The notes under the pieces are model-generated. The model worked only from the letters and a program-made list of their open reading frames with translations, had not been told where the DNA came from and ran no database searches. 64,000 nucleotides of DNA from Promethearchaeota archaeon (GTDB taxonomy: Archaea; Asgardarchaeota; Lokiarchaeia; Sigyniarchaeales; SOKP01). This document shows, piece by piece, positions 1-64,000 of the stretch (positions are counted from its first letter, which is position 1; each line of letters begins with the position of its first letter). The translations under genes and the position numbers were made by a program. The stretch covers positions 96,001 to 160,000 of the forward strand of contig JAUVXW010000003.1 in assembly GCA_030603385.1 (NCBI GenBank). Direction: 5' to 3'.

Positions 1-1632
1 GGAATCCCTGGTGGACAACTCCTTACTATGTATGATGCTATTTATCGATGGGGAAAAGAACAAGGTATAAGCACTATTTTATTCAGACATGAACAAGCAG
101 CTGCTCATGCTGCTGATGCTTGGGCAAGACTAACTAATACTCCTGGAGTTTGCTTTGGAACAGTTGGTCCAGGAGCAACTCATCTTATTCCGGGAGTTGG
201 GGCGGCGTGGGGTGATAGTATACCTGTTATTGCAATAGTACCACAGGTGAATAGTAGATTTGAAGATCACCAAACTCTACAAGGAAATCTTGATCAAATA
301 ACGCTGTTCAAACCTATTACAAAATATCAAAAAAGCATTCGTAAAATTGAAGAGATACCTGATGCAGTTCGGAAAGTGTTTCGGGAAGCAACAAGTGGGC
401 GTCCTAGACCCGTATTTTTAGAAATTTTTGAAGATGCATTTCTCGAAGAAATCGAAGAAAATAAGCTGTCAATATTATCTTCTGATAGATATAGGGCTAT
501 TGGAAAACCCGCTGTTAACGATGAATTAATAAAAGAATCCCTAGATCTTTTACTAAATGCTGAAAAACCAATAATAATATCTGGTGGAGGAGTCTCAAGA
601 GCAGGAGCTTGGAAGGAACTAGAAGAGTTTGCTGAGTATTTACAAATCCCGGTTATTACTTCCATCATGGGGATTGGTACGATTTCAAATAAATCTAAGT
701 GTTTAGTTGGGGCTTCATTGGGAGGTCCTGCTGTTTCAGTAACGATAGAAGCAGACGTGATTTTAGCACTAGGCGTAAGATTTTCACATATATTAGGACA
801 TGGTGAAGAACCATTTTGGAAAGACTCACAAAAGTTGATACAAGTCGATATTGACCCTACTAACATTGGAAGGGCGAAACCGATAACATTAGGTATTGTT
901 GCTGATTGCAACATGTTTTTGAAGCAAATCCTTGAAGATGTAAAGAAGACCAAGAAGATTGAAAAAAGAGAGTGGTTGGAAAATGTTTTTGATGGTAGAC
1001 AAAAGGCGATTGAGGCTAATAACAAAAAAGCTTCAAGAGATAAAATTCCAATCATCCCCCAAAGATTAATCAAAGATGTCCTTGAATATATAGATGAGGA
1101 TGGAATATTAATAATTGATGCGGGAGATCTTACATGTTATGCTATGGAACAGATCGATTTTCATAAACCATTAGGACCTCTTTCAGTTCTTAATTCTGTA
1201 GGTATGGGGCATCTTGGAACATCTGTTCCCTATGGAATTGGAGCTAAATTAGCTAAACCCGATAAACAAGTTATTTCTTTATCTGGTGATGGCAGCTTTA
1301 TGATCAATATCCAAGATCTTGAGACTGCTGTGAGGTTAAATCTTAAAAATCTAATATATGTGATTGCTAACAATAGTGCGTGGGGGATGATTAAGTCAGG
1401 TCAAAAATTAGCGATGGGTAAACGTTATATAGATACAGATTTGCCAGAGTTTAATTATGCTGCTTGTGCTGAAGGATTTGGTTGTTATGGTGAAGTTGTC
1501 ACTGATCCTAATGAAATTAAACCTGCACTCGAACGAGCTAAAAATTCAAACAAACCCGCAGTAATAGATGTGAAAATAAAATATGATACTCCTGATGGCA
1601 CAAAATTACTGCTATCTATGGGTGTTCTATAA
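1..1632 (+). CDS. Thiamine diphosphate-dependent enzyme (acetolactate synthase-like / possible 2-hydroxyacyl-CoA lyase), 5' end outside the window
   Basis: Frame is open from base 1 (GIPGGQLLTM...); RHEQAA catalytic Glu, TVGPG motif, GDGSF...NNSAWG ThDP-binding motif. Confidence 0.9.
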   Translation, partial: GIPGGQLLTMYDAIYRWGKEQGISTILFRHEQAAAHAADAWARLTNTPGVCFGTVGPGATHLIPGVGAAWGDSIPVIAIVPQVNSRFEDHQTLQGNLDQITLFKPITKYQKSIRKIEEIPDAVRKVFREATSGRPRPVFLEIFEDAFLEEIEENKLSILSSDRYRAIGKPAVNDELIKESLDLLLNAEKPIIISGGGVSRAGAWKELEEFAEYLQIPVITSIMGIGTISNKSKCLVGASLGGPAVSVTIEADVILALGVRFSHILGHGEEPFWKDSQKLIQVDIDPTNIGRAKPITLGIVADCNMFLKQILEDVKKTKKIEKREWLENVFDGRQKAIEANNKKASRDKIPIIPQRLIKDVLEYIDEDGILIIDAGDLTCYAMEQIDFHKPLGPLSVLNSVGMGHLGTSVPYGIGAKLAKPDKQVISLSGDGSFMINIQDLETAVRLNLKNLIYVIANNSAWGMIKSGQKLAMGKRYIDTDLPEFNYAACAEGFGCYGEVVTDPNEIKPALERAKNSNKPAVIDVKIKYDTPDGTKLLLSMGVL

Positions 1633-1660
1633 TTTTTCTTATTTTTTTTATTTCTTTTTA
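1633..1660 (+). terminator. Oligo-T tract, archaeal-type terminator
   Basis: Long T runs directly after the stop codon; the same pattern follows most genes in the window. Confidence 0.45.
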
Positions 1661-1689
1661 ACTAAAATTATAAATGTATGTGTTATACT

Positions 1690-2709
1690 ATGAAAGGAGT
1701 AATTTTTGAAGGGAAACATAAGATTTCAATTAAAGATGATTTAATAAAACCAGAAATAAATCCGGATGAAGTCTTAATTAAGGTGAAGAAAGTAGGTATT
1801 TGCGGGACAGGAGTTGGCTCTTATGAGAGTGGAGGGCCATATATCCCTGGTAACATTGTTGGTCATGAATTTTCTGGAGAAATCATCGAGATTGGGGAGA
1901 AAGTTAAGAAATTAAAGATTGGGAATAGAATAACTGTAAATCCTCAAATTCCTTGCCATGAATGTTATTATTGTATTCATGATCAAGAAAACAAGTGTAA
2001 GCTACAAAATTATGCACTTGGTACAACAGAACATGGTGCTATGAGAGACTATATTAACGTTAAAGCAGAAAGAGTTCATATTTTGCCCGATAATGTTTCT
2101 TATGAAAATGGAGCCATTGTAGAACCATTATCGATCGCAATAAACGCAGTTCAAGAATCTGATTTTAAAATTGGTGATAAAGCAGCAATTATTGGCGCAG
2201 GTCCAATCGGATTAATGGTGATTCAAGTATTACGAGTTTCTGGAGCTCAAAAAATATTTGTACTGGAACCTGTGGAATCAAAGCAAAAAAAAGCACTTGA
2301 TCTAGGCGCCGATAGAGTTTTTAATCCTAATGCTTGGAATAAAATTGTAAGATTAGCTGACAAAATAGGACCTGATCATGTATATGATTGTGTGGGATTA
2401 TCATCTACTGTAAGTACTTCTCTATCTCTCATTAAGAAAGGAGGCTGTATTACTGTAATAGGAATGCATGATAGTACATATGAATTAAAAAACGCTGGGT
2501 TACTAACAATAAATAGCATTACAATGAAAGGAGTTTATGGCTACAAACAAGAGACTTTTAGAACAGCTATAAGCTTGTTAGAACAAGGAAAAGTAAGTGG
2601 TGAGTTAATTATTACAAACCGAATAAAAATAGAAGAAGTCCCCCAAATGTTTGAAAAATTAGCAAATCCTCCTCATGATGAATTAAAAGTTATGGTTGAT
2701 TTTGAATAA
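1690..2709 (+). CDS. Zinc-dependent medium-chain alcohol dehydrogenase (threonine/sorbitol DH-like)
   Basis: GICGT, GHEFSG, structural Zn motif CxxCxxC-x7-C, GAGPIG NAD site; start is ATG 1690 (MKGVIF) or 1678. Confidence 0.9.
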   Translation: MKGVIFEGKHKISIKDDLIKPEINPDEVLIKVKKVGICGTGVGSYESGGPYIPGNIVGHEFSGEIIEIGEKVKKLKIGNRITVNPQIPCHECYYCIHDQENKCKLQNYALGTTEHGAMRDYINVKAERVHILPDNVSYENGAIVEPLSIAINAVQESDFKIGDKAAIIGAGPIGLMVIQVLRVSGAQKIFVLEPVESKQKKALDLGADRVFNPNAWNKIVRLADKIGPDHVYDCVGLSSTVSTSLSLIKKGGCITVIGMHDSTYELKNAGLLTINSITMKGVYGYKQETFRTAISLLEQGKVSGELIITNRIKIEEVPQMFEKLANPPHDELKVMVDFE

Positions 2710-2826
2710 AATAAAAATAGCATTTTTCCACTTTTTCTTCCATATTTTTTCATAAAAATATTTTAAGAATTTCGACTAATACTAATTATAATTTAAATTT
2801 TATAACTACTATAGGAAGTTGGATCA

Positions 2827-4107
2827 ATGTTAAATAAGAAAGGAGAAGTCCAATGTATTAATGATGAAATACTTGAAAAGATGAGTTTGAAACATCGCTA
2901 TAATTTCTTAAATAACAATTTAATGAGCATTTTAAAACCCGATGACTTTAATTTCTTAAAACAAGCTCAAAAGTTTTTTCTTAGATTTGAAAAAAAAAAT
3001 AATATCACCCATAATGAAGATTTCTATGATTGGATTCCTGAAATTGGAAAGGAAGGTTTAGTCACCAGAATAAATAGTTTTAAAGAATTAGGGTTAAATT
3101 ATGAACCATATGGAATGACAGCCGAATTCATGAGGTGTTTAGCTATTGATTTTTTTGATCCTCAATTAGCTATGGGAGTCGGGGCGAATGTTTTATGTGT
3201 AAATCCTCTAATGTCTCATCATGAAGATGTGGATGAACGTTTGAAAGCACTTAAAGAATTGGTTACAGGAGAAAAGATTGGATGTATATGTATTACTGAA
3301 CCAGAAAGAGGTTCTGATGCGTTACATATGTTAACAACTTGTGAAGAAAATAAGGATGGCAGCTATACTATAAATGGTGAAAAAATTTATCAAACTAATG
3401 GAGCTAAAGCAGATTTAGCCGTAGTATATGCTGTTGCAGAGGAAAATAACGGAAATACAATGGCCCAATTTTTAGTAGATACATCATGGGAAGGATGGAA
3501 TGTTGAAAGGTTGAATATCCCTTGGACGCCAAGAGTATCTATCGGGAAGGAAACTTTTACAAATTTAAGAGTTCCTGCAGAATATGTTTTAGCCAAGCCA
3601 GGTATGGGTAGGGAACACCTTTTTGAAGGATTAAATTTGGAGCGGTTAGGTATCGTACTACTTAACGTATCAGAAGCGTGGAATGCAATTTCTCATGCCA
3701 CAATATATGCGAATATGAGAAAACAGTTTGATCAAGAGATATTAAAATATCAGGGAGTTGGGTTTCCCTTAGCAGATATGTGGGCAAAAACTATGAGTCT
3801 TACTTTAGCAGCATTACATATCTGTCAAATCATTGATGAAAAAATAGAGCAATTTGGCACTCTTCCGCAGAATTTTAATTTAACTCTTGTTGTAACTGCT
3901 TCGCAATTAAAATCTCAAAGTGCTAAATTAACTGAAAGAGTTTGTTTTGGGTGCGCTGATCTAATGGGAGGTGCTGGTTTGTGTGACAATACTTTAATGA
4001 GTGATTTATTAGGAATATCAAGAATTCATCAAGTTGGAGGAGGAACATCTCAAATTCAGAAGTATATTATGTCTTTGGCTCTAAGACAGCTTTTTAAGCT
4101 TCTATAA
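2827..4107 (+). CDS. Acyl-CoA dehydrogenase
   Basis: ITEPERGSD, INGEKIYQTNG, RKQFDQEI..YQGV, MGGAG; GLNLERL puts the Glu at the IVD/LCAD-type position. Confidence 0.92.
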   Translation: MLNKKGEVQCINDEILEKMSLKHRYNFLNNNLMSILKPDDFNFLKQAQKFFLRFEKKNNITHNEDFYDWIPEIGKEGLVTRINSFKELGLNYEPYGMTAEFMRCLAIDFFDPQLAMGVGANVLCVNPLMSHHEDVDERLKALKELVTGEKIGCICITEPERGSDALHMLTTCEENKDGSYTINGEKIYQTNGAKADLAVVYAVAEENNGNTMAQFLVDTSWEGWNVERLNIPWTPRVSIGKETFTNLRVPAEYVLAKPGMGREHLFEGLNLERLGIVLLNVSEAWNAISHATIYANMRKQFDQEILKYQGVGFPLADMWAKTMSLTLAALHICQIIDEKIEQFGTLPQNFNLTLVVTASQLKSQSAKLTERVCFGCADLMGGAGLCDNTLMSDLLGISRIHQVGGGTSQIQKYIMSLALRQLFKLL

Positions 4108-4141
4108 TAAACTTCAATAAAGTTATTAAGAGTAGAATAAA

Positions 4142-4963
4142 ATGAAAATAGAAGATTTAAGTGAAGTAATTTATGAAAAAGAAGAAAATGGAATTTGTAC
4201 GCTTACATTCAATATCCCAAAGAGGAGAAATGCTTTATCCTATGTCACATTCTTAGAGATTTGGACTGTTCTTGATGATATGGAAAAAGATAAGAATGCT
4301 AAAATACTCGTAATTACTGGTTGTAAGGAAGCTAATGCTTTTTCTTCGGGAGGTTATTTTAATATGAAATATGTTACATCTATTTCTCCAGAAATTATGA
4401 AGGAAATCGATCTAATGGATATAGCTCAGAAGAGATTATGTATGAAATTTTGGAGTTTTAATAAACCAGTTATTGCTGCTATTAATGGATTAGCTGTAGG
4501 TATAGGAATTACATTGCCTCTAGTTGGGGCTGATTTGATTTACATGTCAGAAGATGCATGGTTAGGGTTTTATTTTGTAAAACGAGCAGTAATTCCAGAA
4601 TTTAGCTCATCTTTTATCCTTCCTTTTTTAGTTGGTTTTCAAAAAGCAAAAGAAATTATATTTTTTGGTGATAAAATTACTGCTCGTGAAGCAGAAAACC
4701 TTGGATTAGTTAATAAAATATTAGCTCCTAATGATTTAATGCCTTATGCAAGAGAACAAGCCTTACGTTTAATTCCTCCCAAAGCTCCTTCACTTGCTCT
4801 CAATCGAATGAAAAGGGTAATGCATGATTATTTTAAAGATATTTTGTCAAAAACATTGGATTTAGAAAATGAAGCACTTAGGGAATCAATGAAAACTAGT
4901 GATTTTAGAGCAGCGACAAAATCATTAACTACAAAAGAAGATCCTGAATTTAAAGGAAAGTGA
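4142..4963 (+). CDS. Crotonase-fold enoyl-CoA hydratase/isomerase (delta3,delta2-isomerase-like)
   Basis: AFSSGG, KPVIAAINGLAVGIG, single acid in IPEFSSS, C-terminal P.FKGK. Confidence 0.88.
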   Translation: MKIEDLSEVIYEKEENGICTLTFNIPKRRNALSYVTFLEIWTVLDDMEKDKNAKILVITGCKEANAFSSGGYFNMKYVTSISPEIMKEIDLMDIAQKRLCMKFWSFNKPVIAAINGLAVGIGITLPLVGADLIYMSEDAWLGFYFVKRAVIPEFSSSFILPFLVGFQKAKEIIFFGDKITAREAENLGLVNKILAPNDLMPYAREQALRLIPPKAPSLALNRMKRVMHDYFKDILSKTLDLENEALRESMKTSDFRAATKSLTTKEDPEFKGK

Positions 4964-5008
4964 ATAAAGTTATTATTTTAAAATTAATAGTATAGTTTTT
5001 TTTTTCAT

Positions 5009-5025
5009 CGAAACTCTTATTAAAT
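5009..5025 (+). promoter_or_regulatory. Putative BRE-TATA promoter of pyrG
   Basis: cgaaactcttattaaat about 75 nt upstream of the ATG. Confidence 0.4.
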
Positions 5026-5097
5026 GTGCGGGATATTTAATATTTTTATTTTGAAGGATTTATAAAAAAAGTTTTTTACAAAGAGAAAGTCGATATT

Positions 5098-6780
5098 ATG
5101 AATACGAAGTGTAAATTTGTATTTGTTACGGGAGGTGTTATGTCTGGAATTGGAAAAGGCGTCGCTACTGCCAGTATTGGGAAAGTTCTTCAATTTCGGG
5201 GTTTTAAAATATCCGTGGTTAAAATCGATCCTTATCTAAATGTGGATCCCGGAACATTAAATCCCATAGAGCATGGAGAATGCTTTATTACAGAAGATGT
5301 ATGGGAATTTGAGCCCGTTTACGAATCTGATGAAAGATCATACCGAATCTCAGAAATCGATCAAGATTTCGGTACGTATTCCAGAATACTGGGTATTGAG
5401 ATGCACCCTTCTCATAACATAACATCAGGGCAAATATATCTTTCTACAATCCTTAGTGAAAGAAAGGGAAGATTTTTAGGAAAAACAGTTCAGATAATTC
5501 CACATGTTACTGACATAATTAAAGAAAGGTTAATGGAAATTGCTGAAAAGGAAGTCTTAGATGTGTTATTAATTGAATGTGGTGGAACTGTAGGGGATTT
5601 AGAGTCAAGTATCTTTTTAGAGGCATTCAGGCAAATAAAATTAGAATCACCTAAACGAACTGCTTTTATTCATGTGACCTTAGTACCATATTCTCGGGCA
5701 GTAGGGCAACAGAAGTCCAAACCAACTCAACATTCTGTTAAGATGCTTCAAAGTATTGGATTACAACCTGATATAATAATAGGGAGAAGTGAAAAACCCT
5801 TAGATATGGCGGTAAAACGAAAAATCTCACTCTATACTAATGTACCTGAAAATGCCGTAATTTCAAATCCAGACTTAGAGGTTATATATGAATTACCTTT
5901 ACTTTTTGAGGAGCAGGGGTTAGGAGACCTAATATGTGAGCTTATAGACCTCAAGGCAAAATTAGTATCTTATAATGAAGTTACCAATTACTCTGAATGG
6001 TTAAAAATGGTTGAATTATTCAAGAAACCTAAAGACACTATAAAAATAGCTATGCCTGGCAAATATTTTAATATTTCAGATTCCTATATCTCTATTAATG
6101 TTGCTTTAGAAGATGCTGCCGCCCATCATGGATACAAAACAGAATTAAAAATGATAGATATTGATGAAAATACGAATATTCAGGAAGAACTAAATGATTG
6201 TGATGGTGTCTTACTAACACCTGGATTTGGTGAAAGAGCTGTAGAAGGAATGATTACATCTGCAGAATATGTAATGGAAAACAAACTGCCCTTTCTTGGT
6301 GTATGTTTCGGGGCTCAACTGTTTTTTATAGCATTTTGTAGGAAATATTTAGGTTTAAAAGGAGCCAATTCGACAGAAATTGATCCAAACACTCAATATC
6401 CCGTGATAGATCTCTTAGAGAGTCAAAAAAGCGTTACTGAGAAAGGAGGAACTATGAGATTAGGTGCTCAAAAAATTTTAGTTGAAAAAGGAACAAAATT
6501 ATTTGAAGCATACAAACAAAATGAGATTTTTGAAAGATTTAGGCACAGATTTCATATTCAAGAACAATTTATCACTGATGAAGCTAAAAATAAAGGTATG
6601 GTTATTTCTAGTCGAGATGAAACAGGTAAGATTATAAACAGTATTGAACTAAAAAGAAAGGATCATTGGATGGTTGGTGTTCAATTTCATCCTGAATTCA
6701 AATCAAGACCATATAAACCATCTCCAATGTATTTCGATTTCTTAAAAGAGTGTATAAAGTATAAAAAGTCGAAAAAATGA
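5098..6780 (+). CDS. pyrG: CTP synthase (glutamine-hydrolysing)
   Basis: FVTGGVMSGIGKG, KIDPYLNVDPGT, GGTVGD, KSKPTQHSV, glutaminase triad GVCFG...FHPEF. Confidence 0.98.
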   Translation: MNTKCKFVFVTGGVMSGIGKGVATASIGKVLQFRGFKISVVKIDPYLNVDPGTLNPIEHGECFITEDVWEFEPVYESDERSYRISEIDQDFGTYSRILGIEMHPSHNITSGQIYLSTILSERKGRFLGKTVQIIPHVTDIIKERLMEIAEKEVLDVLLIECGGTVGDLESSIFLEAFRQIKLESPKRTAFIHVTLVPYSRAVGQQKSKPTQHSVKMLQSIGLQPDIIIGRSEKPLDMAVKRKISLYTNVPENAVISNPDLEVIYELPLLFEEQGLGDLICELIDLKAKLVSYNEVTNYSEWLKMVELFKKPKDTIKIAMPGKYFNISDSYISINVALEDAAAHHGYKTELKMIDIDENTNIQEELNDCDGVLLTPGFGERAVEGMITSAEYVMENKLPFLGVCFGAQLFFIAFCRKYLGLKGANSTEIDPNTQYPVIDLLESQKSVTEKGGTMRLGAQKILVEKGTKLFEAYKQNEIFERFRHRFHIQEQFITDEAKNKGMVISSRDETGKIINSIELKRKDHWMVGVQFHPEFKSRPYKPSPMYFDFLKECIKYKKSKK

Positions 6781-6795
6781 TGAATCGTTTCTTTT

Positions 6796-9648
6796 TTAAA
6801 TTATTGTAACTTCTGACATTTCTCTTAGAACCTTGATATGATTGGTGAACTCATCATTCGAACATAGATTTAGTAATTCTTTCTTCGAAATTTCAGCAGC
6901 ATCATTTTTTTCTCTAAATTCAAAAGGCGAGAGAATACCAGAAGAACTCTTCTCCTTCAATTTATTAACTATTTTCTCAATTTCTTGGTTAAATTCATCC
7001 AAATTTTCTAAGTTTTCAGATAATGCTGCTGGAAGACTTGAATGTACTTTTTTCAAAGAATTTGAATACTTTAGAAGTGTCTTAGAAAATTCAAGTCTTG
7101 ATTCTATGATTTCATGCATTTTTTCTGATTCATCTAAGAGCTTAAACATAATTTCGTAATACTTAATTTCATTTTTATCTCTATTAAGAAATTTTGTTAA
7201 GTTGATAATTTTTTGAGATGCATCAAAATCCTTAAAATTTTCATAATCTCTAATTCTATTTTCAGTATCTTTGATATCGAGTTGAAGTTGTTCTAGTTTC
7301 TGGTTGCTTAGATATTTGTCTAATTTCATTATTTTTTTTTGGTATTCTTGTTCATCAAGAACTGTTCTTGTAGTTTCAAACACTTCTGGTAGCGGAGTAT
7401 ATAAATATTTTAGTAGCAATATATATATCGAATGTTCTGGATTAGCGACTTTGTAATCAAAGAATTCGATAGTATCAATATTTTCTCTTAAATCTACTAA
7501 TAGTTTAAAGAATTTTCTAATAGCTAACATATTTTGTTGGGCATCAAAAGCAATTTGATACATCTCTTTAAAATATTTATTATAAAATCTGTTTGCTAAA
7601 TCAAGTTTTTGAAGAAATGAATTTACAATTGGGATTAGTTCTCCTGTAAAACCTGATTTTTTATATTCAGTACCAATATCTTTTAAACGCTCTTCTTCAC
7701 GATATGTAATTATTTTAATTATTAACTCAGGAAAATCTTTTGTAACAATATCATATGTTTTTATGAAGTATCCTTTTTTACTTAGAACTGGAACGATTGT
7801 ATTAATTGTCATTGTCCGTTGTTGAATTGCTTTAAGATCTTCTGAAAGTATTCGGTTAATATGTTCATCGATATTTTGCTTTTTCTCAAAATTTGCAACT
7901 TTACGATCTTTTAATAATTGATTGAGTCTAATTCCTCTGATTTGCGCATTCCTACCACCAAACATCTCAATAAAAATTGTTCCAAGAATCCTAAAAGCCA
8001 AAGCTGCTGTTAATTTTTTATCTTTTTCCGCATTTATTAAAATCTGATTAGTCAACATTGTTAGTAAACGAAATATAAATGTTCTTTCTTTTTCTCTTGG
8101 AATTTCTTTTATTTTTTCATGATACTGCTCTTGTATTTGATCCACTGGAAACTTATTTTCCCATAGAAAATCTAAGATTCGATCTCCCTCTGGGTCTGAA
8201 AGGATATCAAGAAAACGAGGAATAATTTCTGCTATTGCATTAGCCCAACTAAAATGCTCTTTTGCCAAGGGAATTTCATCATGGAATTCCGCCAACAAAT
8301 CATGAATTAAACCTCCTTTCTCAATCATCTTAGGTCCATTATATCTACCGAGAGTGTGGATAAGTATTTCATCAAAATTTGGCTCTGAAGACAAAGGCAT
8401 ACGTACTTCTATCTTCTCTAAAAATGCCTTAAATAAGTTGAATAGGCTTCTAACTTTATGATTTGATCTATTTATAATAAATTGATTGATTTCTGCATTA
8501 TTTAAATTACTTAATTCATTTAAGGAATTTGCAAACATGATTGCTCCATTAAATAATAACTCTACTTTTTCGGGTTCATGATAAGAAGCTGTTTCTGAGA
8601 ATTTAAATAAAAATTTTGCTAGATCAGAGCCAAGATATTCTCTGTGTTGTTCTGGAATTTGATCAATTGCATTTAATAATTCTTCCATTAACATTTGAAT
8701 CATGTCCTGACCCACTATAAGAGAATATTTCTTTTCTGCTCGTTTCAAAAAAGCTTCAACATCTGTAAATTGAATTCGTTTTTCTTCTTTCCCTAACAAA
8801 TGAATTAGAATATCTTCTAAGCTTTCACATTTTTCAATTGAACCTCCATTCTTAATTTCATTCAAAAATGCTATAAATAAATCTAATATTGTAAAAAATT
8901 TGTTCTTACTTCTTTTTATTATTTCTTGATTGATTTGCTCCTTAGATATTCCATTTAGATTAGAAAGTGCCCTATTGAAAAATAATACATGATTTAATAT
9001 TCCCTCTAAGGTTTCAGCAGGTAGATTCTCAACATTTTGAGAGAACTTAAACAGATATTTAGGAATCTCAGAGCTAATATAATCTTGAATATTTTCATCT
9101 ACTTTAGAAAAGGTTGTTATTATTTTTTTTGAGTAATTTTGTGATTTTTCCTCTCCAATTTTGGTTTTAAAATTCTTCTCAGCACGTTTGATAAATAATT
9201 CTAAATCATTTAATTGAGCAATTTCAGCTTTATCTCCAAAAATATAAGTGAGAACATCTTCGAAATTTCTACCTTTTTCAAAAATTCCCCCATTTTTAGC
9301 TTTCTCAACTAGAATATTTAGTAAATCAGAGAGGTTTCGCACTTTATTATTGCTTCTCTTAATTAAAAGTTGATTCATTTGATTACTATCTTTATTTATT
9401 AAATCTCTTAGTGACTCTGCAAATATTGAAACGTGCTTTAGAACGTTTTCAACTATTCCTGGGGATACATCCTCAATTTCTTGAGAATAATTAAATATGA
9501 ATCTTGGGATCTCTGAACCAATAACACGTCTAAATGTAGCAGGAATTTCATTCGTAGTTTTTCTTATGGTTTCCAACGTGGATGTCGCTTGTGCTTCTCC
9601 CAATTTTTCTTTAAATTGTCTTTCAGCTCTTTTTAAAAAAACTTCCAT
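6796..9648 (-). CDS. Hypothetical 950-aa helical protein with three N-terminal 148-aa repeats and a C-terminal coiled-coil-like region
   Basis: Long ORF; repeats begin MEVFLKRAE / LELFIKRAE / VEAFLKRAE; no enzyme motif recognised. Confidence 0.85.
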   Translation of the reverse strand: MEVFLKRAERQFKEKLGEAQATSTLETIRKTTNEIPATFRRVIGSEIPRFIFNYSQEIEDVSPGIVENVLKHVSIFAESLRDLINKDSNQMNQLLIKRSNNKVRNLSDLLNILVEKAKNGGIFEKGRNFEDVLTYIFGDKAEIAQLNDLELFIKRAEKNFKTKIGEEKSQNYSKKIITTFSKVDENIQDYISSEIPKYLFKFSQNVENLPAETLEGILNHVLFFNRALSNLNGISKEQINQEIIKRSKNKFFTILDLFIAFLNEIKNGGSIEKCESLEDILIHLLGKEEKRIQFTDVEAFLKRAEKKYSLIVGQDMIQMLMEELLNAIDQIPEQHREYLGSDLAKFLFKFSETASYHEPEKVELLFNGAIMFANSLNELSNLNNAEINQFIINRSNHKVRSLFNLFKAFLEKIEVRMPLSSEPNFDEILIHTLGRYNGPKMIEKGGLIHDLLAEFHDEIPLAKEHFSWANAIAEIIPRFLDILSDPEGDRILDFLWENKFPVDQIQEQYHEKIKEIPREKERTFIFRLLTMLTNQILINAEKDKKLTAALAFRILGTIFIEMFGGRNAQIRGIRLNQLLKDRKVANFEKKQNIDEHINRILSEDLKAIQQRTMTINTIVPVLSKKGYFIKTYDIVTKDFPELIIKIITYREEERLKDIGTEYKKSGFTGELIPIVNSFLQKLDLANRFYNKYFKEMYQIAFDAQQNMLAIRKFFKLLVDLRENIDTIEFFDYKVANPEHSIYILLLKYLYTPLPEVFETTRTVLDEQEYQKKIMKLDKYLSNQKLEQLQLDIKDTENRIRDYENFKDFDASQKIINLTKFLNRDKNEIKYYEIMFKLLDESEKMHEIIESRLEFSKTLLKYSNSLKKVHSSLPAALSENLENLDEFNQEIEKIVNKLKEKSSSGILSPFEFREKNDAAEISKKELLNLCSNDEFTNHIKVLREMSEVTII
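8317..9648 (-). repeat. Three tandem 148-codon (444-nt) diverged repeats within the CDS
   Basis: Gapless alignment of aa 1-148, 149-296 and 297-~440 (FxKRAE, S[ED]xx[RK][FY]xFx[YF]S, NQxxIxRS, [ED][DE]xL...G). Confidence 0.9.
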
Positions 9649-9958
9649 TATTTTAACACATTCAAATCAAATAAGAAATATTGAACACTCACTTTTAAAA
9701 TGAATTCGTTCAAATTTATAATCAGATAAATAAATAACCTAGAAAATAAATTTAAATTTATGTTTCTTTAACTTTTTCCTCTTCATATAGAGCAACTTTC
9801 ATATCTTATATTAGAAATAAACTAAAAGAGTTGACATTTTGATTTATATGATTTAATAATATATGAGAAAGAGTAAAAAGATAAAAAAGTATAAAAAAAG
9901 AAACTTGAATAAGAAACAACAATCGAAATGATATATCCTAAAATTGCATTCTATTCAA

Positions 9959-11722
9959 TTAATTATCATAAACTAAGGTCTCTGATTCTTTTTGTTCTAA
10001 TGCCTTCTTTTGCATCCAAACAGGGGGATTCACACACCAAATGTAATGTCCCTCTTCGATTGTTATTTTATGAGGCGTTTTACGCATACATTCTTTCGTT
10101 CTTGCATCTGAAATACACCGGGGATTAAAAGTACATCCTGAAGGAGGTGCAATTGGACTCGGAACCTCACCCTTAATAACAAACTTAATTTCTTTATCGC
10201 TAGGATCAAGCTCAGTTCTTGAAGCTAATAATGCTTGAGAATAAGGATGAGTAGTATTGGAAAATATTTGATCAGTCTCCCCAACCTCAACGAATTTGCC
10301 AAGATACATAACCGCAACTCTATCGGCAATGTGATTAACAACAGCTAAGTTGTGTGTTATAAATAAAAATCCGTAACCATAAGTTTTCTGCAACGCTTTT
10401 AACAAATTAAGAATTTGAGCTTGAACTGAAACATCTAGAGCGGATGTAGGCTCATCTAAAATTATTAATTCCGGATTACTTGCGAGGGCTCTCGCAATGA
10501 TAATTCTTTGTTTTTGACCACCTGAAAACTCATGAGGGAAGCGATCCATATGTTCTCGCTTTAAGGAAACTTCATCTAACAGTTTTAACACTCGTCTTCT
10601 AATTTCTTCTTTCTTGGTAATCCCTAATAAATTCCGCAGCGGTTCTGCTATGATATTAACAACTTTCATTCGAGGATTTAATGATGCATCAGGATCTTGA
10701 AAAACGATTTGAATTTTTTGTCTTAGAAATTTTGCATAATCATTAGGAATAGGTTCACCATTAAATATAATTTCACCTGCTTCTTTTGGAACTAATCCTA
10801 AAATAGCTTTCGCAATGGTAGTTTTTCCACAGCCACTTTCTCCTACTAAACCTACAGTTTCGCCAGTATTTATATTGAAAGTGACACCATCAACAGCTTT
10901 AACGGATCCAAACTGTCTTTTTAACATTCCTCCAATCAAAGGATAATAGACTTTTAAATTTCTTACTTCTAATAATTTTTGATTTTTTTCAAGAATATTG
11001 ATGTCTCTGTATTGATCGAAAGCTAAGTTGGATTGAGCTAAAATTTTTACGATAATGCTTACTATTATTGTGATTACTACCCCCCACACAAGATGAGTAA
11101 AAAAACCTTGGATGAAAGCTGCCTCTTTTAATTCAAATATGTGCGCCAAGTAATAGAATCCGGGTATTATCGTTATCATGATAATGGTATTTTTATTTGT
11201 TAGAAACTGGGCTTTATTTCCCCAATTTATGAAAAAACCATTAATACCAACTATAATCAACATTATTAAAAAAAGCGCCAAACCAGCTGAATATACATCG
11301 TCTTTTTCACTGGTGACCATAAGTCTTACTACATCATTAGTAATTCTCAATAAAAAACCCAAAGCATATAACATAGCCTGAAAACTAATGATAAGAATAG
11401 AAGATTCTATAAATTCTTTATTAGCTGATTTCGATACTATAATTGAGGATATCCCTATCGTTATCAAAATAACTATAAGATCAGAAATTATGGATAATGT
11501 AAATCCTGCTCCAAGAAAATAGAGAAATATGAATTTAAAAGAAATGTTAAGGAAAAACCAAATCAAATTCACAATGATTACAAAAGAATCATTCCAATCT
11601 TTTCTTTTCGCATATGCCTTTAAAAAAGACACCCCATAAAAAAGTACTAAAATAGAGATGAGAAATCCAATAACTAACTCAGATAAAAATAATCCCGTGG
11701 ATATATTTGATGGTATTTGCAT
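9959..11722 (-). CDS. oppF: Oligopeptide/dipeptide ABC ATPase (OppF/DppF type) fused to an N-terminal polytopic membrane domain
   Basis: GESGCGKT, FQDP, FSGGQKQR, ILDEPTSALD, THPY and C-terminal Cys cluster; first ~230 aa hold about 6-7 hydrophobic segments. Confidence 0.9.
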   Translation of the reverse strand: MQIPSNISTGLFLSELVIGFLISILVLFYGVSFLKAYAKRKDWNDSFVIIVNLIWFFLNISFKFIFLYFLGAGFTLSIISDLIVILITIGISSIIVSKSANKEFIESSILIISFQAMLYALGFLLRITNDVVRLMVTSEKDDVYSAGLALFLIMLIIVGINGFFINWGNKAQFLTNKNTIIMITIIPGFYYLAHIFELKEAAFIQGFFTHLVWGVVITIIVSIIVKILAQSNLAFDQYRDINILEKNQKLLEVRNLKVYYPLIGGMLKRQFGSVKAVDGVTFNINTGETVGLVGESGCGKTTIAKAILGLVPKEAGEIIFNGEPIPNDYAKFLRQKIQIVFQDPDASLNPRMKVVNIIAEPLRNLLGITKKEEIRRRVLKLLDEVSLKREHMDRFPHEFSGGQKQRIIIARALASNPELIILDEPTSALDVSVQAQILNLLKALQKTYGYGFLFITHNLAVVNHIADRVAVMYLGKFVEVGETDQIFSNTTHPYSQALLASRTELDPSDKEIKFVIKGEVPSPIAPPSGCTFNPRCISDARTKECMRKTPHKITIEEGHYIWCVNPPVWMQKKALEQKESETLVYDN

Positions 11723-11799
11723 ATTAAATCCTTTTTTTCATAATTTTTCAATGTTTATATATTAATATTTTATTTTTCATTTACTCATTTATCTAAGAA

Positions 11800-14727
11800 T
11801 TAATTTTCTGCTTCTTTTATTGAGATCTCAGCGATATCCTTGTATTCAGGGTCATAAAGATGGCACGCTACAAAATAATCTGGTTCGATTTCTATGCTTT
11901 TAGGGGCCTTTGAATCACATGGTTCAAAACAATATTGACATCGAGGATGAAACCTGCAACCTGAAGGGGGATAAATCAAATTCGGTACCATTCCTGGTAT
12001 TACATCAAGCAATTCCCTTTTCTTCCCTATAACTGGTACAGATGATATAAGTCCCCGTGTATATGGATGATAGGGTGTGATAAATAATTTTTCTATGTCA
12101 CCATATTCAACGATGAATCCACTATACATTACAGCTACGCGATCACACATTTTAGAAATAATTCCTAAATCATGAGTGATAAAAAGTATCGAGGTGTTAT
12201 ATTTTTTCTTGAGGTTTTTCATTAATTGTAATATCTGGTTTTGAATTGTGACATCTAGGGCCGTAGTAGGCTCATCAGCAATTAATAGTTTAGGACTACA
12301 AGCAAGACCCATTGCGATTTGAACACGTTGTCGCATTCCACCACTTAATTCATGTGGATATCTATCAAATATTATTCGTGGAACGGGTATATTTAAATCT
12401 TTTAATATTTTTCTACTCCATTTTCTCGCAATATCATAGATACTTGTATTTTTTTTAACTGCTTCAATTAACAACTCATCCTCCATATGAAGACGATAAA
12501 CTTCGGCGATTTGATCCCCAATTTTATATACAGGATTTAACGAGTTAAGGGGATCTTGAAAAATCATAGTGATTTTATTTCCTCGATATTTTAGAAACTC
12601 TTCTTCAGTTTTATGATGCAGATCTTCTCCCTTAAAATATACTCTCCCACTCTTAATTTCACCTGGAGGACGAACCAATCGAAGGATAGATAACGCAGTC
12701 ACAGATTTACCACATCCTGTTTCTCCAACAAGACCGAGAGTCTCACCTTCATATATCTTAAACGAAACACCTTCTACTGCTTTAACTACGCCTTCCACTG
12801 TATAAAAATAGGTTGTGAGATCTTGAACATCTAAGATAGCCTCTTTTCTCTCTACCATAGTGTCTTGAAGCTGACTTTCTTCATAAGGTTTAAAAGCAGC
12901 ACTGAATCTATCGCTCATTTTCTCAGTAGAATCTGGCATAATCTGGATCCTTAAGGAACCAAGAATTGAAATAATATATATACCTGAAGCGACTAATAAT
13001 GGAATCCGGAGATCTGTAAAGCTATAATGATAAGAAATAATAAGGGATTGGAATAAACCTAGTATAAGACTCACACCTACGGTAGCTAAGTATACAACAA
13101 TTAGAGCGATTATCACAAATTTAAAAGATTCGGAAAATTTTCGTTTATACACCTTTCGAACTATTAATGTACCAATAATAATATTACTAACTGATATGAG
13201 AAATTCAATATATAAAATTGGGATTAACATATCATATTCTGTTGGCCAAACATGATCTGCCCAAAAAACGGAAAAGATTCTAGAATATGAAAACCCAAAT
13301 TCTGAGAAGGCTATAAATATAGAAACTCTACTGGCTACACTAAAAAAGAATAAAACTAAAGCAACCCTAGCGGCTTTCTTTTTAACAAATGATGCATTTT
13401 TCATTGACGCATCCCACATTTTTATTGATGTAGCATACCACCATATAATCCTAATACCTAACGTAAACATCACAATCGAGAGAATGGTAATGAATGTTAT
13501 GTTTAAGATAAATATCTCATTAATCAAGATAAATATATATAAATAGATTACAAGAAATGGTACAACCCAAATCCAATACGTTATAAATCCTCCAAAAAAA
13601 GCAGCGTGTTGAAGTAGTATTTTTGATGCCCGTTTGTTGACAGGATTCATCTTATTAAATAGATATGTAATAGATAGATCTGCAACAACCGTAAAAAGAG
13701 CACTCATACCACTTAGAAAAAGTACTCCTACCAAAGTATTTGAACTTAGAAGTATTTTAAATATCGAAATTATTATTATCGGTAAGCCCCATATTAATCC
13801 TATGATAATCTTATTTGAAGTAGTATTGAATTTACTCTCTAATAATGAAACATCATCTATTGATTGAGATTTATCAAATTTCCTTAAAAAATATATATAA
13901 ATTTTAAGGGAAATCCCTTGCGGAAAACGACGATCTTTATCCCCACTAATATCCTCTTGATCTTCTGATAGAAGTTCTTTTTCATTTGTATCCTGTTTTC
14001 TATTAAACTTCTTTAATTCAGATTCTAACAATTCTTTAACTCTTTTTTCACTTTTTTCACTAGCGTCAGGCAACAGTTTGCTTTTCAGTAAATTAAAAAA
14101 GACAGTAATATATAATCCTGTTACTACAATAGTTAATACTCGAATATCTTGCATAATAATTTGATATCCAAGCCATTTATGTATATATACTTCAAATATA
14201 ACAAGCTGAATAAACCAAATACCAAATGCAATAAACGCTCCTCCGTACATAGAATTTTTAAGTACCATTTTTTCTATTCGTTTCTCATCCACCAAGGTTC
14301 TATTAATTATTGATGTAATAATGATGCAAATGAAAACTACTCCAAAACTCCATAATACACCTAAGCTGAATTTATCAGGATAATTAGGAAACGAAGGATC
14401 CCTCAGTGAAATTTGAAGTAGTGTAATTGAAAGAAAAATTGCTGAAAAAGCCCATGCTATTATCATTAAAAAAAAAATATATTTCTTGAAACTGTAATTT
14501 TGGGGTCTTTCTTCATTTAAAACCTGTGAATAACCAAATTTTCCCAAAAATGGTTTATGGAGAAAGAAAAAGATCGTTACCATTATAGCAAAGTATAATA
14601 CATCATTATTTAGAATCCTAAATATATACCCATACATCCCTAAGGTTTCAAATATCATTCTGATACCCAATATGATACCGAAAATAATTAAGCTGGTTAC
14701 CAATGAACTTAATTGATATATTCTCAC
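11800..14727 (-). CDS. oppD: Oligopeptide/dipeptide ABC ATPase (OppD/DppD type) fused to a ~620-aa polytopic membrane region
   Basis: GETGCGKS, LSGGMRQR, IADEPTTALD, HPYT, GCRFHPRC...VACH; ATPase domain starts at about aa 630; frame stays open upstream to 14865, so the true start may be near 14853. Confidence 0.9.
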   Translation of the reverse strand: MRIYQLSSLVTSLIIFGIILGIRMIFETLGMYGYIFRILNNDVLYFAIMVTIFFFLHKPFLGKFGYSQVLNEERPQNYSFKKYIFFLMIIAWAFSAIFLSITLLQISLRDPSFPNYPDKFSLGVLWSFGVVFICIIITSIINRTLVDEKRIEKMVLKNSMYGGAFIAFGIWFIQLVIFEVYIHKWLGYQIIMQDIRVLTIVVTGLYITVFFNLLKSKLLPDASEKSEKRVKELLESELKKFNRKQDTNEKELLSEDQEDISGDKDRRFPQGISLKIYIYFLRKFDKSQSIDDVSLLESKFNTTSNKIIIGLIWGLPIIIISIFKILLSSNTLVGVLFLSGMSALFTVVADLSITYLFNKMNPVNKRASKILLQHAAFFGGFITYWIWVVPFLVIYLYIFILINEIFILNITFITILSIVMFTLGIRIIWWYATSIKMWDASMKNASFVKKKAARVALVLFFFSVASRVSIFIAFSEFGFSYSRIFSVFWADHVWPTEYDMLIPILYIEFLISVSNIIIGTLIVRKVYKRKFSESFKFVIIALIVVYLATVGVSLILGLFQSLIISYHYSFTDLRIPLLVASGIYIISILGSLRIQIMPDSTEKMSDRFSAAFKPYEESQLQDTMVERKEAILDVQDLTTYFYTVEGVVKAVEGVSFKIYEGETLGLVGETGCGKSVTALSILRLVRPPGEIKSGRVYFKGEDLHHKTEEEFLKYRGNKITMIFQDPLNSLNPVYKIGDQIAEVYRLHMEDELLIEAVKKNTSIYDIARKWSRKILKDLNIPVPRIIFDRYPHELSGGMRQRVQIAMGLACSPKLLIADEPTTALDVTIQNQILQLMKNLKKKYNTSILFITHDLGIISKMCDRVAVMYSGFIVEYGDIEKLFITPYHPYTRGLISSVPVIGKKRELLDVIPGMVPNLIYPPSGCRFHPRCQYCFEPCDSKAPKSIEIEPDYFVACHLYDPEYKDIAEISIKEAEN

Positions 14728-14869
14728 TAATGATTCCCCTTTAAAAGAAAACTTTACAAGAAAAATTAAAATCAGTAATAATAGCAGTAGTGAAAATAGA
14801 GATTCAATTATAGCATATCCGTAATTACCAACTTGAAATGTTATTCCAATAATTTTTAATCCCTCTTAT

Positions 14870-15859
14870 TTATATATGTAATCGAGGATCTAAAGCATCC
14901 CTCAATCCATCACCTATTAACATAAACCCAATAGCTGTAATTGCAATAAAAAGCCCGGGCCAAAAAACTGCATAATATGCACCCCAATGACCCCTCCCAT
15001 AATTGATATCAGTGCCCCAATCTGCAAAAGATTCATCTCCTAATCCCAAGAAAGCAATGCCTACAAAACCTAAAATTGCACCTCCCATTGCTCCGAAGAA
15101 ACCAATGATGATAGGAGACATTGCATTTGGCAAAACATGTCTAAACATTACTTTAAATTTTTCCGCCCCACTAGTTATTGCAGCCTCGACATAGACATTC
15201 TGTTTTACTTGCAGCACTAGGGCTCTTACCCATCGAGTAGATCCTGGTATACTAAAAAGGCCGAAAAGTATCAGTATGTTATATAAACTATTACCAATGA
15301 GGGGTGCTACAATAATTACAAGAATTAATACAGGAAAAGAAAACCAAAAATCACAAAAACGCATTATTATTGAATCTATTTTTCCACCAAAATATGCAGA
15401 TATCGTCCCTACAGAAAGCCCTCCAAGGGTACCAATTATAACGGGTAAAGCCGCCGCTGTTAGTGCTGTTCTTGCGCCCCAAATTATTCTTCCAAGAATA
15501 TCAAATCCATATTCTGTTGTGCCTAATGGGTGTTCTGGCGAGGGGGGAAGGAATGGTGTCTCAGGGAGAAAATCGGGTGGTGTTAAATGATCTATTGTAA
15601 ATGTAGTTAACCAAGGAGCATACATACCCATAAAAGCAATGAATAAGATCATTACCATTCCAGCTATTGTCAAAGGCGTAAGTAGGCGTCTAAATAATTT
15701 CCTTTTAGATTTTATTTTCCCTATTTCAAATTCAGTAGCTTCAAATTCTGGATCCCGCCATCCAGGTACTAAGTAGAATTTTAACAATCTGGAGAACTTA
15801 TTCTTTTTGTCTGCTTGAGATTCATATCTTTTGGTTTCTTCTACAGAAATTTGCTTCAG
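14870..15859 (-). CDS. oppC: Oligopeptide ABC permease (OppC/DppC)
   Basis: PPSPEHPLGT..G.DI, EAA loop YVEAAITSGA, GDGLRDALDPR; ORF track starts at TTG 15787, but the frame is open to a CTG at 15859 behind an SD-like GGAAGTGA. Confidence 0.92.
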   Translation of the reverse strand: MKQISVEETKRYESQADKKNKFSRLLKFYLVPGWRDPEFEATEFEIGKIKSKRKLFRRLLTPLTIAGMVMILFIAFMGMYAPWLTTFTIDHLTPPDFLPETPFLPPSPEHPLGTTEYGFDILGRIIWGARTALTAAALPVIIGTLGGLSVGTISAYFGGKIDSIIMRFCDFWFSFPVLILVIIVAPLIGNSLYNILILFGLFSIPGSTRWVRALVLQVKQNVYVEAAITSGAEKFKVMFRHVLPNAMSPIIIGFFGAMGGAILGFVGIAFLGLGDESFADWGTDINYGRGHWGAYYAVFWPGLFIAITAIGFMLIGDGLRDALDPRLHI

Positions 15860-15883
15860 TTTTATTCACTTCCTTTATTTTTT

Positions 15884-16951
15884 TTAATACAAAATTCTTG
15901 GATCTATAATTGTATAGGCAACATCTGCAATGAGAGTTCCTGATATTATAATAATCGTTGAAAAAACAAGAAGTCCATTTATTACTAAATAGTCACCGCT
16001 TGTTATAGCTATCAGCATGGTGTATCCAAATCCAGTATAGTTAAATGTAACTTCTACATATAATGACCCTAATAGAGCTCCTGCGGTCCCTGCTATAACG
16101 AGATGACTGGTAGGGAGTATCGCATTTCGAAGAGCGTGTTTATTAATGACGTCTTTTTCCAAAACACCTTTAGCACGCGCAGTTCTAATATAATCCTGAT
16201 CCAGCACACCTAGCATACTAGATCGAGTCTGCCTCGTAATCCCAGATAAAGATACAAAAATCATACAAATTACTGGAAGAATTAAATGAACAAGTGTATC
16301 CCATAAATAAATCTGATCATTATACAAAATACTATCAATTAGTCTAAATCCTGTACCACTCCCTCCTGATGGAACCGGAGTATTCAATATCGGATTATTA
16401 GGTAATAACACCTCAATAAAAAATTTCTCATGGGTAAATGTCCTTAATTCAGAGCCAATAAATAATTGTAGCAGGGTGGCAATATAAAAGATTGGAAATC
16501 CTGCTCCAACGATTGCTATTCCTCTAATTAATGAATCTTTTGGCGTATCTTTATGTTTTGCAGAGGTAACCCCAAGTTTAATACCGATAATTGGTACTAT
16601 TATAATCGAAAATAGCATCAACTCTATCGTCTTTGGAAAAATCTGAGCAATTAATTCAATTACAGGTGTGTTTTCGGCTATAACAAACGATTCACCCCAA
16701 TCTCCAGCGAAAAACCTTCTAAGATATATACCGAGTTGTACATACCATGGATCGTAGAAACCAGATCTTCGCAATTCTGCTTCATATCTAGCACGGTCTA
16801 CCACAGTCCCAGGAATCTTATTCAATGCAGGATTAATAGACATCTGGTGAGATAAAATCCATGTAAATATCAATACTGCTATAAGAATAGGAAACATTAG
16901 TAAAATTCGTTTAATAACATATTTTATCATATTTCGGGCTTGACGAGTCAT
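15884..16951 (-). CDS. oppB: Oligopeptide ABC permease (OppB/DppB)
   Basis: KYVIKRIL, GDWGES, P.TIEL, QDYIRTARAKG, KHALRNA, IDPRI. Confidence 0.95.
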   Translation of the reverse strand: MTRQARNMIKYVIKRILLMFPILIAVLIFTWILSHQMSINPALNKIPGTVVDRARYEAELRRSGFYDPWYVQLGIYLRRFFAGDWGESFVIAENTPVIELIAQIFPKTIELMLFSIIIVPIIGIKLGVTSAKHKDTPKDSLIRGIAIVGAGFPIFYIATLLQLFIGSELRTFTHEKFFIEVLLPNNPILNTPVPSGGSGTGFRLIDSILYNDQIYLWDTLVHLILPVICMIFVSLSGITRQTRSSMLGVLDQDYIRTARAKGVLEKDVINKHALRNAILPTSHLVIAGTAGALLGSLYVEVTFNYTGFGYTMLIAITSGDYLVINGLLVFSTIIIISGTLIADVAYTIIDPRILY

Positions 16952-17128
16952 TTTTTTCCTCCTTTTTCATAAGTCATAATTTAAAAAGAAGTTAAGCTTT
17001 GAGCTTCTTTATTATATGTACTTCTTATTTTTAAAAAATATAAAATTAACATTTTTTTTTCTTATTTCTAAAGATTGAATTTAAAAAAAATTCACAATAT
17101 TTAATAATTACGATTTAATTTATGATAA

Positions 17129-17140
17129 TTACGTTCGTAA
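17129..17140. promoter_or_regulatory. Palindromic operator-like site TTACGTTCGTAA in the divergent oppB/oppA promoter
   Basis: Identical 12-mer at 21249-21260; lies just upstream of the BRE-TATA at 17153-17166. Confidence 0.6.
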
Positions 17141-17152
17141 TCCGTGTATTTT

Positions 17153-17166
17153 GAAAACTTTAAATA
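17153..17166 (+). promoter_or_regulatory. BRE-TATA promoter of oppA
   Basis: gaaaactttaaata, matching the archaeal purine-rich BRE plus TTTAAA box. Confidence 0.55.
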
Positions 17167-17266
17167 GTTAAATGTCGTAACCTTATATTATCTTTACGAA
17201 GTAAAGTAAATTTAGAAAAAATATCTACTTAAAACAAAAAAGGTAATACGATAAGGAGAAAAAAAA

Positions 17267-19747
17267 ATGAATAAATCTACAAAAAGTATAGCTTTTTTCT
17301 TATTATTATCGTCAATAATCCTTCCAATTCTTCCAACAATTACAGTAGCTCAAGAAGAGAACATCGTTTTTAAAGTGTCTGCTTCGGCATTGCCAGATGA
17401 ATGGGACCCCGTAGTTACAGATTGGTACAATGTAATATATGGATCATACGCGGTATTTGCGGTCCAGTATCCCATTGGAACACCTGCGTATTACACCGCT
17501 GGAACACTAGGTCCAATAGAGGATGAGTGGGTCGGAATACTCGCTACTGATTGGGAACTTGAACGTTGGCCATCCGAGGAAAATAGCGCAGATCCACCAT
17601 TTAATAACTCAGGTGGAATAAGAACAGCTACATTTACACTTCGAGAGAATGTGACATTCCACGATGGATCCGATTGGAACGCTACAGTATGGAAATGGAA
17701 TATCGATAGAATGAATATTATTTCCGGAAATTATACCGGTAAATGTCGAAACACAGATGATAATGAAGCTGAAGGAAATCTTATGAACACCATTATCGTA
17801 GAAGATTATAAAACCTATTTTACAGAAACATGGAATATGACAAAATTTGACTCTCCATATCTTGGACTTATTCCGCCTGATCTGGGAAAAGAACCTAAGG
17901 TTACCGATTATGCCTATTATAATCTTGGACCTAATGCGTCCCTTGTCGAATATCCCGGCGTCGATGATATTTTACCAAATAATACTATACGCAATCCTGC
18001 CCCTTATGGAGGCTGGGATTATGTATCGGCTGCTGCCATACATTATGCGCCTTATGATAGATATCCTATTGTAGACTACGTGGAGATCCTTGAAAACCCA
18101 AAATCAGGAGGAAAGATTAAGGTTTACTTTAACCACTGGACCACTTCTGGACTAGCTGGGTGGGTGAATATGCCTATGCTTTCATACCATTCATATAGAA
18201 ATAGTTACACCACTAGAGGTATTTACGGGTATGAAAACGGCGTTGATGATGACCGAAATGCTGGACCAGTCACTCACATGATTGGCACAGGTCCCTACAT
18301 TTATATAGAGCACGATGAAACAGGTACACCCGCAGGGGGTTATATGTTAAAAAATGAGAATTACTGGAATAAAACCCTTCTTGAAGCCGATGGTTGGTTT
18401 GATGTTGATAGATACGAAGTTATTAATTTCCCTACAGGTCAATTAGGAGAAGATTCTAAAAATACAGCCATGCTTACACATGCTATAGATTTTGCATACG
18501 ATTCCATGTATATGCCTTTAGATTATGATGCTGTGTTAAGAAACAAAAATATTAGGTATGAGTCTACTGGGGCTACAACATATAAAACGAATATCGTACT
18601 GAATAGCATCAATGAAACATGGTGGGCATGGCCTGGGTATGATGCTTGGAGGAAAGTTCAATATCCTCGTGCTGGTGATAAACCTGCTGGTGGTGTTCCT
18701 CGAGCAATGCGAAAAGCGATGGGTTATGCGTTTAATTATGATCTTATGATACATACTGCTTTAAATGATCGCGCAGTTCGAGGTGGTGGGGTGCTAGGTA
18801 GCCCCAATATATATTATAATGACAGTATTCCCTTGGCAGATTATAATGTAACGAAAGCACGAGAAATTCTGCTTACCACTGAGAGTGACATATCAGGAGA
18901 AGTTTATACTACCATAGATGTTAATAGTTCATATTGGCCCAATCCCGATCTTTATAATTTCAGTAAAATGTGTGCCGATAGAAGTTTGACCGCAAGTAGC
19001 TCGGATGCTGATTGGCGATATATTGCTGACAACAATCCAATATACACACTTAACTTTTATTGGGATTCTGCTCATGAAGATGTAAAGAGTGTACTTCTAA
19101 CTTCTCTTCGAAATATTGGGTGTACTTTAAAAGACAAAACTGGAGCTACAAATAGGGTTACCACTATAATTTGGGATACAGTCCGTATTGGTCATTTGAC
19201 CACATTTGATGGAATCTATAGTCTCTTTTCTTGTGGTGCGTGGGTAATGGACGAGGACTTATCTCATACATCCCCTGAGTTAAATCTCTTTTGGGCTCAT
19301 GTTGATCCCGATAAAGGGAGATGGCGAACTTTGGGCGGTGGAGGGATCACGAGTTGGCACTATTGGGGTAACTTCGGATTTAATTTTAATGAACGAGCTG
19401 ATTATTATAATGATCGTATGTGGACTTCCGATCCAATGGAAAGAAAAATCTGGATTAATAAATTAGCACACGTCGAGCAAACCGTTGTTTTCCCAAAAAT
19501 CTGGTGTTATGAAGCATTGGGCGGATGGGCTCTATGGAAAGACTGGGAATTTTTTACAGTAAAGAACACAGGAGGACATAATACGGGTCTCTTTGGAGGC
19601 ATTTCAATCAGTTTCTTGAGATATGTAGGTCTTCCAGAAGATTTCGCATTAATTCCCGGAGCTCCATTACTCGTTACATTGACCATTTCAGCAGTTTCGA
19701 CACTCGGTATAATATATGCGATAATGAGAAAGAAAAAACTCAAGTAG
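17267..19747 (+). CDS. oppA: Family 5 (Opp/Dpp) extracellular solute-binding protein with signal peptide and C-terminal membrane anchor
   Basis: Signal peptide MNKSTK..hydrophobic..TVA; LATDW, FTLRENVTFHDGS, IGTGPY, MRKAMGYAFNY; C-terminal IPGA + TM helix + RKKKLK (Loki-CTERM-like); SD aggaga upstream. Confidence 0.93.
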   Translation: MNKSTKSIAFFLLLSSIILPILPTITVAQEENIVFKVSASALPDEWDPVVTDWYNVIYGSYAVFAVQYPIGTPAYYTAGTLGPIEDEWVGILATDWELERWPSEENSADPPFNNSGGIRTATFTLRENVTFHDGSDWNATVWKWNIDRMNIISGNYTGKCRNTDDNEAEGNLMNTIIVEDYKTYFTETWNMTKFDSPYLGLIPPDLGKEPKVTDYAYYNLGPNASLVEYPGVDDILPNNTIRNPAPYGGWDYVSAAAIHYAPYDRYPIVDYVEILENPKSGGKIKVYFNHWTTSGLAGWVNMPMLSYHSYRNSYTTRGIYGYENGVDDDRNAGPVTHMIGTGPYIYIEHDETGTPAGGYMLKNENYWNKTLLEADGWFDVDRYEVINFPTGQLGEDSKNTAMLTHAIDFAYDSMYMPLDYDAVLRNKNIRYESTGATTYKTNIVLNSINETWWAWPGYDAWRKVQYPRAGDKPAGGVPRAMRKAMGYAFNYDLMIHTALNDRAVRGGGVLGSPNIYYNDSIPLADYNVTKAREILLTTESDISGEVYTTIDVNSSYWPNPDLYNFSKMCADRSLTASSSDADWRYIADNNPIYTLNFYWDSAHEDVKSVLLTSLRNIGCTLKDKTGATNRVTTIIWDTVRIGHLTTFDGIYSLFSCGAWVMDEDLSHTSPELNLFWAHVDPDKGRWRTLGGGGITSWHYWGNFGFNFNERADYYNDRMWTSDPMERKIWINKLAHVEQTVVFPKIWCYEALGGWALWKDWEFFTVKNTGGHNTGLFGGISISFLRYVGLPEDFALIPGAPLLVTLTISAVSTLGIIYAIMRKKKLK

Positions 19748-19774
19748 AATAGTAAATTTAAAGACTAAATAAAT

Positions 19775-19795
19775 CTTTTTTCTTTTTTTTTTTTA
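19775..19795 (+). terminator. Oligo-T terminator after oppA
   Basis: Two T runs (6 and 12 nt) about 30 nt after the stop codon. Confidence 0.5.
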
Positions 19796-19829
19796 ATGTC
19801 AAACAACACTCAACAGACAAAAATAAATA

Positions 19830-20532
19830 GGCTCTTTGAGCTTAATAGAAAGATTTATCCTCGTTAAATCCTTATTTTATTTAATGCCAACAAAGCCTTC
19901 TGAAATTAAAAAGGCTACAATCCATACTTATTGGAATTCTAAAGAAAGATTGATCTGCCCCTTATGTTCTTCTCAACTACAACATGAATTTAATAATGGA
20001 GGCAGGAAAATTATTACTTGAAAGGGACCTGTATGGGTATTGACTAATTATTATAGCTATATTAATCCTAAGTGTGAAATGCACGAGGCATTTCCAGTAG
20101 CATATCATTCAGTCATTCAACGGAAGCGATTTTCCTTGGAAGTATGGGCAAAAGTGATACAACATCATTTCAAGCATCAACTTAATTATTCCACCATCGT
20201 CAAACTCATGTGGGACGATTGGGACGTGTCAATTTCGAGGAACACGGTGAGAAACATCTGCGAATTTTTTGAAATGGCAGGAAAGCAATACACGGATAAA
20301 AATTCCTAAAAGGGGTAGAATCAAGCGGGAGAATCATTTTATCGCTTGATGGTGCCCAACCAGTTAAGAACGAGCCTTCTCTTTGGGTCTTTTCTGAGAA
20401 ATTGAAATGCTCTATGGCGTTCCCATCGTAGGCATCATTTCCGACAAGCAAAAAAGCATTGTGAATGGTGTCAAGCAATTCAAACCAGATATCCCACATG
20501 CATATTGCCAATACCACTTCCTTAACCACGTT
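19830..20532 (+). mobile_element. Truncated insertion sequence remnant (ISL3/MULE-like DDE)
   Basis: Candidate left end GGCTCTTTGAG at 19830 followed by a decayed transposase; no matching right inverted repeat seen; ends in a T run. Confidence 0.7.
19884..20532 (+). pseudogene. Transposase pseudogene
   Basis: CPLC Zn-finger start, in-frame TGA at 20019, HTH-like ISRNTVRNIC, frameshift near 20300, then ILSLDGAQP (first Asp), a second frame break, IISDKQ (second Asp) and CQYHF (CxxH); catalytic Glu region absent. Confidence 0.85.
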
Positions 20533-20631
20533 TTTTTTTGTTTTTGAAACTATCTTATGATTTTAAAAACAATAGTAAAAATATAGGGGATTATTAATCC
20601 TTAAATAATATCTAACTGAAGAATTAATTAG

Positions 20632-21147
20632 CTATATTTTTTTTCTGCCTACACTATATCGTTTAAGAAGCATACCACATATAGCCCCTGAGATGGCTAT
20701 TTCAAACAAAATAATTATGTCAAGCCATCCTCTAATATTACCAAATTTTAGGATAATCGGTTCTGTTGAAAAGCCAAACATAATAGCATAAAATATGAAA
20801 CCTTCTGCAATAAGAAGAGGTACCAGCCAGATGGATGCTTTAATTCCATAATGAGCTATTTCTTGTTTATATGTTAACACAAAACATACCAAAAACAACA
20901 CTAAAGCGGGTAAGAAGAAAGTTTTCAAATATGTTGTCCAAGTCCAAAAAAGTATGGTTCTATCCATATCAGTATAAGAGATCCATTCTTCATAATAATA
21001 ATCATACATCATAATGTTGGCGATAATTCCGTAATAACATAAAAAAGCAAAAATATACAAAAAAATAACACCCCCTTGTCGTCCCCAGTCAATTTTTATA
21101 TGACCTTTTGCTTTATAATCACTTTTTTCAATCTTCTCTGTTTCCAT
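20632..21147 (-). CDS. Hypothetical 171-aa membrane protein (about 4 TM helices)
   Basis: ATG start, four hydrophobic segments, basic C-terminus. Confidence 0.8.
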   Translation of the reverse strand: METEKIEKSDYKAKGHIKIDWGRQGGVIFLYIFAFLCYYGIIANIMMYDYYYEEWISYTDMDRTILFWTWTTYLKTFFLPALVLFLVCFVLTYKQEIAHYGIKASIWLVPLLIAEGFIFYAIMFGFSTEPIILKFGNIRGWLDIIILFEIAISGAICGMLLKRYSVGRKKI

Positions 21148-21248
21148 ATGTTAAAACCTAGAAATTTCAAAATTAAATAAAACTTAACCTAAAAAATTAT
21201 TTTACAAATTTAAATTCTTTTCATTTTAGAATGCTATTTTTCAAAATT

Positions 21249-21260
21249 TTACGTTCGTAA
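21249..21260. promoter_or_regulatory. Palindromic site TTACGTTCGTAA upstream of the 171-aa membrane protein gene
   Basis: Identical to 17129-17140; upstream of a minus-strand gaaaagaatttaaatt BRE-TATA-like element at about 21207-21222. Confidence 0.6.
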
Positions 21261-21264
21261 AGTT

Positions 21265-23076
21265 TTACCTTACTAAGAAATCTTTAATTCGACTATCCCA
21301 AGTATTATATTTAGATGTTCCGTCCTTCCACTTTTGTTTTGATGCTTCTTTTAAGAATTCAATTCCCGAATTTTTAGGCAATTCTTCGATAATTTCAATA
21401 TACCGTGGTACATGAAAGTAGGCGAGATTATGAAACAAATAGTCGCTAAGTTCTTCATGGGTGATAGTGCGATTTTTCGCTTTCACAGCAATGATTTTAA
21501 AATTAATATCAGGATCATTTCCATTCCGAACAGGTATGACAGAAGATTCAATGATATTTGGGTGTGAATTTGCTACTCGTTCAATATCCTTTGTAAAGAT
21601 TACTTCATTGTTTTTGGATATGATCTCGTTTCTTTTCCCCTTATAATAAACATATCCCTCATAGTCAATATAACCAAAATCACCCGTGTAAACCCAATTA
21701 TCCCTTCCTATTTTTACATCAATTTTTCCAGGTTGTCTATAATATTCAAAAATTGCTCCGGATGCTCTTCGTACTGCTATTTCTCCAACGTTATTTGGTC
21801 CTGGAGGCATTTCTGTTCCATTAGGGCCGATAATTTTTAATTCTATGAAATCTAATGGTGTTCCAATTGACCCCATTTTTCCACCTTCAGAACCTAGTTT
21901 ATTGATAGTTACACCAATTCCTTCTGCATGTGACCAGCACTCATGTAAGTGGATTCCAAACCTTTCTTCAAAAGCATTCCATAAATCCATTCCTGCGCCA
22001 AAACCGTAAGCAAACTTGATAGAATGAACTCGATCATTGACTTTGGGCTTTTGATACAATAGATTTGTCAGATGGCTACTGAAATAACAAAAACAAGTGG
22101 GTTCAAACTTATGGATTTCCTCCCAGAATGTTGATGCATTAAAATCTTCAGTAATTATAAGCGATTTATCATAGACAATTGAAGGTAATACCACAAAAAA
22201 ATGGGCAGTGCTACTAGATAAAGACATAGGGCAATAGATTTTGGATGCTTTGTCTAATCCTATCTTCATCAATTCAAATCCTAAAGCAATACCTGCTAAT
22301 ACAGTATTTCTATACACAACTCCTTTGGGTTGTCCAGTCACACCACTAGAATATTGAATTTCTGTAGGATCATCACTATACATATTAATCTCGGGATTTT
22401 GAGAATTTGATGTAATAATTGACTTAAAATTGGCATAGTGATTCTCAAAATTAAAATCAACAGGAGCATTGTGTATAAGTACTTTCTTGATCTTCGGTAG
22501 ATTTTTACTAACTTCTATGTATTTGCTAAGAAATTTATAATCAATAATCAAAACTTCTGTATCACTGTCTCTTAATATATATTCTAAATGATTGTCACTC
22601 AAAAATGTATCAATAGGTACAAATACACATCCGGCTTTAGCTATTCCAAACCATGTAAAAAGGAATTCTGGGCAAGTTTCCATAAGTAACGAAATTTTGG
22701 GTGCTTTTAAATCCAATTTATTAGTCAATTCAAGAAGTCCATGAGCAAGTTTGTTGGAATTATTATTAATTTCTTCATAAGAATAGCTTTTGTCTTTAAA
22801 GTAAAGATATGGTTGATCTTTATTTGCCTTTGCTTTAATTTCTAATAATCTCGGAAGTGTAGCGTTCTCTATTCCAAAATTTCTTATTATTCTCGAACGC
22901 TCATCATTTCTGCTTATCTTTAAAGACCCTTCCTCTATTTCAATAATTACTTCTTCATTATCTTGGAATGGAAATAATTCATCTTTATAAACCTTGCTTG
23001 GAATATATATCCAAACACTTTTATAACCACCATTTCCAGATTTTTTTGTAGTTATTTTTCCTTTAGCTACTTTCAA
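21265..23076 (-). CDS. AbrB/MazE/SpoVT-like DNA-binding domain fused to a degenerate CaiC-like acyl-CoA ligase domain
   Basis: N-terminal KITTKKSG...SVWIYIPSKV..D..FPFQDNEEVIIEIEEGSLKI swapped-hairpin pattern; ANL fold with YSSGVTGQPKG and YTGD but eroded A5/A8/A10 motifs; TTG start behind gtga. Confidence 0.85.
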   Translation of the reverse strand: MKVAKGKITTKKSGNGGYKSVWIYIPSKVYKDELFPFQDNEEVIIEIEEGSLKISRNDERSRIIRNFGIENATLPRLLEIKAKANKDQPYLYFKDKSYSYEEINNNSNKLAHGLLELTNKLDLKAPKISLLMETCPEFLFTWFGIAKAGCVFVPIDTFLSDNHLEYILRDSDTEVLIIDYKFLSKYIEVSKNLPKIKKVLIHNAPVDFNFENHYANFKSIITSNSQNPEINMYSDDPTEIQYSSGVTGQPKGVVYRNTVLAGIALGFELMKIGLDKASKIYCPMSLSSSTAHFFVVLPSIVYDKSLIITEDFNASTFWEEIHKFEPTCFCYFSSHLTNLLYQKPKVNDRVHSIKFAYGFGAGMDLWNAFEERFGIHLHECWSHAEGIGVTINKLGSEGGKMGSIGTPLDFIELKIIGPNGTEMPPGPNNVGEIAVRRASGAIFEYYRQPGKIDVKIGRDNWVYTGDFGYIDYEGYVYYKGKRNEIISKNNEVIFTKDIERVANSHPNIIESSVIPVRNGNDPDINFKIIAVKAKNRTITHEELSDYLFHNLAYFHVPRYIEIIEELPKNSGIEFLKEASKQKWKDGTSKYNTWDSRIKDFLVR

Positions 23077-23112
23077 AAAATTATCACTTTACTTTTTATT
23101 AGATAGAATGCT

Positions 23113-23124
23113 TTACTACCGTAA
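23113..23124. promoter_or_regulatory. TTAC-N4-GTAA site (TTACTACCGTAA) between the TATA box and the start of the AbrB-ligase gene
   Basis: Matches the motif at 17129 and 21249; minus-strand ggaaaacattttaaag BRE-TATA at 23147-23162. Confidence 0.5.
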
Positions 23125-23212
23125 TTTAAGAGAGTAATCACTCTTTCTTTAAAATGTTTTCCATAACTCAGTGTGATCTATCAGCAAATTTTGACATCAA
23201 TTTTGATTTATG

Positions 23213-23224
23213 TTACAGCAGTAA
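23213..23224. promoter_or_regulatory. Second TTAC-N4-GTAA site (TTACAGCAGTAA) upstream of the AbrB-ligase gene
   Basis: Exactly 100 nt from the 23113 site. Confidence 0.45.
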
Positions 23225-23302
23225 GAACGAACTTAAAATATATATGGTATATAAAAAAAATAAAATGAAAATAAGGAGCTATATAATTATATATAATATA
23301 AA

Positions 23303-25234
23303 CTAAAGCTTTTGACCTATTGCATATCCCTCGTGAATTGCTTCTAACATTCTTCTAGCTTGTGAACAATCTCCTATCGCGTGTACAGTGGGTAATTTCT
23401 CCCTCAACATATTGAATAATTTATTTTGAGCTTCCATACCAGCAGCAATCACAACTGTATCAGCTTCAATTATTTCAGAGTTTCCTTCTCTTTCGATTTC
23501 TACTCCATCATCCGTTATTCTAATGACTTTAGAAGAAGTGTATTGTTTGATGCCCCATCTGGCTATTCTCATGGTGACTGACCATTTTGTTGCTGGGCCA
23601 ACATCTCGTGCAATCTTTGGCAACATTTCAACAATGGAAACATCCTTTCCTTGAGATCTTAGAAGCTCCGCCGTTTCACAGCCAATCATCCCCCCCCCTA
23701 TTATTACAACATTATCACCTGTGCTTGACATTCCCTTTAACACATCAACTGCCATAACAACATTTTCAGTGTTAATTCCTGGTATATCTGGAGTTATTGC
23801 TGTCGCACCAGTAGCTACGATAACCTCATCAGCGTTTTCCTTCAAAATAGAATCTACCGTTGCTTCTTTATTAAGCTGAACATTAATTTTTAATTTCTTC
23901 ATCTGATATATTAAGTAATGTGTTAAACAATTGGTCTCCTCCTTATGAGGGGCTAAGGACGCCGTTATTAAATTTCCTCCTAGCTGATCATTTTTCTCCC
24001 ATAGAGTCACTTTGTGACCTCTTAATGTTGCTACCCTTGCGGCTTCCATCCCAGCTGGACCACCACCAATAATGAGGATCTTTTTCAATTTTTCCGCTTT
24101 CTCTAATTTTTTACCTTCCTTACCCAATCCAGCGTTTACAGAACACACAATAGTTCCTGGACTAGCCATAGCATCAAAACAACGGCAACAAGCTATACAC
24201 ATATTAATATCGTCAAATTCACCTTTCATAGCTTTTTTTGGGAAATATGGATCAGTCAAAAATGGCCTGCCAAAATGTACCAAATCTGCTCTTCCGTCTC
24301 TTATAATCTCATTAGCAAATCGAGGATCATTGATTCTCCCTCCTGTCATAATAGGAACATTTATTATCTTTTTCATCGCTTCTGCTAAATATACAAATGC
24401 TCCCCTAGGAACTGACATAGGTAACATAGGTTTTGGTGATTCATGCCATCCTGCCCATGTGTGTATCACAGAAACTCCTGCTTGCTCTGCTAATTTTGCC
24501 ATAATTTGAGAATCCTCCAGAACTGTACCCCCATCTATGTATTCTTCAGCACTAATTTTATAGATTACAGGGAACTGGTTTTCAAGTTTTTTTCTAATAT
24601 TTTTAATAATTTCAACAATAAAAGTTGCCCGTTCTGCAGGAGATTTTCCTCCAAATCTATCAGTTCGTTTGTTGGTAAGAGGTGATCCGAATTGACTTAT
24701 TAAGTATCCTGTTGATCCCATTAATAATACACCTTTAAATCCTGCTTCAGCACTTCTTCTCGCAGAATCACCAAATCTTTCAACTAATTCTTCAACCTCT
24801 TCAGTAGATAATTCTCTTGGCATTTCACCTCTTCCTCTATAACCCGCAATGGGAGATGGTGCCACAGGTTGCATACCAGTAAGACCAGAATGGCAATATC
24901 TACCGCCATGTGATAATTCAATCATCGGAACAGATCCATTTTTATCAATGGCGTTCGCTAATTTTTTCAAACCTGGGGAATACTTATCATCATCAGTTGC
25001 TATCATACCTTTACCTGCTGTACTTCCTATCGGGTAGTCTATGATACCCATCTCTACACAAATAAAACCAGCACCTCCTTTAGCCCTTTCTACATAGTAA
25101 TCAACTAATTGGTCGGTTACATATCCATCGTAACCAAATCGGGTGTTCATAGGGGCCATCATTATTCTATTACTTATTTCAACATCTCCAATTGTTATTG
25201 GCTGAAATAAATATTTTACTTCTTCTACAACCAT
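23303..25234 (-). CDS. fadH: 2,4-dienoyl-CoA reductase-like NADH:flavin oxidoreductase (OYE barrel, 4Fe-4S, FAD domain)
   Basis: NRIMMAPM, YYVERAKGG, MGSTGYLISQF (FadH-type MGSxGY), GWHES, CIACCRC...CSVN, GGGPAGMEAA. Confidence 0.85.
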   Translation of the reverse strand: MVVEEVKYLFQPITIGDVEISNRIMMAPMNTRFGYDGYVTDQLVDYYVERAKGGAGFICVEMGIIDYPIGSTAGKGMIATDDDKYSPGLKKLANAIDKNGSVPMIELSHGGRYCHSGLTGMQPVAPSPIAGYRGRGEMPRELSTEEVEELVERFGDSARRSAEAGFKGVLLMGSTGYLISQFGSPLTNKRTDRFGGKSPAERATFIVEIIKNIRKKLENQFPVIYKISAEEYIDGGTVLEDSQIMAKLAEQAGVSVIHTWAGWHESPKPMLPMSVPRGAFVYLAEAMKKIINVPIMTGGRINDPRFANEIIRDGRADLVHFGRPFLTDPYFPKKAMKGEFDDINMCIACCRCFDAMASPGTIVCSVNAGLGKEGKKLEKAEKLKKILIIGGGPAGMEAARVATLRGHKVTLWEKNDQLGGNLITASLAPHKEETNCLTHYLIYQMKKLKINVQLNKEATVDSILKENADEVIVATGATAITPDIPGINTENVVMAVDVLKGMSSTGDNVVIIGGGMIGCETAELLRSQGKDVSIVEMLPKIARDVGPATKWSVTMRIARWGIKQYTSSKVIRITDDGVEIEREGNSEIIEADTVVIAAGMEAQNKLFNMLREKLPTVHAIGDCSQARRMLEAIHEGYAIGQKL

Positions 25235-25381
25235 GATTGCTTCTACCTTTTTATTATATAGTTTATATATTTCAACATGAATTTTATTAAAGTTTTCTAA
25301 TAATAATTAATACAATTTTTTCATTATCTTACCTAATATTTAAAACCAACTATTGTAAATTTACGGAAATATTGATAAATT

Positions 25382-27631
25382 ATGACTGAAAATGAACAGG
25401 TTAAGTTAATAAGAACTGCTTGTCCAGCACATTGCGGTATAGATTGTTGTGGAATTTTAGCTCATGTAAAAGGAAATCGTATTGTAAAATTGGAACCTGC
25501 GGACTTTCCTGATGAAAGAGATCGGAGGATTTGTTTACGTGGATTAGTTAGTTTAGATATTACTTATCACCCAGATCGTATTAAATATCCAATGAAACGA
25601 ATTGGAGAAAGAGGTGAAGGGAAATTTGAACGAATATCCTGGGAAGAAGCTTATATGATAATTGTTGCGAAATTTAAAGAAATTTCTGAAAAATATGGAT
25701 GGAAATCGATTGGATGGGTTTTAGGAGGACCTGGTGCAGGTACAACAAAATTTGGTGCATATCTTAGATTGGCAAGTTTAACGCAGAGTACTCGTGTGAG
25801 TGCTTGGGGCTATGGAGATGCAGGGTTACCCTGTGGAAGTAGAGTGATTTTTGGACACCAATTTCCTTATCTGTATTTGTTTGGGGAATTCTGGCAGAGG
25901 AAATATCCTGAGTTGTTAATGATATGGGGTACAAATCCAGCTGAATCCATGCCTTTACAAAATATGAGAAAAGTTTTAGATGCAAAAGAATATGGAACTC
26001 AGGTAATTGTTGTAGATCCACGTTTCACAGTTACAGCATCAAAAGCAGATGAGTATATTGGATTAAAACCGGGTACCGATAGTGCTTTAGCTTTAGGGAT
26101 CATGAATGTGATATTCCAAAATAACTTACATGATAAAGAGTTCATATTAGAACATACGAATGGAGCCTATTTAGTGAGAACCGATTCAGGAATAATGCTA
26201 CGAGGGAAAGATGTAGACGCAAAAAAGCCAGAAGCTTATATTGTATGGCATGAATCGTCTAATTTTCATAAAACACTATCTCGCACAAGTGTAAAAGAGG
26301 CAAGTCTTACTGGAACTTATATGATAAATGGAATTGAATGTAAACCAGTAATTCAGGTATTGATGGATCTAGCCTCTGAATATACCCCAGAAAAAACCGC
26401 AGAAATTACAGGGGTTAATAAGGATCTTATTGTTAAGTTAAGTAAGAGGATAGCTACAGCTGAAACAGTTAGATTTTTAACTCATATGGGTTTTACGAGA
26501 ACTTATCATGGAGATATTTCCTTAAGGGGTCTAATATCTGTAGCCGCGATTACCGGAAATGTCACTACATCAGTAAATTCTGGACATGTGCCAGGAATTC
26601 TAAATTGGAATCCTTTCCTTAAAGCAATTCCAGATAAACCCAGTTTTCATAGAATCGGTATCCTCAATCTCTATGAGGCTGTGATATCTAGTAATCCCTA
26701 CCCAATAAAGGCTCTCTGGTTTGCTTTCATTAACTTTTTGAACCAATGTGCAAATGCTAATAAAATAATTGAAGAGTTTTACCCCAAATTGGAGTTTATT
26801 GTACAAACAGAACTATTTTTAACACCCTCCGCTCGATATGCCGATTTAATCCTCCCGGTTTGTAGTTTTTTAGAATTTTCAGATTTTTTAGCTCAACCTT
26901 ATCCTTATGCACAACTTCAACAGAAAGTAATTGAACCATTATTTGAATCCAAATCAGATGCGACTATTGTTGCTGAACTTGCTGAATGTCTTGGGTTTGG
27001 TGACTACTTTAAGGGAGGAGAAGAGAGCTTGATAGATCTTATCATGGCGACCCGTTCCTTCGAAGGAATGACTCGAGAAACTTTAAAAACCCAAGCTATG
27101 AAATTACCATCACTACCAGAGGGAGCAAAATTTCCACTAAATTTTGGAACACCCTCTGGTAAAATTGAACTATATGCAGAACAGTTAGTAGAAGATGGGG
27201 AGGCTCTTCCAGTCTATTTGCCACCTATTGAAGCTCCAATTACTCCTGGTGAAAAGAAGTATCCTTTAACATTAGTGAATGGTCATAGTCGCTTCCGTAC
27301 GCATTCCATGTTTGCAAATGTCAAATCTTTGCTAGATTTGAACCCTGAACCCCTAGTTGACATCAATCCGATTGATGCTGAAACCAGAAATATATCAAAT
27401 AATGATATTGTGACTGTTTTTAATGATAGGGCTCGAACAACACTAAAAGCTAGAATCTCTGAAAGTGTTCAACCGGGCATACTTGATATTACTGAAGGCT
27501 GGTGGATAGAACAATTTAGAGAGGGAAGTTTAAACCATCTCACACACGATATTATTAATCCAGTACAAGATAAAGTTTACGAACCGAACATGCATATGAA
27601 CGATGTTGCCGTGGAGGTGGAGAAAAAATGA
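25382..27631 (+). CDS. Molybdopterin (Mo/W-bisPGD, DMSO reductase family) oxidoreductase catalytic subunit, no Tat signal
   Basis: CPAHCGIDC...CLRG Fe-S motif, HPDRIKYPMKR, WGTNPAE, VDPRFT, KPGTDSA, TPSGKIE, HSRFRTHS. Confidence 0.92.
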   Translation: MTENEQVKLIRTACPAHCGIDCCGILAHVKGNRIVKLEPADFPDERDRRICLRGLVSLDITYHPDRIKYPMKRIGERGEGKFERISWEEAYMIIVAKFKEISEKYGWKSIGWVLGGPGAGTTKFGAYLRLASLTQSTRVSAWGYGDAGLPCGSRVIFGHQFPYLYLFGEFWQRKYPELLMIWGTNPAESMPLQNMRKVLDAKEYGTQVIVVDPRFTVTASKADEYIGLKPGTDSALALGIMNVIFQNNLHDKEFILEHTNGAYLVRTDSGIMLRGKDVDAKKPEAYIVWHESSNFHKTLSRTSVKEASLTGTYMINGIECKPVIQVLMDLASEYTPEKTAEITGVNKDLIVKLSKRIATAETVRFLTHMGFTRTYHGDISLRGLISVAAITGNVTTSVNSGHVPGILNWNPFLKAIPDKPSFHRIGILNLYEAVISSNPYPIKALWFAFINFLNQCANANKIIEEFYPKLEFIVQTELFLTPSARYADLILPVCSFLEFSDFLAQPYPYAQLQQKVIEPLFESKSDATIVAELAECLGFGDYFKGGEESLIDLIMATRSFEGMTRETLKTQAMKLPSLPEGAKFPLNFGTPSGKIELYAEQLVEDGEALPVYLPPIEAPITPGEKKYPLTLVNGHSRFRTHSMFANVKSLLDLNPEPLVDINPIDAETRNISNNDIVTVFNDRARTTLKARISESVQPGILDITEGWWIEQFREGSLNHLTHDIINPVQDKVYEPNMHMNDVAVEVEKK

Positions 27632-28212
27632 GCAAGAGTAAACGGTTAGGAATGGTTGTCGAGCAAGAAAGGTGTATAGGATGCGAAGCATGTAGCGTAG
27701 CATGCAGAATAGAAAACAATTCAACTGATTTCTGGATAAAAGTTGAGACTCAAGGAACAAGTGTTAAAGATACTCCAGTAGGGAGATTTCCCGACTTAAC
27801 CTTGAATTTTCTCCCTAGATTCTGCAACCATTGTGAAAATCCACCTTGCATCGAATCTTGTCCAGTTGACGCTTTACAAAAACGGGATGATGGAATTGTA
27901 ATTTTAGACCAAAATCTATGCACTGGATGTCAAGCGTGTTTAGATGCTTGTCCATATGATATAATTGTGTTCGATGAGAATCATAACGTTGCCGAAAAAT
28001 GTAATCTATGTGCTCATAGGGTGGATAAAGGACTTGAACCCTTCTGTGTTCTTTGTTGTGAAGGACAAGCATTACATTTTGGAGATTTAAATGATCCTGA
28101 GAGTAATATTGCAAAATTACTCTCTAAAGATGATGTTTTTCAACTAAAACCAGACGAAGGAACAAAACCTAAGGTCTATTATATTCCTCCTAGACCTAAA
28201 AAAAGATTATAA
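27628..28212 (+). CDS. 4x[4Fe-4S] electron-transfer subunit (DmsB/NrfC-like)
   Basis: CIGCEACSVAC, CNHCENPPCIESCP, CTGCQACLDACP, CNLC...PFCVLCC; ATGA overlap with the upstream gene. Confidence 0.93.
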   Translation: MSKSKRLGMVVEQERCIGCEACSVACRIENNSTDFWIKVETQGTSVKDTPVGRFPDLTLNFLPRFCNHCENPPCIESCPVDALQKRDDGIVILDQNLCTGCQACLDACPYDIIVFDENHNVAEKCNLCAHRVDKGLEPFCVLCCEGQALHFGDLNDPESNIAKLLSKDDVFQLKPDEGTKPKVYYIPPRPKKRL

Positions 28213-28339
28213 ATCTCCTTTTTTCTAATAATTAGAAAAAATTATTATTTTATTTATGCCGTATTATTTGGTGAAAATTTAAGAATTGAAAAAAATCAAA
28301 AAAATAAGAATTGAAATTATTAGGCAAAAATTTGTGAGA

Positions 28340-28750
28340 TTATAATGCTCTTGGTATTTTATCTGCTTCAGATATACCAATAAATAGTAGACCGATTACA
28401 ATAATAGCAGATAAGATTAAAAAGTATAGATCTAATGATAAAACTGTTAGTAAAATAATTATTATCATACTAAATGAATAACTAATCCAAAGAAAAGATC
28501 GTGTCATTGATGTTCTTTGAAATCTATCTCCAGAAATTAAACCTACTATCCCTAATACTGCTGGTGGGATAAAGTATAGAATAACATAAATGTAAAATAT
28601 TAAAGTTTCCTTCTGAATAATTATATCTAGTGATTCATTTGATATACTTTGAAAAACTATAAAAATTAATGATGAAAATAAAAATCCAATGACGAAAAGT
28701 GATAGACTTATTATAGAATATGCATTATATTTTTCTATTTTTGTTAACAA
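28340..28750 (-). CDS. Hypothetical small membrane protein (about 4 TM)
   Basis: TTG start behind an SD-like GGAGGA; hydrophobic segments. Confidence 0.7.
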   Translation of the reverse strand: MLTKIEKYNAYSIISLSLFVIGFLFSSLIFIVFQSISNESLDIIIQKETLIFYIYVILYFIPPAVLGIVGLISGDRFQRTSMTRSFLWISYSFSMIIIILLTVLSLDLYFLILSAIIVIGLLFIGISEADKIPRAL

Positions 28751-28884
28751 TGTCGTTCCTCCATTTTTTTGTTATATATGTTTTTTCTTTTGATATATAA
28801 ATATTAAATAATGAATAATTAATAAAATGTTAGGATAACTAATTATTTTTCTAATTTTAATTAAAAAATTTTTTTTAAATATTA

Positions 28885-30189
28885 TTAAGCATCTGTATTT
28901 TCAATTATCATTGCAGTTCCTTGTCCACCGCCACAACACATTGTAGCGAGACCATATTTCGCGTTTTTCTCTTTTAAAATTCTTGCCAATGTACCAACTA
29001 TTCTGGGGCCTGTTGCTGCTATTGGGTGCCCTATTGAAATGGCACCACCTTTAATATTAATATCGTCAATTTTATCATCTAACCCAACTTCATGAACCCA
29101 ATTAAGTCCTACACTACCAAACGCCTCATTAATTTCCCAAAAGTCGATATCATCTATAGTTAAGCCCGCATGCTTTAACGCCATCCAAGTTGCAGGAACA
29201 GGACCTCTTCCCATAACTGTGGGATCCACCGCACCATATCCATTCGAAACAATACGAGCTAATGGATCAAGATCATGTTTTTTCATTGCATCTTCTGACA
29301 TTAATAACAAGGTAGCAGCTCCTGCATTAATTGGGCATGAATTTCCCGCAGTTACTAGGCCCAGTTCTGTCCCAAACTCTTTAACATATTCATCTTTACT
29401 CATGAGTGGTCTATAGTATCCACCATCCCAACCAGGTTTACTTAGAGCTCTTAAATCCTTTGTTCCTTCATAGGTGGCATTTTTCCTGACAGAAAGATCA
29501 TGCTCAATTAACATAGGAGTATCCTCATCACCTTCAGCATGAGCCATTACAGGGGCAATTTCTCCCTTGAAAAACCCTTCTTCTTGACCTTTAGCAGCTA
29601 ATTGATGACTGCGAACTGAAAATCTATCATAGTCTTCTTTAGTGAAAATACCAGCATTCATTTCTGAGAGTTTTTGAGCTGTTTGTAGCATTGAGTACGA
29701 GCAACGGAAATCAACGACATCATCAACAAAAAGCTCATGTCCTACCCTCATAGCAGGGGGTGTTTCTCTTACCGTTGGACGTTTTGATCGTGACATAGTA
29801 GCATTATTTTTCCCAGTCGCTATCACTACATCAGAATACCCCATTGCAATATTATTATATCCTATGGAAGCGCAGGTCATTCCTGAACCACATTGCCTAT
29901 CTAATGCGATAGACGATATTTTTGCTGGAAATTTCGCTAAAAACAGGGAATATCTTCCTCCAAAGGCTATATTTTCATAATTAAAATGAGTAGCTCCTAC
30001 ATAAAACTCATCTACATCTTCAGGTTTTACTTTATCTTTTAGACGGTTGTCAAACATATCTATTAATGTTAGAGCAGTCAATTCATCAGGACGTAAGGTT
30101 CCAAACGCATCTCTTGCTGGTTCTCTTGGTCGAGATCTTGAAAAAGGAGTTCTTACATAATCAGTAATATATACATCTCTTATTTTCAT
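28885..30189 (-). CDS. Thiolase (acetyl-CoA C-acyltransferase), catalytic residues intact
   Basis: DRQCGSG, NEAF, GHPIAATG, MCCGGGQG. Confidence 0.95.
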   Translation of the reverse strand: MKIRDVYITDYVRTPFSRSRPREPARDAFGTLRPDELTALTLIDMFDNRLKDKVKPEDVDEFYVGATHFNYENIAFGGRYSLFLAKFPAKISSIALDRQCGSGMTCASIGYNNIAMGYSDVVIATGKNNATMSRSKRPTVRETPPAMRVGHELFVDDVVDFRCSYSMLQTAQKLSEMNAGIFTKEDYDRFSVRSHQLAAKGQEEGFFKGEIAPVMAHAEGDEDTPMLIEHDLSVRKNATYEGTKDLRALSKPGWDGGYYRPLMSKDEYVKEFGTELGLVTAGNSCPINAGAATLLLMSEDAMKKHDLDPLARIVSNGYGAVDPTVMGRGPVPATWMALKHAGLTIDDIDFWEINEAFGSVGLNWVHEVGLDDKIDDINIKGGAISIGHPIAATGPRIVGTLARILKEKNAKYGLATMCCGGGQGTAMIIENTDA

Positions 30190-30229
30190 ATTTTTTAAAC
30201 CTCTTTTTATTTTTTACCTCATATTATAC

Positions 30230-31564
30230 TCACATATCTATATTCTCAATTACTACAGCTGTTCCCTGACCCCCCGCACATGACATAGCAGCAAGACCAT
30301 ATTTTGCACTCTTCTCTTTAAGAATTCTAGCTAATGTTGTCGTGATTCTCAGACCCGTAGCGGATGCTGGATTTCCTATCGCTATTGCTCCTCCATGAAT
30401 ATTCATTTTATTTTCCCAATCAATACCTAATTTATTAGCAGCATTAAGTGCTACAACACTAAAGGATTCATTAATTTCCCAAAAATCAATATCTCCCACT
30501 TTTAAACCTGCATGCTCTAAAGCCATTTTGGATGCCGGTACTACACCTCGTCCCCATACAGTTGGATCTACCCCCGCAAAACCAATTGATATAACCTTCG
30601 CCATGGGTTTCAAGTTGTATTCTTCAAGTGCATTTTTAGATGCTAATAAGCAAAGTGAAGCTCCATTACTTATTGGAGAACTATTTCCTGTTGTAATAAT
30701 ACCCTTCTCTGTTCCAAATTTTGCAATATATGCCTCTTTAGAAAGTACAGGATTATTATAGCCACCTGCCCATCCTGGAGTGCCTATGGAAGGCATATTT
30801 GCAATATTTTCCAAAGTAATCGCCTTTTTGATAGATTGATCTATTTCAACCTCAATTTGGGTATCAGGTTCACCTTCTTTATGCCCTTTAAGAGACATAA
30901 TTTCTTCTTTGAAATATCCATTTTCCAAAGCCTTCGCTGCTAAATTATGGCTACGTGTACTTAATTTATCCATTTCATCCTTTGTGAGAAGCTCTGCTTC
31001 TTCCTCAGCAAGTTTTTGAGCTGCTTGAAACAATAACCGACTCGTTTTCCAATCATATAAATCATCATTATACCATTTGCTATCTGGATCAAGCATAAGT
31101 TTATCTGGCGGCATCCCATATACTGTTACTTTTCCATCGTAACTATGCATTGGTACTCGAGTAAATTGATCAAAACCTAAGGATACCACCACATCGGAAT
31201 AACCCATTGAAATATTGCCAAAACCAACATGTAAAGTTGTCATGCCGGAACCGTCTTGTTTGTCAAATATCGTTGCAGGCACATGAAAGGGAAATTTTGC
31301 CATAAATATAGGAATCCTTCCCCCAAATGTCCCATGCTCATGTTGTAATAAAGTACTGCCAATCAAAACCTCAGAAACATTCTCACGTTTGAGTGTGCTT
31401 CCCTTGTTTGGTATACGTTTGTCAAACATATCTATCAAAACATGAGCTGCAAATTCTAATCCCTGCTTATTACTAAAAACATCATCAGCAGGATCCAGAG
31501 GATTTGCTTGAGAAAATGGTGTCCTTACATGGTCTACTAAATATACTTCTCTTGCTTCCTTCAT
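30230..31564 (-). CDS. Thiolase-fold protein lacking the catalytic Cys and His (pseudo-thiolase)
   Basis: DKQDGSG (Cys->Asp), NESF, GNPASATG (His->Asn), MSCAGGQG; full-length intact ORF. Confidence 0.9.
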   Translation of the reverse strand: MKEAREVYLVDHVRTPFSQANPLDPADDVFSNKQGLEFAAHVLIDMFDKRIPNKGSTLKRENVSEVLIGSTLLQHEHGTFGGRIPIFMAKFPFHVPATIFDKQDGSGMTTLHVGFGNISMGYSDVVVSLGFDQFTRVPMHSYDGKVTVYGMPPDKLMLDPDSKWYNDDLYDWKTSRLLFQAAQKLAEEEAELLTKDEMDKLSTRSHNLAAKALENGYFKEEIMSLKGHKEGEPDTQIEVEIDQSIKKAITLENIANMPSIGTPGWAGGYNNPVLSKEAYIAKFGTEKGIITTGNSSPISNGASLCLLASKNALEEYNLKPMAKVISIGFAGVDPTVWGRGVVPASKMALEHAGLKVGDIDFWEINESFSVVALNAANKLGIDWENKMNIHGGAIAIGNPASATGLRITTTLARILKEKSAKYGLAAMSCAGGQGTAVVIENIDM

Positions 31565-31697
31565 ATTTTATGTTCTCTTTTTATTTAAAATATAAGATTA
31601 TAATGTTGAAATTTAACGATAAATAAATATTTTCATATCATTAAAAATAATTATACTAGTTAAAACTAAAAAAAATAAAAAAGAAGTATATTAATTT

Positions 31698-32480
31698 TTA
31701 CCTTCCCTTAAAGATGGGTTTACGTTTTTCTACAAAAGAGGTAGCAGCTTCCTTATGGTCTTCAGAAGCATAACATTTGGCATTAAATTCTCCTTCAATC
31801 TTTAGCATTTCATCAAAAACCTTATCATAACCTCTATGTATCGCTTCCTTCGAAAGGGCCAAAGCAAGTGGTGCTTGTTCTGCTAGATGATTAGCAAACT
31901 CCAACGTTTTAGGTAATAACTCTTCATGAGGAAATACTGCATTAACCAACCCAATCTTATAAGCTTCATCAGCAAATATACGTTTACCACTAAATATAAG
32001 CTCTTTTGCTTTATGAACACCAATAAATTTAGGTAGTAAAAAACTACCATTCATATCTGGAATTAATCCCATGCGAATGAAGAATTCTCCAAAACTAGCT
32101 TTCTCTGATGCGTAAATAATGTCGCAACTTAATGTTAAATTGGTTCCAAACCCAACTGCTACACCATTTACCGCAGCAATAATTGGCTTGTATAATCGAA
32201 AAAAATCATAAGGGTGAATAGTTACAGCACCACCTGAAGTTTCTTCCCTAAATTTCCCGCTAGCAAACTCTTGAACATCTGCTCCTGCACAAAATGCTTT
32301 CCCTGCTCCCGTTATGACAATTACTCTCACGTCAGAATCTTCTTTAGCAGCCTTTAGTGAATTTTTCAAATCTGCATTCATTTGTACATTGATAGCATTC
32401 ATTCTCTCAGGACGATTAAGTGTAATAACCGCCACCATACCTTTTTTCTCGTATAGAATAGTTTCATATTCTGGACTCAT
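31698..32480 (-). CDS. Crotonase-fold enoyl-CoA hydratase/isomerase (PaaG-like)
   Basis: LNRPERMNA, AFCAGAD, KPIIAAVNGVAVGFG, GLIPD; probable start ATG 32480. Confidence 0.9.
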   Translation of the reverse strand: MSPEYETILYEKKGMVAVITLNRPERMNAINVQMNADLKNSLKAAKEDSDVRVIVITGAGKAFCAGADVQEFASGKFREETSGGAVTIHPYDFFRLYKPIIAAVNGVAVGFGTNLTLSCDIIYASEKASFGEFFIRMGLIPDMNGSFLLPKFIGVHKAKELIFSGKRIFADEAYKIGLVNAVFPHEELLPKTLEFANHLAEQAPLALALSKEAIHRGYDKVFDEMLKIEGEFNAKCYASEDHKEAATSFVEKRKPIFKGR

Positions 32481-32709
32481 AAACAATAACACCTTCAAAT
32501 AAAAACTATTAAAATTCTGTAATTTGTTAGTTTTTAGTTTGTATTAAATAAAATTGATTCTTGTACTATTTAATTTTTTTACTTTTTACATTTAGAAGAA
32601 ACAGCACTAAAATTATCAAGATAAAAAATAAAACTTTATTATCATACCAATTTAAATAAAATATTGAATGAATATTAACCTAAAAAAAAGTATTATTTGA
32701 TGATAAAAA

Positions 32710-33840
32710 ATGAGTAGTAAAGCTGAATATGAAAAAGCTCTTAAAACTTTATTTAAAGCAGGAGGATTTCAATTCCCATTTTCAGAAACTATACATGAAA
32801 TTCTAAAAATAACTATCAAAGATGAAAATCTAGATTTCATAATAGCTTTTGAAAACCAGACCTCTCAAACAATGGAGCAATTAAAAGAGAGTAGTGGATT
32901 ATCTGAAGAAGAAATTCTAGAAAAAGCAGACGCTTTAGCAAAAATGGGGGTAATAATCAACCAACCTAATCGTAGTGGGGTAATGGTATATCAATTATTC
33001 CCTTTTCATAGGCAATTTGAATATATTTTTATGCAAAACCTTGAAAAAACGGAAGAGAATTATAAGATAGCACGGTTATTCGGTAAATTGAATGAAGAAC
33101 ATAGCGATATTGTCCAATCTCAATATGACGGATATAGTGCTGCATTGAATCGTATGCCCGCAATGGATCGTACGGTTCCGATATTGGAGGATTTGGAAAC
33201 AGGTGAAGAAATTAATGTTATTGTAAATGAAGAAATAGAAGTGCCAAAAGAAAAAATATTACCGACTCAACAAATTAGAGAACTTATTGAAAAATATGAT
33301 GATATCGCTGTAGGTAATTGCTACTGTCGTCAACATCAAGAATTTCTAGGTAATCCCTGCAAACAAATCGAACTTACACCAAGTTGTATGACCTTAGGTA
33401 AATCTGCAAGGCATACTTCTAATCATGGTTTCTCTAAATTGGTGTCTAAGGAAGAAGCTTTGAAAATTCTTAAAAAATGTGAAGATGCAGGATTAGTCCA
33501 TAAAGCCTATCATAAATACGGTAATTCATCAGCAGAGGAAGTCGCAATCTGTAATTGCTGTAACTGTTGTTGCATGACTGCCCGAGATTGCTTAATTTTT
33601 CCTGTAGTCAATGAGACAAATTATTTAGCTAGCATCGATGAAGATTTATGCACAGGATGTGGTACCTGCGTAGATTTATGCTATAATAAAGCGATTGAAT
33701 TAAATGATGACAATAAAGCGGAAAGAATAGAAGAATTCTGTGCAGGATGTGGTGTGTGTGCTTATCATTGCCCTGAAAATGCAATTTCTCTTATCGAAGG
33801 ACCGAGAATGGTAAGAATGCTCCCTCCACGTAAAAATTAA
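32710..33840 (+). CDS. Polyferredoxin-like 4Fe-4S protein with an N-terminal helix-turn-helix-like region
   Basis: CYCRQH..PC...C, ICNCCNCCC and two CxxCxxCxxxC motifs; paralogue of 57446-58573. Confidence 0.85.
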   Translation: MSSKAEYEKALKTLFKAGGFQFPFSETIHEILKITIKDENLDFIIAFENQTSQTMEQLKESSGLSEEEILEKADALAKMGVIINQPNRSGVMVYQLFPFHRQFEYIFMQNLEKTEENYKIARLFGKLNEEHSDIVQSQYDGYSAALNRMPAMDRTVPILEDLETGEEINVIVNEEIEVPKEKILPTQQIRELIEKYDDIAVGNCYCRQHQEFLGNPCKQIELTPSCMTLGKSARHTSNHGFSKLVSKEEALKILKKCEDAGLVHKAYHKYGNSSAEEVAICNCCNCCCMTARDCLIFPVVNETNYLASIDEDLCTGCGTCVDLCYNKAIELNDDNKAERIEEFCAGCGVCAYHCPENAISLIEGPRMVRMLPPRKN

Positions 33841-33855
33841 ATTTTTTCTTTATTC

Positions 33856-33946
33856 GTTTTTTTTTAATTGAATGATTCTTATGTATTCTCAAGTCATCGT
33901 GAGAGGCTTGCCTTAATCAAATAAATTGAATTTTATTGAGAATTAC
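33856..33946 (+). pseudogene. Scar of a deleted HEPN-MNT module (upstream flank joined to the last 13 codons of an MNT gene)
   Basis: 33886-33924 reads FSSHRERLALIK* versus FSSYQERLSLIK* at 35817-35855; flanks match 34939-34968 and 35858-35869. Confidence 0.75.
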
Positions 33947-34106
33947 ACTTGAAGCATGAGAATAGATTTAAATTTTAATTTTTAGATTAAAAGTTCAAAT
34001 ATGTTTTCTAAGACAATATCTATTCGGGAAGATGGATTTAATATGAATAATTATAAATGTATATAAAAAATATAATACTTAATATATAAATGATGGTAAT
34101 ACCAAT

Positions 34107-34865
34107 TTGACTATTATTAATTTTAAAGTGGATGAAGGGAAAAAGAAGAAAATCGAAGAAATTGCTAAGTTTAAAGGGTATAAAAGTGTCAGCGAATTCA
34201 TTCGGGAAGCTATTGATGAAAAAATGAATTTGCAAAAATTAATTGACGACTTTAAAGAAAAAAATCCTCCTATCGATTTAGATAAAATTGACATACCTGA
34301 TTTCATACCAGATGGAAAGTATTTAGGAATCTCTAGAAATACAATTGTAGTTATTGGAGATACATTGCAAGAAGTAATGAAAACGCTTTATGAAAAGTTC
34401 CCAGAAGCGTCTGCAGGGATTCTACGTAAAGGTAAAGAAATGGAGCAGTTTGAGACACTATTTTCACAATTTTCTACTGAAAATACCAAATGTTTCCAGC
34501 AAGCTGAAATTGCTAAAAGATTTTTTCCTATTTTAGAAATTTTCATATCACTTAATGGAGATAAAAAGTCTTTACTTGGATTAGTTGATACTGGAGCATC
34601 GATCATGGCCCTTGATAGAAAGTTCATTGAAAATTTTGAATTAAAACCTATTAGAAAAAGTAAAATATTAACTGCGAATGGAATTATTGAAGCACCAATC
34701 TATAAAAGCATGTTCCAATATGAAAATCTCTCATATGAATTAGAATTCACATCATCTGATACTAGTGGATTACCAATTCAAGTACTAATCGGAAAAAATT
34801 TTATTGATAAGTTTAATATACTTTTCCTAGGGAGAGAAAAATTGTTTTGTATCCAGGCGCTATAA
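34107..34865 (+). CDS. Ribbon-helix-helix + DUF5678-like + retropepsin-like (clan AA) aspartic protease fusion
   Basis: IINFKVD...SVSEFIREAI (CopG/RHH); GKYLGI...IVVIGDTLQEV (DUF5678-like); LVDTGAS, TANG flap, LIGKNF. Confidence 0.82.
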   Translation: MTIINFKVDEGKKKKIEEIAKFKGYKSVSEFIREAIDEKMNLQKLIDDFKEKNPPIDLDKIDIPDFIPDGKYLGISRNTIVVIGDTLQEVMKTLYEKFPEASAGILRKGKEMEQFETLFSQFSTENTKCFQQAEIAKRFFPILEIFISLNGDKKSLLGLVDTGASIMALDRKFIENFELKPIRKSKILTANGIIEAPIYKSMFQYENLSYELEFTSSDTSGLPIQVLIGKNFIDKFNILFLGREKLFCIQAL

Positions 34866-35065
34866 ATAATTCTATTTTTGGAAATTCATCGAATATTGAA
34901 CTAGACATTTGATTCTATCTCATCTTAATTTTTTAATTGTTTTTTTTTAAATTGAATAATTCTTGTGTTAAAAGTTGTTTAAAAAAATCTTAATACATGT
35001 AAATAATATAAATAATAGAAAAGAGATTTAATAATTAAAGAAGTGAAATTTAGCTAAGAATTCTA

Positions 35066-35470
35066 ATGGATAATTTAAGAATTAAGCGATATCATGATAA
35101 AATAAACCATGTAATAGATTATATAAAGGATTTACCAATAGAACCAAAAAACGAACTTGAAAAACGTGGGATATTTTATTCCTTACAAACATCCATTGAA
35201 GCAATTGTAGATTTAATTGCAATGCTTATTAAAGATTTAGGAATTCAAGTTAAAGATGATGTTGCCAATATTTCGGAAATTGTCAAAGTTAGAAAACTAA
35301 AATCAGAGTTAGGAGAAAACTTAAAAAAAGCTAATGGTATGCGAAATATTATAGTCCATCGTTATAATAATTTTGAAGAACAAATAATCCTAAATTCTGT
35401 CGAAGAAATAAAAGATCTTTTATATCAATGGATAAAAATTGTGGAGGAAATATTAAATGAAACTATATAA
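35066..35470 (+). CDS. hepT: HEPN (DUF86/HepT-like) RNase toxin
   Basis: LQTSIEAIVD and RNIIVHRY (Rx4HxY) motifs. Confidence 0.9.
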   Translation: MDNLRIKRYHDKINHVIDYIKDLPIEPKNELEKRGIFYSLQTSIEAIVDLIAMLIKDLGIQVKDDVANISEIVKVRKLKSELGENLKKANGMRNIIVHRYNNFEEQIILNSVEEIKDLLYQWIKIVEEILNETI

Positions 35471-35855
35471 GATAGCGGAATTAAGGGAAAATTTAAGATC
35501 ACTAAAGCAGAATTATGACGTGATTATATTTGGATCCCAAGTGGAAGGTGGAGCACGCCCAAATTCAGACATTGACATTGCTGTGATTTCACGTGAAAAT
35601 GTTATAGAAAAAAATATTAACTTGCAAAAAGAACTTTTAGGAAAATTTTCTTCAAAATTTGACGTTCGCGTATTTGAATTATTTCCAATCTATATTCAAA
35701 TTTCTATTATTGACCACTATGAAGTTATTTTTGGAGATATTTTAGAGATTTCTGAATATTTTTATACTTTTCGCAAAAAATGGGACGATTGTAAACACCG
35801 GATATTATCAAATCAGTTTTCAAGTTATCAAGAGCGTCTTTCTTTAATTAAATAA
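35457..35855 (+). CDS. mntA: Minimal nucleotidyltransferase (MNT) antitoxin
   Basis: FGS-x10-DID motif plus a downstream Asp (FDVRVF); overlaps the HEPN gene by 14 nt. Confidence 0.9.
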   Translation: MKLYKIAELRENLRSLKQNYDVIIFGSQVEGGARPNSDIDIAVISRENVIEKNINLQKELLGKFSSKFDVRVFELFPIYIQISIIDHYEVIFGDILEISEYFYTFRKKWDDCKHRILSNQFSSYQERLSLIK

Positions 35856-35944
35856 AGATTGAGAATTACTTTCCAAATGAATGTGGGTTACTAATTAATT
35901 TTAATAAAAAGATGATAAAAAGAAAAAAAGAATGATTTTTTAAA

Positions 35945-36775
35945 TTACTCTACAATGGCGTAGGCATTACCAAGTACAACTGGGCCTCGGTCAGTTCGTA
36001 CTTGAATGATATGACGACCGTTATCCTTCCAACCTTCTGTTGTGAGGGTCTCTCCAGGAAACACGACATCTTTAAATCTTGCACTGAATTCTTTAAAACG
36101 AGAAACATCCCCATTACATAGTCCATTTACAATAGCACGTGTAGCAATCCCATATGTACATAAACCATGAAGGATTGGTTTTGGTTGACCTGCCATTTTA
36201 GCAAAATTCGGATCTATATGTAGTGGATTAAAATCTCCATTTAGTCTATAAAATGCTGCTTGATTTGTACTGGTCTGATAAGAAATGCTAAAATCTGGTT
36301 CTACTCCTTCGGGAGGAATTATGGGCTCAGTTTTTGGCCCTGGGTCCCCACCGAAACCTCCTGAACCACCAACGAAAAAGCCATACCTTGTATCAAATAT
36401 ATGCTCACCTTCTGACGAATATCCGGATATTTTTGTATGTATGACAGCAGCTTTACCTTTATCGTATATATGTTCTATAACGGCTTTTGTATTTATTGTT
36501 CCATTTGGTTTAAAAGGTACATAAAGACGGATTAATTGCTCACCATGTAATAATCGGACAAAATCAGTTCCCTTTGGGAAAAGTAGTCCGCTACCTGCTA
36601 CTATCGTTGCAAAACTCGGAAACACTTTCATACCGCCTTTTACTCTTTCATAAACAAAGGATAAATCTTCTGCTTGTGCACCAATTCCCAAATTATACAA
36701 GGCACTCATTTTCCAATCATACTTAAATGTTCCCTCTCTTGTTTGTCCTACTGAATTTAAATCTATTTTTGACAT
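35945..36775 (-). CDS. Double-hotdog MaoC-type (R)-specific enoyl-CoA hydratase, copy 1
   Basis: LYNLGIGA, LLHGEQ, DKGKAAV, hydratase-2 motif YRLNGDFNPLHIDP...PILHGLCT. Confidence 0.92.
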   Translation of the reverse strand: MSKIDLNSVGQTREGTFKYDWKMSALYNLGIGAQAEDLSFVYERVKGGMKVFPSFATIVAGSGLLFPKGTDFVRLLHGEQLIRLYVPFKPNGTINTKAVIEHIYDKGKAAVIHTKISGYSSEGEHIFDTRYGFFVGGSGGFGGDPGPKTEPIIPPEGVEPDFSISYQTSTNQAAFYRLNGDFNPLHIDPNFAKMAGQPKPILHGLCTYGIATRAIVNGLCNGDVSRFKEFSARFKDVVFPGETLTTEGWKDNGRHIIQVRTDRGPVVLGNAYAIVE

Positions 36776-36895
36776 TCCGATTTTTCACTTATTTTTATAA
36801 GTTGAATTCTTTGAGTAATTATACTAAATACAGATCAAATTAAAAATAATTTCTAAAAAAAGGTAAATAAAAGGGATTTGAAATGCAAATTTATT

Positions 36896-37735
36896 TTACT
36901 CTACAACAGCGTATGCATTACCTAAAACTGTTGATCTTTCAGTTTTTACTTGGATTATATAGCGTCCGTTATCTTTCCAGCCTTCTGTTGTCAAAGTTTC
37001 ACCAGGATATACCTCGCTAGTAAATCTTGCTTTAAATTCTTTAAAACGTGAAACATCTCCATCACAAAGACCATAAACTATAGACCTTGTGGCATAGCCA
37101 TAGGTACATAATCCGTGAAGGATCGGTCTGTCAAATCTTCCACTTCTCTTAGCAAATACAGGATCTAAATGTAACGGGTTGTAATCGCCACTTAATCTAT
37201 ATATAGCTGCTTGATTTATATTGGTTTTATATGATAAACTAAAATCTGGTTCTTTTCCCTCAGGAGGATCTAACGGTTCAGCTTTGGGACCACGATCTCC
37301 ACCCCAACCACCTTCACCAATATAGAAATGAACATATTTGGCGTCGAAAATATGTTCGCCATCAGGAGTTCTACCCGACATTCTAGTATGAATAACAGCA
37401 GCTTTCCCCTTATCAAACATATTTTCGCATACACCTTTGACTTTTAATTCCCCTTCAGATGGAAAAGGCTTAACAAGTTTTATCATTTGTTCTCCATGGA
37501 TAAATCGCGCACCATCAACTGGCTTACTACTAAATCTTGGGAATCCTGCTCCCGCGAGAATACAGGCATAACTAGGAAAGACTTGCACACCTCCAGGTGT
37601 TCGCTCATAAACAAACTTAAGTTCATCTGGTTGAGCACCAATCCCGAGATTATAGAGTATTACGTCTTTCCAAGTATATTTAATGGTTCTTTCTTCAGTT
37701 TCTTTACCAATAATATCTAAATTTAAACTTGTCAT
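36896..37735 (-). CDS. Double-hotdog MaoC-type (R)-specific enoyl-CoA hydratase, copy 2
   Basis: YRLSGDYNPLHLDP...PILHGLCT. Confidence 0.92.
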   Translation of the reverse strand: MTSLNLDIIGKETEERTIKYTWKDVILYNLGIGAQPDELKFVYERTPGGVQVFPSYACILAGAGFPRFSSKPVDGARFIHGEQMIKLVKPFPSEGELKVKGVCENMFDKGKAAVIHTRMSGRTPDGEHIFDAKYVHFYIGEGGWGGDRGPKAEPLDPPEGKEPDFSLSYKTNINQAAIYRLSGDYNPLHLDPVFAKRSGRFDRPILHGLCTYGYATRSIVYGLCDGDVSRFKEFKARFTSEVYPGETLTTEGWKDNGRYIIQVKTERSTVLGNAYAVVE

Positions 37736-37908
37736 TTTTACTACTCACTAATTTTTAGATTTTTTTTAATTAATTTATATTTCGAATAATTAATTAATCA
37801 TTTCAATTAAACATTATTTCTGCTTAATTTCTCTGGAGTTAAGTTACAATGAAAGAAACAACATAAAAATAGAAAAAAAAGAAAAAATTGTTAATATTTT
37901 TTTAGAAA

Positions 37909-38742
37909 TTACTCAACAATTGCATGAGCGTTGCTGAGGACTACTGTATCTCCTTTTCGAACTTGAATTATATAACGCCCGTTATCCTTCCAGCCTTCAG
38001 TAATGAGTGTTTCTCCGGGATAAACGACATTTGTAAATCTTGCTTTAAATTCCTTGAAACGAGACACATCTCCATCACAAAGACCATATATTATAGCTCG
38101 AGTTGCATGGCCATAAGTACATAACCCATGGAGTATTGGTTTCTCTTGACCACCTTGACGTGCCAATACAGGATCTATATGTAAAGGGTTCAAATCACCA
38201 TTAAGTCTGTAAAGAACTGCTTGATTTTCAGTAGTTTTGTATGTTATACTAAAATCTGGTTCTACACCTTCAGGGGGTGTTAAAGTTTCACTTTTAGGAC
38301 CTCGTTCTCCTCCAAATCCACCTGCCCCCAGGTAAAAGAAAGCTGATTTGACATCAAATAAGGGTTCTCTCTCTTTGGTAAGAGCGGTGAATTTAACATG
38401 AATAACCGCTGCTTTACCTTTATCAAAAATATCGGTGACCTCACTGAAACAGATTACTTCTCCTGAAGAAGGAAAAGGTTTATGCAAATGGATTAATTCC
38501 TCTCCATGTATGAACCTGGGAAAAAAAACATTTCCCATGTTGCGTGGAAACGCAATTCCTCTAGCGATGGTTGCAAAACTGGGGAATACTTTAATTCCCC
38601 CTGGAGTATTCTCATAAACAAAGGGGAGTTCATCTGCCTGAGCACCAATTCCTAGAGCATAAAGTACTGCATCCCTCCAAGTATATTTAAAAGTCACTTC
38701 TGGGTTCTTAACACCAACGCAATTTAAATCTAATCCAGACAT
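37909..38742 (-). CDS. Double-hotdog MaoC-type (R)-specific enoyl-CoA hydratase, copy 3
   Basis: YRLNGDLNPLHIDP...PILHGLCT. Confidence 0.92.
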   Translation of the reverse strand: MSGLDLNCVGVKNPEVTFKYTWRDAVLYALGIGAQADELPFVYENTPGGIKVFPSFATIARGIAFPRNMGNVFFPRFIHGEELIHLHKPFPSSGEVICFSEVTDIFDKGKAAVIHVKFTALTKEREPLFDVKSAFFYLGAGGFGGERGPKSETLTPPEGVEPDFSITYKTTENQAVLYRLNGDLNPLHIDPVLARQGGQEKPILHGLCTYGHATRAIIYGLCDGDVSRFKEFKARFTNVVYPGETLITEGWKDNGRYIIQVRKGDTVVLSNAHAIVE

Positions 38743-38851
38743 TTTTAACCATTTTTTAATTTTTATTTTTTTTAATTATTTTTTATTTCTGATAATATAT
38801 TAATCATTACGATTGTATGTTTTTCATTATTAGTCTTTTTATTCATTCATT

Positions 38852-39736
38852 CTAAATAAAACCACTTAATTTCAAACCTTCTATTAACCATTTTATATTC
38901 ATTTCTAAATCATCTAATAATCCATATTCTACCATTTTAGAATTAGGAATAAAAGTCTTAAAATATTTAAGAGCAATTTCTCTGCTGGAGAGATTCTTAT
39001 TGTACCATTGAATTATTGCATTTTTTGTTTTAAAGTGAAATTCTTCCATCTCATCAAGAATTGTTTCAAAATCTGCATCTGTCCATACTCCGAAATGAGC
39101 CAAAGTAATAGAATTTAACTTACCTTTCATATCTCTAAGTTTTTGAAAGGTTTTAAGTAATTCTGATTCATTGAACTCAGGAGGCATAAAAGTTGGTTGA
39201 ACATACGTATATCCTGATTTATTCATAATTGCATCCCCAGTAAAAATATTTCTGTTTTTCTCATCGAAAAGTGCAATGGAATCCATTGTATGACCAAAGA
39301 AATTAAATACTTCTAATTTCAGACCATTTAGATCGATTATATCACCTTCTTTTAACGGAGTTACTTCCTCTATAGGTTCCACAATAGCTTCAAATACATC
39401 ATTCATGGCAGCGGGTTCCTTTAAGTTATCTATTGCATTTTCAGAAGCTAATACTTCAATATCAACCTCCGGCATTAATGCTTTTAACTCATTCACTCCA
39501 GCCGTATGGTCCCAATGTGCATGAGTAAGTAAAATCTTATGGATAGGGTAAATTTGGTACATTTTTAACTTTTTAATAATTCCTTTTGCCTGATCTGCTG
39601 TTGATGTATCAATTAGCATTCTAGTTCCTTCATTTTCAACTACATAAAGGGCTAAACTTCTTGACGCCCCAAATAAAAAACCATCAATTAAAAAACTGTT
39701 ATCATTAAATTTCCCTTCTTTATGGATAAAAACCAA
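38852..39736 (-). CDS. Metallo-beta-lactamase-fold hydrolase
   Basis: THAHWDH, GHT, FTGD, AHFG; probable TTG start at 39736 behind gagtga (ORF track starts at 39760). Confidence 0.88.
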   Translation of the reverse strand: MVFIHKEGKFNDNSFLIDGFLFGASRSLALYVVENEGTRMLIDTSTADQAKGIIKKLKMYQIYPIHKILLTHAHWDHTAGVNELKALMPEVDIEVLASENAIDNLKEPAAMNDVFEAIVEPIEEVTPLKEGDIIDLNGLKLEVFNFFGHTMDSIALFDEKNRNIFTGDAIMNKSGYTYVQPTFMPPEFNESELLKTFQKLRDMKGKLNSITLAHFGVWTDADFETILDEMEEFHFKTKNAIIQWYNKNLSSREIALKYFKTFIPNSKMVEYGLLDDLEMNIKWLIEGLKLSGFI

Positions 39737-39825
39737 TTTGATCACTCTTTTAATATACACTTAAGATTCTAAGAATTTAATAAACATGCAAATAAAATAT
39801 AAAAAAAAATGAAGTATGTCTTTTA

Positions 39826-40764
39826 TTATTTCATTAACTCATCTTGAGAAACGGCACCTTCTCGTTTAGAAGGTAAGTCTTTCATTAATTCTGGAAATCT
39901 TTCCGCTAACTTTTGAGGAGTAAATGGTTGCCAATCATTTGATATTTTCTTTACAGCCCTCCATCCTCTGTATACCCAGACTTTATCAGCGATCGCTCTA
40001 AAGACCTCTCCATTGATACCTTTAGCCTCATCTGTAGCGAGATAGGCTACCAATGGTGCGAAATGTGAAGGATGAAAGATATCAAAACCATCCGGAGTTT
40101 TTGCTTTCATATAATCTCCCATTCTTGGAGTTAAATCAGTTGTCATACGTGTCCTAGCACTTGGTACAACACAGTTTACGGTTGCGTATTTAGCAACCTC
40201 TCGAGAAATTATTACTGTGAAAGTAGCTATACCAGATTTAGCGGCACCATAATTTGATTGACCTACATTACCATATAGACCAGAATCAGAAGCAGTATTG
40301 ATTATTCTGCCAAAATTTCCTAAAGACTCATCCGCTTTTCCTTTTTCCCTGAAATAAGCAGCAGCGTGTCTAGTCAAATTAAATGTCCCCTTCATATGAA
40401 CAGCAATAACAAGATCAAACTCTTCTTCTGACATATTAAATATCATTCTATCTCGCAAAATACCTGCATTATTCACAACGATATCGATTTTACCAAATTC
40501 AGAAATTGCTTGGTCGATCATTCCTTTTGTCTTGTTAAAATCAACTACAGAGTCATAATTTGCTATTGCTTTGACTCCAAGGTTTTTACACTCTTCAACA
40601 ACGCTATCCGCGATTTTAACATCTTTATCCAAATGAGTAGCCCCACCACCTATATCATTAATAACTAAATTACAACCTTCTTTTGCCATAATTAAGGCTT
40701 CTTCGCGACCTACACCACGACCCGCCCCAGTAATTAAGGCAACTTTTCCGTCTAACATTCCCAT
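39826..40764 (-). CDS. SDR resembling the (3R)-hydroxyacyl-CoA dehydrogenase domain of MFE-2/HSD17B4
   Basis: TGAGRGVG, VINDIGG, ANYDSV, NNAGILRDR, GLYGNVGQSNYGAAK, ARTRMT. Confidence 0.88.
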   Translation of the reverse strand: MGMLDGKVALITGAGRGVGREEALIMAKEGCNLVINDIGGGATHLDKDVKIADSVVEECKNLGVKAIANYDSVVDFNKTKGMIDQAISEFGKIDIVVNNAGILRDRMIFNMSEEEFDLVIAVHMKGTFNLTRHAAAYFREKGKADESLGNFGRIINTASDSGLYGNVGQSNYGAAKSGIATFTVIISREVAKYATVNCVVPSARTRMTTDLTPRMGDYMKAKTPDGFDIFHPSHFAPLVAYLATDEAKGINGEVFRAIADKVWVYRGWRAVKKISNDWQPFTPQKLAERFPELMKDLPSKREGAVSQDELMK

Positions 40765-40845
40765 ATTTTATCACTTAAAGTTTGTGTAAATTATTTTAGG
40801 GGAAGAAATTTTCCTTAAACTTTAAATCTTTCATATTATTAAGAT

Positions 40846-41646
40846 CTAAATTCCAGCATTAATAGTAAAACCACCATCAACAACTATTTTTGCACCTGAA
40901 ATATAACTTCCTGCTTTTGATGCCAAAAAGACAATTGTTCCCTTAATGTCATCTCCTTTGCCGAATCGCTTCATTGGTATTAGGTTCAATAAAGGTATTC
41001 CAATCATTTTGTACATTGGTCCATTTTTATCTTGAAGAAATTCCATCATACCCTCTTCCATATTACCTGGAAGAATAGCATTTACCCTAATATTATGTTT
41101 ACCCCATTCTACTGCTAAAGATCTCGAAAGACCTATAACTCCTATTTTAGAGGTAGCATAAGCAGTCATCCCACTTGAAAACCCTACTTGTCCATTTTCA
41201 CTTGAAAAATTGATAATACATCCGTTTTTTTGTCTAATCATCATTTTTCCTATTTCGCGGCAACATAGAAAGGTTCCTGTTATATTTGTACTGATGATAC
41301 TATTCCATCGTTCCAAACTATATGTTTTGGATTGTGCCATATCTGATATTCCAGCATTATTCACTAATATATCGCATTTTCCGTAGTGGTCTTTCATAAT
41401 ATTTGCCATTTGCTTTACATCATCTTCCTTTGTTATATCACATTTTATTGAAATGCTATTACTGCCAATTTTTTTCAACTTTTCAACTGCATCCTCTAAT
41501 TTTCCATGAATATCTCTGCCACAAATCGCAACATCTGCTCCCGCTTCAGCTAATCCTTCAGCTGAAAAGAATCCTAATCCTCTACCTCCACCAGTGACAA
41601 GAGCAATTTGATTATCTAATTTAAACAAATCTTTTATATGCGTCAT
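40846..41646 (-). CDS. Classical SDR oxidoreductase (gluconate 5-dehydrogenase/FabG-like)
   Basis: TGGGRGLG, NNAGI, YATSK, IRVNAILPG, VDGG. Confidence 0.9.
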   Translation of the reverse strand: MTHIKDLFKLDNQIALVTGGGRGLGFFSAEGLAEAGADVAICGRDIHGKLEDAVEKLKKIGSNSISIKCDITKEDDVKQMANIMKDHYGKCDILVNNAGISDMAQSKTYSLERWNSIISTNITGTFLCCREIGKMMIRQKNGCIINFSSENGQVGFSSGMTAYATSKIGVIGLSRSLAVEWGKHNIRVNAILPGNMEEGMMEFLQDKNGPMYKMIGIPLLNLIPMKRFGKGDDIKGTIVFLASKAGSYISGAKIVVDGGFTINAGI

Positions 41647-41745
41647 AAAATCACTTTGAGTATTGATTTTATTAAAAAATAGTATATAATAGTAAAAAAA
41701 AAGAATGTGTTTATTCTTATTAAACTAGAAATAAATAAAAAACAG

Positions 41746-43023
41746 TTAGGCGTCAAGATTTTCAATTATTGTTGCTACTCCCTGTCCGCCTCCAACACAG
41801 GCGTTGGCTATACCGTACTTAGCTTTCTTATCTTTCAAAATCCTTGCTAAGGTTCCTGTAAGTCGAATCATAGTTGACCCTAAAGGATGCCCAATAGCAG
41901 TAGAACCTCCCATAACATTGACTTTTTCCCAGGGAAGGTTGAATTTGTCCATGCAATTCAATGCAACAATACAAAATGCTTCATTTATTTCCCAATAATC
42001 AATATCTTCCGCTTTCATGCCAGCGATATCTAAAGCTCGTTTGGTAGCAGGAACTGGCCCTCTACCCATTGTTGAGGGATGTACTGCTGCCCAACCAATA
42101 GATATAATTCTCGCCATAGGATCAAGACCTCTCTTCTTTGCTTCTTCAGCTTCCATACAAACGGCGGTTGTAGCACCAGCATTTAGTGGTGAGGAATTTC
42201 CTACAGTGATTACACCTTGGTCTGTCCCTTCTCTCTTTACATAACCATCTTTACCGCCATTTTTTTCTAAATAAAATGGGCGAGATAATCTTGGTAATTT
42301 GGCATGACTTTCCATACTCGATGGTCTTACGTTCATATCTCTATCTACCATTAATGGAGTGCCAACATCTCCTTCTACGTGTCCTTCAATTGGTATGATT
42401 TCACCTTTAAACCACCCTTCTTCATGACTTTTAACAGCTAAATTATGAGCTCGTACTCCAAACTTATCTAAGTCTTCTTTAGTAAATATAGGTACTTCTT
42501 GTTCATATAATTTTTGAGCTGTTTGAAGCATGTTAAACGATGTCTGCATTTCTAAATCAGGACGAAAATATTTACTGTTTTTATCTATCAATTTTAAATT
42601 AGGTTCAGTACCTCTACCTCTAACTCGAGTCATATGTTCAAAGCCACTTGCCAATACACATTTAGCGTTTCCAGTCATAATTTCCATAATTCCAATATGC
42701 ATTCCTGAACCTGCTGAACCACATTGTCTGTCAATCGAAAATCCTGGAACACTTTCAGGAAAACCTGCTAAAAAAAGGGGAATTCTCCCTCCATATGACC
42801 AGTTTTCCAAAGTCCCATTTGCAACTCCAAGAGAGGCTTCTTCAATATCTTTTCTTTCTACGCCTTTATCAGCTAATTTCTCATCAAAGAATTTTATCAA
42901 CAATTCAGCAACCAATTCGTCTCCTCTAATTTCACCAAAAACATCTCTTTCAGGTTGTTTTGGTCTAGAGCGCGAAAATGCAGTTCGAGCATAATCAATC
43001 AACCAAACTTCTTTTAAATCCAA
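41746..43023 (-). CDS. Thiolase (acetyl-CoA C-acyltransferase), catalytic residues intact
   Basis: DRQCGSA, NEAF, GHPLGST, ACVGGGQG; TTG start. Confidence 0.95.
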   Translation of the reverse strand: MDLKEVWLIDYARTAFSRSRPKQPERDVFGEIRGDELVAELLIKFFDEKLADKGVERKDIEEASLGVANGTLENWSYGGRIPLFLAGFPESVPGFSIDRQCGSAGSGMHIGIMEIMTGNAKCVLASGFEHMTRVRGRGTEPNLKLIDKNSKYFRPDLEMQTSFNMLQTAQKLYEQEVPIFTKEDLDKFGVRAHNLAVKSHEEGWFKGEIIPIEGHVEGDVGTPLMVDRDMNVRPSSMESHAKLPRLSRPFYLEKNGGKDGYVKREGTDQGVITVGNSSPLNAGATTAVCMEAEEAKKRGLDPMARIISIGWAAVHPSTMGRGPVPATKRALDIAGMKAEDIDYWEINEAFCIVALNCMDKFNLPWEKVNVMGGSTAIGHPLGSTMIRLTGTLARILKDKKAKYGIANACVGGGQGVATIIENLDA

Positions 43024-43269
43024 TATTTTTACACTTTTTTGTAGTTTATTTTATTTTGAAATGAAATTGTAAATTAACAATAAAAATTAAAGATATCATA
43101 TTAACAATTTTAATTTAAAATTTTAATTTAGTATACTTTAGAAGATGCCTAAAAAAAGTATATTTGTAGGGTACTATAACCTTATAGCTATGACACTTAA
43201 CACCCTTGGTGTTCAATTAGAAGGTATGAATAAATCCGAAAAAAATCTAGTAGAATAGAATAATTTTAA

Positions 43270-44544
43270 TTATAGCCATAACACAAATACTAATCCAACT
43301 AGGGGAATTAATGCCGCATAGGGTAAAACCAGTGTAGGTGAAAAAATAACCCATAAAAATGCGAATACTAAGTAAGAAATTATTTTGGCAACCTGAAGAT
43401 CTGTAATCCAAATACCCATATAGAAAGCTCTGTCCAAAGGTGCCCGATTTACTATATATTTCACTGCTCCAGTATAAATACATCCCCACGCAAAACCAAG
43501 ACATATCTGACCCATTATGAAAAAGATAATATTACCTGTAGCTGAACCTCCTGCATAGCAGAACAAAGTTAAAGCTGATAAGATAAATCCAACAGCAAGC
43601 ATTATTTTTTCTGAAATTTTAGGGTTATCAATAATTCTTCCACTAAGAACCATTGCTAGTATTTGTAAAATTGGGTTGAGAGCAATAATAAAACCTGCTA
43701 ACCCTATAGATATCCCCGCGTCTGTTAATATAAGGCTTATTATTTGGAGGAATGCTATTAGACCAAATTGACGGAAAAAGACACTGATAAAGAGAATAGA
43801 TTTTACTTTTGCTCTTTTTCTTTTGGTTTCTGATTTTCCTTTTACTGACTCTTGGACTATTAGTTCTTCCTTAGTTCGTTCAATATCACTTTCTTTTTCT
43901 ATAATTTCTCCTTTCTTTATATCTTGTACTGGAATAGCAAAGATTAATGATATTGTGGTTGTAATTATCAAGAAAAGAACTAGTGATCCTATTCCAAATA
44001 TAGTAATGACAAAACTTGATCCTAGGACCCCAATGGCCCAACCAGTGCTTTTAACTGCGCTAAGGAGTGATAGCTGGGTTCCACTAACCTCAGTTGTTCC
44101 CAAATTTGCTCTTATTTCCTTCTTTTTATTTGATTTTTCCACAATATCAGCAAATAAAGCATCTGATGCAGGCATTCTCATTCCTAATAAAGAACCCCTA
44201 ATAAAATTTAGAATACAATGATAGATGATATTATTATTTAGATTTAACAGCATAAATACGATAATTTGAGAGAAGAGGGCTACAATAAAAAATAATTTTC
44301 TACGACCTGTTCTATCACTTATTCTTCCAAAAAACCATGAAAAGACTGCCATCCCGACTCCCATCCACATCAGTGTAAATATTATTTCCCCATCAGAGAA
44401 TCCTTTTGAATATAAAAATACTGGTAAAAATGCAAAATACGCGTACCCCGCTATTCCTGCAAAAAATACCGCAGTAATAAGGAAGAATTTATTTACAGAG
44501 AGCCTTTGTTCATCGGATTTGTATTGTAGCTTCAGTGTTTTCAT
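43270..44544 (-). CDS. Major facilitator superfamily transporter
   Basis: About 12 TM helices in two halves, motif A GRISDRTGRRK, charged central loop. Confidence 0.9.
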   Translation of the reverse strand: MKTLKLQYKSDEQRLSVNKFFLITAVFFAGIAGYAYFAFLPVFLYSKGFSDGEIIFTLMWMGVGMAVFSWFFGRISDRTGRRKLFFIVALFSQIIVFMLLNLNNNIIYHCILNFIRGSLLGMRMPASDALFADIVEKSNKKKEIRANLGTTEVSGTQLSLLSAVKSTGWAIGVLGSSFVITIFGIGSLVLFLIITTTISLIFAIPVQDIKKGEIIEKESDIERTKEELIVQESVKGKSETKRKRAKVKSILFISVFFRQFGLIAFLQIISLILTDAGISIGLAGFIIALNPILQILAMVLSGRIIDNPKISEKIMLAVGFILSALTLFCYAGGSATGNIIFFIMGQICLGFAWGCIYTGAVKYIVNRAPLDRAFYMGIWITDLQVAKIISYLVFAFLWVIFSPTLVLPYAALIPLVGLVFVLWL

Positions 44545-44751
44545 AATATTTAAATTTTATATCGGTATCATAATCAGCTTTGGTTCATTAAATTAAATAA
44601 ATCAAAAAAAGGTTTTCAGATAAGTAAAAGTATAATATTTTGCACATAAAGGTCTATACCTAGAACGTTAAAAAAAAGAATTATTAAAAGAGAAATTTGA
44701 TTTTTATTATCATCAATATAGTTTTTTAGAACTAATGAGGAGATAAATGGA

Positions 44752-45897
44752 ATGAAAAAAAAAATTGAAATTCATGGCTTTTGTGATGACCAATTCGAAA
44801 ATGTAAAGGAAGTTTTCGCTGAAAACTTTAAACCCGATTTGGATGTAGGTGCTTCACTTGCACTAACAATTAATGGTAAATTTGTAATTGATATTTGGGC
44901 TGGCTATGCTGATGAGGCTCAAACTAAACCATGGGAAAAAGATACAATAGTTAATGTATATTCAACTACGAAAGTAATGACAGCCCTTTGCGTGCTCATG
45001 CTAGTTGATAGAGGTCTTCTTGATCTTGATGCCCCCGTAGCACAATTTTGGCCTGAATTTGCTCAAGCAGGTAAAGAAAATTTACCTGTACGTTATCTTC
45101 TTAGTCACACAGCAGGTATTCCTGGTTTCGATAAACGTATACAGGCTGAGACGCTCTACGATTGGGATGCAATAGTTAACATACTTGCTGCACAGAAATC
45201 CTGGTGGAAACCTGGAACTAAAAGTGGATATCATTCAATTACATTTGGGTATCTTCTAGGTGAATTGGTTAGGCGGATAACAGGTAAAACGCTTGGTACT
45301 TTTTTTAAAGAAGAGGTGGCAGAGCCCCTTAAAGCAGACTTTCATATAGGGCTATCTGCAGAACATGATTCCCGCGTTGGAGAATTAATTCCTCCTTCTC
45401 CAGCAGATCTTCAAAATGTGGGGGATATTGATCCAAATTCAATTCCGATAAAAGTTCTATTGAACCCTATTCTAACAGCTAGAGAAACTCTAACTCGTGA
45501 ATGGCGAGCAGCAGAAATCCCTGCTTCAAATGGTCATGGGAATGCTAGATCAGTGGCTCGAGTAGGAGCAGCATTAGCTTGTGGTGGAGAGATTGATGGA
45601 GTAAGGCTGTTGTCTTTAAAAACTATTGAGAAAGCTTTAGAAGAACAATCATATGGTACTGATTTAGTTCTTACTGTGCCCACGCGTTTTGGTTTAGGTT
45701 TTGGTCTTGTTAGTAAAGATATGCCAATAAGTCCAAATCCGCGTGCATTTTATTGGGGTGGATGGGGGGGATCACATGTTACTATGGATCTTGATGCTAA
45801 GTTAAGCTGGGCATATGTTATGAATAGAATGATGATGTCCCTAACTGGAGACCCTCGTACTATGAATATACGAGAAGCTATATATAAAGCTTTATAA
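44752..45897 (+). CDS. Serine hydrolase, beta-lactamase class C / family VIII esterase-like
   Basis: SxxK (STTK), LLSHTAG, PGT..GYH, WGGWGG; SD gaggaga. Confidence 0.9.
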   Translation: MKKKIEIHGFCDDQFENVKEVFAENFKPDLDVGASLALTINGKFVIDIWAGYADEAQTKPWEKDTIVNVYSTTKVMTALCVLMLVDRGLLDLDAPVAQFWPEFAQAGKENLPVRYLLSHTAGIPGFDKRIQAETLYDWDAIVNILAAQKSWWKPGTKSGYHSITFGYLLGELVRRITGKTLGTFFKEEVAEPLKADFHIGLSAEHDSRVGELIPPSPADLQNVGDIDPNSIPIKVLLNPILTARETLTREWRAAEIPASNGHGNARSVARVGAALACGGEIDGVRLLSLKTIEKALEEQSYGTDLVLTVPTRFGLGFGLVSKDMPISPNPRAFYWGGWGGSHVTMDLDAKLSWAYVMNRMMMSLTGDPRTMNIREAIYKAL

Positions 45898-45947
45898 TTT
45901 TAATCTTTATTATTTCAAAAAAGAAAATTAAAAAAAAGTAATAATTC

Positions 45948-46775
45948 TTATTTACCTTGAAATATTGGAGGTCTTTTTTGATTAAACGCCATGACCCCTT
46001 CAGTAGAATCCTTTGATAAAGCGTTGAGGGCATAACCCCAGTGTTCAAATTGTAATCCTACATTTAAAGGTACTTGAGTTCCATATTGAATGCATTTTTT
46101 TATGACGAATAGCGAATTTGTAGCAGCATTTCCCAACCATGAGGCTTTTTCATGTACAAAATCTTCAAACTTATCATCATCTACTAAGAAAGATATAAAT
46201 CCCCATTCATTCATCTGTTCTGCAGTGAAATGTTCACCAAAATACATCATTCTGTTTACTCCCATTTTTCCAAGTTGCCTAATCATGCGTTGTGTGCCCC
46301 CATTGCCAGGAAAAATCCCTCGCTTAATTTCGGGGAAACCGAATTGTGATCTTTTTGATGCTATAACAAGATCACATACTAAAACTAATTCTAATCCACC
46401 CCCCAAAGCATACCCATCAACTGCTGCTATTAAAGGTTTTGGAAATTCTTCAATTAAATCATAATACTTATGTCTTAGATACATTGCGTGACTTCGATGG
46501 CGTATATTACTCATATCAAGCGTAGGGCCTCCTCGAGCGGATAGGTCAGCACCCGCAGAGAACGCAGGTCTTTTAGTATATTCTTTAACTCCTCGTAAAA
46601 CTACACAGCGGACATTCTGATCGACCTCTACGGTTTCTAACGCTTCTGCAATCTCTTTGAGTGTTTGATTTTGAAGGGCATTTAATTTATTAGGACGTAT
46701 TATTGATACAACTGCATAATTGCCTTCTTCTACTTTTTCAATTTTTACATGTTCAAACTTTTTTGGTTCAGACAT
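45948..46775 (-). CDS. Enoyl-CoA hydratase (crotonase)
   Basis: AFSAGAD, GGGLEL and FPE (both catalytic Glu), PGNGGTQR. Confidence 0.92.
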   Translation of the reverse strand: MSEPKKFEHVKIEKVEEGNYAVVSIIRPNKLNALQNQTLKEIAEALETVEVDQNVRCVVLRGVKEYTKRPAFSAGADLSARGGPTLDMSNIRHRSHAMYLRHKYYDLIEEFPKPLIAAVDGYALGGGLELVLVCDLVIASKRSQFGFPEIKRGIFPGNGGTQRMIRQLGKMGVNRMMYFGEHFTAEQMNEWGFISFLVDDDKFEDFVHEKASWLGNAATNSLFVIKKCIQYGTQVPLNVGLQFEHWGYALNALSKDSTEGVMAFNQKRPPIFQGK

Positions 46776-46911
46776 ATTATCTAACCTTTTTTTTAATGTG
46801 TATAGTATAATAATTAAAGGATTAATTATGAAAAAGAATTTCTATTAGTAGAAAATGGGTCATAAAAAAAAATATAAAAAAATTAGATTGTTGTATTAAA
46901 ACTTAAACTAA

Positions 46912-48420
46912 TTACAAAATATCTTCCCAGGCCATCCTCTCATTTCCATAAGGATCTTGTTCTATAGTAATCTCTTTGTCAAAAATTATCGTAGCTCGTT
47001 TTTCTATTTCATATGGAGGTAATTTAGGCATGTTCTCATGATTCGGATTTCCGGTTTGAGCAAATGAAATCCAAGCATCCATCATTTTTTCTGATAACCT
47101 TTGCGTTTCTTCAGTTCTACATGGAAAAATTCCAATATCTTTATCCCCTAGAAGACCGAATACAAATGGAAGCTCAAGAGCATGCATTGCCCCAAATTTT
47201 CCCCCTTGGATTGGGCTTTTCCAGATAAACAAATACATAAAAGTATTGGGTTGATGTTTACTTTGAACTTCTGCTAGACGAACAGAAGGGATGCGAAACA
47301 TATAATCAGTTAAAATAGCATCCAATATATCTCTTGGAGTTTTTCTTAATTGCCTATAAATATTTATTATCTCTTTAGATTTGCCTTCTTCTTGTCTTGC
47401 GATTTTCATAATAGTTTTTACATTCTTCTCTAATCTCTCTTCAGTAAGATCAAAAGCTTTAGGTGTCCACATTAACCATAATTTGTTTTCGTCTAAGTTT
47501 GATCCTATAAATAAGTCAATATCCTTAGCAAAACCATTCCTAACTGCTTCAAGGGGGTGTTCTGGTAATGTTTTCTCATCAACAACAGGTCCTACTCTTA
47601 ATACACCTTCTTGTAACCTCAAAGTATTTTCCTGAGGTACAATAAACTTTTCAGCAGGAAGTTTCCGCAATGCCTCGATATCTCCTTTTTCTATTCCTAA
47701 TTTCTGAATCAATTCTTCATAAACTCTTATTCCTACTATTGGATTGAAACTTAACTTATGAGCTGATCCAGAATGAGGAATTGCTCGATGGAATAATCGT
47801 TTAGCGGCAGGCATGGCAAGCAAACTTGCCACAGCAAAACCACCTGCGGATTCACCGAATATTGTTACATTGTCTGGATCACCCCCATACTTAGAGATAT
47901 TATTTTTGACCCATTTAAGCGCTGCAACCATATCAAGTAAACCCGCATTCGCAGTTGCATCCTTCTCATCAGGCATGTAAAGAAAACCCAAATACCCTAG
48001 ACGATAATTGATACTTACCACCACCACATCTCCCCTTAGTGCTAGTCGTGCTCCATCTAAAGCTGCACCATTTCCTGTTATGAATCCTCCTCCATGTATC
48101 CAAAACATAACGGGCCTCTTACCATTATCTAATCCAGTGGTCCATATATTTAAAGTTAAACAATCGGCTTCACTCTGTGGCATTGGTTCTCCAAATTGTG
48201 CTTCGAGAGCTGAAGGTGGCTGAATTGAAATAGGGCTATATTTTGTTGCATCAAACACACCACTCCAAGGCTCAACTGGAGCTGGAGGTTTGAAGCGGAG
48301 ATTTCCTATAGGTGGTGCAGCATAAGGGATACCCTTAAATTTTATAATACCTCTTCTGCTGTATCCACGTACTTTACCATGAGTAGTCTCTACAATAACA
48401 TTATTTTCCATTATAATCAC
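46912..48420 (-). CDS. Type B carboxylesterase/lipase (PnbA-like)
   Basis: FKGIPYAAPP, DCLTLNIW, WIHGGG, GESAG nucleophile elbow, AMHALE; start may be ATG 48411. Confidence 0.95.
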   Translation of the reverse strand: MIIMENNVIVETTHGKVRGYSRRGIIKFKGIPYAAPPIGNLRFKPPAPVEPWSGVFDATKYSPISIQPPSALEAQFGEPMPQSEADCLTLNIWTTGLDNGKRPVMFWIHGGGFITGNGAALDGARLALRGDVVVVSINYRLGYLGFLYMPDEKDATANAGLLDMVAALKWVKNNISKYGGDPDNVTIFGESAGGFAVASLLAMPAAKRLFHRAIPHSGSAHKLSFNPIVGIRVYEELIQKLGIEKGDIEALRKLPAEKFIVPQENTLRLQEGVLRVGPVVDEKTLPEHPLEAVRNGFAKDIDLFIGSNLDENKLWLMWTPKAFDLTEERLEKNVKTIMKIARQEEGKSKEIINIYRQLRKTPRDILDAILTDYMFRIPSVRLAEVQSKHQPNTFMYLFIWKSPIQGGKFGAMHALELPFVFGLLGDKDIGIFPCRTEETQRLSEKMMDAWISFAQTGNPNHENMPKLPPYEIEKRATIIFDKEITIEQDPYGNERMAWEDIL

Positions 48421-48432
48421 TTATTTTTTGTT

Positions 48433-48990
48433 TTACAATTTTGATTTATAAATTACCGAAGGTTTTATTTTTTTATTATTTTGAAATCCTATGGCTTGAG
48501 TATTAGATCCATATTTTTTTCTCAATTGTTCCATCGTACCTACATCTAAAGCATACATTGGACAAGCCTCTACGCATATTGTTTGTTGACCTTTTTCCAA
48601 TCTCTCTACACATAGATCACATTTTCTCATTTTAGCATTAATAGTTGAATTAAATTGCGGCACATCCCATGGACAAACTTTTAAACATTTAGCTCCACAT
48701 TCTTCTTTACCTAGGCACAGTTCTTGATCCACTACAATAATTCCATCAAATTCTCTTTTTATAATTGCATTTGTAGGACATGCTTTTACACATGGAGGAT
48801 CAGCACAGTGATTGCATGCTAATGCGAGGTAAGAAAGAGATAAATTAGGAAACTTCCCCTTTTCAATTACTATTATACGCATCCAATTTTCAGGTCCCGC
48901 ATCAATATCATTCCAGTCTTTACAGGCAACTGAGCATGTATAACAACCTGTACATCTTGTTTGATCAAAGTAAAATCCCATTTGTTTCAT
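48433..48990 (-). CDS. 4Fe-4S electron-transfer subunit (DmsB-like)
   Basis: MKQMGFYFDQTRCTGCYTCSVACKD, CNHCADPPCVKACP, KCDLC..CVEACP. Confidence 0.93.
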   Translation of the reverse strand: MKQMGFYFDQTRCTGCYTCSVACKDWNDIDAGPENWMRIIVIEKGKFPNLSLSYLALACNHCADPPCVKACPTNAIIKREFDGIIVVDQELCLGKEECGAKCLKVCPWDVPQFNSTINAKMRKCDLCVERLEKGQQTICVEACPMYALDVGTMEQLRKKYGSNTQAIGFQNNKKIKPSVIYKSKL

Positions 48991-51284
48991 GAAGATCCCT
49001 CCGATTCTTTTTTTGAATATAGTTCTACTTGAACTAGGGCGCTATTCATGGGAAAAGCTCCTCCAGGAGAACGCGAATCTTTTGTCAGAACGTTCCCGCA
49101 CCCTCCAACATCAACACCCTCTTCGTTTGGATTATACCATGCTCCTTGATAGATCACTACTGCCCCAGGTATCACACGTTCTGTAACATTAGCAGGGATA
49201 CGAACTCGTCCCCTATCGTTAAAAATGTCGACTAAATCTCCGTGCTCAATCTTTCTTAATTCAGCATCTACGGGATTTATCCATACCATATGAGGTTCTA
49301 CTTCCTCAAGCCATGGAATCATGTTTATACTTGAGTGAGTTCTTCTTTTATTATGGGATGTGAGTAGTTGCAAGGGATATTTTTTTGCTAAAGGAGCATC
49401 ATAATGTTCTTCATGACTTAGATATTTAGGAATCGGTGGCATATTTGGGATATTTAATTCTGCAATATGTTCACAATATATCTCAATTTTACCCGATAAT
49501 GTAGGGAAGGGATTATTCTCTGGATCCGCTATTTGTTCTTTAAAAGCAACGAATGTCTCATCGACTTTTACTTTGTAAAATCCATCTCTTTTCATTTCGT
49601 CATAACTTTTTATGTCTTTACGAGGGGATGTAAATATTCGTAAGATTTGATCTTCTGATAAATTCAATAGACCTGGTTCAATACCTAATTTTTTAGATAA
49701 TTCCTTGCATATCTCCAGATCCGATTTCGATTCATATAAAGAATCAATCGCTTTATTTAAGTAAATGTAATAAGGTGAACCAAGCCAAGGTACTGCAATA
49801 TCATTACGTTCCATAAAAGTATTAACTGGTAATAAGATATCCGCAAATTTAGCTGTTGGTGTCATAAATTGTTCATGAACTACAATAAATTCAAGAGATT
49901 TTAAAGCTTTTACGCCTTTGTTAACATTGCTATATTGATTTAAACGATTTTCTGCTGCTATATAAGCCATTTTCAAATCCGCGGGATATCCTCCTTTTCG
50001 TCCCTGTAATATAGCATCATAATATTCATTAAAATGAATACGAGTACTTGCTGGATTAGTCCCTCCTCTTAATTTATGTAAAGCATCTATTCGAGGAGGC
50101 GCTCTAAAGTCAACAGGATTACCTCTTGGAGTTTGTTTCTTTTCGACTTCTTTTTTTTCTTCTTGTTTAATAGGTCCTGTCTTTTTTTTCCTTGTTGATG
50201 AAACTGTCTCCCGACTATAATATGCCCGCATGAAACCAGAGGCATATCCACCATCAATACCGATATTTCCAGTAATAACACAAAGCACATTAGCAGCTCT
50301 AGAATATTGTTCTCCCAATGCAGTTCGAGCAGGACCCCATCCTGCCATAAGAGCTGCTGGTTTATTAAGAGCGTACTCTTTAGCTAGACTTATAATTGTT
50401 TCTGCTGGCACTTTAGTAATTTCTTCCGCCCATTGTGGTGTCTTTGGGATTCCATCTGCTTGTCCCATTATATAAGCCTTATATTTATCATACCCAACTG
50501 TATATTTATCAATGAAATTCTGATCTTGAAGGTTGCCAGTGATAATTACATATGCCATAGCTATTAACATAGCAGTATCAGTACCTGGTCGAATAGGTAT
50601 CCACTGATCCGCTAAGACCGCTGCTGAATCAGTAAAAATTGGATCAATATTTATGATCTTGATACCTTTTTCTCTTCCTTTAGCTAACATTAAAGGTGTA
50701 CCGGGGTCCCATATTGTATTAGCTGGATTCCAACCCCACATGATGATAAGTTTAGAGTTGAATAAATCCTCACGAGCATTTCCAGTCATCATGGTTCCAT
50801 AGGTGGCCATAGACGCAAAAAGAGCGCCTTCATAGGAAGGTGCGCCCCACATTCGAGTATACCCTCCAAATTGATTAAGCATTAAACCTACAGGCACAAC
50901 ACCATGGAGCATACCCTGATTTCCGGAACCGGGAACAAATAAAATAGAAGAATTTCCATATTTTTCCTTAATTTCTTTCATTTTATTTGCTACTATATCT
51001 AATGCCTCATCCCAAGATATTCTTTCAAATCTACCCTCACCTCGTTCTCCAATACGACGCATGGGATATTTTAACCTATCTGGATGATATACTTTTTGTC
51101 GATATGCCCTTCCACGTAAACAAGCTCGTAATTGGGGGTCTTCACCATTATCTGTTTCAAAACGTATTATCTTACCGTCTTTAACATGAGCTTTAAGAGT
51201 ACAGCGACCTCCGCAATCATGACAACAACCAGTATTAATTATTTTAATATCGCTTTTTTCTATTTCGATATTATCTTTATTCAT
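48987..51284 (-). CDS. DMSO reductase family Mo/W-bisPGD catalytic subunit (DmsA-like), no Tat signal
   Basis: CCHDCGGRC...LRACLRGR, WGAPS (Ser ligand position), WGWNPA, IRPGTD, SGKIEI, RRTHS, QGAWY. Confidence 0.92.
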   Translation of the reverse strand: MNKDNIEIEKSDIKIINTGCCHDCGGRCTLKAHVKDGKIIRFETDNGEDPQLRACLRGRAYRQKVYHPDRLKYPMRRIGERGEGRFERISWDEALDIVANKMKEIKEKYGNSSILFVPGSGNQGMLHGVVPVGLMLNQFGGYTRMWGAPSYEGALFASMATYGTMMTGNAREDLFNSKLIIMWGWNPANTIWDPGTPLMLAKGREKGIKIINIDPIFTDSAAVLADQWIPIRPGTDTAMLIAMAYVIITGNLQDQNFIDKYTVGYDKYKAYIMGQADGIPKTPQWAEEITKVPAETIISLAKEYALNKPAALMAGWGPARTALGEQYSRAANVLCVITGNIGIDGGYASGFMRAYYSRETVSSTRKKKTGPIKQEEKKEVEKKQTPRGNPVDFRAPPRIDALHKLRGGTNPASTRIHFNEYYDAILQGRKGGYPADLKMAYIAAENRLNQYSNVNKGVKALKSLEFIVVHEQFMTPTAKFADILLPVNTFMERNDIAVPWLGSPYYIYLNKAIDSLYESKSDLEICKELSKKLGIEPGLLNLSEDQILRIFTSPRKDIKSYDEMKRDGFYKVKVDETFVAFKEQIADPENNPFPTLSGKIEIYCEHIAELNIPNMPPIPKYLSHEEHYDAPLAKKYPLQLLTSHNKRRTHSSINMIPWLEEVEPHMVWINPVDAELRKIEHGDLVDIFNDRGRVRIPANVTERVIPGAVVIYQGAWYNPNEEGVDVGGCGNVLTKDSRSPGGAFPMNSALVQVELYSKKESEGSS

Positions 51285-51369
51285 AATCTTAAATCATTCT
51301 CAAAAAATTATTAATTACATAAAAATTTGGTATTATTTTAATTTTTATCGAGAAATTCTAAAATTAAGA

Positions 51370-52671
51370 TTAAGAACCTATTAGATAAATTAATCCTTCG
51401 GGAAGGTGTTCTCGCCAAGCAATATATTCATGTCCACCAGGATATTCTTCATAATTATGTGTATATCCTTTATCTTGGAGCATATTACGAAATCGATGGA
51501 CTGAAGGCATAGTTCGAGTTTCAAGGCTTCCAACATTTACATAAAACTTTAATGGTAATTTTTCACTTCGTAAAAGTTGCTTAATTAGCCAATAATTTTC
51601 TTTTTCGTCTTCCTTGGTCCACCAGCGAACATAATCTTTTCCATAATAATTAAGTAATCGCTGGAAAAATATGTTTCCTGGTGACCATCCATAGAAACCT
51701 GATTGTGATAAAATTTTTCTAAAAGTTTCTGGATATTTATATCCAATAAAAGCAGCTGCTAATGCACCAGAACTACTTCCCATTAGTACTGATTCATCGG
51801 GATCAGAGGAAATATGATAATTTTCTCTAGCCCATGATACTAGTTCTTTGGCAATAAAATCTGCGAATGGAGGGTAGCAATCTAAATCTTTTCCTCTTTG
51901 GAAACCACTGTAATTATGAATAAAAACAGCCACTAAAGGTGGAATTTTATTTTTTGCGATTAAATTATCAAACATTATTGGGGGGTGTGTAAAGTCAAGA
52001 AATGCCTTTCCATCAAAAATCACTAAGAAATGATACTTTTTTCCAGTCTTGGTAAAATTAGGAGGAGTATATATCCAAATCTTACGATTCATATTGAGTA
52101 TTTTGCTATAAAAATCAATTTCTTCTACTTTTCCCGATGGCACATTATCATCTTTTAATGTCCATATTCGTGGTTTAGTATCTGGCATTTCTAAAACTGA
52201 ATATTCAATTTCAATGCGTTGACCTTCTCTCCGATATCTTTGATAGAACTTTTTTGAGTTGAAAGGATCAGGGGAACAAGTATGCCAATTAAGAATTATA
52301 TTATCATAAAACCTATTATACCTTAGATTGTTATTCTTACTTATTGTATATATCGTACGAGTTCCATTAAGCACTTTAAAAGTCTTATAGAAAATATTTG
52401 TATTTTCAATCCGTTCACATATATTATTCGTGAGGACATCATCTTGATTTGCTAACGCAGTTATAATTACAGCATTCTTAGTTTCTTTTGCTCCGGGAAC
52501 AACAAAGGTTACAAGCTTATAGTTCTCATCAACTTCGAACGGTTCAATTATAGGAGCACCTGTCCGTTCAACCTTTTTCCAAAATTCATCCAGTGCGGAT
52601 TTTTTCCCTCCAATTAAATCCTGTTCGAGTTTAGATATAATAAGGCTTGTAAAGTGTTTTTTTCTTAACAT
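51370..52671 (-). CDS. Enterochelin esterase (Fes)-like alpha/beta hydrolase with N-terminal DUF3327-like domain
   Basis: FW......GAPIIE, LVTF, DPFN, RKIWIYTPP, FDG, GSSSG, SQSG, GGHEY. Confidence 0.88.
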   Translation of the reverse strand: MLRKKHFTSLIISKLEQDLIGGKKSALDEFWKKVERTGAPIIEPFEVDENYKLVTFVVPGAKETKNAVIITALANQDDVLTNNICERIENTNIFYKTFKVLNGTRTIYTISKNNNLRYNRFYDNIILNWHTCSPDPFNSKKFYQRYRREGQRIEIEYSVLEMPDTKPRIWTLKDDNVPSGKVEEIDFYSKILNMNRKIWIYTPPNFTKTGKKYHFLVIFDGKAFLDFTHPPIMFDNLIAKNKIPPLVAVFIHNYSGFQRGKDLDCYPPFADFIAKELVSWARENYHISSDPDESVLMGSSSGALAAAFIGYKYPETFRKILSQSGFYGWSPGNIFFQRLLNYYGKDYVRWWTKEDEKENYWLIKQLLRSEKLPLKFYVNVGSLETRTMPSVHRFRNMLQDKGYTHNYEEYPGGHEYIAWREHLPEGLIYLIGS

Positions 52672-52778
52672 GTTATTTTACTATATGAATTATCAAAACG
52701 AATACTTTAGTAATGTAATTACATTTCTTTAATTCAATCGTAATGATAAACTTTTCTAATTATGAGGTTTGATTAATA

Positions 52779-55034
52779 TTGATACAAGAAGATTTAATTG
52801 ACAAATTAGATAACGGGATATTATCCACATCAGATTTAAATGAATATTATGAAATCTATATTAAAATTGCTAATGAATCTGATTATATTCAAGAATTCTG
52901 CAAAGACTGGAACGTTATAATTTTTTTTAATACAGAAAGCGAAGCAGATCATTGGATTAAAGTCGAAAACAGCCTTTTTTCCTTTGGAATGGGTCAAATT
53001 GATAAACCTGATGTAACTTATAAAATTACTGCAAATGAATTTTTAGGTATTTTATCATGGCAAAATGATTATATCTTCACACTTTTTAACGCTAGGTTGA
53101 CAATTGAGGGTAATATTTCAGATTCGGATAAATTTATTTGGATAGATTCAAAAATTCGGGGCAATATGTTAAGTATCATTAATAAAATCAAATCTAATCA
53201 CGAAGTTAAGGATAAATATACTTTATCTTATGAAGATTATCTTTTATTGCAACAAAGACTTCGGTTAAAACTCGAGAAACTGAGTAAATTCAGAGAAGAA
53301 CCCTGGTATAGTGCTAGTCGAGAAAGCAAAGATTCCATTGGACTTCGCATAGAACAACGAGCAAGGGAATATCCTGATAGAATGGTAATGTACTATGAAG
53401 AAGAAAAATACACTAATAAAGAATTTAATGAATGGATAAACAAGTACGCAAATTATTTTTTGAATGAAGTAGGATTAAAGAAAGGTGATGTAGCTGTTGT
53501 TTTTCTTGAAAACCGATCAGAAATAATGTTTATTATTATTGCGATGGCTAAAATCGGTGTTATATCTTCATTGATTAATACAAGGCAACGGGATCAAACC
53601 TTAATTCATTCTATAAATCATGCTCCAGGAAAAATTTTTATTATTGGAGAAGAGTTAATTGATCCTTTCTTAGAAATTCAATCAAGATTAAACCTATCAC
53701 AAGATCAATTACAACACCTGTTTTTCGTTCCTGATAAAGGAAAAATAAACACACCAGAAGGATTTATTAATTTAGAGAACATAATTGCAGATTCTCCAAT
53801 GATTAACCCTTCAACAACACCAAGGATACGGTTAAAACTTCCTTATTCATACATATTTACTTCGGGAACAACTGGTTTGCCCAAAGCTGCAATAATCACC
53901 AATGCTCATACTATAGGATCTGCTTTCTACTGGGCATACATTGTTATGGATATGACACCAGACGACATAACTTATATAACTACGCCAATCTTTCATTCAA
54001 ACGCCATCAACATAGGTTTTGCATCAGTACTAGGTGGTGGTGGGGCAATGGTTATCAGAAGAAAGTTTTCAGCAAGTAATTTCCTAAAGGATGCACGAAA
54101 GTATGGCTGTACTGCTTTTAATTACGTTGGTGAGATATGCCGCTATTTGTATAACCAACCTCCTCGGGAAGATGATAAAGACCATCCTATAGTAAAATGT
54201 GCTGGAAATGGTATTAAACCAGAATTTTGGATGGATTTTAAGAATAGGTTTGGGATCGAAAGAATTCATGAACAGTATGGCGCGACTGAAAGGTTTATCC
54301 CAAATTTTGCTAATATTTTTAATCTTGATAAAACTGTTGGAATTTCCTCATCACCCTATGCAATCGTTAAATATGATGTCGAGAATGATGAACCCAGGCG
54401 GGACAAAAATAATCATATGATTAAAGTAGAACCCGGAGAGATTGGTTTATTACTTGGACAGGTTGATCCAAAGTCGTTCTATATGTATAAAGATAAAAAA
54501 GCTACTGAGAAGAAAGTTTTTAGAGATGTTTTTTATGATGGGGATGCGTGGGTAACTTCTGGAGATTTATTACGAGATATAGGATTTAGGCATGCGATGT
54601 TCGCAGATCGATTAGGAGATACTTATAGATGGAAAGGGGAAAATGTTTCAACAGAAGAAATGGAAATTATTATTAATACTTTCGATCAGATTGAATACTC
54701 ATGTGCATACGGTGTTTTAATCCCCGGAACTGAAGGTCGTGCTGGGATGATTTCATTTATTAAGAAAGGAGATGAAGAATTTGATTTTGATAAGTTTTCA
54801 AAGTTCATCAACAATAAAATACCTGCCTATGCTATCCCTATTTTCATCCGGATTAAAAAAGAATTTGTGACCACAGCAACCGATAAGATTCAGAAAGTCC
54901 AGTTAAAGCAAGAAGGATATTCTATTAATAAAATTGAAGATCCTACCTATATTTTACTCCCAAGGGCTTCTAAGTATATTCCACTAACAAAAGAAATTTA
55001 TGAAGGAGTAATAGCTGGTAAGTATAGATATTAA
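52779..55034 (+). CDS. SCP2 (sterol carrier)-like domain fused to a FATP/SLC27-type long-chain acyl-CoA synthetase
   Basis: N-terminal G.IDKPDVTYKI...LTIEGNI (SCP2 pattern); YIFTSGTTGLPKAA, NYVGEICRYL, YGATE, DRLGDTYRWKGENVST, TATDKIQK. Confidence 0.9.
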   Translation: MIQEDLIDKLDNGILSTSDLNEYYEIYIKIANESDYIQEFCKDWNVIIFFNTESEADHWIKVENSLFSFGMGQIDKPDVTYKITANEFLGILSWQNDYIFTLFNARLTIEGNISDSDKFIWIDSKIRGNMLSIINKIKSNHEVKDKYTLSYEDYLLLQQRLRLKLEKLSKFREEPWYSASRESKDSIGLRIEQRAREYPDRMVMYYEEEKYTNKEFNEWINKYANYFLNEVGLKKGDVAVVFLENRSEIMFIIIAMAKIGVISSLINTRQRDQTLIHSINHAPGKIFIIGEELIDPFLEIQSRLNLSQDQLQHLFFVPDKGKINTPEGFINLENIIADSPMINPSTTPRIRLKLPYSYIFTSGTTGLPKAAIITNAHTIGSAFYWAYIVMDMTPDDITYITTPIFHSNAINIGFASVLGGGGAMVIRRKFSASNFLKDARKYGCTAFNYVGEICRYLYNQPPREDDKDHPIVKCAGNGIKPEFWMDFKNRFGIERIHEQYGATERFIPNFANIFNLDKTVGISSSPYAIVKYDVENDEPRRDKNNHMIKVEPGEIGLLLGQVDPKSFYMYKDKKATEKKVFRDVFYDGDAWVTSGDLLRDIGFRHAMFADRLGDTYRWKGENVSTEEMEIIINTFDQIEYSCAYGVLIPGTEGRAGMISFIKKGDEEFDFDKFSKFINNKIPAYAIPIFIRIKKEFVTTATDKIQKVQLKQEGYSINKIEDPTYILLPRASKYIPLTKEIYEGVIAGKYRY

Positions 55035-55146
55035 AATTTTTACATATTTGCAAGGAAAACACCGAATAATATAATTACGATTCATAATTTTAACTTAACA
55101 AAATTAGTCAAATTAATTTTTTACACAATAAAAAATCTTTCTACAA

Positions 55147-57336
55147 ATGATTGCAACCATTCCAGATAAAATTCCTAAGCAAATTTTAAAAAATATTAAG
55201 AAGGAACAATATGATAAGGTAATTCTATTTACCCTCGCGGTTTTTGGCACTCATAAATTGAATGAATTTGTCAATGATCCTAAAAACTCTATTAATAACA
55301 GGATGGACGAAACCAAATTTATAGAGTGGACTGACCAATTAAAAAAGAAGCAATACATTAAAGAATATGAATTAGATGATGAAATATACTATAGAATTAC
55401 ATCTAAAGGGGGAGATGAAATATTAGATTACCTGAAAGATCTGAAGATTTTTAAAATCCTTGAATCCTCTTTCATGGAATACTTCGATCCAACTGAAAAG
55501 AAGGATATACCTTCAAAATCTATATCTAGCTATACTATAAGCTATAAAGATTTCATTTTCGGCCTTTTTTCAATCTATTGGCGATTAAACTCCTTTCTAA
55601 TACCAAAAGAATTTGAAAAAATCGGACCAGATATAAAGGGGTCACTTGGGATGGTGTTAGAGCGGAATGCTATAAAATTTGCTAATAATAAAGCTCTATT
55701 CTTTGAGGATGAAGTATATACACATAAAGAATTTAATGAATGGGTCAATCGCTATGCAAATTTCTTCCTTTCTTTAGGAGTAGAAAAAGGCGAAGTCATC
55801 AATGTATTTTTGGAAAATAGACCCGATTTAATGTTTATAATGGGGGCAATGTCTAAAATTGGCACAATTGGTTCTTTGATAAATACAAGGCAGAGAGCAA
55901 CCACACTTCGGCATAGCTTGAAATTAAATCATGTAAGATTCTATTTTATTGGAGAAGAACTTATTGATGCGTTTGAGGAAGTTAAAGGAGATCTGGAATT
56001 GTCGGAAAAAGATAAACTTTATTTTCTAAAAGAAAACGATGAATCTGTTATACCTGAGGGGTATATTGATATTCGGGAAGAAATACAGCATCAAAGCATT
56101 AAAAATCCCCCTACTACTAATCAAATGTTCGGAAGGGATACATATGTTTTTATTTTTACTTCAGGAACTACAGGACTTTCAAAAGCAGCTCACATACGTA
56201 ATGTACATACTCTTGGAGCTATTTTAGGCTGGGGTAAAATGGCACTGAATATGCAACCTGATGACATTTACTACATATCTCTTCCAATGTATCATAGTAA
56301 TTCTTTACATATTGCATGGTCAGCCACTCTTGCTAATGGTTCTGCAGTAGCATTGGCACGAAGGTTTAGCGTATCTAATTTTTGGAAGGATATAAGAAAA
56401 TTCAAAGCCACTTGTTTCAACTATATCGGTGAAATCTGCCGGTATCTCTATAATCAACCACCTAACCCGAATGACAGGAAGCATACGGTAACTAAAATTG
56501 CGGGAAATGGACTTAGACCTGAGATGTGGAAGGCATTTAAAGAAAGATTCGGAATTAGAAAAGTTGCCGAACATTACGGGATGACTGAAATGCGGGGGAT
56601 GTTCTGTAATTATCTAAACTTAGATTGTACAATCGGTATTTGTTTAAGCCCTCATACTATAGTGAAATATGATATTGTTAATGATGAGCCAATCCGAGGG
56701 AAGGATGGCTTTCTTCAAAGGGTTGAAGAAGGTGAAATAGGGCTATTTCTTATGGAAATTCAAGATCCATATACGTTTGCCGGATATACAAATAAAGCTG
56801 CAAGTAAACAAAAAATACTTGAAAATGGATTTGAAGAAGGTGATATGTGGTTATATTCAGGTGATTTAATTAGATATATAGGGTATAATCATGCTCAATT
56901 CGTAGATCGTCTTGGGGATACATTTCGGTGGAAAGGGGAGAATGTGTCTACATCTGAAGTTGAAGATGTAATATCTTCTTTTGAAGAAGTTGACCATTCA
57001 TCTGTTTATGGTGTTCAAATACTTGGTACTGAAGGAAGAGCCGGAATGGCTTCAATCTTCTCCAATAAGAAACCTGATGAGTTTGATTTTAACGGAGTTT
57101 TAAAAATATTAAATGAAAATCTACCCAAGTATGCTATCCCCGTTTTCATCCGCTTTTTATCAGAATTATCTACAACAGCTACCTATAAAATCCAGAAATC
57201 CGATATGAAAGAGGTTGGCTTTGATATTAGAAAGACAAATGATCCTATTTACATACTTTTACCTGATAATTCAGAATACAAACTTCTTACGGATGAGATT
57301 CATTTAAATATTATCAATGAAAAATATAGATTTTAA
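55147..57336 (+). CDS. Winged-helix-like domain fused to a FATP/SLC27-type long-chain acyl-CoA synthetase
   Basis: N-terminal ILFTL...QLKKKQYI...YYRITSKG (PadR/MarR-type wing); IFTSGTTGLSKAA, YGMTE, DRLGDTFRWKGENVST, TATYKIQK. Confidence 0.9.
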   Translation: MIATIPDKIPKQILKNIKKEQYDKVILFTLAVFGTHKLNEFVNDPKNSINNRMDETKFIEWTDQLKKKQYIKEYELDDEIYYRITSKGGDEILDYLKDLKIFKILESSFMEYFDPTEKKDIPSKSISSYTISYKDFIFGLFSIYWRLNSFLIPKEFEKIGPDIKGSLGMVLERNAIKFANNKALFFEDEVYTHKEFNEWVNRYANFFLSLGVEKGEVINVFLENRPDLMFIMGAMSKIGTIGSLINTRQRATTLRHSLKLNHVRFYFIGEELIDAFEEVKGDLELSEKDKLYFLKENDESVIPEGYIDIREEIQHQSIKNPPTTNQMFGRDTYVFIFTSGTTGLSKAAHIRNVHTLGAILGWGKMALNMQPDDIYYISLPMYHSNSLHIAWSATLANGSAVALARRFSVSNFWKDIRKFKATCFNYIGEICRYLYNQPPNPNDRKHTVTKIAGNGLRPEMWKAFKERFGIRKVAEHYGMTEMRGMFCNYLNLDCTIGICLSPHTIVKYDIVNDEPIRGKDGFLQRVEEGEIGLFLMEIQDPYTFAGYTNKAASKQKILENGFEEGDMWLYSGDLIRYIGYNHAQFVDRLGDTFRWKGENVSTSEVEDVISSFEEVDHSSVYGVQILGTEGRAGMASIFSNKKPDEFDFNGVLKILNENLPKYAIPVFIRFLSELSTTATYKIQKSDMKEVGFDIRKTNDPIYILLPDNSEYKLLTDEIHLNIINEKYRF

Positions 57337-57445
57337 GGAGAATATTACAAACATTAACGAGAAATTTTTAATTTAATACTTATTTAAACTCTAATATTAC
57401 TTATTGGATTAAATTACAGTAAAAAAATAAAACAAAAAACATAAT

Positions 57446-58573
57446 GTGAAAAAAATGTCTGAAGCTTTAGACAACAAATATAAAAAAACAGCTCAAACAA
57501 TTGGTGCCACATTCGGTGTAAGCGACACTTTAGTAGCTATATTGAAGCATCTAATCGAAGAAAAATATTTAGATTTTATTTTAGCATTTAAAAGTAAAAA
57601 ATCTCAAACGTTGGAGCAATTAAAAGAAAGTAGTGGTCTTTCTGAAGGAGAAATCTTGAAAAATGTTGAAGTGCTTGCTAAAATCGGATTAATTTTTAAT
57701 CAACCAAATAGAACTGGTTTGATGGTATTTCGATTAATGCCCTTCGTTAATGTTGGGATTTTTGAATATACTTACATGAAGGCATTAGAAGAAACTGAGG
57801 AAAATAAGGAAATAGCAAGATTATTTCAAATATTAAAGGAAGAAGGTAAACAACGTCTTCAAGCTAATTATGATGCGTTTCTTGGATACATTAAACAAAT
57901 GCGTCCAATTGATAGAACTATACCATACACTGTTAACAAAGAATCTGGAAAAGAGATCGAAGTTCTTGTTAATGAAGAAATGGAAGTACCTGAAGAAAAG
58001 GTATTACCGACTCAAACCGTAGAGGAAATAATTAACAAATTTGATGAAATTGCTGTAGGTCATTGTTTTTGCCGACATCATAAAGATCTAATAGGAGAAC
58101 CATGTAAACAAACAGATGTAAGAGAAAATTGTTTTACATTTGGAAAGTCTGCTCGTTATACCACTGAACAAGGATTTGCAAGGATGGTATCAAAAGAAGA
58201 AGCTTTAAAGATTATAAAAAAAGCTGAAGAAGATGGATTGGTACATAAAGCTTATCATCCTAATTTTGATATTACCAAAGACGAAACTAGTATATGCAAC
58301 TGTTGTACATGTTGTTGCGGACAGGTAGGAGGACCTACAGCTAATGCAACCAACTTTATCTCTCAAGTTGACCATGATAAGTGTGTCGGTTGTGGAACTT
58401 GCGTCGAAAATTGTCACACTGGTACAATGCAATTAAATGATGAAGGAAAGGCTGAAAGAGTAGGTGAATACTGTATAGGTTGCGGTGTTTGTGCCGCTTT
58501 TTGTCCTGAAAATGCAATCTCTTTAGTAGAAAACAAAAGAGTTGTTAGAATAGCACCAGCTAGAGCAAATTAA
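57446..58573 (+). CDS. Polyferredoxin-like 4Fe-4S protein with an N-terminal HTH-like region
   Basis: CFCRHH..PC...C, ICNCCTCCC, two ferredoxin motifs; paralogue of 32710-33840; start GTG 57446 or ATG 57455. Confidence 0.85.
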   Translation: MKKMSEALDNKYKKTAQTIGATFGVSDTLVAILKHLIEEKYLDFILAFKSKKSQTLEQLKESSGLSEGEILKNVEVLAKIGLIFNQPNRTGLMVFRLMPFVNVGIFEYTYMKALEETEENKEIARLFQILKEEGKQRLQANYDAFLGYIKQMRPIDRTIPYTVNKESGKEIEVLVNEEMEVPEEKVLPTQTVEEIINKFDEIAVGHCFCRHHKDLIGEPCKQTDVRENCFTFGKSARYTTEQGFARMVSKEEALKIIKKAEEDGLVHKAYHPNFDITKDETSICNCCTCCCGQVGGPTANATNFISQVDHDKCVGCGTCVENCHTGTMQLNDEGKAERVGEYCIGCGVCAAFCPENAISLVENKRVVRIAPARAN

Positions 58574-58682
58574 AAAAAAAATTACTCTTTATTTTTCAAA
58601 TAAATCTTTTTATCGAAAAATTATTTTATCATAATTATTATACTAAGATACTTTAAATTCAATTTTAAGAAGTTGAGATTTA

Positions 58683-59717
58683 ATGTTAAAAACAAATATA
58701 ACTGAAATGTTTGGGATAAAATTTCCGATTTTTTCTGCCCCAATGGGGCCTTTCCATACCGAAAAAGTCGCTGCTGCTGTCTCAGAAGCAGGAGGATTAG
58801 GTGTACTAGCTCATGTTGGGCTTATTGGGGAGAATCCTGTATCTGTAATGAAAGAGAATATGAAATATGTTGTGGAGCACACAGATAAACCTTTTGGGTT
58901 TAACATACGTACAGGTAGAATAGAACAATACTGGTACGATAAGTTAGTAACCGAAATCCCAGAATTTATAATGGACAATCCTAAAATAAAAGAACAATGT
59001 ATATATGCTGTGACAAGTGCAGGTTCATCAAGAATCCTCCCTCAATCTAAAGCCTTTCAAAAATTAAAAAATGTATCTCCGATTAAACATTTTCATGTTG
59101 CTCCAGCTTTTTGGCTAGCTGAGAAATGTGTAAAGTATGGAGTTGATGGATTATGCGTTACGGGTTATGAAGGAGGAGGACATCAGTCTTATGAAGGTGT
59201 TGGAGGTATTGTACTGTTAAATCAAGTTCAACAAGCGTTTCCAGACATACCTAAAATTGCTGCTGGAGGTATTGCTACGGGTATTCAATTAGCTGCTGTT
59301 TTATCTATGGGTTATGGAGGTGTGGTTATGGGTACTCGCTTTATTGCCTCAGAAGAGTGTGGATTTCCTCAAGAATATAAACAGCTTACTATTGATGCTC
59401 AAGCAAAGGATACTGTTATATTGAGAGGGCAATTAGCTAATATACGGTTATATAATAATGACTATGCGAAATCTCATCAGGTTATAGTTACCAAAGAAGA
59501 AAAAATAGCATATGAACAAAGTTTGAGCCAAGAACAAGCTATAGAAAATGCATTAGCCTATGATAAGTTGTATGAAGGAGATATTGTAAACACAGCTATA
59601 CCTATGGGTCAAAGTACTGGCTTAATTCATGATATTAAAGAAGTTACATCTATCATAGAAACTGTTATGAAAGATGCTGAAAATTCAATTAAGAATACTA
59701 TAAAACTATTTAGGTAG
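58683..59717 (+). CDS. Nitronate monooxygenase / FabK-like FMN-dependent enoyl-thioester reductase family protein
   Basis: PIFSAPMG, AAVSEAGGLG, KPFGFN, GYEGGGH, IAAGGI, MGTRF, GQSTGLI. Confidence 0.88.
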   Translation: MLKTNITEMFGIKFPIFSAPMGPFHTEKVAAAVSEAGGLGVLAHVGLIGENPVSVMKENMKYVVEHTDKPFGFNIRTGRIEQYWYDKLVTEIPEFIMDNPKIKEQCIYAVTSAGSSRILPQSKAFQKLKNVSPIKHFHVAPAFWLAEKCVKYGVDGLCVTGYEGGGHQSYEGVGGIVLLNQVQQAFPDIPKIAAGGIATGIQLAAVLSMGYGGVVMGTRFIASEECGFPQEYKQLTIDAQAKDTVILRGQLANIRLYNNDYAKSHQVIVTKEEKIAYEQSLSQEQAIENALAYDKLYEGDIVNTAIPMGQSTGLIHDIKEVTSIIETVMKDAENSIKNTIKLFR

Positions 59718-59725
59718 ATAATACA

Positions 59726-60523
59726 ATGGATTATAAATATATTATTGTTGAAAAGAAAGAACATATTACAATTGTTCGCCTTAACAGGCCAGAAGTAAGA
59801 AATGCAATCAATCCATACGTAAGCCTTGAGTTAGAAGATGCGTTTCATGAGTTTGAAAATGATTCAAATGCATGGATTGCAATCGTGACGGGAGTTGGTG
59901 ATAAAGCATTTTCTGCTGGATTTGATTTAAAATGGGGTGCTACTGCTAGTGTCGAAGAACAAAGAGAAGCCTTTGGTAAACTTAAATACAAGGCAGTTAC
60001 TGGAGGTCTAACCTTTAATCCCAATATTACTAAACCAGTCATAGCTGCTGTAAATGGTTTTGCCTTTGGTGGGGGATTCGAACTTGCATTAGGCTGTGAT
60101 CTTATCATTGCTGCTGAACATGCTGTTTTTTCATTGCCTGAACCATTAGTGGGGCGGGTTCCTACTGAAGGAGGTGTTCATAGATTAGTAAGACAAATTC
60201 CATATCACCTAGCAATGGAAATCCTCTTTACTTATAAACGTATTTCCGCTCAAGAAGGCGTACAACTTGGTTTTGTAAATAAGGTAGTCCCATTAGACCA
60301 GTTAATGGCTGAAACAGAGAAAATGGCAAATGTTATAATGGAGGGTTCACCATTAGCGATTCGAGCGATAAAGCAAATGGCAAATGATGGACTTGAGACA
60401 ACATTGAGAACAGCCTTTTCTACAACGTTCCCTCTATATAGAAAATTTACCCAGTCTCATGATTTCATAGAAGGTCCGAAAGCTTTCTCAGAAAAAAGAA
60501 AACCGAAATGGAAAGGAATCTAA
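59726..60523 (+). CDS. Enoyl-CoA hydratase (CaiD-like), copy 1
   Basis: AFSAGFD, GGGFEL, LPEPLVG, EGPKAFSEKRKP. Confidence 0.92.
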   Translation: MDYKYIIVEKKEHITIVRLNRPEVRNAINPYVSLELEDAFHEFENDSNAWIAIVTGVGDKAFSAGFDLKWGATASVEEQREAFGKLKYKAVTGGLTFNPNITKPVIAAVNGFAFGGGFELALGCDLIIAAEHAVFSLPEPLVGRVPTEGGVHRLVRQIPYHLAMEILFTYKRISAQEGVQLGFVNKVVPLDQLMAETEKMANVIMEGSPLAIRAIKQMANDGLETTLRTAFSTTFPLYRKFTQSHDFIEGPKAFSEKRKPKWKGI

Positions 60524-60558
60524 ATTAGATAGACGTTAAAAAAAGGATGTGAACAAAA

Positions 60559-61350
60559 ATGGATTACAAACATATAATTGTGGAAAAAAAAGAACATCTT
60601 ACAATTGTCACCCTAAATCGACCAGAAGTATTAAATGCACTTCACCCTTATATACAATTAGAACTTGGGCAAGTATTTAATGAATTTGAGGATGATCCAA
60701 ATGCGTGGATTGCCATCTTAACAGGTGTAGGAGAAAAAGCATTTTCTGCTGGTGCTGATTTAAAGTGGGCAGCAACAACTAGTGCCAAAGAACAGAGAGA
60801 AGCTTATGCAAAGGTTAGAAATCAAGCAGGTTACCTTATAAGAAATTTTAGAATTACAAAACCTTTAATCGCTGCCGTAAATGGTCTTGCATTTGGTGGA
60901 GGTTTTGAACTTGCTTTGAGCTGTGATCTTATTATTGCTGCTGAAAACGCTACTTTTTGTCTGCCCGAACCTTTAGTAGGGAGAGTTCCTTCGGGCGGGG
61001 GGATTCATCGATTAGTACGACAAATTCCGTATCATATAGCCATGGACATCCTCTTTACTCGTAAACGCATGTCTGCTCAAGAAGGTGTACAGCTTGATTT
61101 TGTAAGAAAAGTGGTTCCATTCAATCAATTGATTTCTGAAGCTGAGAAAACTGCAAATATAATAATGGAAGGCTCACCTCTATCGATTCGAACAATAAAA
61201 CAAATGGCTAATGATGGACTTGAAATGACATTAAGAGAAGCACTCTTTGCAAATTTTCCACTGTTTACGAAATTTCTCCAATCCCACGATTTCATAGAAG
61301 GACCAAAAGCTTTCTCAGAAAAAAGAAAACCGGTTTGGAAAGGTATTTAA
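60559..61350 (+). CDS. Enoyl-CoA hydratase (CaiD-like), copy 2
   Basis: AFSAGAD, GGGFEL, LPEPLVG; close tandem paralogue of 59726-60523. Confidence 0.92.
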   Translation: MDYKHIIVEKKEHLTIVTLNRPEVLNALHPYIQLELGQVFNEFEDDPNAWIAILTGVGEKAFSAGADLKWAATTSAKEQREAYAKVRNQAGYLIRNFRITKPLIAAVNGLAFGGGFELALSCDLIIAAENATFCLPEPLVGRVPSGGGIHRLVRQIPYHIAMDILFTRKRMSAQEGVQLDFVRKVVPFNQLISEAEKTANIIMEGSPLSIRTIKQMANDGLEMTLREALFANFPLFTKFLQSHDFIEGPKAFSEKRKPVWKGI

Positions 61351-61466
61351 TTATAATGACGTACTTTGTGTAATTATAAAAAGTAAAAGTAGGGTAGCAA
61401 ACTTAACTAAAATTTTTATTTATGAAAATATAAAACTAAAATTAAAAAAAGAAAAGTAAAATTCTT

Positions 61467-62648
61467 ATGACTTTATCTAAACGAGAGAGAATAATACGTT
61501 TTTTAGAACTTGATGATGAACCTGATAAATGCCCAATCTTTACATTTGGCTTTGAAACATCAGGTTGGGGTATGCAACAATATTATAACTCAGAGGAATA
61601 TAAAAAAATCTTGATAAAACCAGAAGAAATAGATTTTGGTCCAGAGAGATTTCGAACCAGAATTGCATGGTTGATTACTCAGATGAACTTTTGGAATGCT
61701 GATTTAGTTATGAGTGACCCCTTTAAAAAGTATCAGAGAAACATTTATCCTATGCCCGAAGGGTATCCTGACGCAGAAAAACATAATTGGAATTGCATTA
61801 GCGGAAGGATTATGAGTGTTGGAATATCTCCTAGAACGGGGAGAGCTCATGAATGGTATGTAGATGGATTTTTTAAAACCAAAGAGAAACTTCATGAGGT
61901 TTGGGATGAATATGGAAAACCCATCGATCGTCTTACTGAAGGGGAGCTTTCTCCTAAATTATGGAAAGAATATGTTGATGGTTTAAGCCCTTATGTATAT
62001 CCTATGGCAAATCTTAGTTTAGCTATGTCAGAATATTTATGTGAAGGTCACACTCATGGTTATGCTATGTATTTAATGCGTAAGGATCCCAAACATATTC
62101 ATTATGTTATGAATGAGTATACTAAAGCTAATGTAGAAACTATAAAGAGATTAGCTGATGCTGGAGTTGAAATCGTTATGTTCCTAGATGATTTAGGTTA
62201 TAAAGGGCGAGGAATTTTTTCACCAAAAAATTTTAAGGAATTTGTTCTTCCTTATTATACACGTCTTTATCAAGCTGCTCGAAAGAGAGGGATGTTTATG
62301 GTTCAGCATAGTTGCGGATACCTACATGATTACCTCCCTCTTATGGCAGATGCTGGATTAAATTGTATTCAAGCAGTACAACCAACCGCAGAAAATGATT
62401 TAGCTTATTTAGTTGATTCACTAGGTGATAAGCTTTCGTTTATGGATTGCCTTGATGATACTCGTGTTTTAGAATTCGGAACACCGAAGGATGTTGAAGA
62501 AGATGTTAAAAAATATATCAGAATTGCTGGACCAACAGGAAATTTCTGCCCTGGACCCACAAATACCGTATTGGACCCTCCATGGGAGAATGTCCTTGCA
62601 TTAATTGCTGCTTTAGAAAAACATCGGAGTTATCCACTAACAGTATAG
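61467..62648 (+). CDS. Uroporphyrinogen decarboxylase/MtaA-like (URO-D/CIMS superfamily) protein
   Basis: DDLG, FSPKNFKEFVLPYY, QHSCG, GTPKDVEEDV, PWENVLA. Confidence 0.85.
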   Translation: MTLSKRERIIRFLELDDEPDKCPIFTFGFETSGWGMQQYYNSEEYKKILIKPEEIDFGPERFRTRIAWLITQMNFWNADLVMSDPFKKYQRNIYPMPEGYPDAEKHNWNCISGRIMSVGISPRTGRAHEWYVDGFFKTKEKLHEVWDEYGKPIDRLTEGELSPKLWKEYVDGLSPYVYPMANLSLAMSEYLCEGHTHGYAMYLMRKDPKHIHYVMNEYTKANVETIKRLADAGVEIVMFLDDLGYKGRGIFSPKNFKEFVLPYYTRLYQAARKRGMFMVQHSCGYLHDYLPLMADAGLNCIQAVQPTAENDLAYLVDSLGDKLSFMDCLDDTRVLEFGTPKDVEEDVKKYIRIAGPTGNFCPGPTNTVLDPPWENVLALIAALEKHRSYPLTV

Positions 62649-62752
62649 ATTTCTTTTAGGCTATTTTTAACCTCATAAGATTTTTTTCTCACTTGATCAA
62701 TCTTCCTGATAAATATATTTCAAATAAGAAAACAAAAATAAAAGAATTAAGT

Positions 62753-64000
62753 TTATTTTTCCTGAATTGGAATATAAAGATCTAATTCAGAATAATCAGA
62801 TTTTAAACTAAATCGCTGGTCATACCATTCAAATTCAGGAGCAAATGGCGATCGATCGTAATTGGGGTTGTTAGGAAGCCAATCTCCGATTATATATCTG
62901 TAAGTTTCACCTAAATTGTTCAATTTTCCAATTAATGTAAAAACAGCATACTTTTGAGCAGGAAATGTTTCAGTTATCATTCCTTCAGGCACATCTTCAA
63001 CTTTGGATACTTCATTACAAACAATAAAACGATTTTCTCCTTTTTCAGCGAGTTCTTTAGTAATTATAGAAATTGCTAATGCATGGGATTGATCTTTGTG
63101 AGGGACTTTAGTAATGAGCCCTTGAAACTTTGGCCATATAGTTGCGGGGTTACGCGTTTCTCTTTTGCCAATGTCGTCTACACCTACCACCTGGAACTTT
63201 TCTTTATCTACAAATGATGGTCCTCTCAAAAATAATTTAAATACGCTTGAAATTTCTTGTTTTTCACCTAAAACTAAATGAACTTTTTCCAGTTCAGTCG
63301 GAATATCGATCATCTGAGGGCACTTTTCAAGGCATTCACCACACTTTATACAAAGAGAAGCATTCCCTTCATCCTCCATCGTTTTTAACTCTTCTTCAGA
63401 TGTTGCTAATGTGTTATATTTGGCTATCTGTTCCTCTTTATTTTCAATCCAAAGAAGTTCGTTTAATAACCTAAAATTTTGAGGGATATTAACTCCAGAG
63501 GGACATGGTTGGCAGTACAAGCAAAATGTACAAGGGATTATTGATTTTTTTCTATAGCGAATAGCCATATCGGAAATTAAATCCAAATCTTCTTGACTTA
63601 AAGTATTAATCCCTGAATTATTTGCACTCTCTATGTTTTCTTTAACCATTTGCATTGAACCCATCCCGGACAATACCACAGAGACACCAGGATGATTCCA
63701 TACATACTGAAGGGCCCAATCTGCCGGAGTTCTTTTTTCAGGGGCTCTTTCGATTAATTCTTCAATCTCCTTTGTTGGGGTTGCTAATTTCCCCCCTTTA
63801 ATCGGCTCCATCACAACAACTGCAATGCCCTTGCCAACAGCATACTCTAATCCTTTTGTAGTTGCTTGAGTGTTATGATCGACAAAATTCCACTGAATTT
63901 GTGACATATCCCAATTATAGTAATCAATGATTTCTTTGAAAACATCAAAGGAGTCATGAAAAGAAAATCCAATTCCTTTAATTTTTCCTTTTGCTTTGGC
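62753..64000 (-). CDS. Aldo/keto reductase with 4Fe-4S dicluster and C-terminal GyrI-like effector-binding domain; 5' end outside the window
   Basis: Frame open to the window edge (GKIKGIGFSFHD), VMEPIKGG, VLSGM, CTFCLYCQPCP, CIKCGECLEKCPQ, then VPEGM...KYAVF...WLP...FEWYD...LYIPI. Confidence 0.9.
   Translation of the reverse strand, partial: AKAKGKIKGIGFSFHDSFDVFKEIIDYYNWDMSQIQWNFVDHNTQATTKGLEYAVGKGIAVVVMEPIKGGKLATPTKEIEELIERAPEKRTPADWALQYVWNHPGVSVVLSGMGSMQMVKENIESANNSGINTLSQEDLDLISDMAIRYRKKSIIPCTFCLYCQPCPSGVNIPQNFRLLNELLWIENKEEQIAKYNTLATSEEELKTMEDEGNASLCIKCGECLEKCPQMIDIPTELEKVHLVLGEKQEISSVFKLFLRGPSFVDKEKFQVVGVDDIGKRETRNPATIWPKFQGLITKVPHKDQSHALAISIITKELAEKGENRFIVCNEVSKVEDVPEGMITETFPAQKYAVFTLIGKLNNLGETYRYIIGDWLPNNPNYDRSPFAPEFEWYDQRFSLKSDYSELDLYIPIQEK

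Follow-up and report, generated by a model that had tools for sequence, protein, structure and literature searches.

A conserved Lokiarchaeial locus pairs a putative AbrB-like/ANL one-component regulator and its candidate operators with a membrane-elaborated Opp-type importer

Positions 9959-23224 of the 64-kb window (the whole stretch of DNA that was analysed) probably encode a conserved, local Lokiarchaeial regulon, in which a one-component regulator built from an AbrB-like domain and an ANL (AMP-binding) domain would act through three operators on a membrane-elaborated importer of the PepT/Opp family. We give this reading a probability of about 0.68. Pfam matches, hydropathy and homologues showed that the seven ORFs of the locus are all genuine genes, and they are listed here together with one mobile-element remnant.

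9959..11722, minus strand: oppF, 587 aa, 7-TM N-terminal domain (aa 1-~250) followed by ABC_tran and oligo_HPY
11800..14727, minus strand: oppD, 975 aa, ~13-TM N-terminal region (aa 1-~620) followed by ABC_tran and oligo_HPY
14870..15787, minus strand: oppC, permease (BPD_transp_1; Pfam)
15884..16951, minus strand: oppB, permease (BPD_transp_1; Pfam)
17267..19747, plus strand: oppA, divergent family-5 solute-binding protein of 826 aa (Pfam, hydropathy)
19827..20547, plus strand: transposase-like remnant (IS), frameshifted, between the 3' ends of oppA and p171
20632..21147, minus strand: p171, 4-TM protein of 171 aa (hydropathy, family recurrence)
21265..23076, minus strand: AbrB-like N-domain plus ANL/AMP-binding domain, 603 aa, proposed one-component regulator (Pfam, AF2, alignments)

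A preliminary description of this DNA had treated these genes as one system, and they are indeed a conserved unit: the order lig (the AbrB-ligase gene), p171, oppA (divergent) and oppBCDF is repeated in L009, L010, L014 and L026. In L009, L010 and L014, the closest relatives, the flanks are syntenic as well (Mo enzyme, FadH-like gene, p950 and CTP synthase), so that the gene order there could be plain vertical inheritance. A survey of ORFs and Pfam domains found no second regulator gene in the locus.

The regulon idea draws on a palindrome. TTAC-N4-GTAA was found four times in the window (17129, 21249, 23113 and 23213; 1.05 expected by chance), and all four matches fall in the three intergenic/promoter regions of the locus. 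Genome-wide, 77 matches were counted in 3.89 Mb, only 15 of them outside long ORFs; 4 of these 15 are at this locus, where ~0.01 would be expected for ~660 bp. The strict form, TTACG-N2-CGTAA, occurs twice in the 3.89-Mb genome, both times here. The sites and the neighbouring promoter elements are as follows.

17097..17108, minus strand: putative oppBCDF TATA-like box, within sequence conserved across 4 loci and ~20 nt away from the palindrome
17129..17140, no strand assigned: putative operator site A, TTACGTTCGTAA, at the centre of the divergent oppA-oppB promoter region
17160..17167, plus strand: putative oppA TATA-like box (alignment)
21249..21260, no strand assigned: putative operator site B, TTACGTTCGTAA, ~33 nt upstream of the p171 TATA-like box
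23113..23124, no strand assigned: putative operator site C, TTACTACCGTAA, 36 nt upstream of the regulator start codon
23126..23137, no strand assigned: imperfect second box, reverse complement TTAC-TCTC-TTAA, 1 nt from site C
23213..23224, no strand assigned: fourth TTAC-N4-GTAA match, unconserved in relatives

Sites A, B and C are invariant and lie at homologous positions in L009, L010 and L014, within intergenic alignments of 64-78% mean identity. Site A is also retained in L026, from which site B is absent; the TATA-like box of p171 (~21207-21214) is conserved, and the tandem box beside site C recurs in relatives. The earlier claim that the same motif occupies all three promoter regions holds; the fourth match, at 23213, is not conserved in relatives and is probably a chance occurrence. 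The other matches outside ORFs in the genome, which precede genes for a gelsolin-like protein, an alpha/beta hydrolase and a Na/Ca exchanger, were treated as probable chance matches and not as members of the regulon.

More specifically, the motif co-occurs with the regulator gene. Eight further AbrB-ligase loci have no nearby opp genes, and the palindrome stands just upstream of the gene in six of them and with 1-2 mismatches in the other two (L019 and L023). In paralogues of ~45% identity whose neighbours are unrelated (intact in L020, L021, L022 and L024), and in a Helarchaeota-labelled homologue (L025, hereafter the Hel homologue), it precedes the AbrB-ligase start by 6-36 nt. With these counterparts of site C, the palindrome accompanies the gene in three or more neighbourhoods that are unrelated to one another. 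No match was found in either of the ligase-less opp loci, L011 and L013. The motif is a cis-element at the regulator's own promoter and at the target promoters, co-occurring with the regulator gene; this distribution in the sequences compared puts the regulon proposed in the preliminary description on firmer ground.

In the 603-aa protein, the AMP-binding domain (E 3e-49) is preceded by an extra N-terminal domain of ~57-60 aa, described earlier as an AbrB domain. The AF2 model of this N-domain predicts a beta-beta-alpha-beta-beta arrangement (pLDDT 73), and 13 of 13 PDB entries with Z >=2 are AbrB-type VapB, MazE, C68/C56 or Sso7c4-like proteins, with low scores (Z 2.1-3.5, a range in which chance arrangements are common; Foldseek E 0.27 or worse). 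These weak matches suggest an AbrB/MazE-like fold; at the level of sequence the claim did not hold, as the N-domain matched no Pfam family, PF04014 included, even at E 10, and its alignment, used as a profile against the PDB, gave two chance-level hits only. Identity within the domain is 71-85% for most of the 50 clusters that were found, and 56-68% for the three most distant. Every named record of the AbrB-ligase family is labelled Asgard. Standalone homologues of the N-domain also exist (63-117 aa), and they too matched nothing in Pfam. In the mechanism that we propose, the ~57-aa domain would dimerise and bind the TTAC-N4-GTAA palindrome. The tandem site before the regulator's start codon would be placed for autorepression, and the operators upstream of the p171 TATA-like box and between the divergent oppA and oppBCDF promoters may bring the importer under the same control.

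The putative target, an ABC importer of the PepT/Opp family, carries membrane parts that are specific to the lineage. The preliminary description had noticed that both ATPases carry extra membrane domains, and homologues bear this out. OppF has seven hydropathy TM segments in aa 1-230, ahead of ABC_tran (E 4e-36) and oligo_HPY; the AF2 model of aa 1-254 contains seven helices (pLDDT 83), and 31 representative clusters matched this domain among 1.84 billion proteins. OppD has ~13 TM segments in aa 1-600, in a duplicated and composite layout: module A (aa 1-235), a charged loop, a repeat of A (~306-400) and an OppF-like module (~407-576). By hhalign, OppD module 1 matched module 2 (Prob 99.0, E 3e-18), and module 2 matched the OppF N-domain (Prob 99.4, E 5e-22), with negative controls below 2%. 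Because 43 homologue clusters cover the N-terminal domain of the long ATPase and the full-length members are similarly long (~970-1040 aa), the long ATPases are not gene-calling artefacts, and this conserved length ruled out mis-called or fused ORFs. OppD proteins with the fused TM region are conserved among records labelled Lokiarchaeota, Promethearchaeota or Thorarchaeota, where N-domain identity falls as low as 33%. A search with the 620-aa TM region of OppD matched 5 of 201 sampled genomes, a count that probably reflects low sensitivity and sparse sampling.

OppB and OppC are permeases by domain content, and the oppC ORF, read from a TTG, gives 305 aa where relatives have ~330 aa. OppA is, as described earlier, divergent, oversized and anchored: SBP_bac_5 (PF00496, E 1.3e-20, above the gathering score) spans only aa 324-538 of its 826 residues, a signal-like segment lies at the N-terminus and a TM anchor at the C-terminus, and a search of PDB sequences returned no match. 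The four TM segments of p171 were likewise recognised before, but the protein is no orphan. It matched no Pfam family, and it belongs to an Asgard-only family of 317 clusters that adjoins Opp genes in five arrangements: that of the window clade; between oppA and oppB, as p263 in L011 and, separately, as p204 in the same genome as the window; upstream of oppB, as p142 in L013; and between an SBP gene and oppB, as p196 in C51 (HMM E 1e-16). p171 was also considered as a homologue of the ATPase TM modules and rejected (hhalign probability <2%). This recurrence led us to propose p171 as a fifth membrane subunit of the importer, and p171 and the TM modules may associate with OppB and OppC. The TM regions of OppD and OppF matched nothing in Pfam, and the OppF TM-domain model gave no credible fold against the PDB (best Foldseek E 1.4, TM-scores <=0.28) or the ESM Atlas structures (query TM-scores <=0.45), where a feature search returned unnamed clusters only. 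Since neither these domains nor p171 has a known fold or family, any role given to them is conjecture.

The ligase half of the regulator, which the preliminary description had called degenerate, proved to be so in part of its active site only. It keeps the full-length architecture of AMP-binding and AMP-binding_C (PF00501, E 2.9e-49), and its nearest solved structures are anthranilate-CoA ligase 4wv3, 4-coumarate-CoA ligase and FadD13. The A3 P-loop is present (Y-S-S-G-V-T-G-Q-P-K-G, with the G-x-x-G-x-P-K-G core invariant in 47-49 of 49 sequences), and the A5 Glu and A7 Asp are retained. The A10 catalytic Lys (P-K-T-x-x-G-K), in contrast, is replaced by Glu in the window protein, by Glu or Leu in six GTDB paralogues and by Arg in the Hel homologue; in the family alignment (n=49) its column reads E 32, K 6, T 3 and N 2. 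The A8 Arg column holds K 36 and R 5 of 49 (Lys in the window protein), the hinge Asp has changed from D to E in 42/49, and the A5 Thr column reads T 15, N 10, V 7 and A 5 (n=49), with Ala in the window protein. Having lost its adenylation lysine, the domain would, we propose, chiefly sense a ligand, which may be a carboxylic acid, the corresponding adenylate or the CoA ester. Column conservation in the ANL domain is 69-76% from end to end. The domain is under strong purifying selection and keeps most nucleotide-pocket motifs; it may therefore still be catalytic.

Such activity would make the protein a bifunctional enzyme/repressor of the BirA type, with its own acyl-adenylate or acyl-CoA as co-regulator, instead of a pseudo-enzyme. 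The conserved P-loop (G-x-T-G-x-P-K-G), A5 Glu and A7 Asp, the even conservation of the domain, a paralogue subfamily with canonical A3 and A8 motifs, and the Hel homologue, co-directional with thiolase genes 35 bp apart, are all consistent with an enzyme; but Lys stands at A10 in only 6 of the 49 aligned sequences, the window protein, the six paralogues and the Hel homologue lacking it, and the Opp-linked subfamily has also lost the A8 Arg and relaxed its A3 and A5 motifs. We regard an active enzyme as rather unlikely. A more sceptical reading makes the palindrome the site of an unlinked factor or an element of promoter architecture, the AbrB-ligase no more than an enzyme carrying extra N-terminal sequence, and the clustering a matter of inherited synteny. 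This would suit the wholly syntenic block from the Mo enzyme to CTP synthase in L009, L010 and L014, and an AbrB homology that lacks sequence support. However, the motif travels with the AbrB-ligase gene to unrelated neighbourhoods and is absent from the ligase-less opp loci, its strict form is confined to this locus genome-wide, and the locus encodes no other regulator, making this reading highly improbable in our judgement.

The third alternative concerns the cargo. PepT/Opp-Dpp importers (TC 3.A.1.5) take up peptides, or opines, nickel or oligosaccharides, and the preliminary description had proposed that this one imports a hydrophobic acid or lipid, handled or sensed by the extra TM domains, with the dead ligase detecting that acid or the CoA ester. 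The neighbourhood, seen earlier as one of lipid catabolism, is indeed rich in genes of beta-oxidation type: an acyl-CoA dehydrogenase, two enoyl-CoA hydratases, two thiolases, a MaoC hydratase and a FadH-like reductase are encoded nearby. Similar genes flank the locus in relatives, and the Hel homologue of the regulator is in an operon with DUF35, thiolase and enoyl-reductase genes. The origin of the sensor domain among carboxylate-activating enzymes and the high divergence of OppA point in the same direction. Yet acyl-CoA genes are also used in the fermentation of amino acids, which makes the neighbourhood equally compatible with a diet of peptides. An M24 peptidase is encoded inside the operon of the TM-fused relative L013, and the paralogous C51 operon, with its p171-family gene, is near an M28 peptidase. 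In addition, a survey of Asgard transporters assigned PepT-family homologues to peptide uptake, with cellobiose as the one exception (PMC7997004). The TM domains match no lipid-handling fold, or any detectable fold in the PDB or ESM Atlas, leaving their suggested dealings with hydrophobic cargo unsupported, as is the lipid cargo itself. We therefore consider the lipid-importer reading unlikely, and peptides at least as likely a cargo as a hydrophobic acid or lipid.

Under the preferred reading, a regulon of the AbrB-like/ANL protein and the importer, the locus joins an enzyme-derived one-component regulator to a PepT-family importer, both of which are already known kinds. The importer shares with OppABCDF and DppABCDF a family-5 binding protein, two BPD_transp_1 permeases and two ATPases that have ABC_tran and the oligo_HPY C-terminal extension with its cysteine cluster. 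It differs in the large N-terminal polytopic domains of both ATPases (7 and ~13 TM), in a fifth small membrane protein that recurs with the operon, and in an OppA of ~830 aa that is C-terminally anchored and too divergent for a PDB sequence match. With the swapped-hairpin domains of AbrB, MazE, SpoVT and VapB, the regulator shares the predicted topology, a length of ~50 aa, the N-terminal position, a basic loop, a palindrome at its own promoter and weak structural matches that are exclusively AbrB-fold, whereas sequence-profile similarity is undetectable and the fusion partner is a ~540-aa ANL domain in place of an oligomerisation domain, a toxin-binding tail or, as SpoVT has, a GAF domain. 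Compared with ANL acyl/aryl-CoA ligases, which have the same two Pfam domains, P-loop, A5 Glu and A7 Asp, it shows A10 Lys changed to Glu, A8 Arg changed to Lys and the A5 Thr lost, and a DNA-binding-type N-domain added. Regulators derived from enzymes include the biotin ligase/repressor BirA, B. subtilis PurR with its pseudo-PRTase domain, the ROK repressors and MocR/GabR. These likewise combine a DNA-binding domain with an enzyme-fold sensor and have an operator at their own promoter and at adjacent targets; here the putative sensor has the ANL fold, the other domain is AbrB-like, and all named records are labelled Asgard.

A literature search for a TM-fused Opp system or an AbrB-ANL fusion found no description of either. 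A bolder claim is that AbrB-ANL proteins are the first transcription factors on the adenylate-forming-ligase fold, an Asgard-wide class sensing a carboxylate, acyl-adenylate or acyl-CoA, and that the importer is an undescribed subclass in which homologous TM modules embed both NBD subunits in the membrane and a fifth, 4-TM subunit is required; to this we give slightly less than an even chance. If the ANL domain proves a pure sensor, a new fold would be added to the enzyme-derived regulators. To our knowledge, almost no transcription factor-operator pairs are known in Asgard archaea, the closest prokaryotic relatives of eukaryotes, and the locus offers a candidate pair that is directly testable: the palindrome is 12 bp long, three promoters are defined, the 603-aa protein is soluble, and its proposed sensor domain points to a handful of ligands (acids, ATP/AMP, CoA and acyl-CoA). 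It also defines an Asgard-specific elaboration of Opp, with TM-anchored ATPases and a proposed fifth membrane subunit. Peptides and amino acids are the presumed food of these organisms, and the importer therefore bears on how they feed.

Finally, we collected observations on transcription and on the spacer downstream of oppA. A scan for bacterial sigma-70 promoters and terminators gave 71 sites against 67 expected, which is uninformative, the host being an archaeon. No contig from the RNA libraries covered p171; metatranscriptome contigs did cover oppA, oppB, oppD and the regulator gene, those of oppA coming from sediment libraries. One such contig begins at 17185, near the oppA TATA-like box, with the proviso that contig ends are not transcript ends. 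The spacer between oppA and p171, in which the transposase-like remnant sits, measures 885 bp here and 125-547 bp in relatives.

Gene calling and Pfam searches identified seven real genes at 9959-23224 of the window (C6:96001-160000 in a source genome of 3.9 Mb and 58 contigs), and the features of this locus noted previously were confirmed overall. oppB (355 aa), oppC (305 aa), oppD (975 aa) and oppF (587 aa) run in one direction as a block on the minus strand, oppA (826 aa) points away from oppB with 315 bp between the two, and a 171-aa gene and a 603-aa gene lie further along past oppA, again on the minus strand. OppB and OppC each carry BPD_transp_1, OppD and OppF carry ABC_tran and oligo_HPY in their C-terminal ~350 residues, and the 603-aa protein matches AMP-binding at aa 79-438. 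OppA was indeed oversized, anchored and divergent: SBP_bac_5 matches only aa 324-538, hydropathy gives one N-terminal and one C-terminal segment, and the PDB sequences contain no relative at E up to 1e-3. Around the locus, the window has genes for an acyl-CoA dehydrogenase, two enoyl-CoA hydratases, two thiolases, a MaoC hydratase, a FadH-like reductase and a molybdopterin enzyme, so that the neighbourhood had been correctly described as of the lipid-catabolism type. The oppC ORF begins with TTG, giving 305 aa, with ~330 aa in relatives; upstream of it, within 15788-15883, the in-frame stretch is open over 27 codons and has no ATG, GTG or TTG, so that oppC may use a non-canonical start (ATT/ATA) or have a shortened N-terminus.

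6796-9648, minus strand: protein of 950 aa that matches no Pfam family and lacks transmembrane (TM) segments, directly downstream of oppF
17129: palindrome TTAC-N4-GTAA, site A (oppA/oppB), flanked on either side, at a distance of about 20 nt, by a conserved TATA-like box
19827-20547: frameshifted transposase-like remnant, an insertion that separates oppA and the 171-aa gene at their 3' ends
20632-21147, minus strand: 171-aa protein, p171
21249: site B (p171), followed about 33 nt downstream by a conserved TATA-like box; in the relative's locus L014 the distance is 22 nt, shorter by about one helical turn
21265-23076, minus strand: 603-aa putative regulator, AbrB-like N-domain fused to an ANL domain
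23113: site C, 36 nt from the regulator's start codon, with an imperfect second box 1 nt away
23213: fourth match to the palindrome
23303-27631: divergent pair of a FadH-like reductase (Oxidored_FMN and Pyr_redox_2) and a molybdopterin oxidoreductase, adjoining the regulator gene

The four matches to TTAC-N4-GTAA in the 64 kb all fall within the three promoter regions of the locus. Genome-wide there are 77, only 15 of them outside long ORFs, and the strict form TTACG-N2-CGTAA occurs twice in the whole genome, both times here. Sites A, B and C are present and invariant in L009, L010 and L014, relatives' loci with OppD N-domains 58%, 65% and 41% identical to that of the window, in intergenic alignments with a mean identity of 64-78%; the fourth match is not conserved in these alignments. 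The palindrome is indeed present in all three promoter regions, as reported. In L026, where the regulator gene, p171, oppA and oppBCDF are retained and the FadH-like gene is missing, site A is kept and the regulator's own-promoter site has one mismatch; L011, a TM-fused opp operon with no ligase gene, has no match. In the proposed check of co-occurrence and synteny, genes and sites recurred together in L009, L010 and L014. Non-ORF matches elsewhere in the genome, upstream of genes for a gelsolin-repeat protein (by 22 nt, C24:45135), an alpha/beta hydrolase (79 nt, C20:368) and a Na/Ca exchanger (109 nt, C58:16947), are probably due to chance; an alpha/beta hydrolase is also found near the opp locus in L011.

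The key comparative result is that the palindrome goes with the AbrB-ligase gene across contexts. A ~45%-identical paralogue is found in six GTDB genomes beside unrelated genes (corrinoid protein and RACo, HpaB-like enzyme, CoA-transferase, others). An exact TTAC-N4-GTAA lies about 20-30 nt upstream of its start in four of the six and a version with 1-2 mismatches in the other two, and most of these loci have a tandem upstream box. The homologue labelled Helarchaeota, within a DUF35/thiolase/enoyl-reductase operon, has the tandem box too, at 6 nt from its ATG on the upstream side. Read most simply, the AbrB-ligase protein would bind the palindrome and autoregulate, and in the Opp-linked subfamily the putative operator would have been placed at the importer promoters as well. 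The regulon proposed in the preliminary description is strengthened well beyond single-locus evidence by the conserved sites and by the palindrome tracking this gene.

In the N-domain of the regulator (aa 1-~57), identity is 71-85% over most of the 50 clusters found; the domain matched nothing among Pfam and PDB sequences. Its AF2 model (pLDDT 73) shows beta-beta-alpha-beta-beta followed by a helix; AbrB-fold proteins take the top Foldseek ranks, weakly (E 0.27 or worse), and all 13 VIA-align entries at Z >=2 have this fold (MazE, AbrB-type VapB, C68/C56, Sso7c4-like), with Z of only 2.1-3.5. Given these weak scores, we call the domain AbrB-like rather than a proven AbrB member. Standalone homologues of 63-117 aa, none with a Pfam family, occur in other Asgard families and may be an undescribed family of small DNA-binding proteins; three share the motif W-I/V/L-Y-I-P-S/A...F-P-F:

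L015:349-540, minus strand: standalone N-domain homologue
L016:330-539, plus strand: standalone N-domain homologue
L017:158-511, minus strand: standalone N-domain homologue

In an alignment with seven canonical paralogues of the source genome, the ANL domain retains the P-loop, A5 Glu and A7 Asp and lacks the A10 Lys. The A10 column has Glu in the window protein, as it does for 32 of 49 sequences, whereas the paralogue subfamily shows E-L and the Helarchaeota homologue Arg. In the Opp-linked subfamily A8 Arg is replaced by Lys, and A3 and A5 are relaxed. The pattern fits a ligand-binding pseudo-enzyme, possibly derived from a BirA-like bifunctional ancestor, and some residual enzyme activity is conceivable. 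The description of the fusion as AbrB domain and degenerate ligase holds in part: the AbrB-like part has weak structural matches and no sequence match, and the ligase part has lost the A10 Lys and retained the P-loop, A5 Glu and A7 Asp.

Both ATPases are fused to extra membrane domains, as had been stated, with 7 TM segments in OppF aa 1-230 and about 13 in OppD aa 1-600 by hydropathy. TM-fused OppD forms 43 homologue clusters, with N-domain identity down to 33% and full-length members of ~970-1040 aa, so that the fusion is a selected feature rather than an artefact of ORF calling; of 1.84 billion proteins searched with the OppF TM domain, only 31 representative clusters matched. Profile-profile comparisons showed homology between OppD module 1 (aa 1-235) and the beginning of module 2 (Prob 99.0, E 3e-18) and between OppD aa ~407-576 and OppF aa 13-149 (Prob 99.4, E 5e-22). 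Comparisons of module 1 with OppF and of p171 with all three scored <2% and served as internal controls for artefacts of composition. AF2 modelled the OppF module with confidence (pLDDT 83, pTM 0.75), and the model matched no known fold in PDB and ESM Atlas. The function previously assigned to these domains is speculation. The genome has three further Opp operons: on C4, a 632-aa OppD with module 1 only and a 572-aa OppF with the 7-TM module; further along C6, shorter 3-TM extensions; on C51, an OppD with no extension.

By hydropathy p171 has 4 TM segments. Its family comprises 317 clusters; among the matches listed, all taxonomic labels are Asgard lineages and none has a Pfam family. Motifs such as K-I-D-W-G-R-Q-G-G and L-T-Y-K-E-D-I-P-H-Y-G-I-K-A-S-I-W are strongly conserved. 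Far from the orphan it had been called, it adjoins Opp genes in five arrangements:

Window clade, p171: own promoter, far side of oppA
L011, p263: between oppA and oppB
Second C6 operon of the same genome, p204: between oppA and oppB
L013, p142: directly upstream of oppB
C51, p196: between the SBP gene and oppB (family HMM E 1e-16)

We propose from these sequence data that p171 is a recurrent Opp accessory subunit. Because the family also accompanies ATPases with no TM extension (OppD in C51, OppF in L013), its partner would most likely be the OppBC core or the OppA anchor.

The cargo suggested earlier, an acid or lipid, agrees with the acyl-CoA neighbourhood, the carboxylate-type sensor and the divergent OppA; we consider it unlikely, and the lipid claim is speculation. 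Acyl-CoA genes serve amino-acid fermentation too, so that peptide uptake under an acyl-metabolite sensor is just as coherent. An M24 peptidase lies inside the L013 operon and an M28 peptidase near the C51 operon, both in favour of peptides. Peptide uptake is also the role that a published transporter survey assigned to Asgard PepT homologues, cellobiose being the one exception (PMC7997004). The importer is a variant of PepT-family importers and the 603-aa protein would be a variant of enzyme-fold one-component regulators; neither the AbrB-ANL regulator nor the TM-extended importer was described in the literature searched.

Homologues of all the unusual parts occur in records labelled Lokiarchaeota, Promethearchaeota, Thorarchaeota, Hodarchaeales, Helarchaeota or Hermodarchaeota and in marine-sediment metagenomes, including the original LCGC14 Lokiarchaeum data. 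Metatranscriptomic contigs from three libraries, 90-99% identical, cover oppA, oppB, oppD and the regulator gene, as well as the FadH-like gene and the downstream 950-aa gene. The inferred TATA box lies about 20 nt ahead of 17185, where one oppA contig starts; this is a weak hint only, because contig ends are not transcript ends.

Counterparts of the 950-aa gene (949-953 aa) follow the TM-extended oppF in L009, L010, L011, L012 and L014, in every case ahead of a convergent CTP synthase, and the gene is absent from L013, where OppF has no TM module; the protein may belong to the system, or the pattern may merely be inherited synteny. The FadH-like/molybdopterin pair is kept beside the regulator gene in L009 and L014, and L010 shows the FadH-like gene only. 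The translated transposase-like remnant contains D-G-A-Q-P and ends in H-A-Y-C-Q-Y-H-F-L-N-H, with short related pieces on contigs C50 and C44; in relatives the oppA-p171 spacer is only 125-547 bp. On C4 (256243-269621), two PFL-like glycyl-radical enzymes (809 and 816 aa) come directly after the paralogous TM-extended opp operon.

Follow-up and report, generated by a model that had tools for sequence, protein, structure and literature searches.

Both ATPases of an Opp/Dpp-type peptide importer in a Loki-type Asgard archaeon are fused to large polytopic membrane domains

Textbooks describe the ATPases of type I ABC importers as peripheral, and the locus described here raises the question of what large membrane domains are doing on both ATPases of such an importer. 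The locus lies within a 64,000-nucleotide stretch of a Promethearchaeota contig (hereafter the window), in which an oppB-oppC-oppD-oppF operon occupies the minus strand and oppA is divergent. The separate, normal permeases noted in a preliminary description were present as OppB (15884..16951, minus strand, 355 aa) and OppC (14870..15787, minus strand, 305 aa), each with a Pfam BPD_transp_1 domain and a coupling motif, RTARAKG in OppB and the EAA motif EAAITSGA in OppC. OppA (17267..19747, plus strand, 826 aa) was a Pfam SBP_bac_5 substrate-binding protein that begins with a signal peptide and ends in a TM anchor. Opp/Dpp-type ATPases are expected to be encoded together with a binding protein of this family and a pair of BPD_transp_1 permeases, as they are here, and the system is a type I peptide ABC importer of the canonical Opp/Dpp kind from a Loki-type Asgard archaeon (Promethearchaeia); OppA would capture the substrate, OppB and OppC would form the channel and OppD and OppF would hydrolyse ATP. 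A 950-aa repeat protein encoded downstream of oppF was rejected as a functional partner because it neighboured oppF only in close relatives with a 90%-identical CTP synthase (L009, L011); it was missing from relatives L012 and L013.

OppF was encoded by a 587-aa ORF (9959-11722, minus strand) in which seven TM helices, counted by hydropathy and in an AlphaFold2 model, preceded an intact Opp-type ATPase, in keeping with the six to seven helices first estimated. Pfam domains ABC_tran (residues 278-427, E 4e-36) and oligo_HPY (PF08352, residues 478-537, E 3e-15) were identified, and residues 1-250 had zero Pfam matches. The OppF/DppF-type ATPase domain (aa 249-587; 9959..10978, minus strand) was delimited by Pfam, NCBIfam and motifs, with best NCBIfam matches to DppF/OppF starting at residue ~245 and four cysteines in the oligo_HPY domain (C530, C536, C545 and C563). 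Ahead of it the N-terminal domain (OppF-N) was divided into a 4-TM module (aa 13-135; 11318..11686, minus strand), a C-terminal 3-TM anchor bearing the invariant cytoplasmic motif NWGNKAQF in the alignment (aa 141-231; 11030..11302, minus strand), and a short cytoplasmic linker from TM7 to the ATPase, placed by AlphaFold2 secondary structure and loop charges (aa 232-248; 10979..11029, minus strand).

Read from a GTG start, the OppD ORF (11800-14727, minus strand) encoded 975 aa. ABC_tran (residues 652-822, E 5e-27) and oligo_HPY (PF08352, residues 873-937, E 4e-20) were again the Pfam domains and residues 1-630 had zero Pfam matches. The ATPase domain (P0002 aa 630-975; 11800..12840, minus strand) had OppD as its best NCBIfam match and combined ABC_tran with an oligo_HPY cysteine cluster, the five C-terminal cysteines being at 967, 973, 976, 980 and 998. 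A cytoplasmic linker helix (12841..12927, minus strand), placed by the AlphaFold2 model and loop charges, connected TM15 to this domain. The N-terminal domain (OppD-N) comprised a first repeat of seven TM helices, including one encoded upstream of the GTG (14062..14853, minus strand), with a conserved core containing INRxLxxEKRI, FGIWxIQL and QDIR; a charged cytoplasmic inter-repeat linker with 19 K/R and 19 D/E (P0002 aa 223-300; 13828..14061, minus strand); and a second repeat of eight TM helices (P0002 aa 301-600; 12928..13827, minus strand). The second repeat copied the core of the first, with a 4-TM module (P0002 aa 407-562; 13042..13509, minus strand) inserted into it that carried the motifs WYATSIKMW and VYKRKxxES on its cytoplasmic face.

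The helix count of OppD-N depended on the start codon, with 14 helices from the GTG and 15 with the upstream helix by hydropathy and AlphaFold2, within the 14-16 first judged by eye. The frame was open upstream as far as a stop at 14866-14868, and this in-frame extension (14728..14853, minus strand) lacked ATG, GTG and TTG and encoded TM1 together with the conserved N-terminus xFQxxNYGYxxxES. Homologues had ATG at the position of the ATA in the window, and the extension was retained in strain L019. The start of oppD is therefore probably an ATT or ATA at 14842-14853, downstream of GAGGGA, from which a protein of ~1017 aa would be translated. Together the two fusions should add about 22 helices to the complex, close to the figure of roughly 20 given in the preliminary description.

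ORFs of this length could be artefacts, produced by misassembly, by an overlooked stop or frameshift, or by a gene call that joined a membrane-protein gene to a soluble-ATPase gene, and the uncertain start of oppD, with no canonical codon ahead of the first helix, is a point in favour of this. Both minus-strand frames were however continuous under translation table 11, as the preliminary description had them, and neither a stop nor a misassembly was seen at the domain junctions (~10979 in OppF and ~12841 in OppD), which were crossed by contigs from three independent studies. An 8430-nt contig of run X1 was gap-free over 10329-14865 and spanned both junctions, and one junction each was bridged by contigs from X4 (10889-11759) and X2 (12664-13453). 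The same fusion was present in dozens of independent assemblies at identities down to 38%, and no stand-alone gene for the whole of OppD-N or OppF-N was seen in complete contexts. An artefact is hardly credible against these data, and ORFs, Pfam domains and junction-bridging contigs confirmed that both ATPases are in-frame fusions to large polytopic membrane domains. RNA run X20 also yielded contigs across parts of both TM regions at ~93-95% identity; these are not proof of expression, as DNA may be present in the run and a relative is the source of the contigs.

Neither N-terminal domain matched a known family in Pfam or NCBIfam, ABC_membrane included. Alignments of OppB and OppC gave an hhalign probability of at most 0.8% against these domains (positive control, OppB against OppC, 95.9%), consistent with the earlier remark that the added domains contain no EAA loop. 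Sequence profile searches of the PDB with the N-terminal domains returned no match, and a language-model atlas returned just unnamed clusters with chance-level scores. An AlphaFold2 model of OppD-N, folded whole (671 residues, mean pLDDT 73), gave a best E of 0.36 with a TM score below 0.2 in the PDB by Foldseek, a best TM score of 0.32 in the ESM Atlas, and a best Z of 10.2, on a 4-helix bundle, in a wide VIA search. These matches were to generic helical bundles and are too weak to exclude a transporter or channel fold. A complex prediction of OppB, OppC and OppF-N scored 0.00, was run without controls and was counted neither way. No description of TM-fused Opp ATPases was found in open-access papers.

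Internal relationships were clearer. Residues 84-187 of OppD-N matched residues 305-403 (hhalign score 73.5, E 4e-10; no control above 18); a second match joined 189-222 with 567-600 (E 7e-6). The 4-TM modules of OppF-N and OppD-N were homologous (hhalign score 85.5, E 4e-11), with reversed and column-shuffled controls reaching a maximum of 22.9. Judged by these alignments, OppD-N is a duplicated unit, the second copy of which is interrupted by a 4-TM module common to the N-terminus of OppF. The module also occurred as a stand-alone protein of ~140 aa (P0103 and P0110 are among the records for stand-alone and fused forms) and fused N-terminally to a BPD_transp_1 amino-acid ABC permease of an SBP_bac_3 system, the binding protein of which had an N-terminal anchor only. 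As it occurs alone and on a permease, the module lies peripheral to the TMDs of importers, no matter which subunit bears it. At least two new membrane-domain families are thus defined, one of which is a mobile 4-TM module attaching to different ABC-importer subunits.

Four Opp operons were present in this genome and their extra helices ranged from 0 to 15. In the other three, the ATPases carried shorter anchors or a TM hairpin within the ATPase, the paralogous forms having 7+7 TM helices, ~3+3 TM helices or, on contig C51, a hairpin within the NBD. The 3-TM anchor was the sole part of OppF-N retained in a shorter paralogue on the same contig, and the N-terminus of the L005 OppF matched OppF residues 141-241 (hhalign, 95.5%, E 1e-8). 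Such forms would be consistent with a stepwise build in which a 3-TM anchor arose beside the ATPase and four more helices were added N-terminally, in OppF as the mobile 4-TM module; in OppD the unit would then have been duplicated and the same module inserted into the second copy. Operons L005 and L006 had small ORFs of 4-5 TM helices upstream of their oppB genes, and these were unrelated to the fused domains.

Both ATPases retained Walker A, the Q-loop, an LSGGQ-type signature, Walker B, the D-loop, the H-loop and the C-terminal cysteines, which in DppD and DppF ligate a 4Fe-4S cluster; cluster binding here is putative. As the ATPases and the coupling motifs of OppB and OppC were intact, a normal transport path is present and the grooves of the NBDs have their normal partners. 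Short-loop K+R counts were 26 inside and 9 outside for OppD and 10 and 1 for OppF; an N-out/C-in topology is favoured for both N-terminal domains, which puts both ATPases on the cytoplasmic side. The cytoplasmic loops of the TM domains were 3-11 residues long, the inter-repeat linker excepted, and no coupling-helix-like element was found in them. On its outer face OppD-N had conserved polar clusters (N83/D85, E222/Y224 and Q236-D237-R239 in A3 numbering, with D-x-R repeats at 615-617). Further invariant residues were E191, W214, Q217 and W473-Y474-A475 in OppD (A3 numbering) and W43, D81 and W167-G168-K170-Q172 in OppF. Invariant polar and charged residues persisted over long divergence at both membrane faces of the N-terminal domains, which favours specific contacts over greasy anchors.

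The search for the same architecture in other genomes, suggested earlier, returned OppD-N in 37 and OppF-N in 14 protein clusters, at identities as low as 38-40%, and nearly all of these, a few partial records excepted, included ABC_tran and oligo_HPY. The two fused ATPase genes were adjacent and always next to oppB and oppC; the order oppB-oppC-oppD-oppF was kept in most of the fetched related loci with flanks present, and divergent or differently built forms also existed. Among 301 sampled Asgard genomes, OppD-N was found in 23 and OppF-N in 27, almost all from the same family as the window, and only 75 matches came from searching 1.84 billion proteins with a profile. The fused domains are a lineage property of narrow range. 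The commonest OppD form in relatives was half-length (~640 aa) and contained the first-repeat unit alone, without the 4-TM module. Identity in the extra domains was ~40-60% against ~90% for the ATPases, and they also evolved faster than OppB and OppC. Between the window and the 94%-identical strain L019, dN/dS was 0.6-2.1 for the TM parts on very few substitutions; OppB and OppC also had many amino-acid changes per nucleotide change, and the test was rejected as uninformative.

Much of this distribution would be expected if the extra domains were passive, largely neutral anchors, accreted and duplicated without a specific function, and the importer worked equally well without them. The range of helix numbers among the four operons of one genome, the rapid divergence relative to the ATPases and the patchiness even within the family (OppD-N in 21/68 genomes) all agree with this explanation. 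Against it are the lasting invariant residues, the recruitment of the same 4-TM module into three different ABC-importer contexts, and the cost of fifteen helices when three suffice in a paralogue, and we regard a passive anchor as somewhat unlikely.

Of the roles put forward in the preliminary description, an accessory channel or second permease is disfavoured because helix numbers vary so widely between paralogous operons of one genome, because the short cytoplasmic loops bear no likeness to coupling helices, and because the ATPases are far better conserved than these domains. More broadly, the extra domains might be an active second membrane unit run or read by the same ATPases, such as a sensing or gating element, a receptor for the OppA anchor or an extra substrate path, and the complex would then tie the import of peptides to some other event in the membrane. 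The polar clusters at the outer face of OppD-N, the membrane anchoring of OppA by its C-terminal helix, and the homologous module, which could allow a pseudo-symmetric pair of OppD-N and OppF-N, are consistent with such a unit. The two domains are however very unequal (7 and 15 TM), the commonest OppD form has no shared module, coupling helices would not fit into loops this short, and the partners of the NBD grooves are OppB and OppC. No fold of a transporter or channel emerged, weak fold matches leaving room for one, and an active second unit is quite unlikely. The idea of a receptor for the OppA TM anchor was unsupported, given the N-terminally anchored binding protein of the system with the module-permease fusion.

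The scaffold proposed in the preliminary description is retained as a modular accessory tether. On the combined analysis we lean towards N-terminal domains that act as accessory, TMD0-like tethers or scaffolds beside OppB and OppC in a canonical importer, lineage-specific, built stepwise and outside the translocation path. DppB-DppD and DppC-DppF pair up (PMC12136057), and each N-terminal domain would hold its own ATPase permanently at the membrane beside the cognate permease, OppD with OppB and OppF with OppC. The conserved surfaces at both membrane faces would be offered for assembly, for stabilisation, or to a partner such as a lipid or the membrane-anchored OppA. Both the packing against OppB and OppC and the tether role are what we infer from these patterns. 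Fast evolution counts against a scaffold, as does the 0-15 helix count, which also fits a dispensable or neutral anchor. The outer-face polar clusters (ND, E..Y and QDxR) could mean binding or sensing and would be superfluous for a mere scaffold.

A further and unlikely proposal is that the fused domains are a new kind of TMD0-like hub, built of the mobile Asgard-specific 4-TM module and linking the ATPase cycle to a membrane partner or signal; it may, for example, capture the OppA TM anchor, gate the importer by lipid or membrane state, or cluster importers. If this were true, the ABC importers of these archaea would be larger, regulated membrane assemblies. Polytopic domains of no known family on both ATPases roughly triple the membrane mass of the transporter, and the locus records the evolution of membrane proteins through module accretion, duplication and insertion and supplies defined constructs to structural biology. 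Cultured Loki-type archaea are described as syntrophs that ferment amino acids, a lifestyle in which the uptake of peptides is central (summarised in PMC7997004), so the build of their main nutrient importers matters for Asgard physiology.

Several known systems resemble these fusions in part. TMD-NBD half-transporters (ABC exporters and exporter-fold importers) have the same order, with a membrane N-terminus and a C-terminal NBD in one polypeptide; in the ABC_membrane type the TMD has six helices, and coupling helices are borne on its long intracellular loops. Unlike these half-transporters, the Asgard fusions are without an ABC_membrane match or long intracellular coupling helices, have unequal and variable helix numbers and share their operon with separate canonical permeases. 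The TMD0 domains found in TAP1/TAP2 and in ABCC transporters such as SUR1 and MRP1 are extra N-terminal bundles of 4-5 helices, outside the translocation core and dispensable for it, that serve interaction and assembly, and they offer the best analogy for the way in which the Asgard domains might work. TMD0 sits on an exporter core TMD, whereas the Asgard domains are on the NBD of a binding-protein-dependent importer, and the likeness is an analogy only, with no sequence or fold relation detected. Structurally, the 4-TM module inserted in OppD came closest to the four TM helices at the N-terminus of WbaP, a large monotopic phosphoglycosyl transferase (8t53; Z 10.2 over 134 residues, rmsd 3.8, identity 10%), in a score range typical for unrelated bundles; it is likewise an accessory four-helix membrane bundle, and a functional link to the Asgard module is not implied. 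The long OppD and OppF of Mycoplasma type (NCBIfam MMSYN1_0167/0168) are also well over 330 aa and match the ATPase parts here, but their extra length consists of insertions within the ATPase, to which only the C51 paralogue is comparable. The canonical OppABCDF/DppABCDF systems (E. coli DppBCDF, PMC12136057; PepT family, TC 3.A.1.5) have the same operon parts, among them the SBP_bac_5 binding protein and the BPD_transp_1 permeases with EAA-type coupling motifs, and ABC_tran plus oligo_HPY ATPases rich in C-terminal cysteines (4Fe-4S-type). In those systems OppD and OppF are peripheral proteins of ~320-340 aa with no TM helix, whereas here they carry polytopic N-terminal domains of ~640 and ~235 aa, respectively.

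Both Opp ATPases of the window are fused in frame to large polytopic membrane domains, as the preliminary description had claimed for 9959-14865 and as the ORFs, Pfam matches and bridging contigs now support. The operon was encoded on the reverse strand in a region that was AT-rich (~30% G+C), with open frames clean under translation table 11 and unchanged under table 4, and consisted of oppB (15884-16951, 355 aa), oppC (14870-15787, 305 aa), oppD (a 975-aa ORF from a GTG at 14727 to 11800) and oppF (a 587-aa ORF from 11722 to 9959) followed by a T-rich tract. Pfam placed ABC_tran and oligo_HPY within the C-terminal ~340 residues of both OppD and OppF, while NCBIfam assigned these C-terminal parts to OppD and DppF/OppF with matches beginning at residue ~630 and ~245, respectively. 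Both ATPases featured the complete set of ATPase motifs plus the C-terminal cysteines, the equivalents of which ligate 4Fe-4S clusters in DppD/DppF (PMC12136057). The separate, normal OppB and OppC described earlier were both present and retained their coupling motifs (RTARAKG in OppB and EAAITSGA in OppC). The system is a PepT/Opp family member on every criterion tested.

The divergent gene oppA (17267-19747, + strand) encodes an 826-aa SBP_bac_5 binding protein identified by Pfam. Its C-terminus (19600-19747, + strand), like those of its homologues in two other operons of the genome (L004 and L005), reads IPG(A/Y)(P/S) followed by a TM helix and a basic tail, and looks like an archaeosortase-type sorting or anchor signal of the PGF-CTERM kind. 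A 950-aa repeat protein (6796-9648, - strand) is encoded downstream of oppF. Close relatives (L009, L011) have it in the same place at 71-81% identity, and loci further removed lack it at the equivalent position, so that common ancestry, not a functional link, would seem to account for the neighbourhood.

The membrane domains, OppF-N and OppD-N, meet the ATPases at ~10979 and ~12841, respectively. An 8430-nt contig from sequencing run X1 covered 10329-14865 gap-free and thus both junctions, and contigs from X4 (10889-11759) and X2 (12664-13453) were likewise gap-free, so that contigs from three separate studies cross the junctions. The same architecture, which the preliminary description proposed to look for in other genomes, was recovered with the N-terminal 630 residues of OppD in 37 protein clusters (identity down to 38%), nearly all of ~970-1040 aa with ABC_tran and oligo_HPY, and with the N-terminal 250 residues of OppF in 14 clusters of ~585-590 aa. 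The order oppB-oppC-oppD(TM)-oppF(TM) with oppA nearby was found in most fetched loci with flanks present, and the divergent f2 forms kept the same gene order. That the long ORFs are an artefact is scarcely credible.

The oppD frame is open for 46 codons 5' of the GTG, and ATG, GTG and TTG are all absent from this stretch (14728-14868, - strand), which encodes IIGITFQVGNYGYAIIESLF... and one further TM helix. Many OppD homologues start with an ATG inside it (e.g. KIIEMIFQYANYGY); the window's counterpart is KIIGITFQVGNYGY, in which ATA takes the place of ATG, and a GAGGGA motif lies ahead of ATT ATT. Because homologues have ATG there and the stretch is retained in the 94%-identical strain (L019), oppD most likely starts at an ATT or ATA (14842-14853) after the GAGGGA, which would give ~1017 residues and 15 helices; the end coordinate 14865 of the preliminary description takes in this N-terminal extension. 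Several relatives (L014, L016 and L018) likewise had no canonical start at that position, and non-canonical initiation in this lineage is hinted at. Homologues of OppC start ~25-30 residues before the TTG called in the window (e.g. MGQIYLEELEQEKYQ...KFYLIPGWRDPEF; 15788-15875, - strand), so that for oppC, too, the true start may be a non-canonical codon further upstream.

Hydropathy and AlphaFold2 agreed on 7 TM helices for OppF-N and on 7 helices, a charged linker of ~80 residues and 8 helices for OppD-N with the upstream helix counted, in line with the preliminary estimates of about 6-7 and roughly 14-16 (mean pLDDT 73 for the OppD-N model; 66 for full OppF, with its TM part at ~80). Short-loop K+R counts under an N-out/C-in topology were 26 inside versus 9 outside for OppD and 10 versus 1 for OppF, and this topology therefore leaves both ATPases cytoplasmic, as required of them. 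Cytoplasmic loops were of 3-11 residues with no coupling-helix-like element, and only a short linker, ~17 residues in OppF and ~38 in OppD, separated the last TM helix from the strand with which the ATPase begins.

Profile-profile comparison aligned OppD-N 84-187 to 305-403 with a score of 73.5, against ≤18 when profiles were reversed or column-shuffled as controls, and 189-222 to 567-600 (E 7e-6), while OppF-N 13-135 aligned to OppD-N 407-562 (score 85.5; controls ≤22.9). The second half of OppD-N is therefore a copy of the first-half core split by a 4-TM module, and that module corresponds to the N-terminal part of OppF-N; both the internal duplication and the common module hold under the controls. 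Within the same archaeal family the module also stands alone at ~140 aa (P0103, P0117 and others) and occurs N-terminal to a BPD_transp_1 permease in an SBP_bac_3 amino-acid-type ABC operon (P0110, L008).

An OppD-N profile gave 75 matches at E ≤ 1e-3 against 1.84 billion representative proteins, and record titles of the carriers were those of Promethearchaeota/Promethearchaeia MAGs with a few other Asgard labels. OppD-N occurred in 23 of 301 sampled genomes of the phylum (21/68 in the window's own family, 1/21 in another) and OppF-N in 27, mostly beside OppD-N on the same contigs. The 15-helix OppD was limited to five sampled genomes, the common form being ~640 aa with the first 7-helix unit alone. 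A sister family within the same taxonomic order had more divergent N-terminal TM domains (OppD 665-672 aa, OppF ~480 aa), and the Opp-type ATPases listed for the rest of the phylum were mostly ordinary frames of 320-420 aa. Five contigs coding for close homologues (up to 83% identity) of the 7-TM OppD form (L033, L044, L049, L059 and L063) were labelled by their submitters as Hodarchaeota, Thorarchaeota or Hermodarchaeota. Genome sampling puts nearly all carriers in one family; these labels or bins may be inconsistent.

Three more Opp operons of the genome formed a graded series of anchoring: C4 (L004) with a first-unit-only OppD (632 aa, 7 TM) and an OppF of 572 aa with 7 TM, C6b (L005) with an OppD of 559 aa and ~3 TM and an OppF of 454 aa whose ~3 TM are the ATPase-proximal anchor alone, and C51 (L006) with a soluble OppD. 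The C51 OppF (L006:5835-7319, - strand) has a soluble N-terminus, but its ATPase is interrupted after Walker A and before the Q-loop by an insertion of ~140 residues in which two hydrophobic helices form a hairpin; another Asgard family (L022:3362-4993) has a comparable insertion in the ATPase, there with four hydrophobic segments. Given these graded paralogues and insertions, membrane anchoring of Opp ATPases is a recurrent lineage trait reached by several routes. Small 4-5-TM ORFs directly upstream of oppB (L005:8839-9453, 204 aa, and L006:10805-11395, 196 aa, -) had no Pfam family and no detectable kinship to the fused domains.

Relative to L019, the TM region and the 5' part of oppD showed ~5-12 nucleotide differences in every 300 nt, a figure that climbed to 20 and 37 in the last ~530 nt of the gene (window 11800-12400), and dS was 0.20 in the ATPase part versus 0.04 in the TM part, a jump which suggests that oppD is a recombination mosaic.

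The intact permeases and coupling motifs, the short linkers and the pairing of OppD with OppB and OppF with OppC in the solved E. coli homologue (DppD-DppB, DppF-DppC; PMC12136057) would place OppD-N and OppF-N in the membrane close to OppB/OppC, and carriage of the 4-TM module by either ATPase or permease fits a position at the periphery of the importer's membrane core. Identity was 40-60% in the TM parts versus ~90% in the ATPases, and this fast divergence and the variable helix number make it less likely that the domains form a separate transport pathway. That they are an active second unit, for instance one that senses or that receives the anchor of OppA, is considered improbable. Residues invariant over long divergence on the cytoplasmic face (INRxLxxEKRI, WYATSIKMW, VYKRKxxES, NWGNKAQF) and the outer face (ND, E..Y, QDxR) favour specific contacts; a role as neutral anchors appears rather unlikely. 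We infer packing and role as those of an accessory TMD0-like tether or scaffold, a reading held with slightly better than even confidence.

The domains showed no kinship to known families, with no Pfam match for OppD-N residues 1-630 or OppF-N residues 1-250, no sequence relatives in NCBIfam or PDB, and no relation to OppB/OppC by profile comparison (positive control OppB versus OppC, 95.9%). The AlphaFold2 model of OppD-N had no convincing fold match in Foldseek (best E 0.36), ESM Atlas (best TM-score 0.32) or VIA wide, where the best hit (Z 10.2, the 4-helix N-terminal bundle of WbaP) was within the tool's range for unrelated helical bundles. No description of TM-fused Opp/Dpp ATPases was found in the open-access papers searched, including a survey of Asgard transporters. 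The system comprises at least two undescribed membrane-domain families and differs from the PepT/Opp family as known in that its ATPases are themselves fused to TM domains.

Follow-up and report, generated by a model that had tools for sequence, protein, structure and literature searches.

An AbrB-like domain joined to a probable pseudo-acyl-CoA ligase: a candidate one-component regulator family of Lokiarchaeia

The gene at positions 21265–23076 (minus strand) of a 64,000-nucleotide stretch of Lokiarchaeia DNA, hereafter the window, encodes a 603-aa protein in which an AbrB-like domain is followed by a degenerate acyl-CoA ligase domain, and this protein is quite probably a one-component transcription regulator that acts locally and uses the pseudo-ligase as its sensor. 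Homologues, alignment, and selection agree that a DNA-binding-type domain and a degenerate enzyme domain are conserved in one chain. The earlier note on this DNA knew of no described regulator with such an architecture, and the literature searched, which leaves out most subscription journals, likewise yielded no paper on an AbrB–ligase fusion; the fusion is probably an undescribed architecture and a new regulator family. The note had also proposed an enzyme fold repurposed as the sensor of a transcription factor. The regulatory part of that proposal has gained from the AbrB-like fold, the selection acting on the gene, and a palindrome described below, and ligand sensing by the ligase domain is still something that we infer. 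Transcriptional control is little studied in Asgard archaea, and the fusion with its predicted operator would provide a testable protein–operator pair for this group.

Architecture of the fusion protein

The fusion gene opens with a TTG start codon, has no internal stops, and occurs once in its own genome (ORF and genome search), where some 20 further ligases are encoded, all without an N-domain of the fusion type. On the minus strand, the gene specifies a swapped-hairpin (AbrB/MazE/SpoVT-type) domain at aa 1–58 (22903–23076), predicted from models and from fold and family searches to dimerize and bind DNA; a linker at aa 59–71 (22864–22902) with a modelled helix at 59–67; and a complete ANL-superfamily (CaiC/PRK06155-like) ligase fold at aa 72–603 (21265–22863), recognized by Pfam, NCBIfam, and Foldseek.

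Searched alone, aa 1–58 had no match in Pfam or NCBIfam, sequence searches of the PDB with the N-domain or with N-domain alignments gave no significant direct match, and the ESM Atlas gave no usable match, an absence that does not show novelty. Two models were used on the relatives of the domain, PF04014 (MazE_antitoxin) and TIGR01439 (AbrB); the query was unmatched by either, and weak matches were found in 3/49 fused domains (best E 0.04). A profile search recovered 416 relatives, those listed being mostly standalone proteins of 50–120 aa, and among 130 standalone relatives PF04014 matched 18 and TIGR01439 matched 6. The N-terminus, then, has no family match of its own, and its placement with AbrB/MazE comes from these standalone relatives and from the fold search. 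An identity as an NgoFVII B3-like domain, to which 8/49 domains gave weak Pfam matches (best E 0.006), was unsupported by the fold search and was rejected.

The AlphaFold2 model of the N-domain (mean pLDDT 84.5) consists of two hairpins around a short helix, in the order beta-beta-alpha-beta-beta, with DSSP strands at 7–13, 18–24, 43–48, and 51–56 and the helix at 27–30. When it was compared with 48,161 solved chains by VIA-align, 11 matches reached Z ≥ 2, ten of which were swapped hairpins, including VapB antitoxins, SpoVT, C56, AbrB, MazE, and 5itj, titled a histone-like protein. VapB2 was the best match (Z 4.4, rmsd 4.0, 54 aligned), 5itj gave Z 4.2 (rmsd 1.9, 46 aligned), and Foldseek placed MazE in its top row, below significance (E 0.45). 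These scores are low, as they should be for a 55-residue monomer; the swapped-hairpin class is supported by the uniformity of the match list, the scores alone not being decisive. Both the modelled topology and the list agree with the earlier reading of aa 1–57 as an AbrB/SpoVT swapped hairpin.

A homodimer model of the N-domain scored 0.43, against 0.00 for the best of three controls; in calibration, 20/30 solved homodimers passed the mark for this test, as did 1/23 single chains. Contacts agreed between runs at 92% or better, with pLDDT of at least 66. Strand 1 of each modelled chain pairs with strand 3 of its partner, and strands 2 and 4 each pair with their counterparts across the dyad, which in the model is the strand-swapped AbrB arrangement. 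The pass may stem from likeness to solved AbrB dimers. The domain is predicted to bind DNA, with indirect support from the palindrome, described below, that travels with the gene.

The ligase domain is matched by PF00501 above its cut-off (E 2.9e-49), and Foldseek paired it with anthranilate-CoA ligase (E 1.3e-38, TM 0.80 by target). Among NCBIfam models, it lies closest to long-chain and CaiC/PRK06155-type ligases, far under their cut-offs: its scores against CaiC-like models are 232–265 bits where 476–722 are required, and it stays below every curated cut-off in the best 25 matches. CaiC-like ATP-dependent acyl-CoA ligases (PRK08008, PRK06155) share with the fusion the full ANL fold and ancestry, and differ from it in lacking the extra N-domain and in the catalytic Lys, His, and A8 residues, which have been replaced in the fusion.

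These replacements were located by alignment with 25 unfused CaiC-like relatives. Five altered motifs had been listed in the earlier note, and all are present (at 242–252, 379–386, 479–493, which holds two of them, and 566–576), the claim for the P-loop being the least well borne out. The A3 P-loop (aa 242–252; 22321–22353, minus strand, as for all that follow) is mostly kept and only mildly altered, with Val246 replacing the second Thr of 25/25 unfused proteins and Gly245, Gly248, Pro250, and Lys251 retained. In A5 (aa 379–386; 21919–21942), Gly has become Ser382, while the aromatic Trp381 and Glu385 are retained, and the ribose-binding Gly465-Asp466 of A7 (21679–21684) is kept. The A4 His, present in 25/25 unfused relatives and absent from the note's list, is Ser288 (22213–22215). 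A8 (aa 479–493; 21598–21642) carries Lys481 for an Arg found in 25/25 unfused proteins, Asn483 for Lys, Asn490 for a Gly also found in 25/25, and Val492 for Asn. Finally, within A10 (aa 566–576; 21349–21381), the position of the catalytic Lys, which is K or R in 25/25 unfused relatives, is occupied by Glu573; Lys481 and Glu573 bear out the loss of the A8 Arg and A10 Lys claimed for this protein.

The A10 Lys is the key catalytic residue of ANL ligases; A5, A7, and A8 hold the adenosine; and mutants of 4-chlorobenzoate:CoA ligase show a 500-fold loss at the A4 His and a 100-fold loss at the A8 Arg (PMC8388817). Since Glu has replaced the A10 Lys, Ser the A4 His, and the A8 loop is gone, catalysis by the fusion protein has probably been lost, with much of the adenosine pocket retained, and at these positions its motifs are not those of active ANL ligases. 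A literature search for a PrpE mutant with Glu in place of Lys yielded no paper.

Family history and selection

More than 120 fused relatives, most of them about 600–615 aa long, fall in one clade of Lokiarchaeia/Helarchaeota. Named relatives are mostly Promethearchaeota/Lokiarchaeia, and long fused frames in a GTDB sample were confined to the window's own class; the NCBI labels Thorarchaeota and Odinarchaeota on some fused records are not trusted. When only the ligase domain was used to build a tree, by a quick search and with unfused ligases as the root, all fused proteins form one clade (SH-aLRT 100), which argues against repeated independent fusions. Two nominally unfused rows, P0289 and P0286, are nested in the fused clade, P0289 being a 5′-truncated fusion. 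This basal gene (L164:5897–7756), its motifs intact, has lost its promoter and first AbrB strand, and its locus is without an operator site. In some genomes the fusion is present in two or three copies that have diverged, as with L009 and L049, about 19 kb apart on one contig, and in G264 and G282.

Out of 17 canonical catalytic positions, the fusion protein keeps 8, fused proteins a median of 11, and unfused proteins 15–17. The two earliest fused branches, several of whose members are labelled Helarchaeota, keep 16/17, and the remaining 52 fused rows keep 5–13. In the sister clade, the P-loop is intact and the A8 Arg is present in 34/36 members, with the A10 Lys in none. The supposition that homologues consistently lack both the A8 Arg and the A10 Lys thus holds for the fusion protein and fails for the sister clade and the nearly intact basal members; as these keep their motifs, only derived members are candidates for "dead" ligases. 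Because the basal branches keep 16/17 positions, the fusion would have come first and catalytic decay later, subject to the caveats of a quick tree. A basal fused member is 38–41% identical to its nearest unfused relatives.

Purifying selection, which the earlier note had set against random decay, is evident throughout the family: dN/dS is 0.13–0.20 in pairs that include the window's fusion gene, the median over 263 pairs is 0.18, and length is near-constant. These values are far below 1, and the N-domain is conserved as well as or better than the ligase domain in most pairs. That the gene is a pseudogene in decay, or encodes a normal if divergent ligase extended at its N-terminus, is accordingly a reading that we find scarcely credible. 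It could draw on the database names of the relatives ("AMP-binding protein" and "crotonobetaine/carnitine-CoA ligase") and on a dN/dS exceeding that of the neighbouring enzymes (0.05–0.15), but it conflicts with the conservation of the N-domain and with the operator evidence, and the pseudogene version is refuted by the number of relatives, most of them full-length and near-constant in length, at a dN/dS far below 1. Many Lokiarchaeia genes labelled as acyl-CoA ligases are probably regulators.

The spread of motif states also bears on a bifunctional trigger enzyme, which would bind the operator and still carry out slow chemistry or a half-reaction, be it ATP binding, adenylation, or the conversion of acyl-adenylate to a thioester, its turnover being the signal. 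Trigger enzymes such as BirA, PutA, and NadR combine an enzyme and a DNA-binding domain in one chain and remain active, and we know of none in which either part is an AbrB domain or an ANL fold. The basal Helarchaeota-type fused members, which join 16/17 canonical positions to the operator, are likely to be in this state. Lys251, Glu385, and Asp466 are nearly invariant, Lys stands at 573 in a few close relatives, and the sister clade keeps its P-loop and A8 Arg, so that residual chemistry is conceivable; the Gly, Pro, and Lys retained in the P-loop, the Glu of A5, and the Asp of A7 would serve it, and unfused relatives tolerate Arg at A10 (15/25). For the window's member, it is nonetheless unlikely: the residues of both half-reactions have been lost (A10 Lys, A4 His, and A8 Arg/Lys with the loop), and their replacements vary freely in the clade, which fits relaxed constraint and not new chemistry. 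A regulator with a pseudo-ligase sensor is the reading pursued below.

A candidate operator and its gene contexts

Aligning the regions upstream of fused genes brought out the palindrome TTAC-N4-GTAA, the top-ranked of all 4+4 palindromes, with a spacer of strictly 4. Of 55 distinct fused genes, 37 have a perfect copy no more than 100 bp from their start, compared with 0.4% of shuffles, and many of the other 18 end operons whose first gene has one; as the genomes compared are kin and drafts, the palindrome counts given here and below are not independent and are descriptive. Whereas 1.05 perfect copies would be expected in 64 kb, the window has four (at 17129, 21249, 23113, and 23213), each of them intergenic and all inside a 6.1-kb span. 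The whole genome has 12 intergenic copies, 4 of them in the fusion locus, where like palindromes have a median of 20, and 5 of its 3301 genes have the palindrome within 100 bp upstream. A global regulator was rejected as the owner of the site, there being no genome-wide enrichment.

The copy at 23113–23124, a candidate autorepression operator, is 37 bp upstream of the fusion start. A conserved, putative BRE/TATA-like element (23147–23162) precedes it by about 22 bp, and a one-mismatch copy adjoins it at 23126–23137. Another perfect copy, farther upstream of the fusion gene (23213–23224), is imperfect in close relatives; both candidate operators lie in the region 23100–23230 that the earlier note had named for EMSA. 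Just past the fusion stop, a third copy (21249–21260) stands 102 bp upstream of the gene for a 171-aa hydrophobic membrane protein of no known family (20632–21147, minus strand). The fourth (17129–17140) occupies the divergent promoter between an Opp/Dpp-type ABC operon of two permeases and two ATPases (9959–16951, minus strand) and an 826-aa family-5 solute-binding protein, or SBP (17267–19747, plus strand), and precedes a BRE/TATA-like element at 17153–17166 by 12 bp. On the basis of Pfam and the palindrome, the membrane protein, the SBP, and the ABC operon are predicted targets.

Several features of the importer region may be mentioned in their own right. Both ATPases (9959–14727, minus strand) have hydrophobic N-terminal extensions of about 630 and 250 aa without a Pfam match, and a 950-aa protein beside the operon (6796–9648, minus strand) has no Pfam match either. 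An 884-bp gap separates the SBP stop from the membrane-protein gene (19748–20631) and is much shorter in relatives; its short ORFs, one of them without a Pfam match, resemble a transposase remnant, and its first 184 bp recur, incompletely, at two other places in the genome.

In related loci, 79/86 palindromes lie outside scored ORFs, preceding the fusion and neighbours particular to each context, among them the DUF2284–corrinoid protein–RACo operon for corrinoid activation (21/22), the SBP promoter (7/7), and the membrane-protein gene (9/12). Basal, intact-looking fused members (L109, L166, and L167) carry it as well. A perfect palindrome was found at 0/7 testable SBP promoters, three of them with the same divergent layout, in five genomes in which neither domain search found the fusion (drafts 84–100% complete), and at 0/3 positions upstream of DUF2284 genes outside the RACo–fusion operon. 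The palindrome is, by these comparisons, a conserved candidate operator at the fusion's own and target promoters. Should that reading be true, it would mark importers and corrinoid-activation operons that answer one common signal.

Might the palindrome belong to another transcription factor, the AbrB-like domain being a dimerization or non-specific nucleoid-binding module? The histone-like title of the structural match 5itj would suit this idea, as would the lack of a defined consensus site in some AbrB-family proteins, for example, SpoVT (PMC5061766). It is very improbable, given that the palindrome is not enriched genome-wide but clusters at the fusion gene, that it accompanies the fusion in five or more gene contexts, that it is missing from homologous promoters where the fusion was not found, and that no gene other than the fusion is common to all contexts among the conserved neighbours compared. 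Recognition of the palindrome by the fusion protein is the reading retained here.

Around the fusion, the window encodes acyl-CoA catabolic enzymes, including acyl-CoA dehydrogenase, thiolases, enoyl-CoA hydratase, and a flavin oxidoreductase. Control of the flavin oxidoreductase, molybdoenzyme, and thiolase genes was considered and rejected, the palindrome being found at 0/8, 0/9, and 0/3 of them, respectively, with none within one mismatch in the window. These genes make up the interval 23303–31564 (a flavin oxidoreductase, a divergent molybdopterin oxidoreductase with its 4Fe-4S partner, and two thiolases), which is without a palindrome and is conserved beside the fusion in 6–9 loci. Relative to locus L003, dS is 0.14–0.20 for the flavin and molybdoenzyme genes versus 1.31 for the fusion, hinting at their recent exchange.

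Elsewhere, the contexts of the fusion vary widely among chemically unlike operons for lipid-type catabolism, corrinoid activation, and ABC import. Intact-looking fused members head operons with genes for an NMO-family flavoprotein, an SDR, an enoyl-CoA hydratase, and ChsH2-like and thiolase-like proteins. The conserved DUF2284–corrinoid protein–RACo operon stands directly upstream of the fusion in L012–L053; it occurs in 23/101 genomes of the family, nearly always fusion-bearing ones, often with a two-subunit CoA-transferase ahead and with no methyltransferase among its conserved neighbours. Separate unfused ligases adjoin the fusion in several loci.

Such diversity beside a single operator, and the frequent presence of an adjoining unfused ligase, would accommodate a regulator whose ligase fold responds to no small molecule and instead serves as an oligomerization scaffold or binds a partner, for which the 171-aa membrane protein or a genuine ligase could be proposed. 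That the membrane protein occurs in only one of the gene contexts, that the adenosine-pocket residues are held across the fused family, and that enzyme folds have a precedent as sensors in BzdR (PMC3602430) combine to make this alternative improbable, and a sensory role for the pseudo-ligase domain is preferred.

Proposed mechanism and known systems

In the proposed mechanism, two N-domains would interlock as an AbrB-type swapped-hairpin dimer that binds the dyad TTAC-N4-GTAA, as the co-occurrence of domain and site implies. At the fusion's own promoter, the palindrome would cover the expected transcription start, and this placement suggests autorepression, or negative autoregulation. In the SBP and membrane-protein promoters, the palindrome is predicted to precede a BRE/TATA-like element by 12–34 bp, where archaeal activators usually sit, and this position suggests activation of importer and membrane-protein genes. 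The contrast between activation at the importer and repression at the fusion gene is thus suggested by TATA boxes predicted in DNA of 30% GC.

The ligase domain of the window's member would have lost adenylation, its fold being kept by selection as a sensor. Its likeliest ligand would be a carboxylic acid of the surrounding beta-oxidation-type genes, possibly together with AMP or ATP, since the domain retains its adenosine pocket but no longer has the A8 loop on the CoA side. An acid, with or without a nucleotide, is given an even chance; an acyl-CoA is possible with less conviction, a nucleotide alone is doubtful, and a ligand of some other kind is more doubtful still. Carnitine or crotonobetaine, for which the case consists of database names only, was discarded. 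The dead ligase would sense imported acid, perhaps with an adenine nucleotide, and tune its uptake; speculatively, ligand binding might move the small C-subdomain and send a signal through the linker helix.

As to its history, a CaiC-like ligase would have acquired an AbrB domain once and have functioned first as a self-regulating enzyme, a stage suggested by the motifs and operator that the basal members keep; stepwise catalytic loss and redeployment beside different operons would have followed. Whether this is the first transcription factor family with a catalytically dead ANL sensor, specific to Asgard Lokiarchaeia and endowed with a defined operator, a natural series from active self-regulating ligase (basal Helarchaeota-type) to pure sensor, and ANL domain rotation as its allosteric switch, is in our estimate evenly balanced.

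The fusion would work like BzdR, whose DNA-binding domain is a helix-turn-helix, is built like SpoVT, and is a member of neither family. BzdR and BoxR of Azoarcus similarly combine a DNA-binding domain with a catalytically lost enzyme fold as the effector-binding domain and control catabolic genes of CoA-activated acids, and BzdR, with its inactive shikimate-kinase fold as sensor, is the model case for the passage from enzyme to regulator (PMC3602430). The fusion, in contrast, joins AbrB to an ANL ligase; Pfam and Foldseek find no shikimate-kinase-like C-terminal domain in it and an ANL fold instead, which places it outside the BzdR family proper. The enzyme-to-regulator route is widely assumed and rarely tested, and the active BzdR intermediate was hand-built in the laboratory (PMC3602430), whereas the intact-looking intermediates of the fusion family are natural. 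Intact-looking, partly eroded, and strongly eroded fused members share one operator and could be compared side by side.

SpoVT of Bacillus also has an AbrB-type N-domain followed by a C-terminal domain whose proposed role is ligand binding (PMC5061766), but its sensor is a small GAF domain and that of the fusion a 530-aa enzyme fold, and it has no known consensus site, whereas the fusion family has a sharp 12-bp dyad. AbrB, MazE, VapB, and archaeal C68 (PMC5569661) have the same fold and, as modelled here, the same dimer topology, and their binding next to their own promoters is matched by the site inferred for the fusion. They differ in being small proteins or antitoxins; the fusion family is without an accompanying toxin gene, none having been found among the conserved neighbours (ORFs ≥ 110 aa) of 57 fusion loci. 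Finally, a large family of standalone AbrB-like proteins (L102–L108; P0136–P0270) with the conserved pattern IP-x5-D-x2-FPF is mostly missed by Pfam, and some of its members are present in other Asgard genomes.
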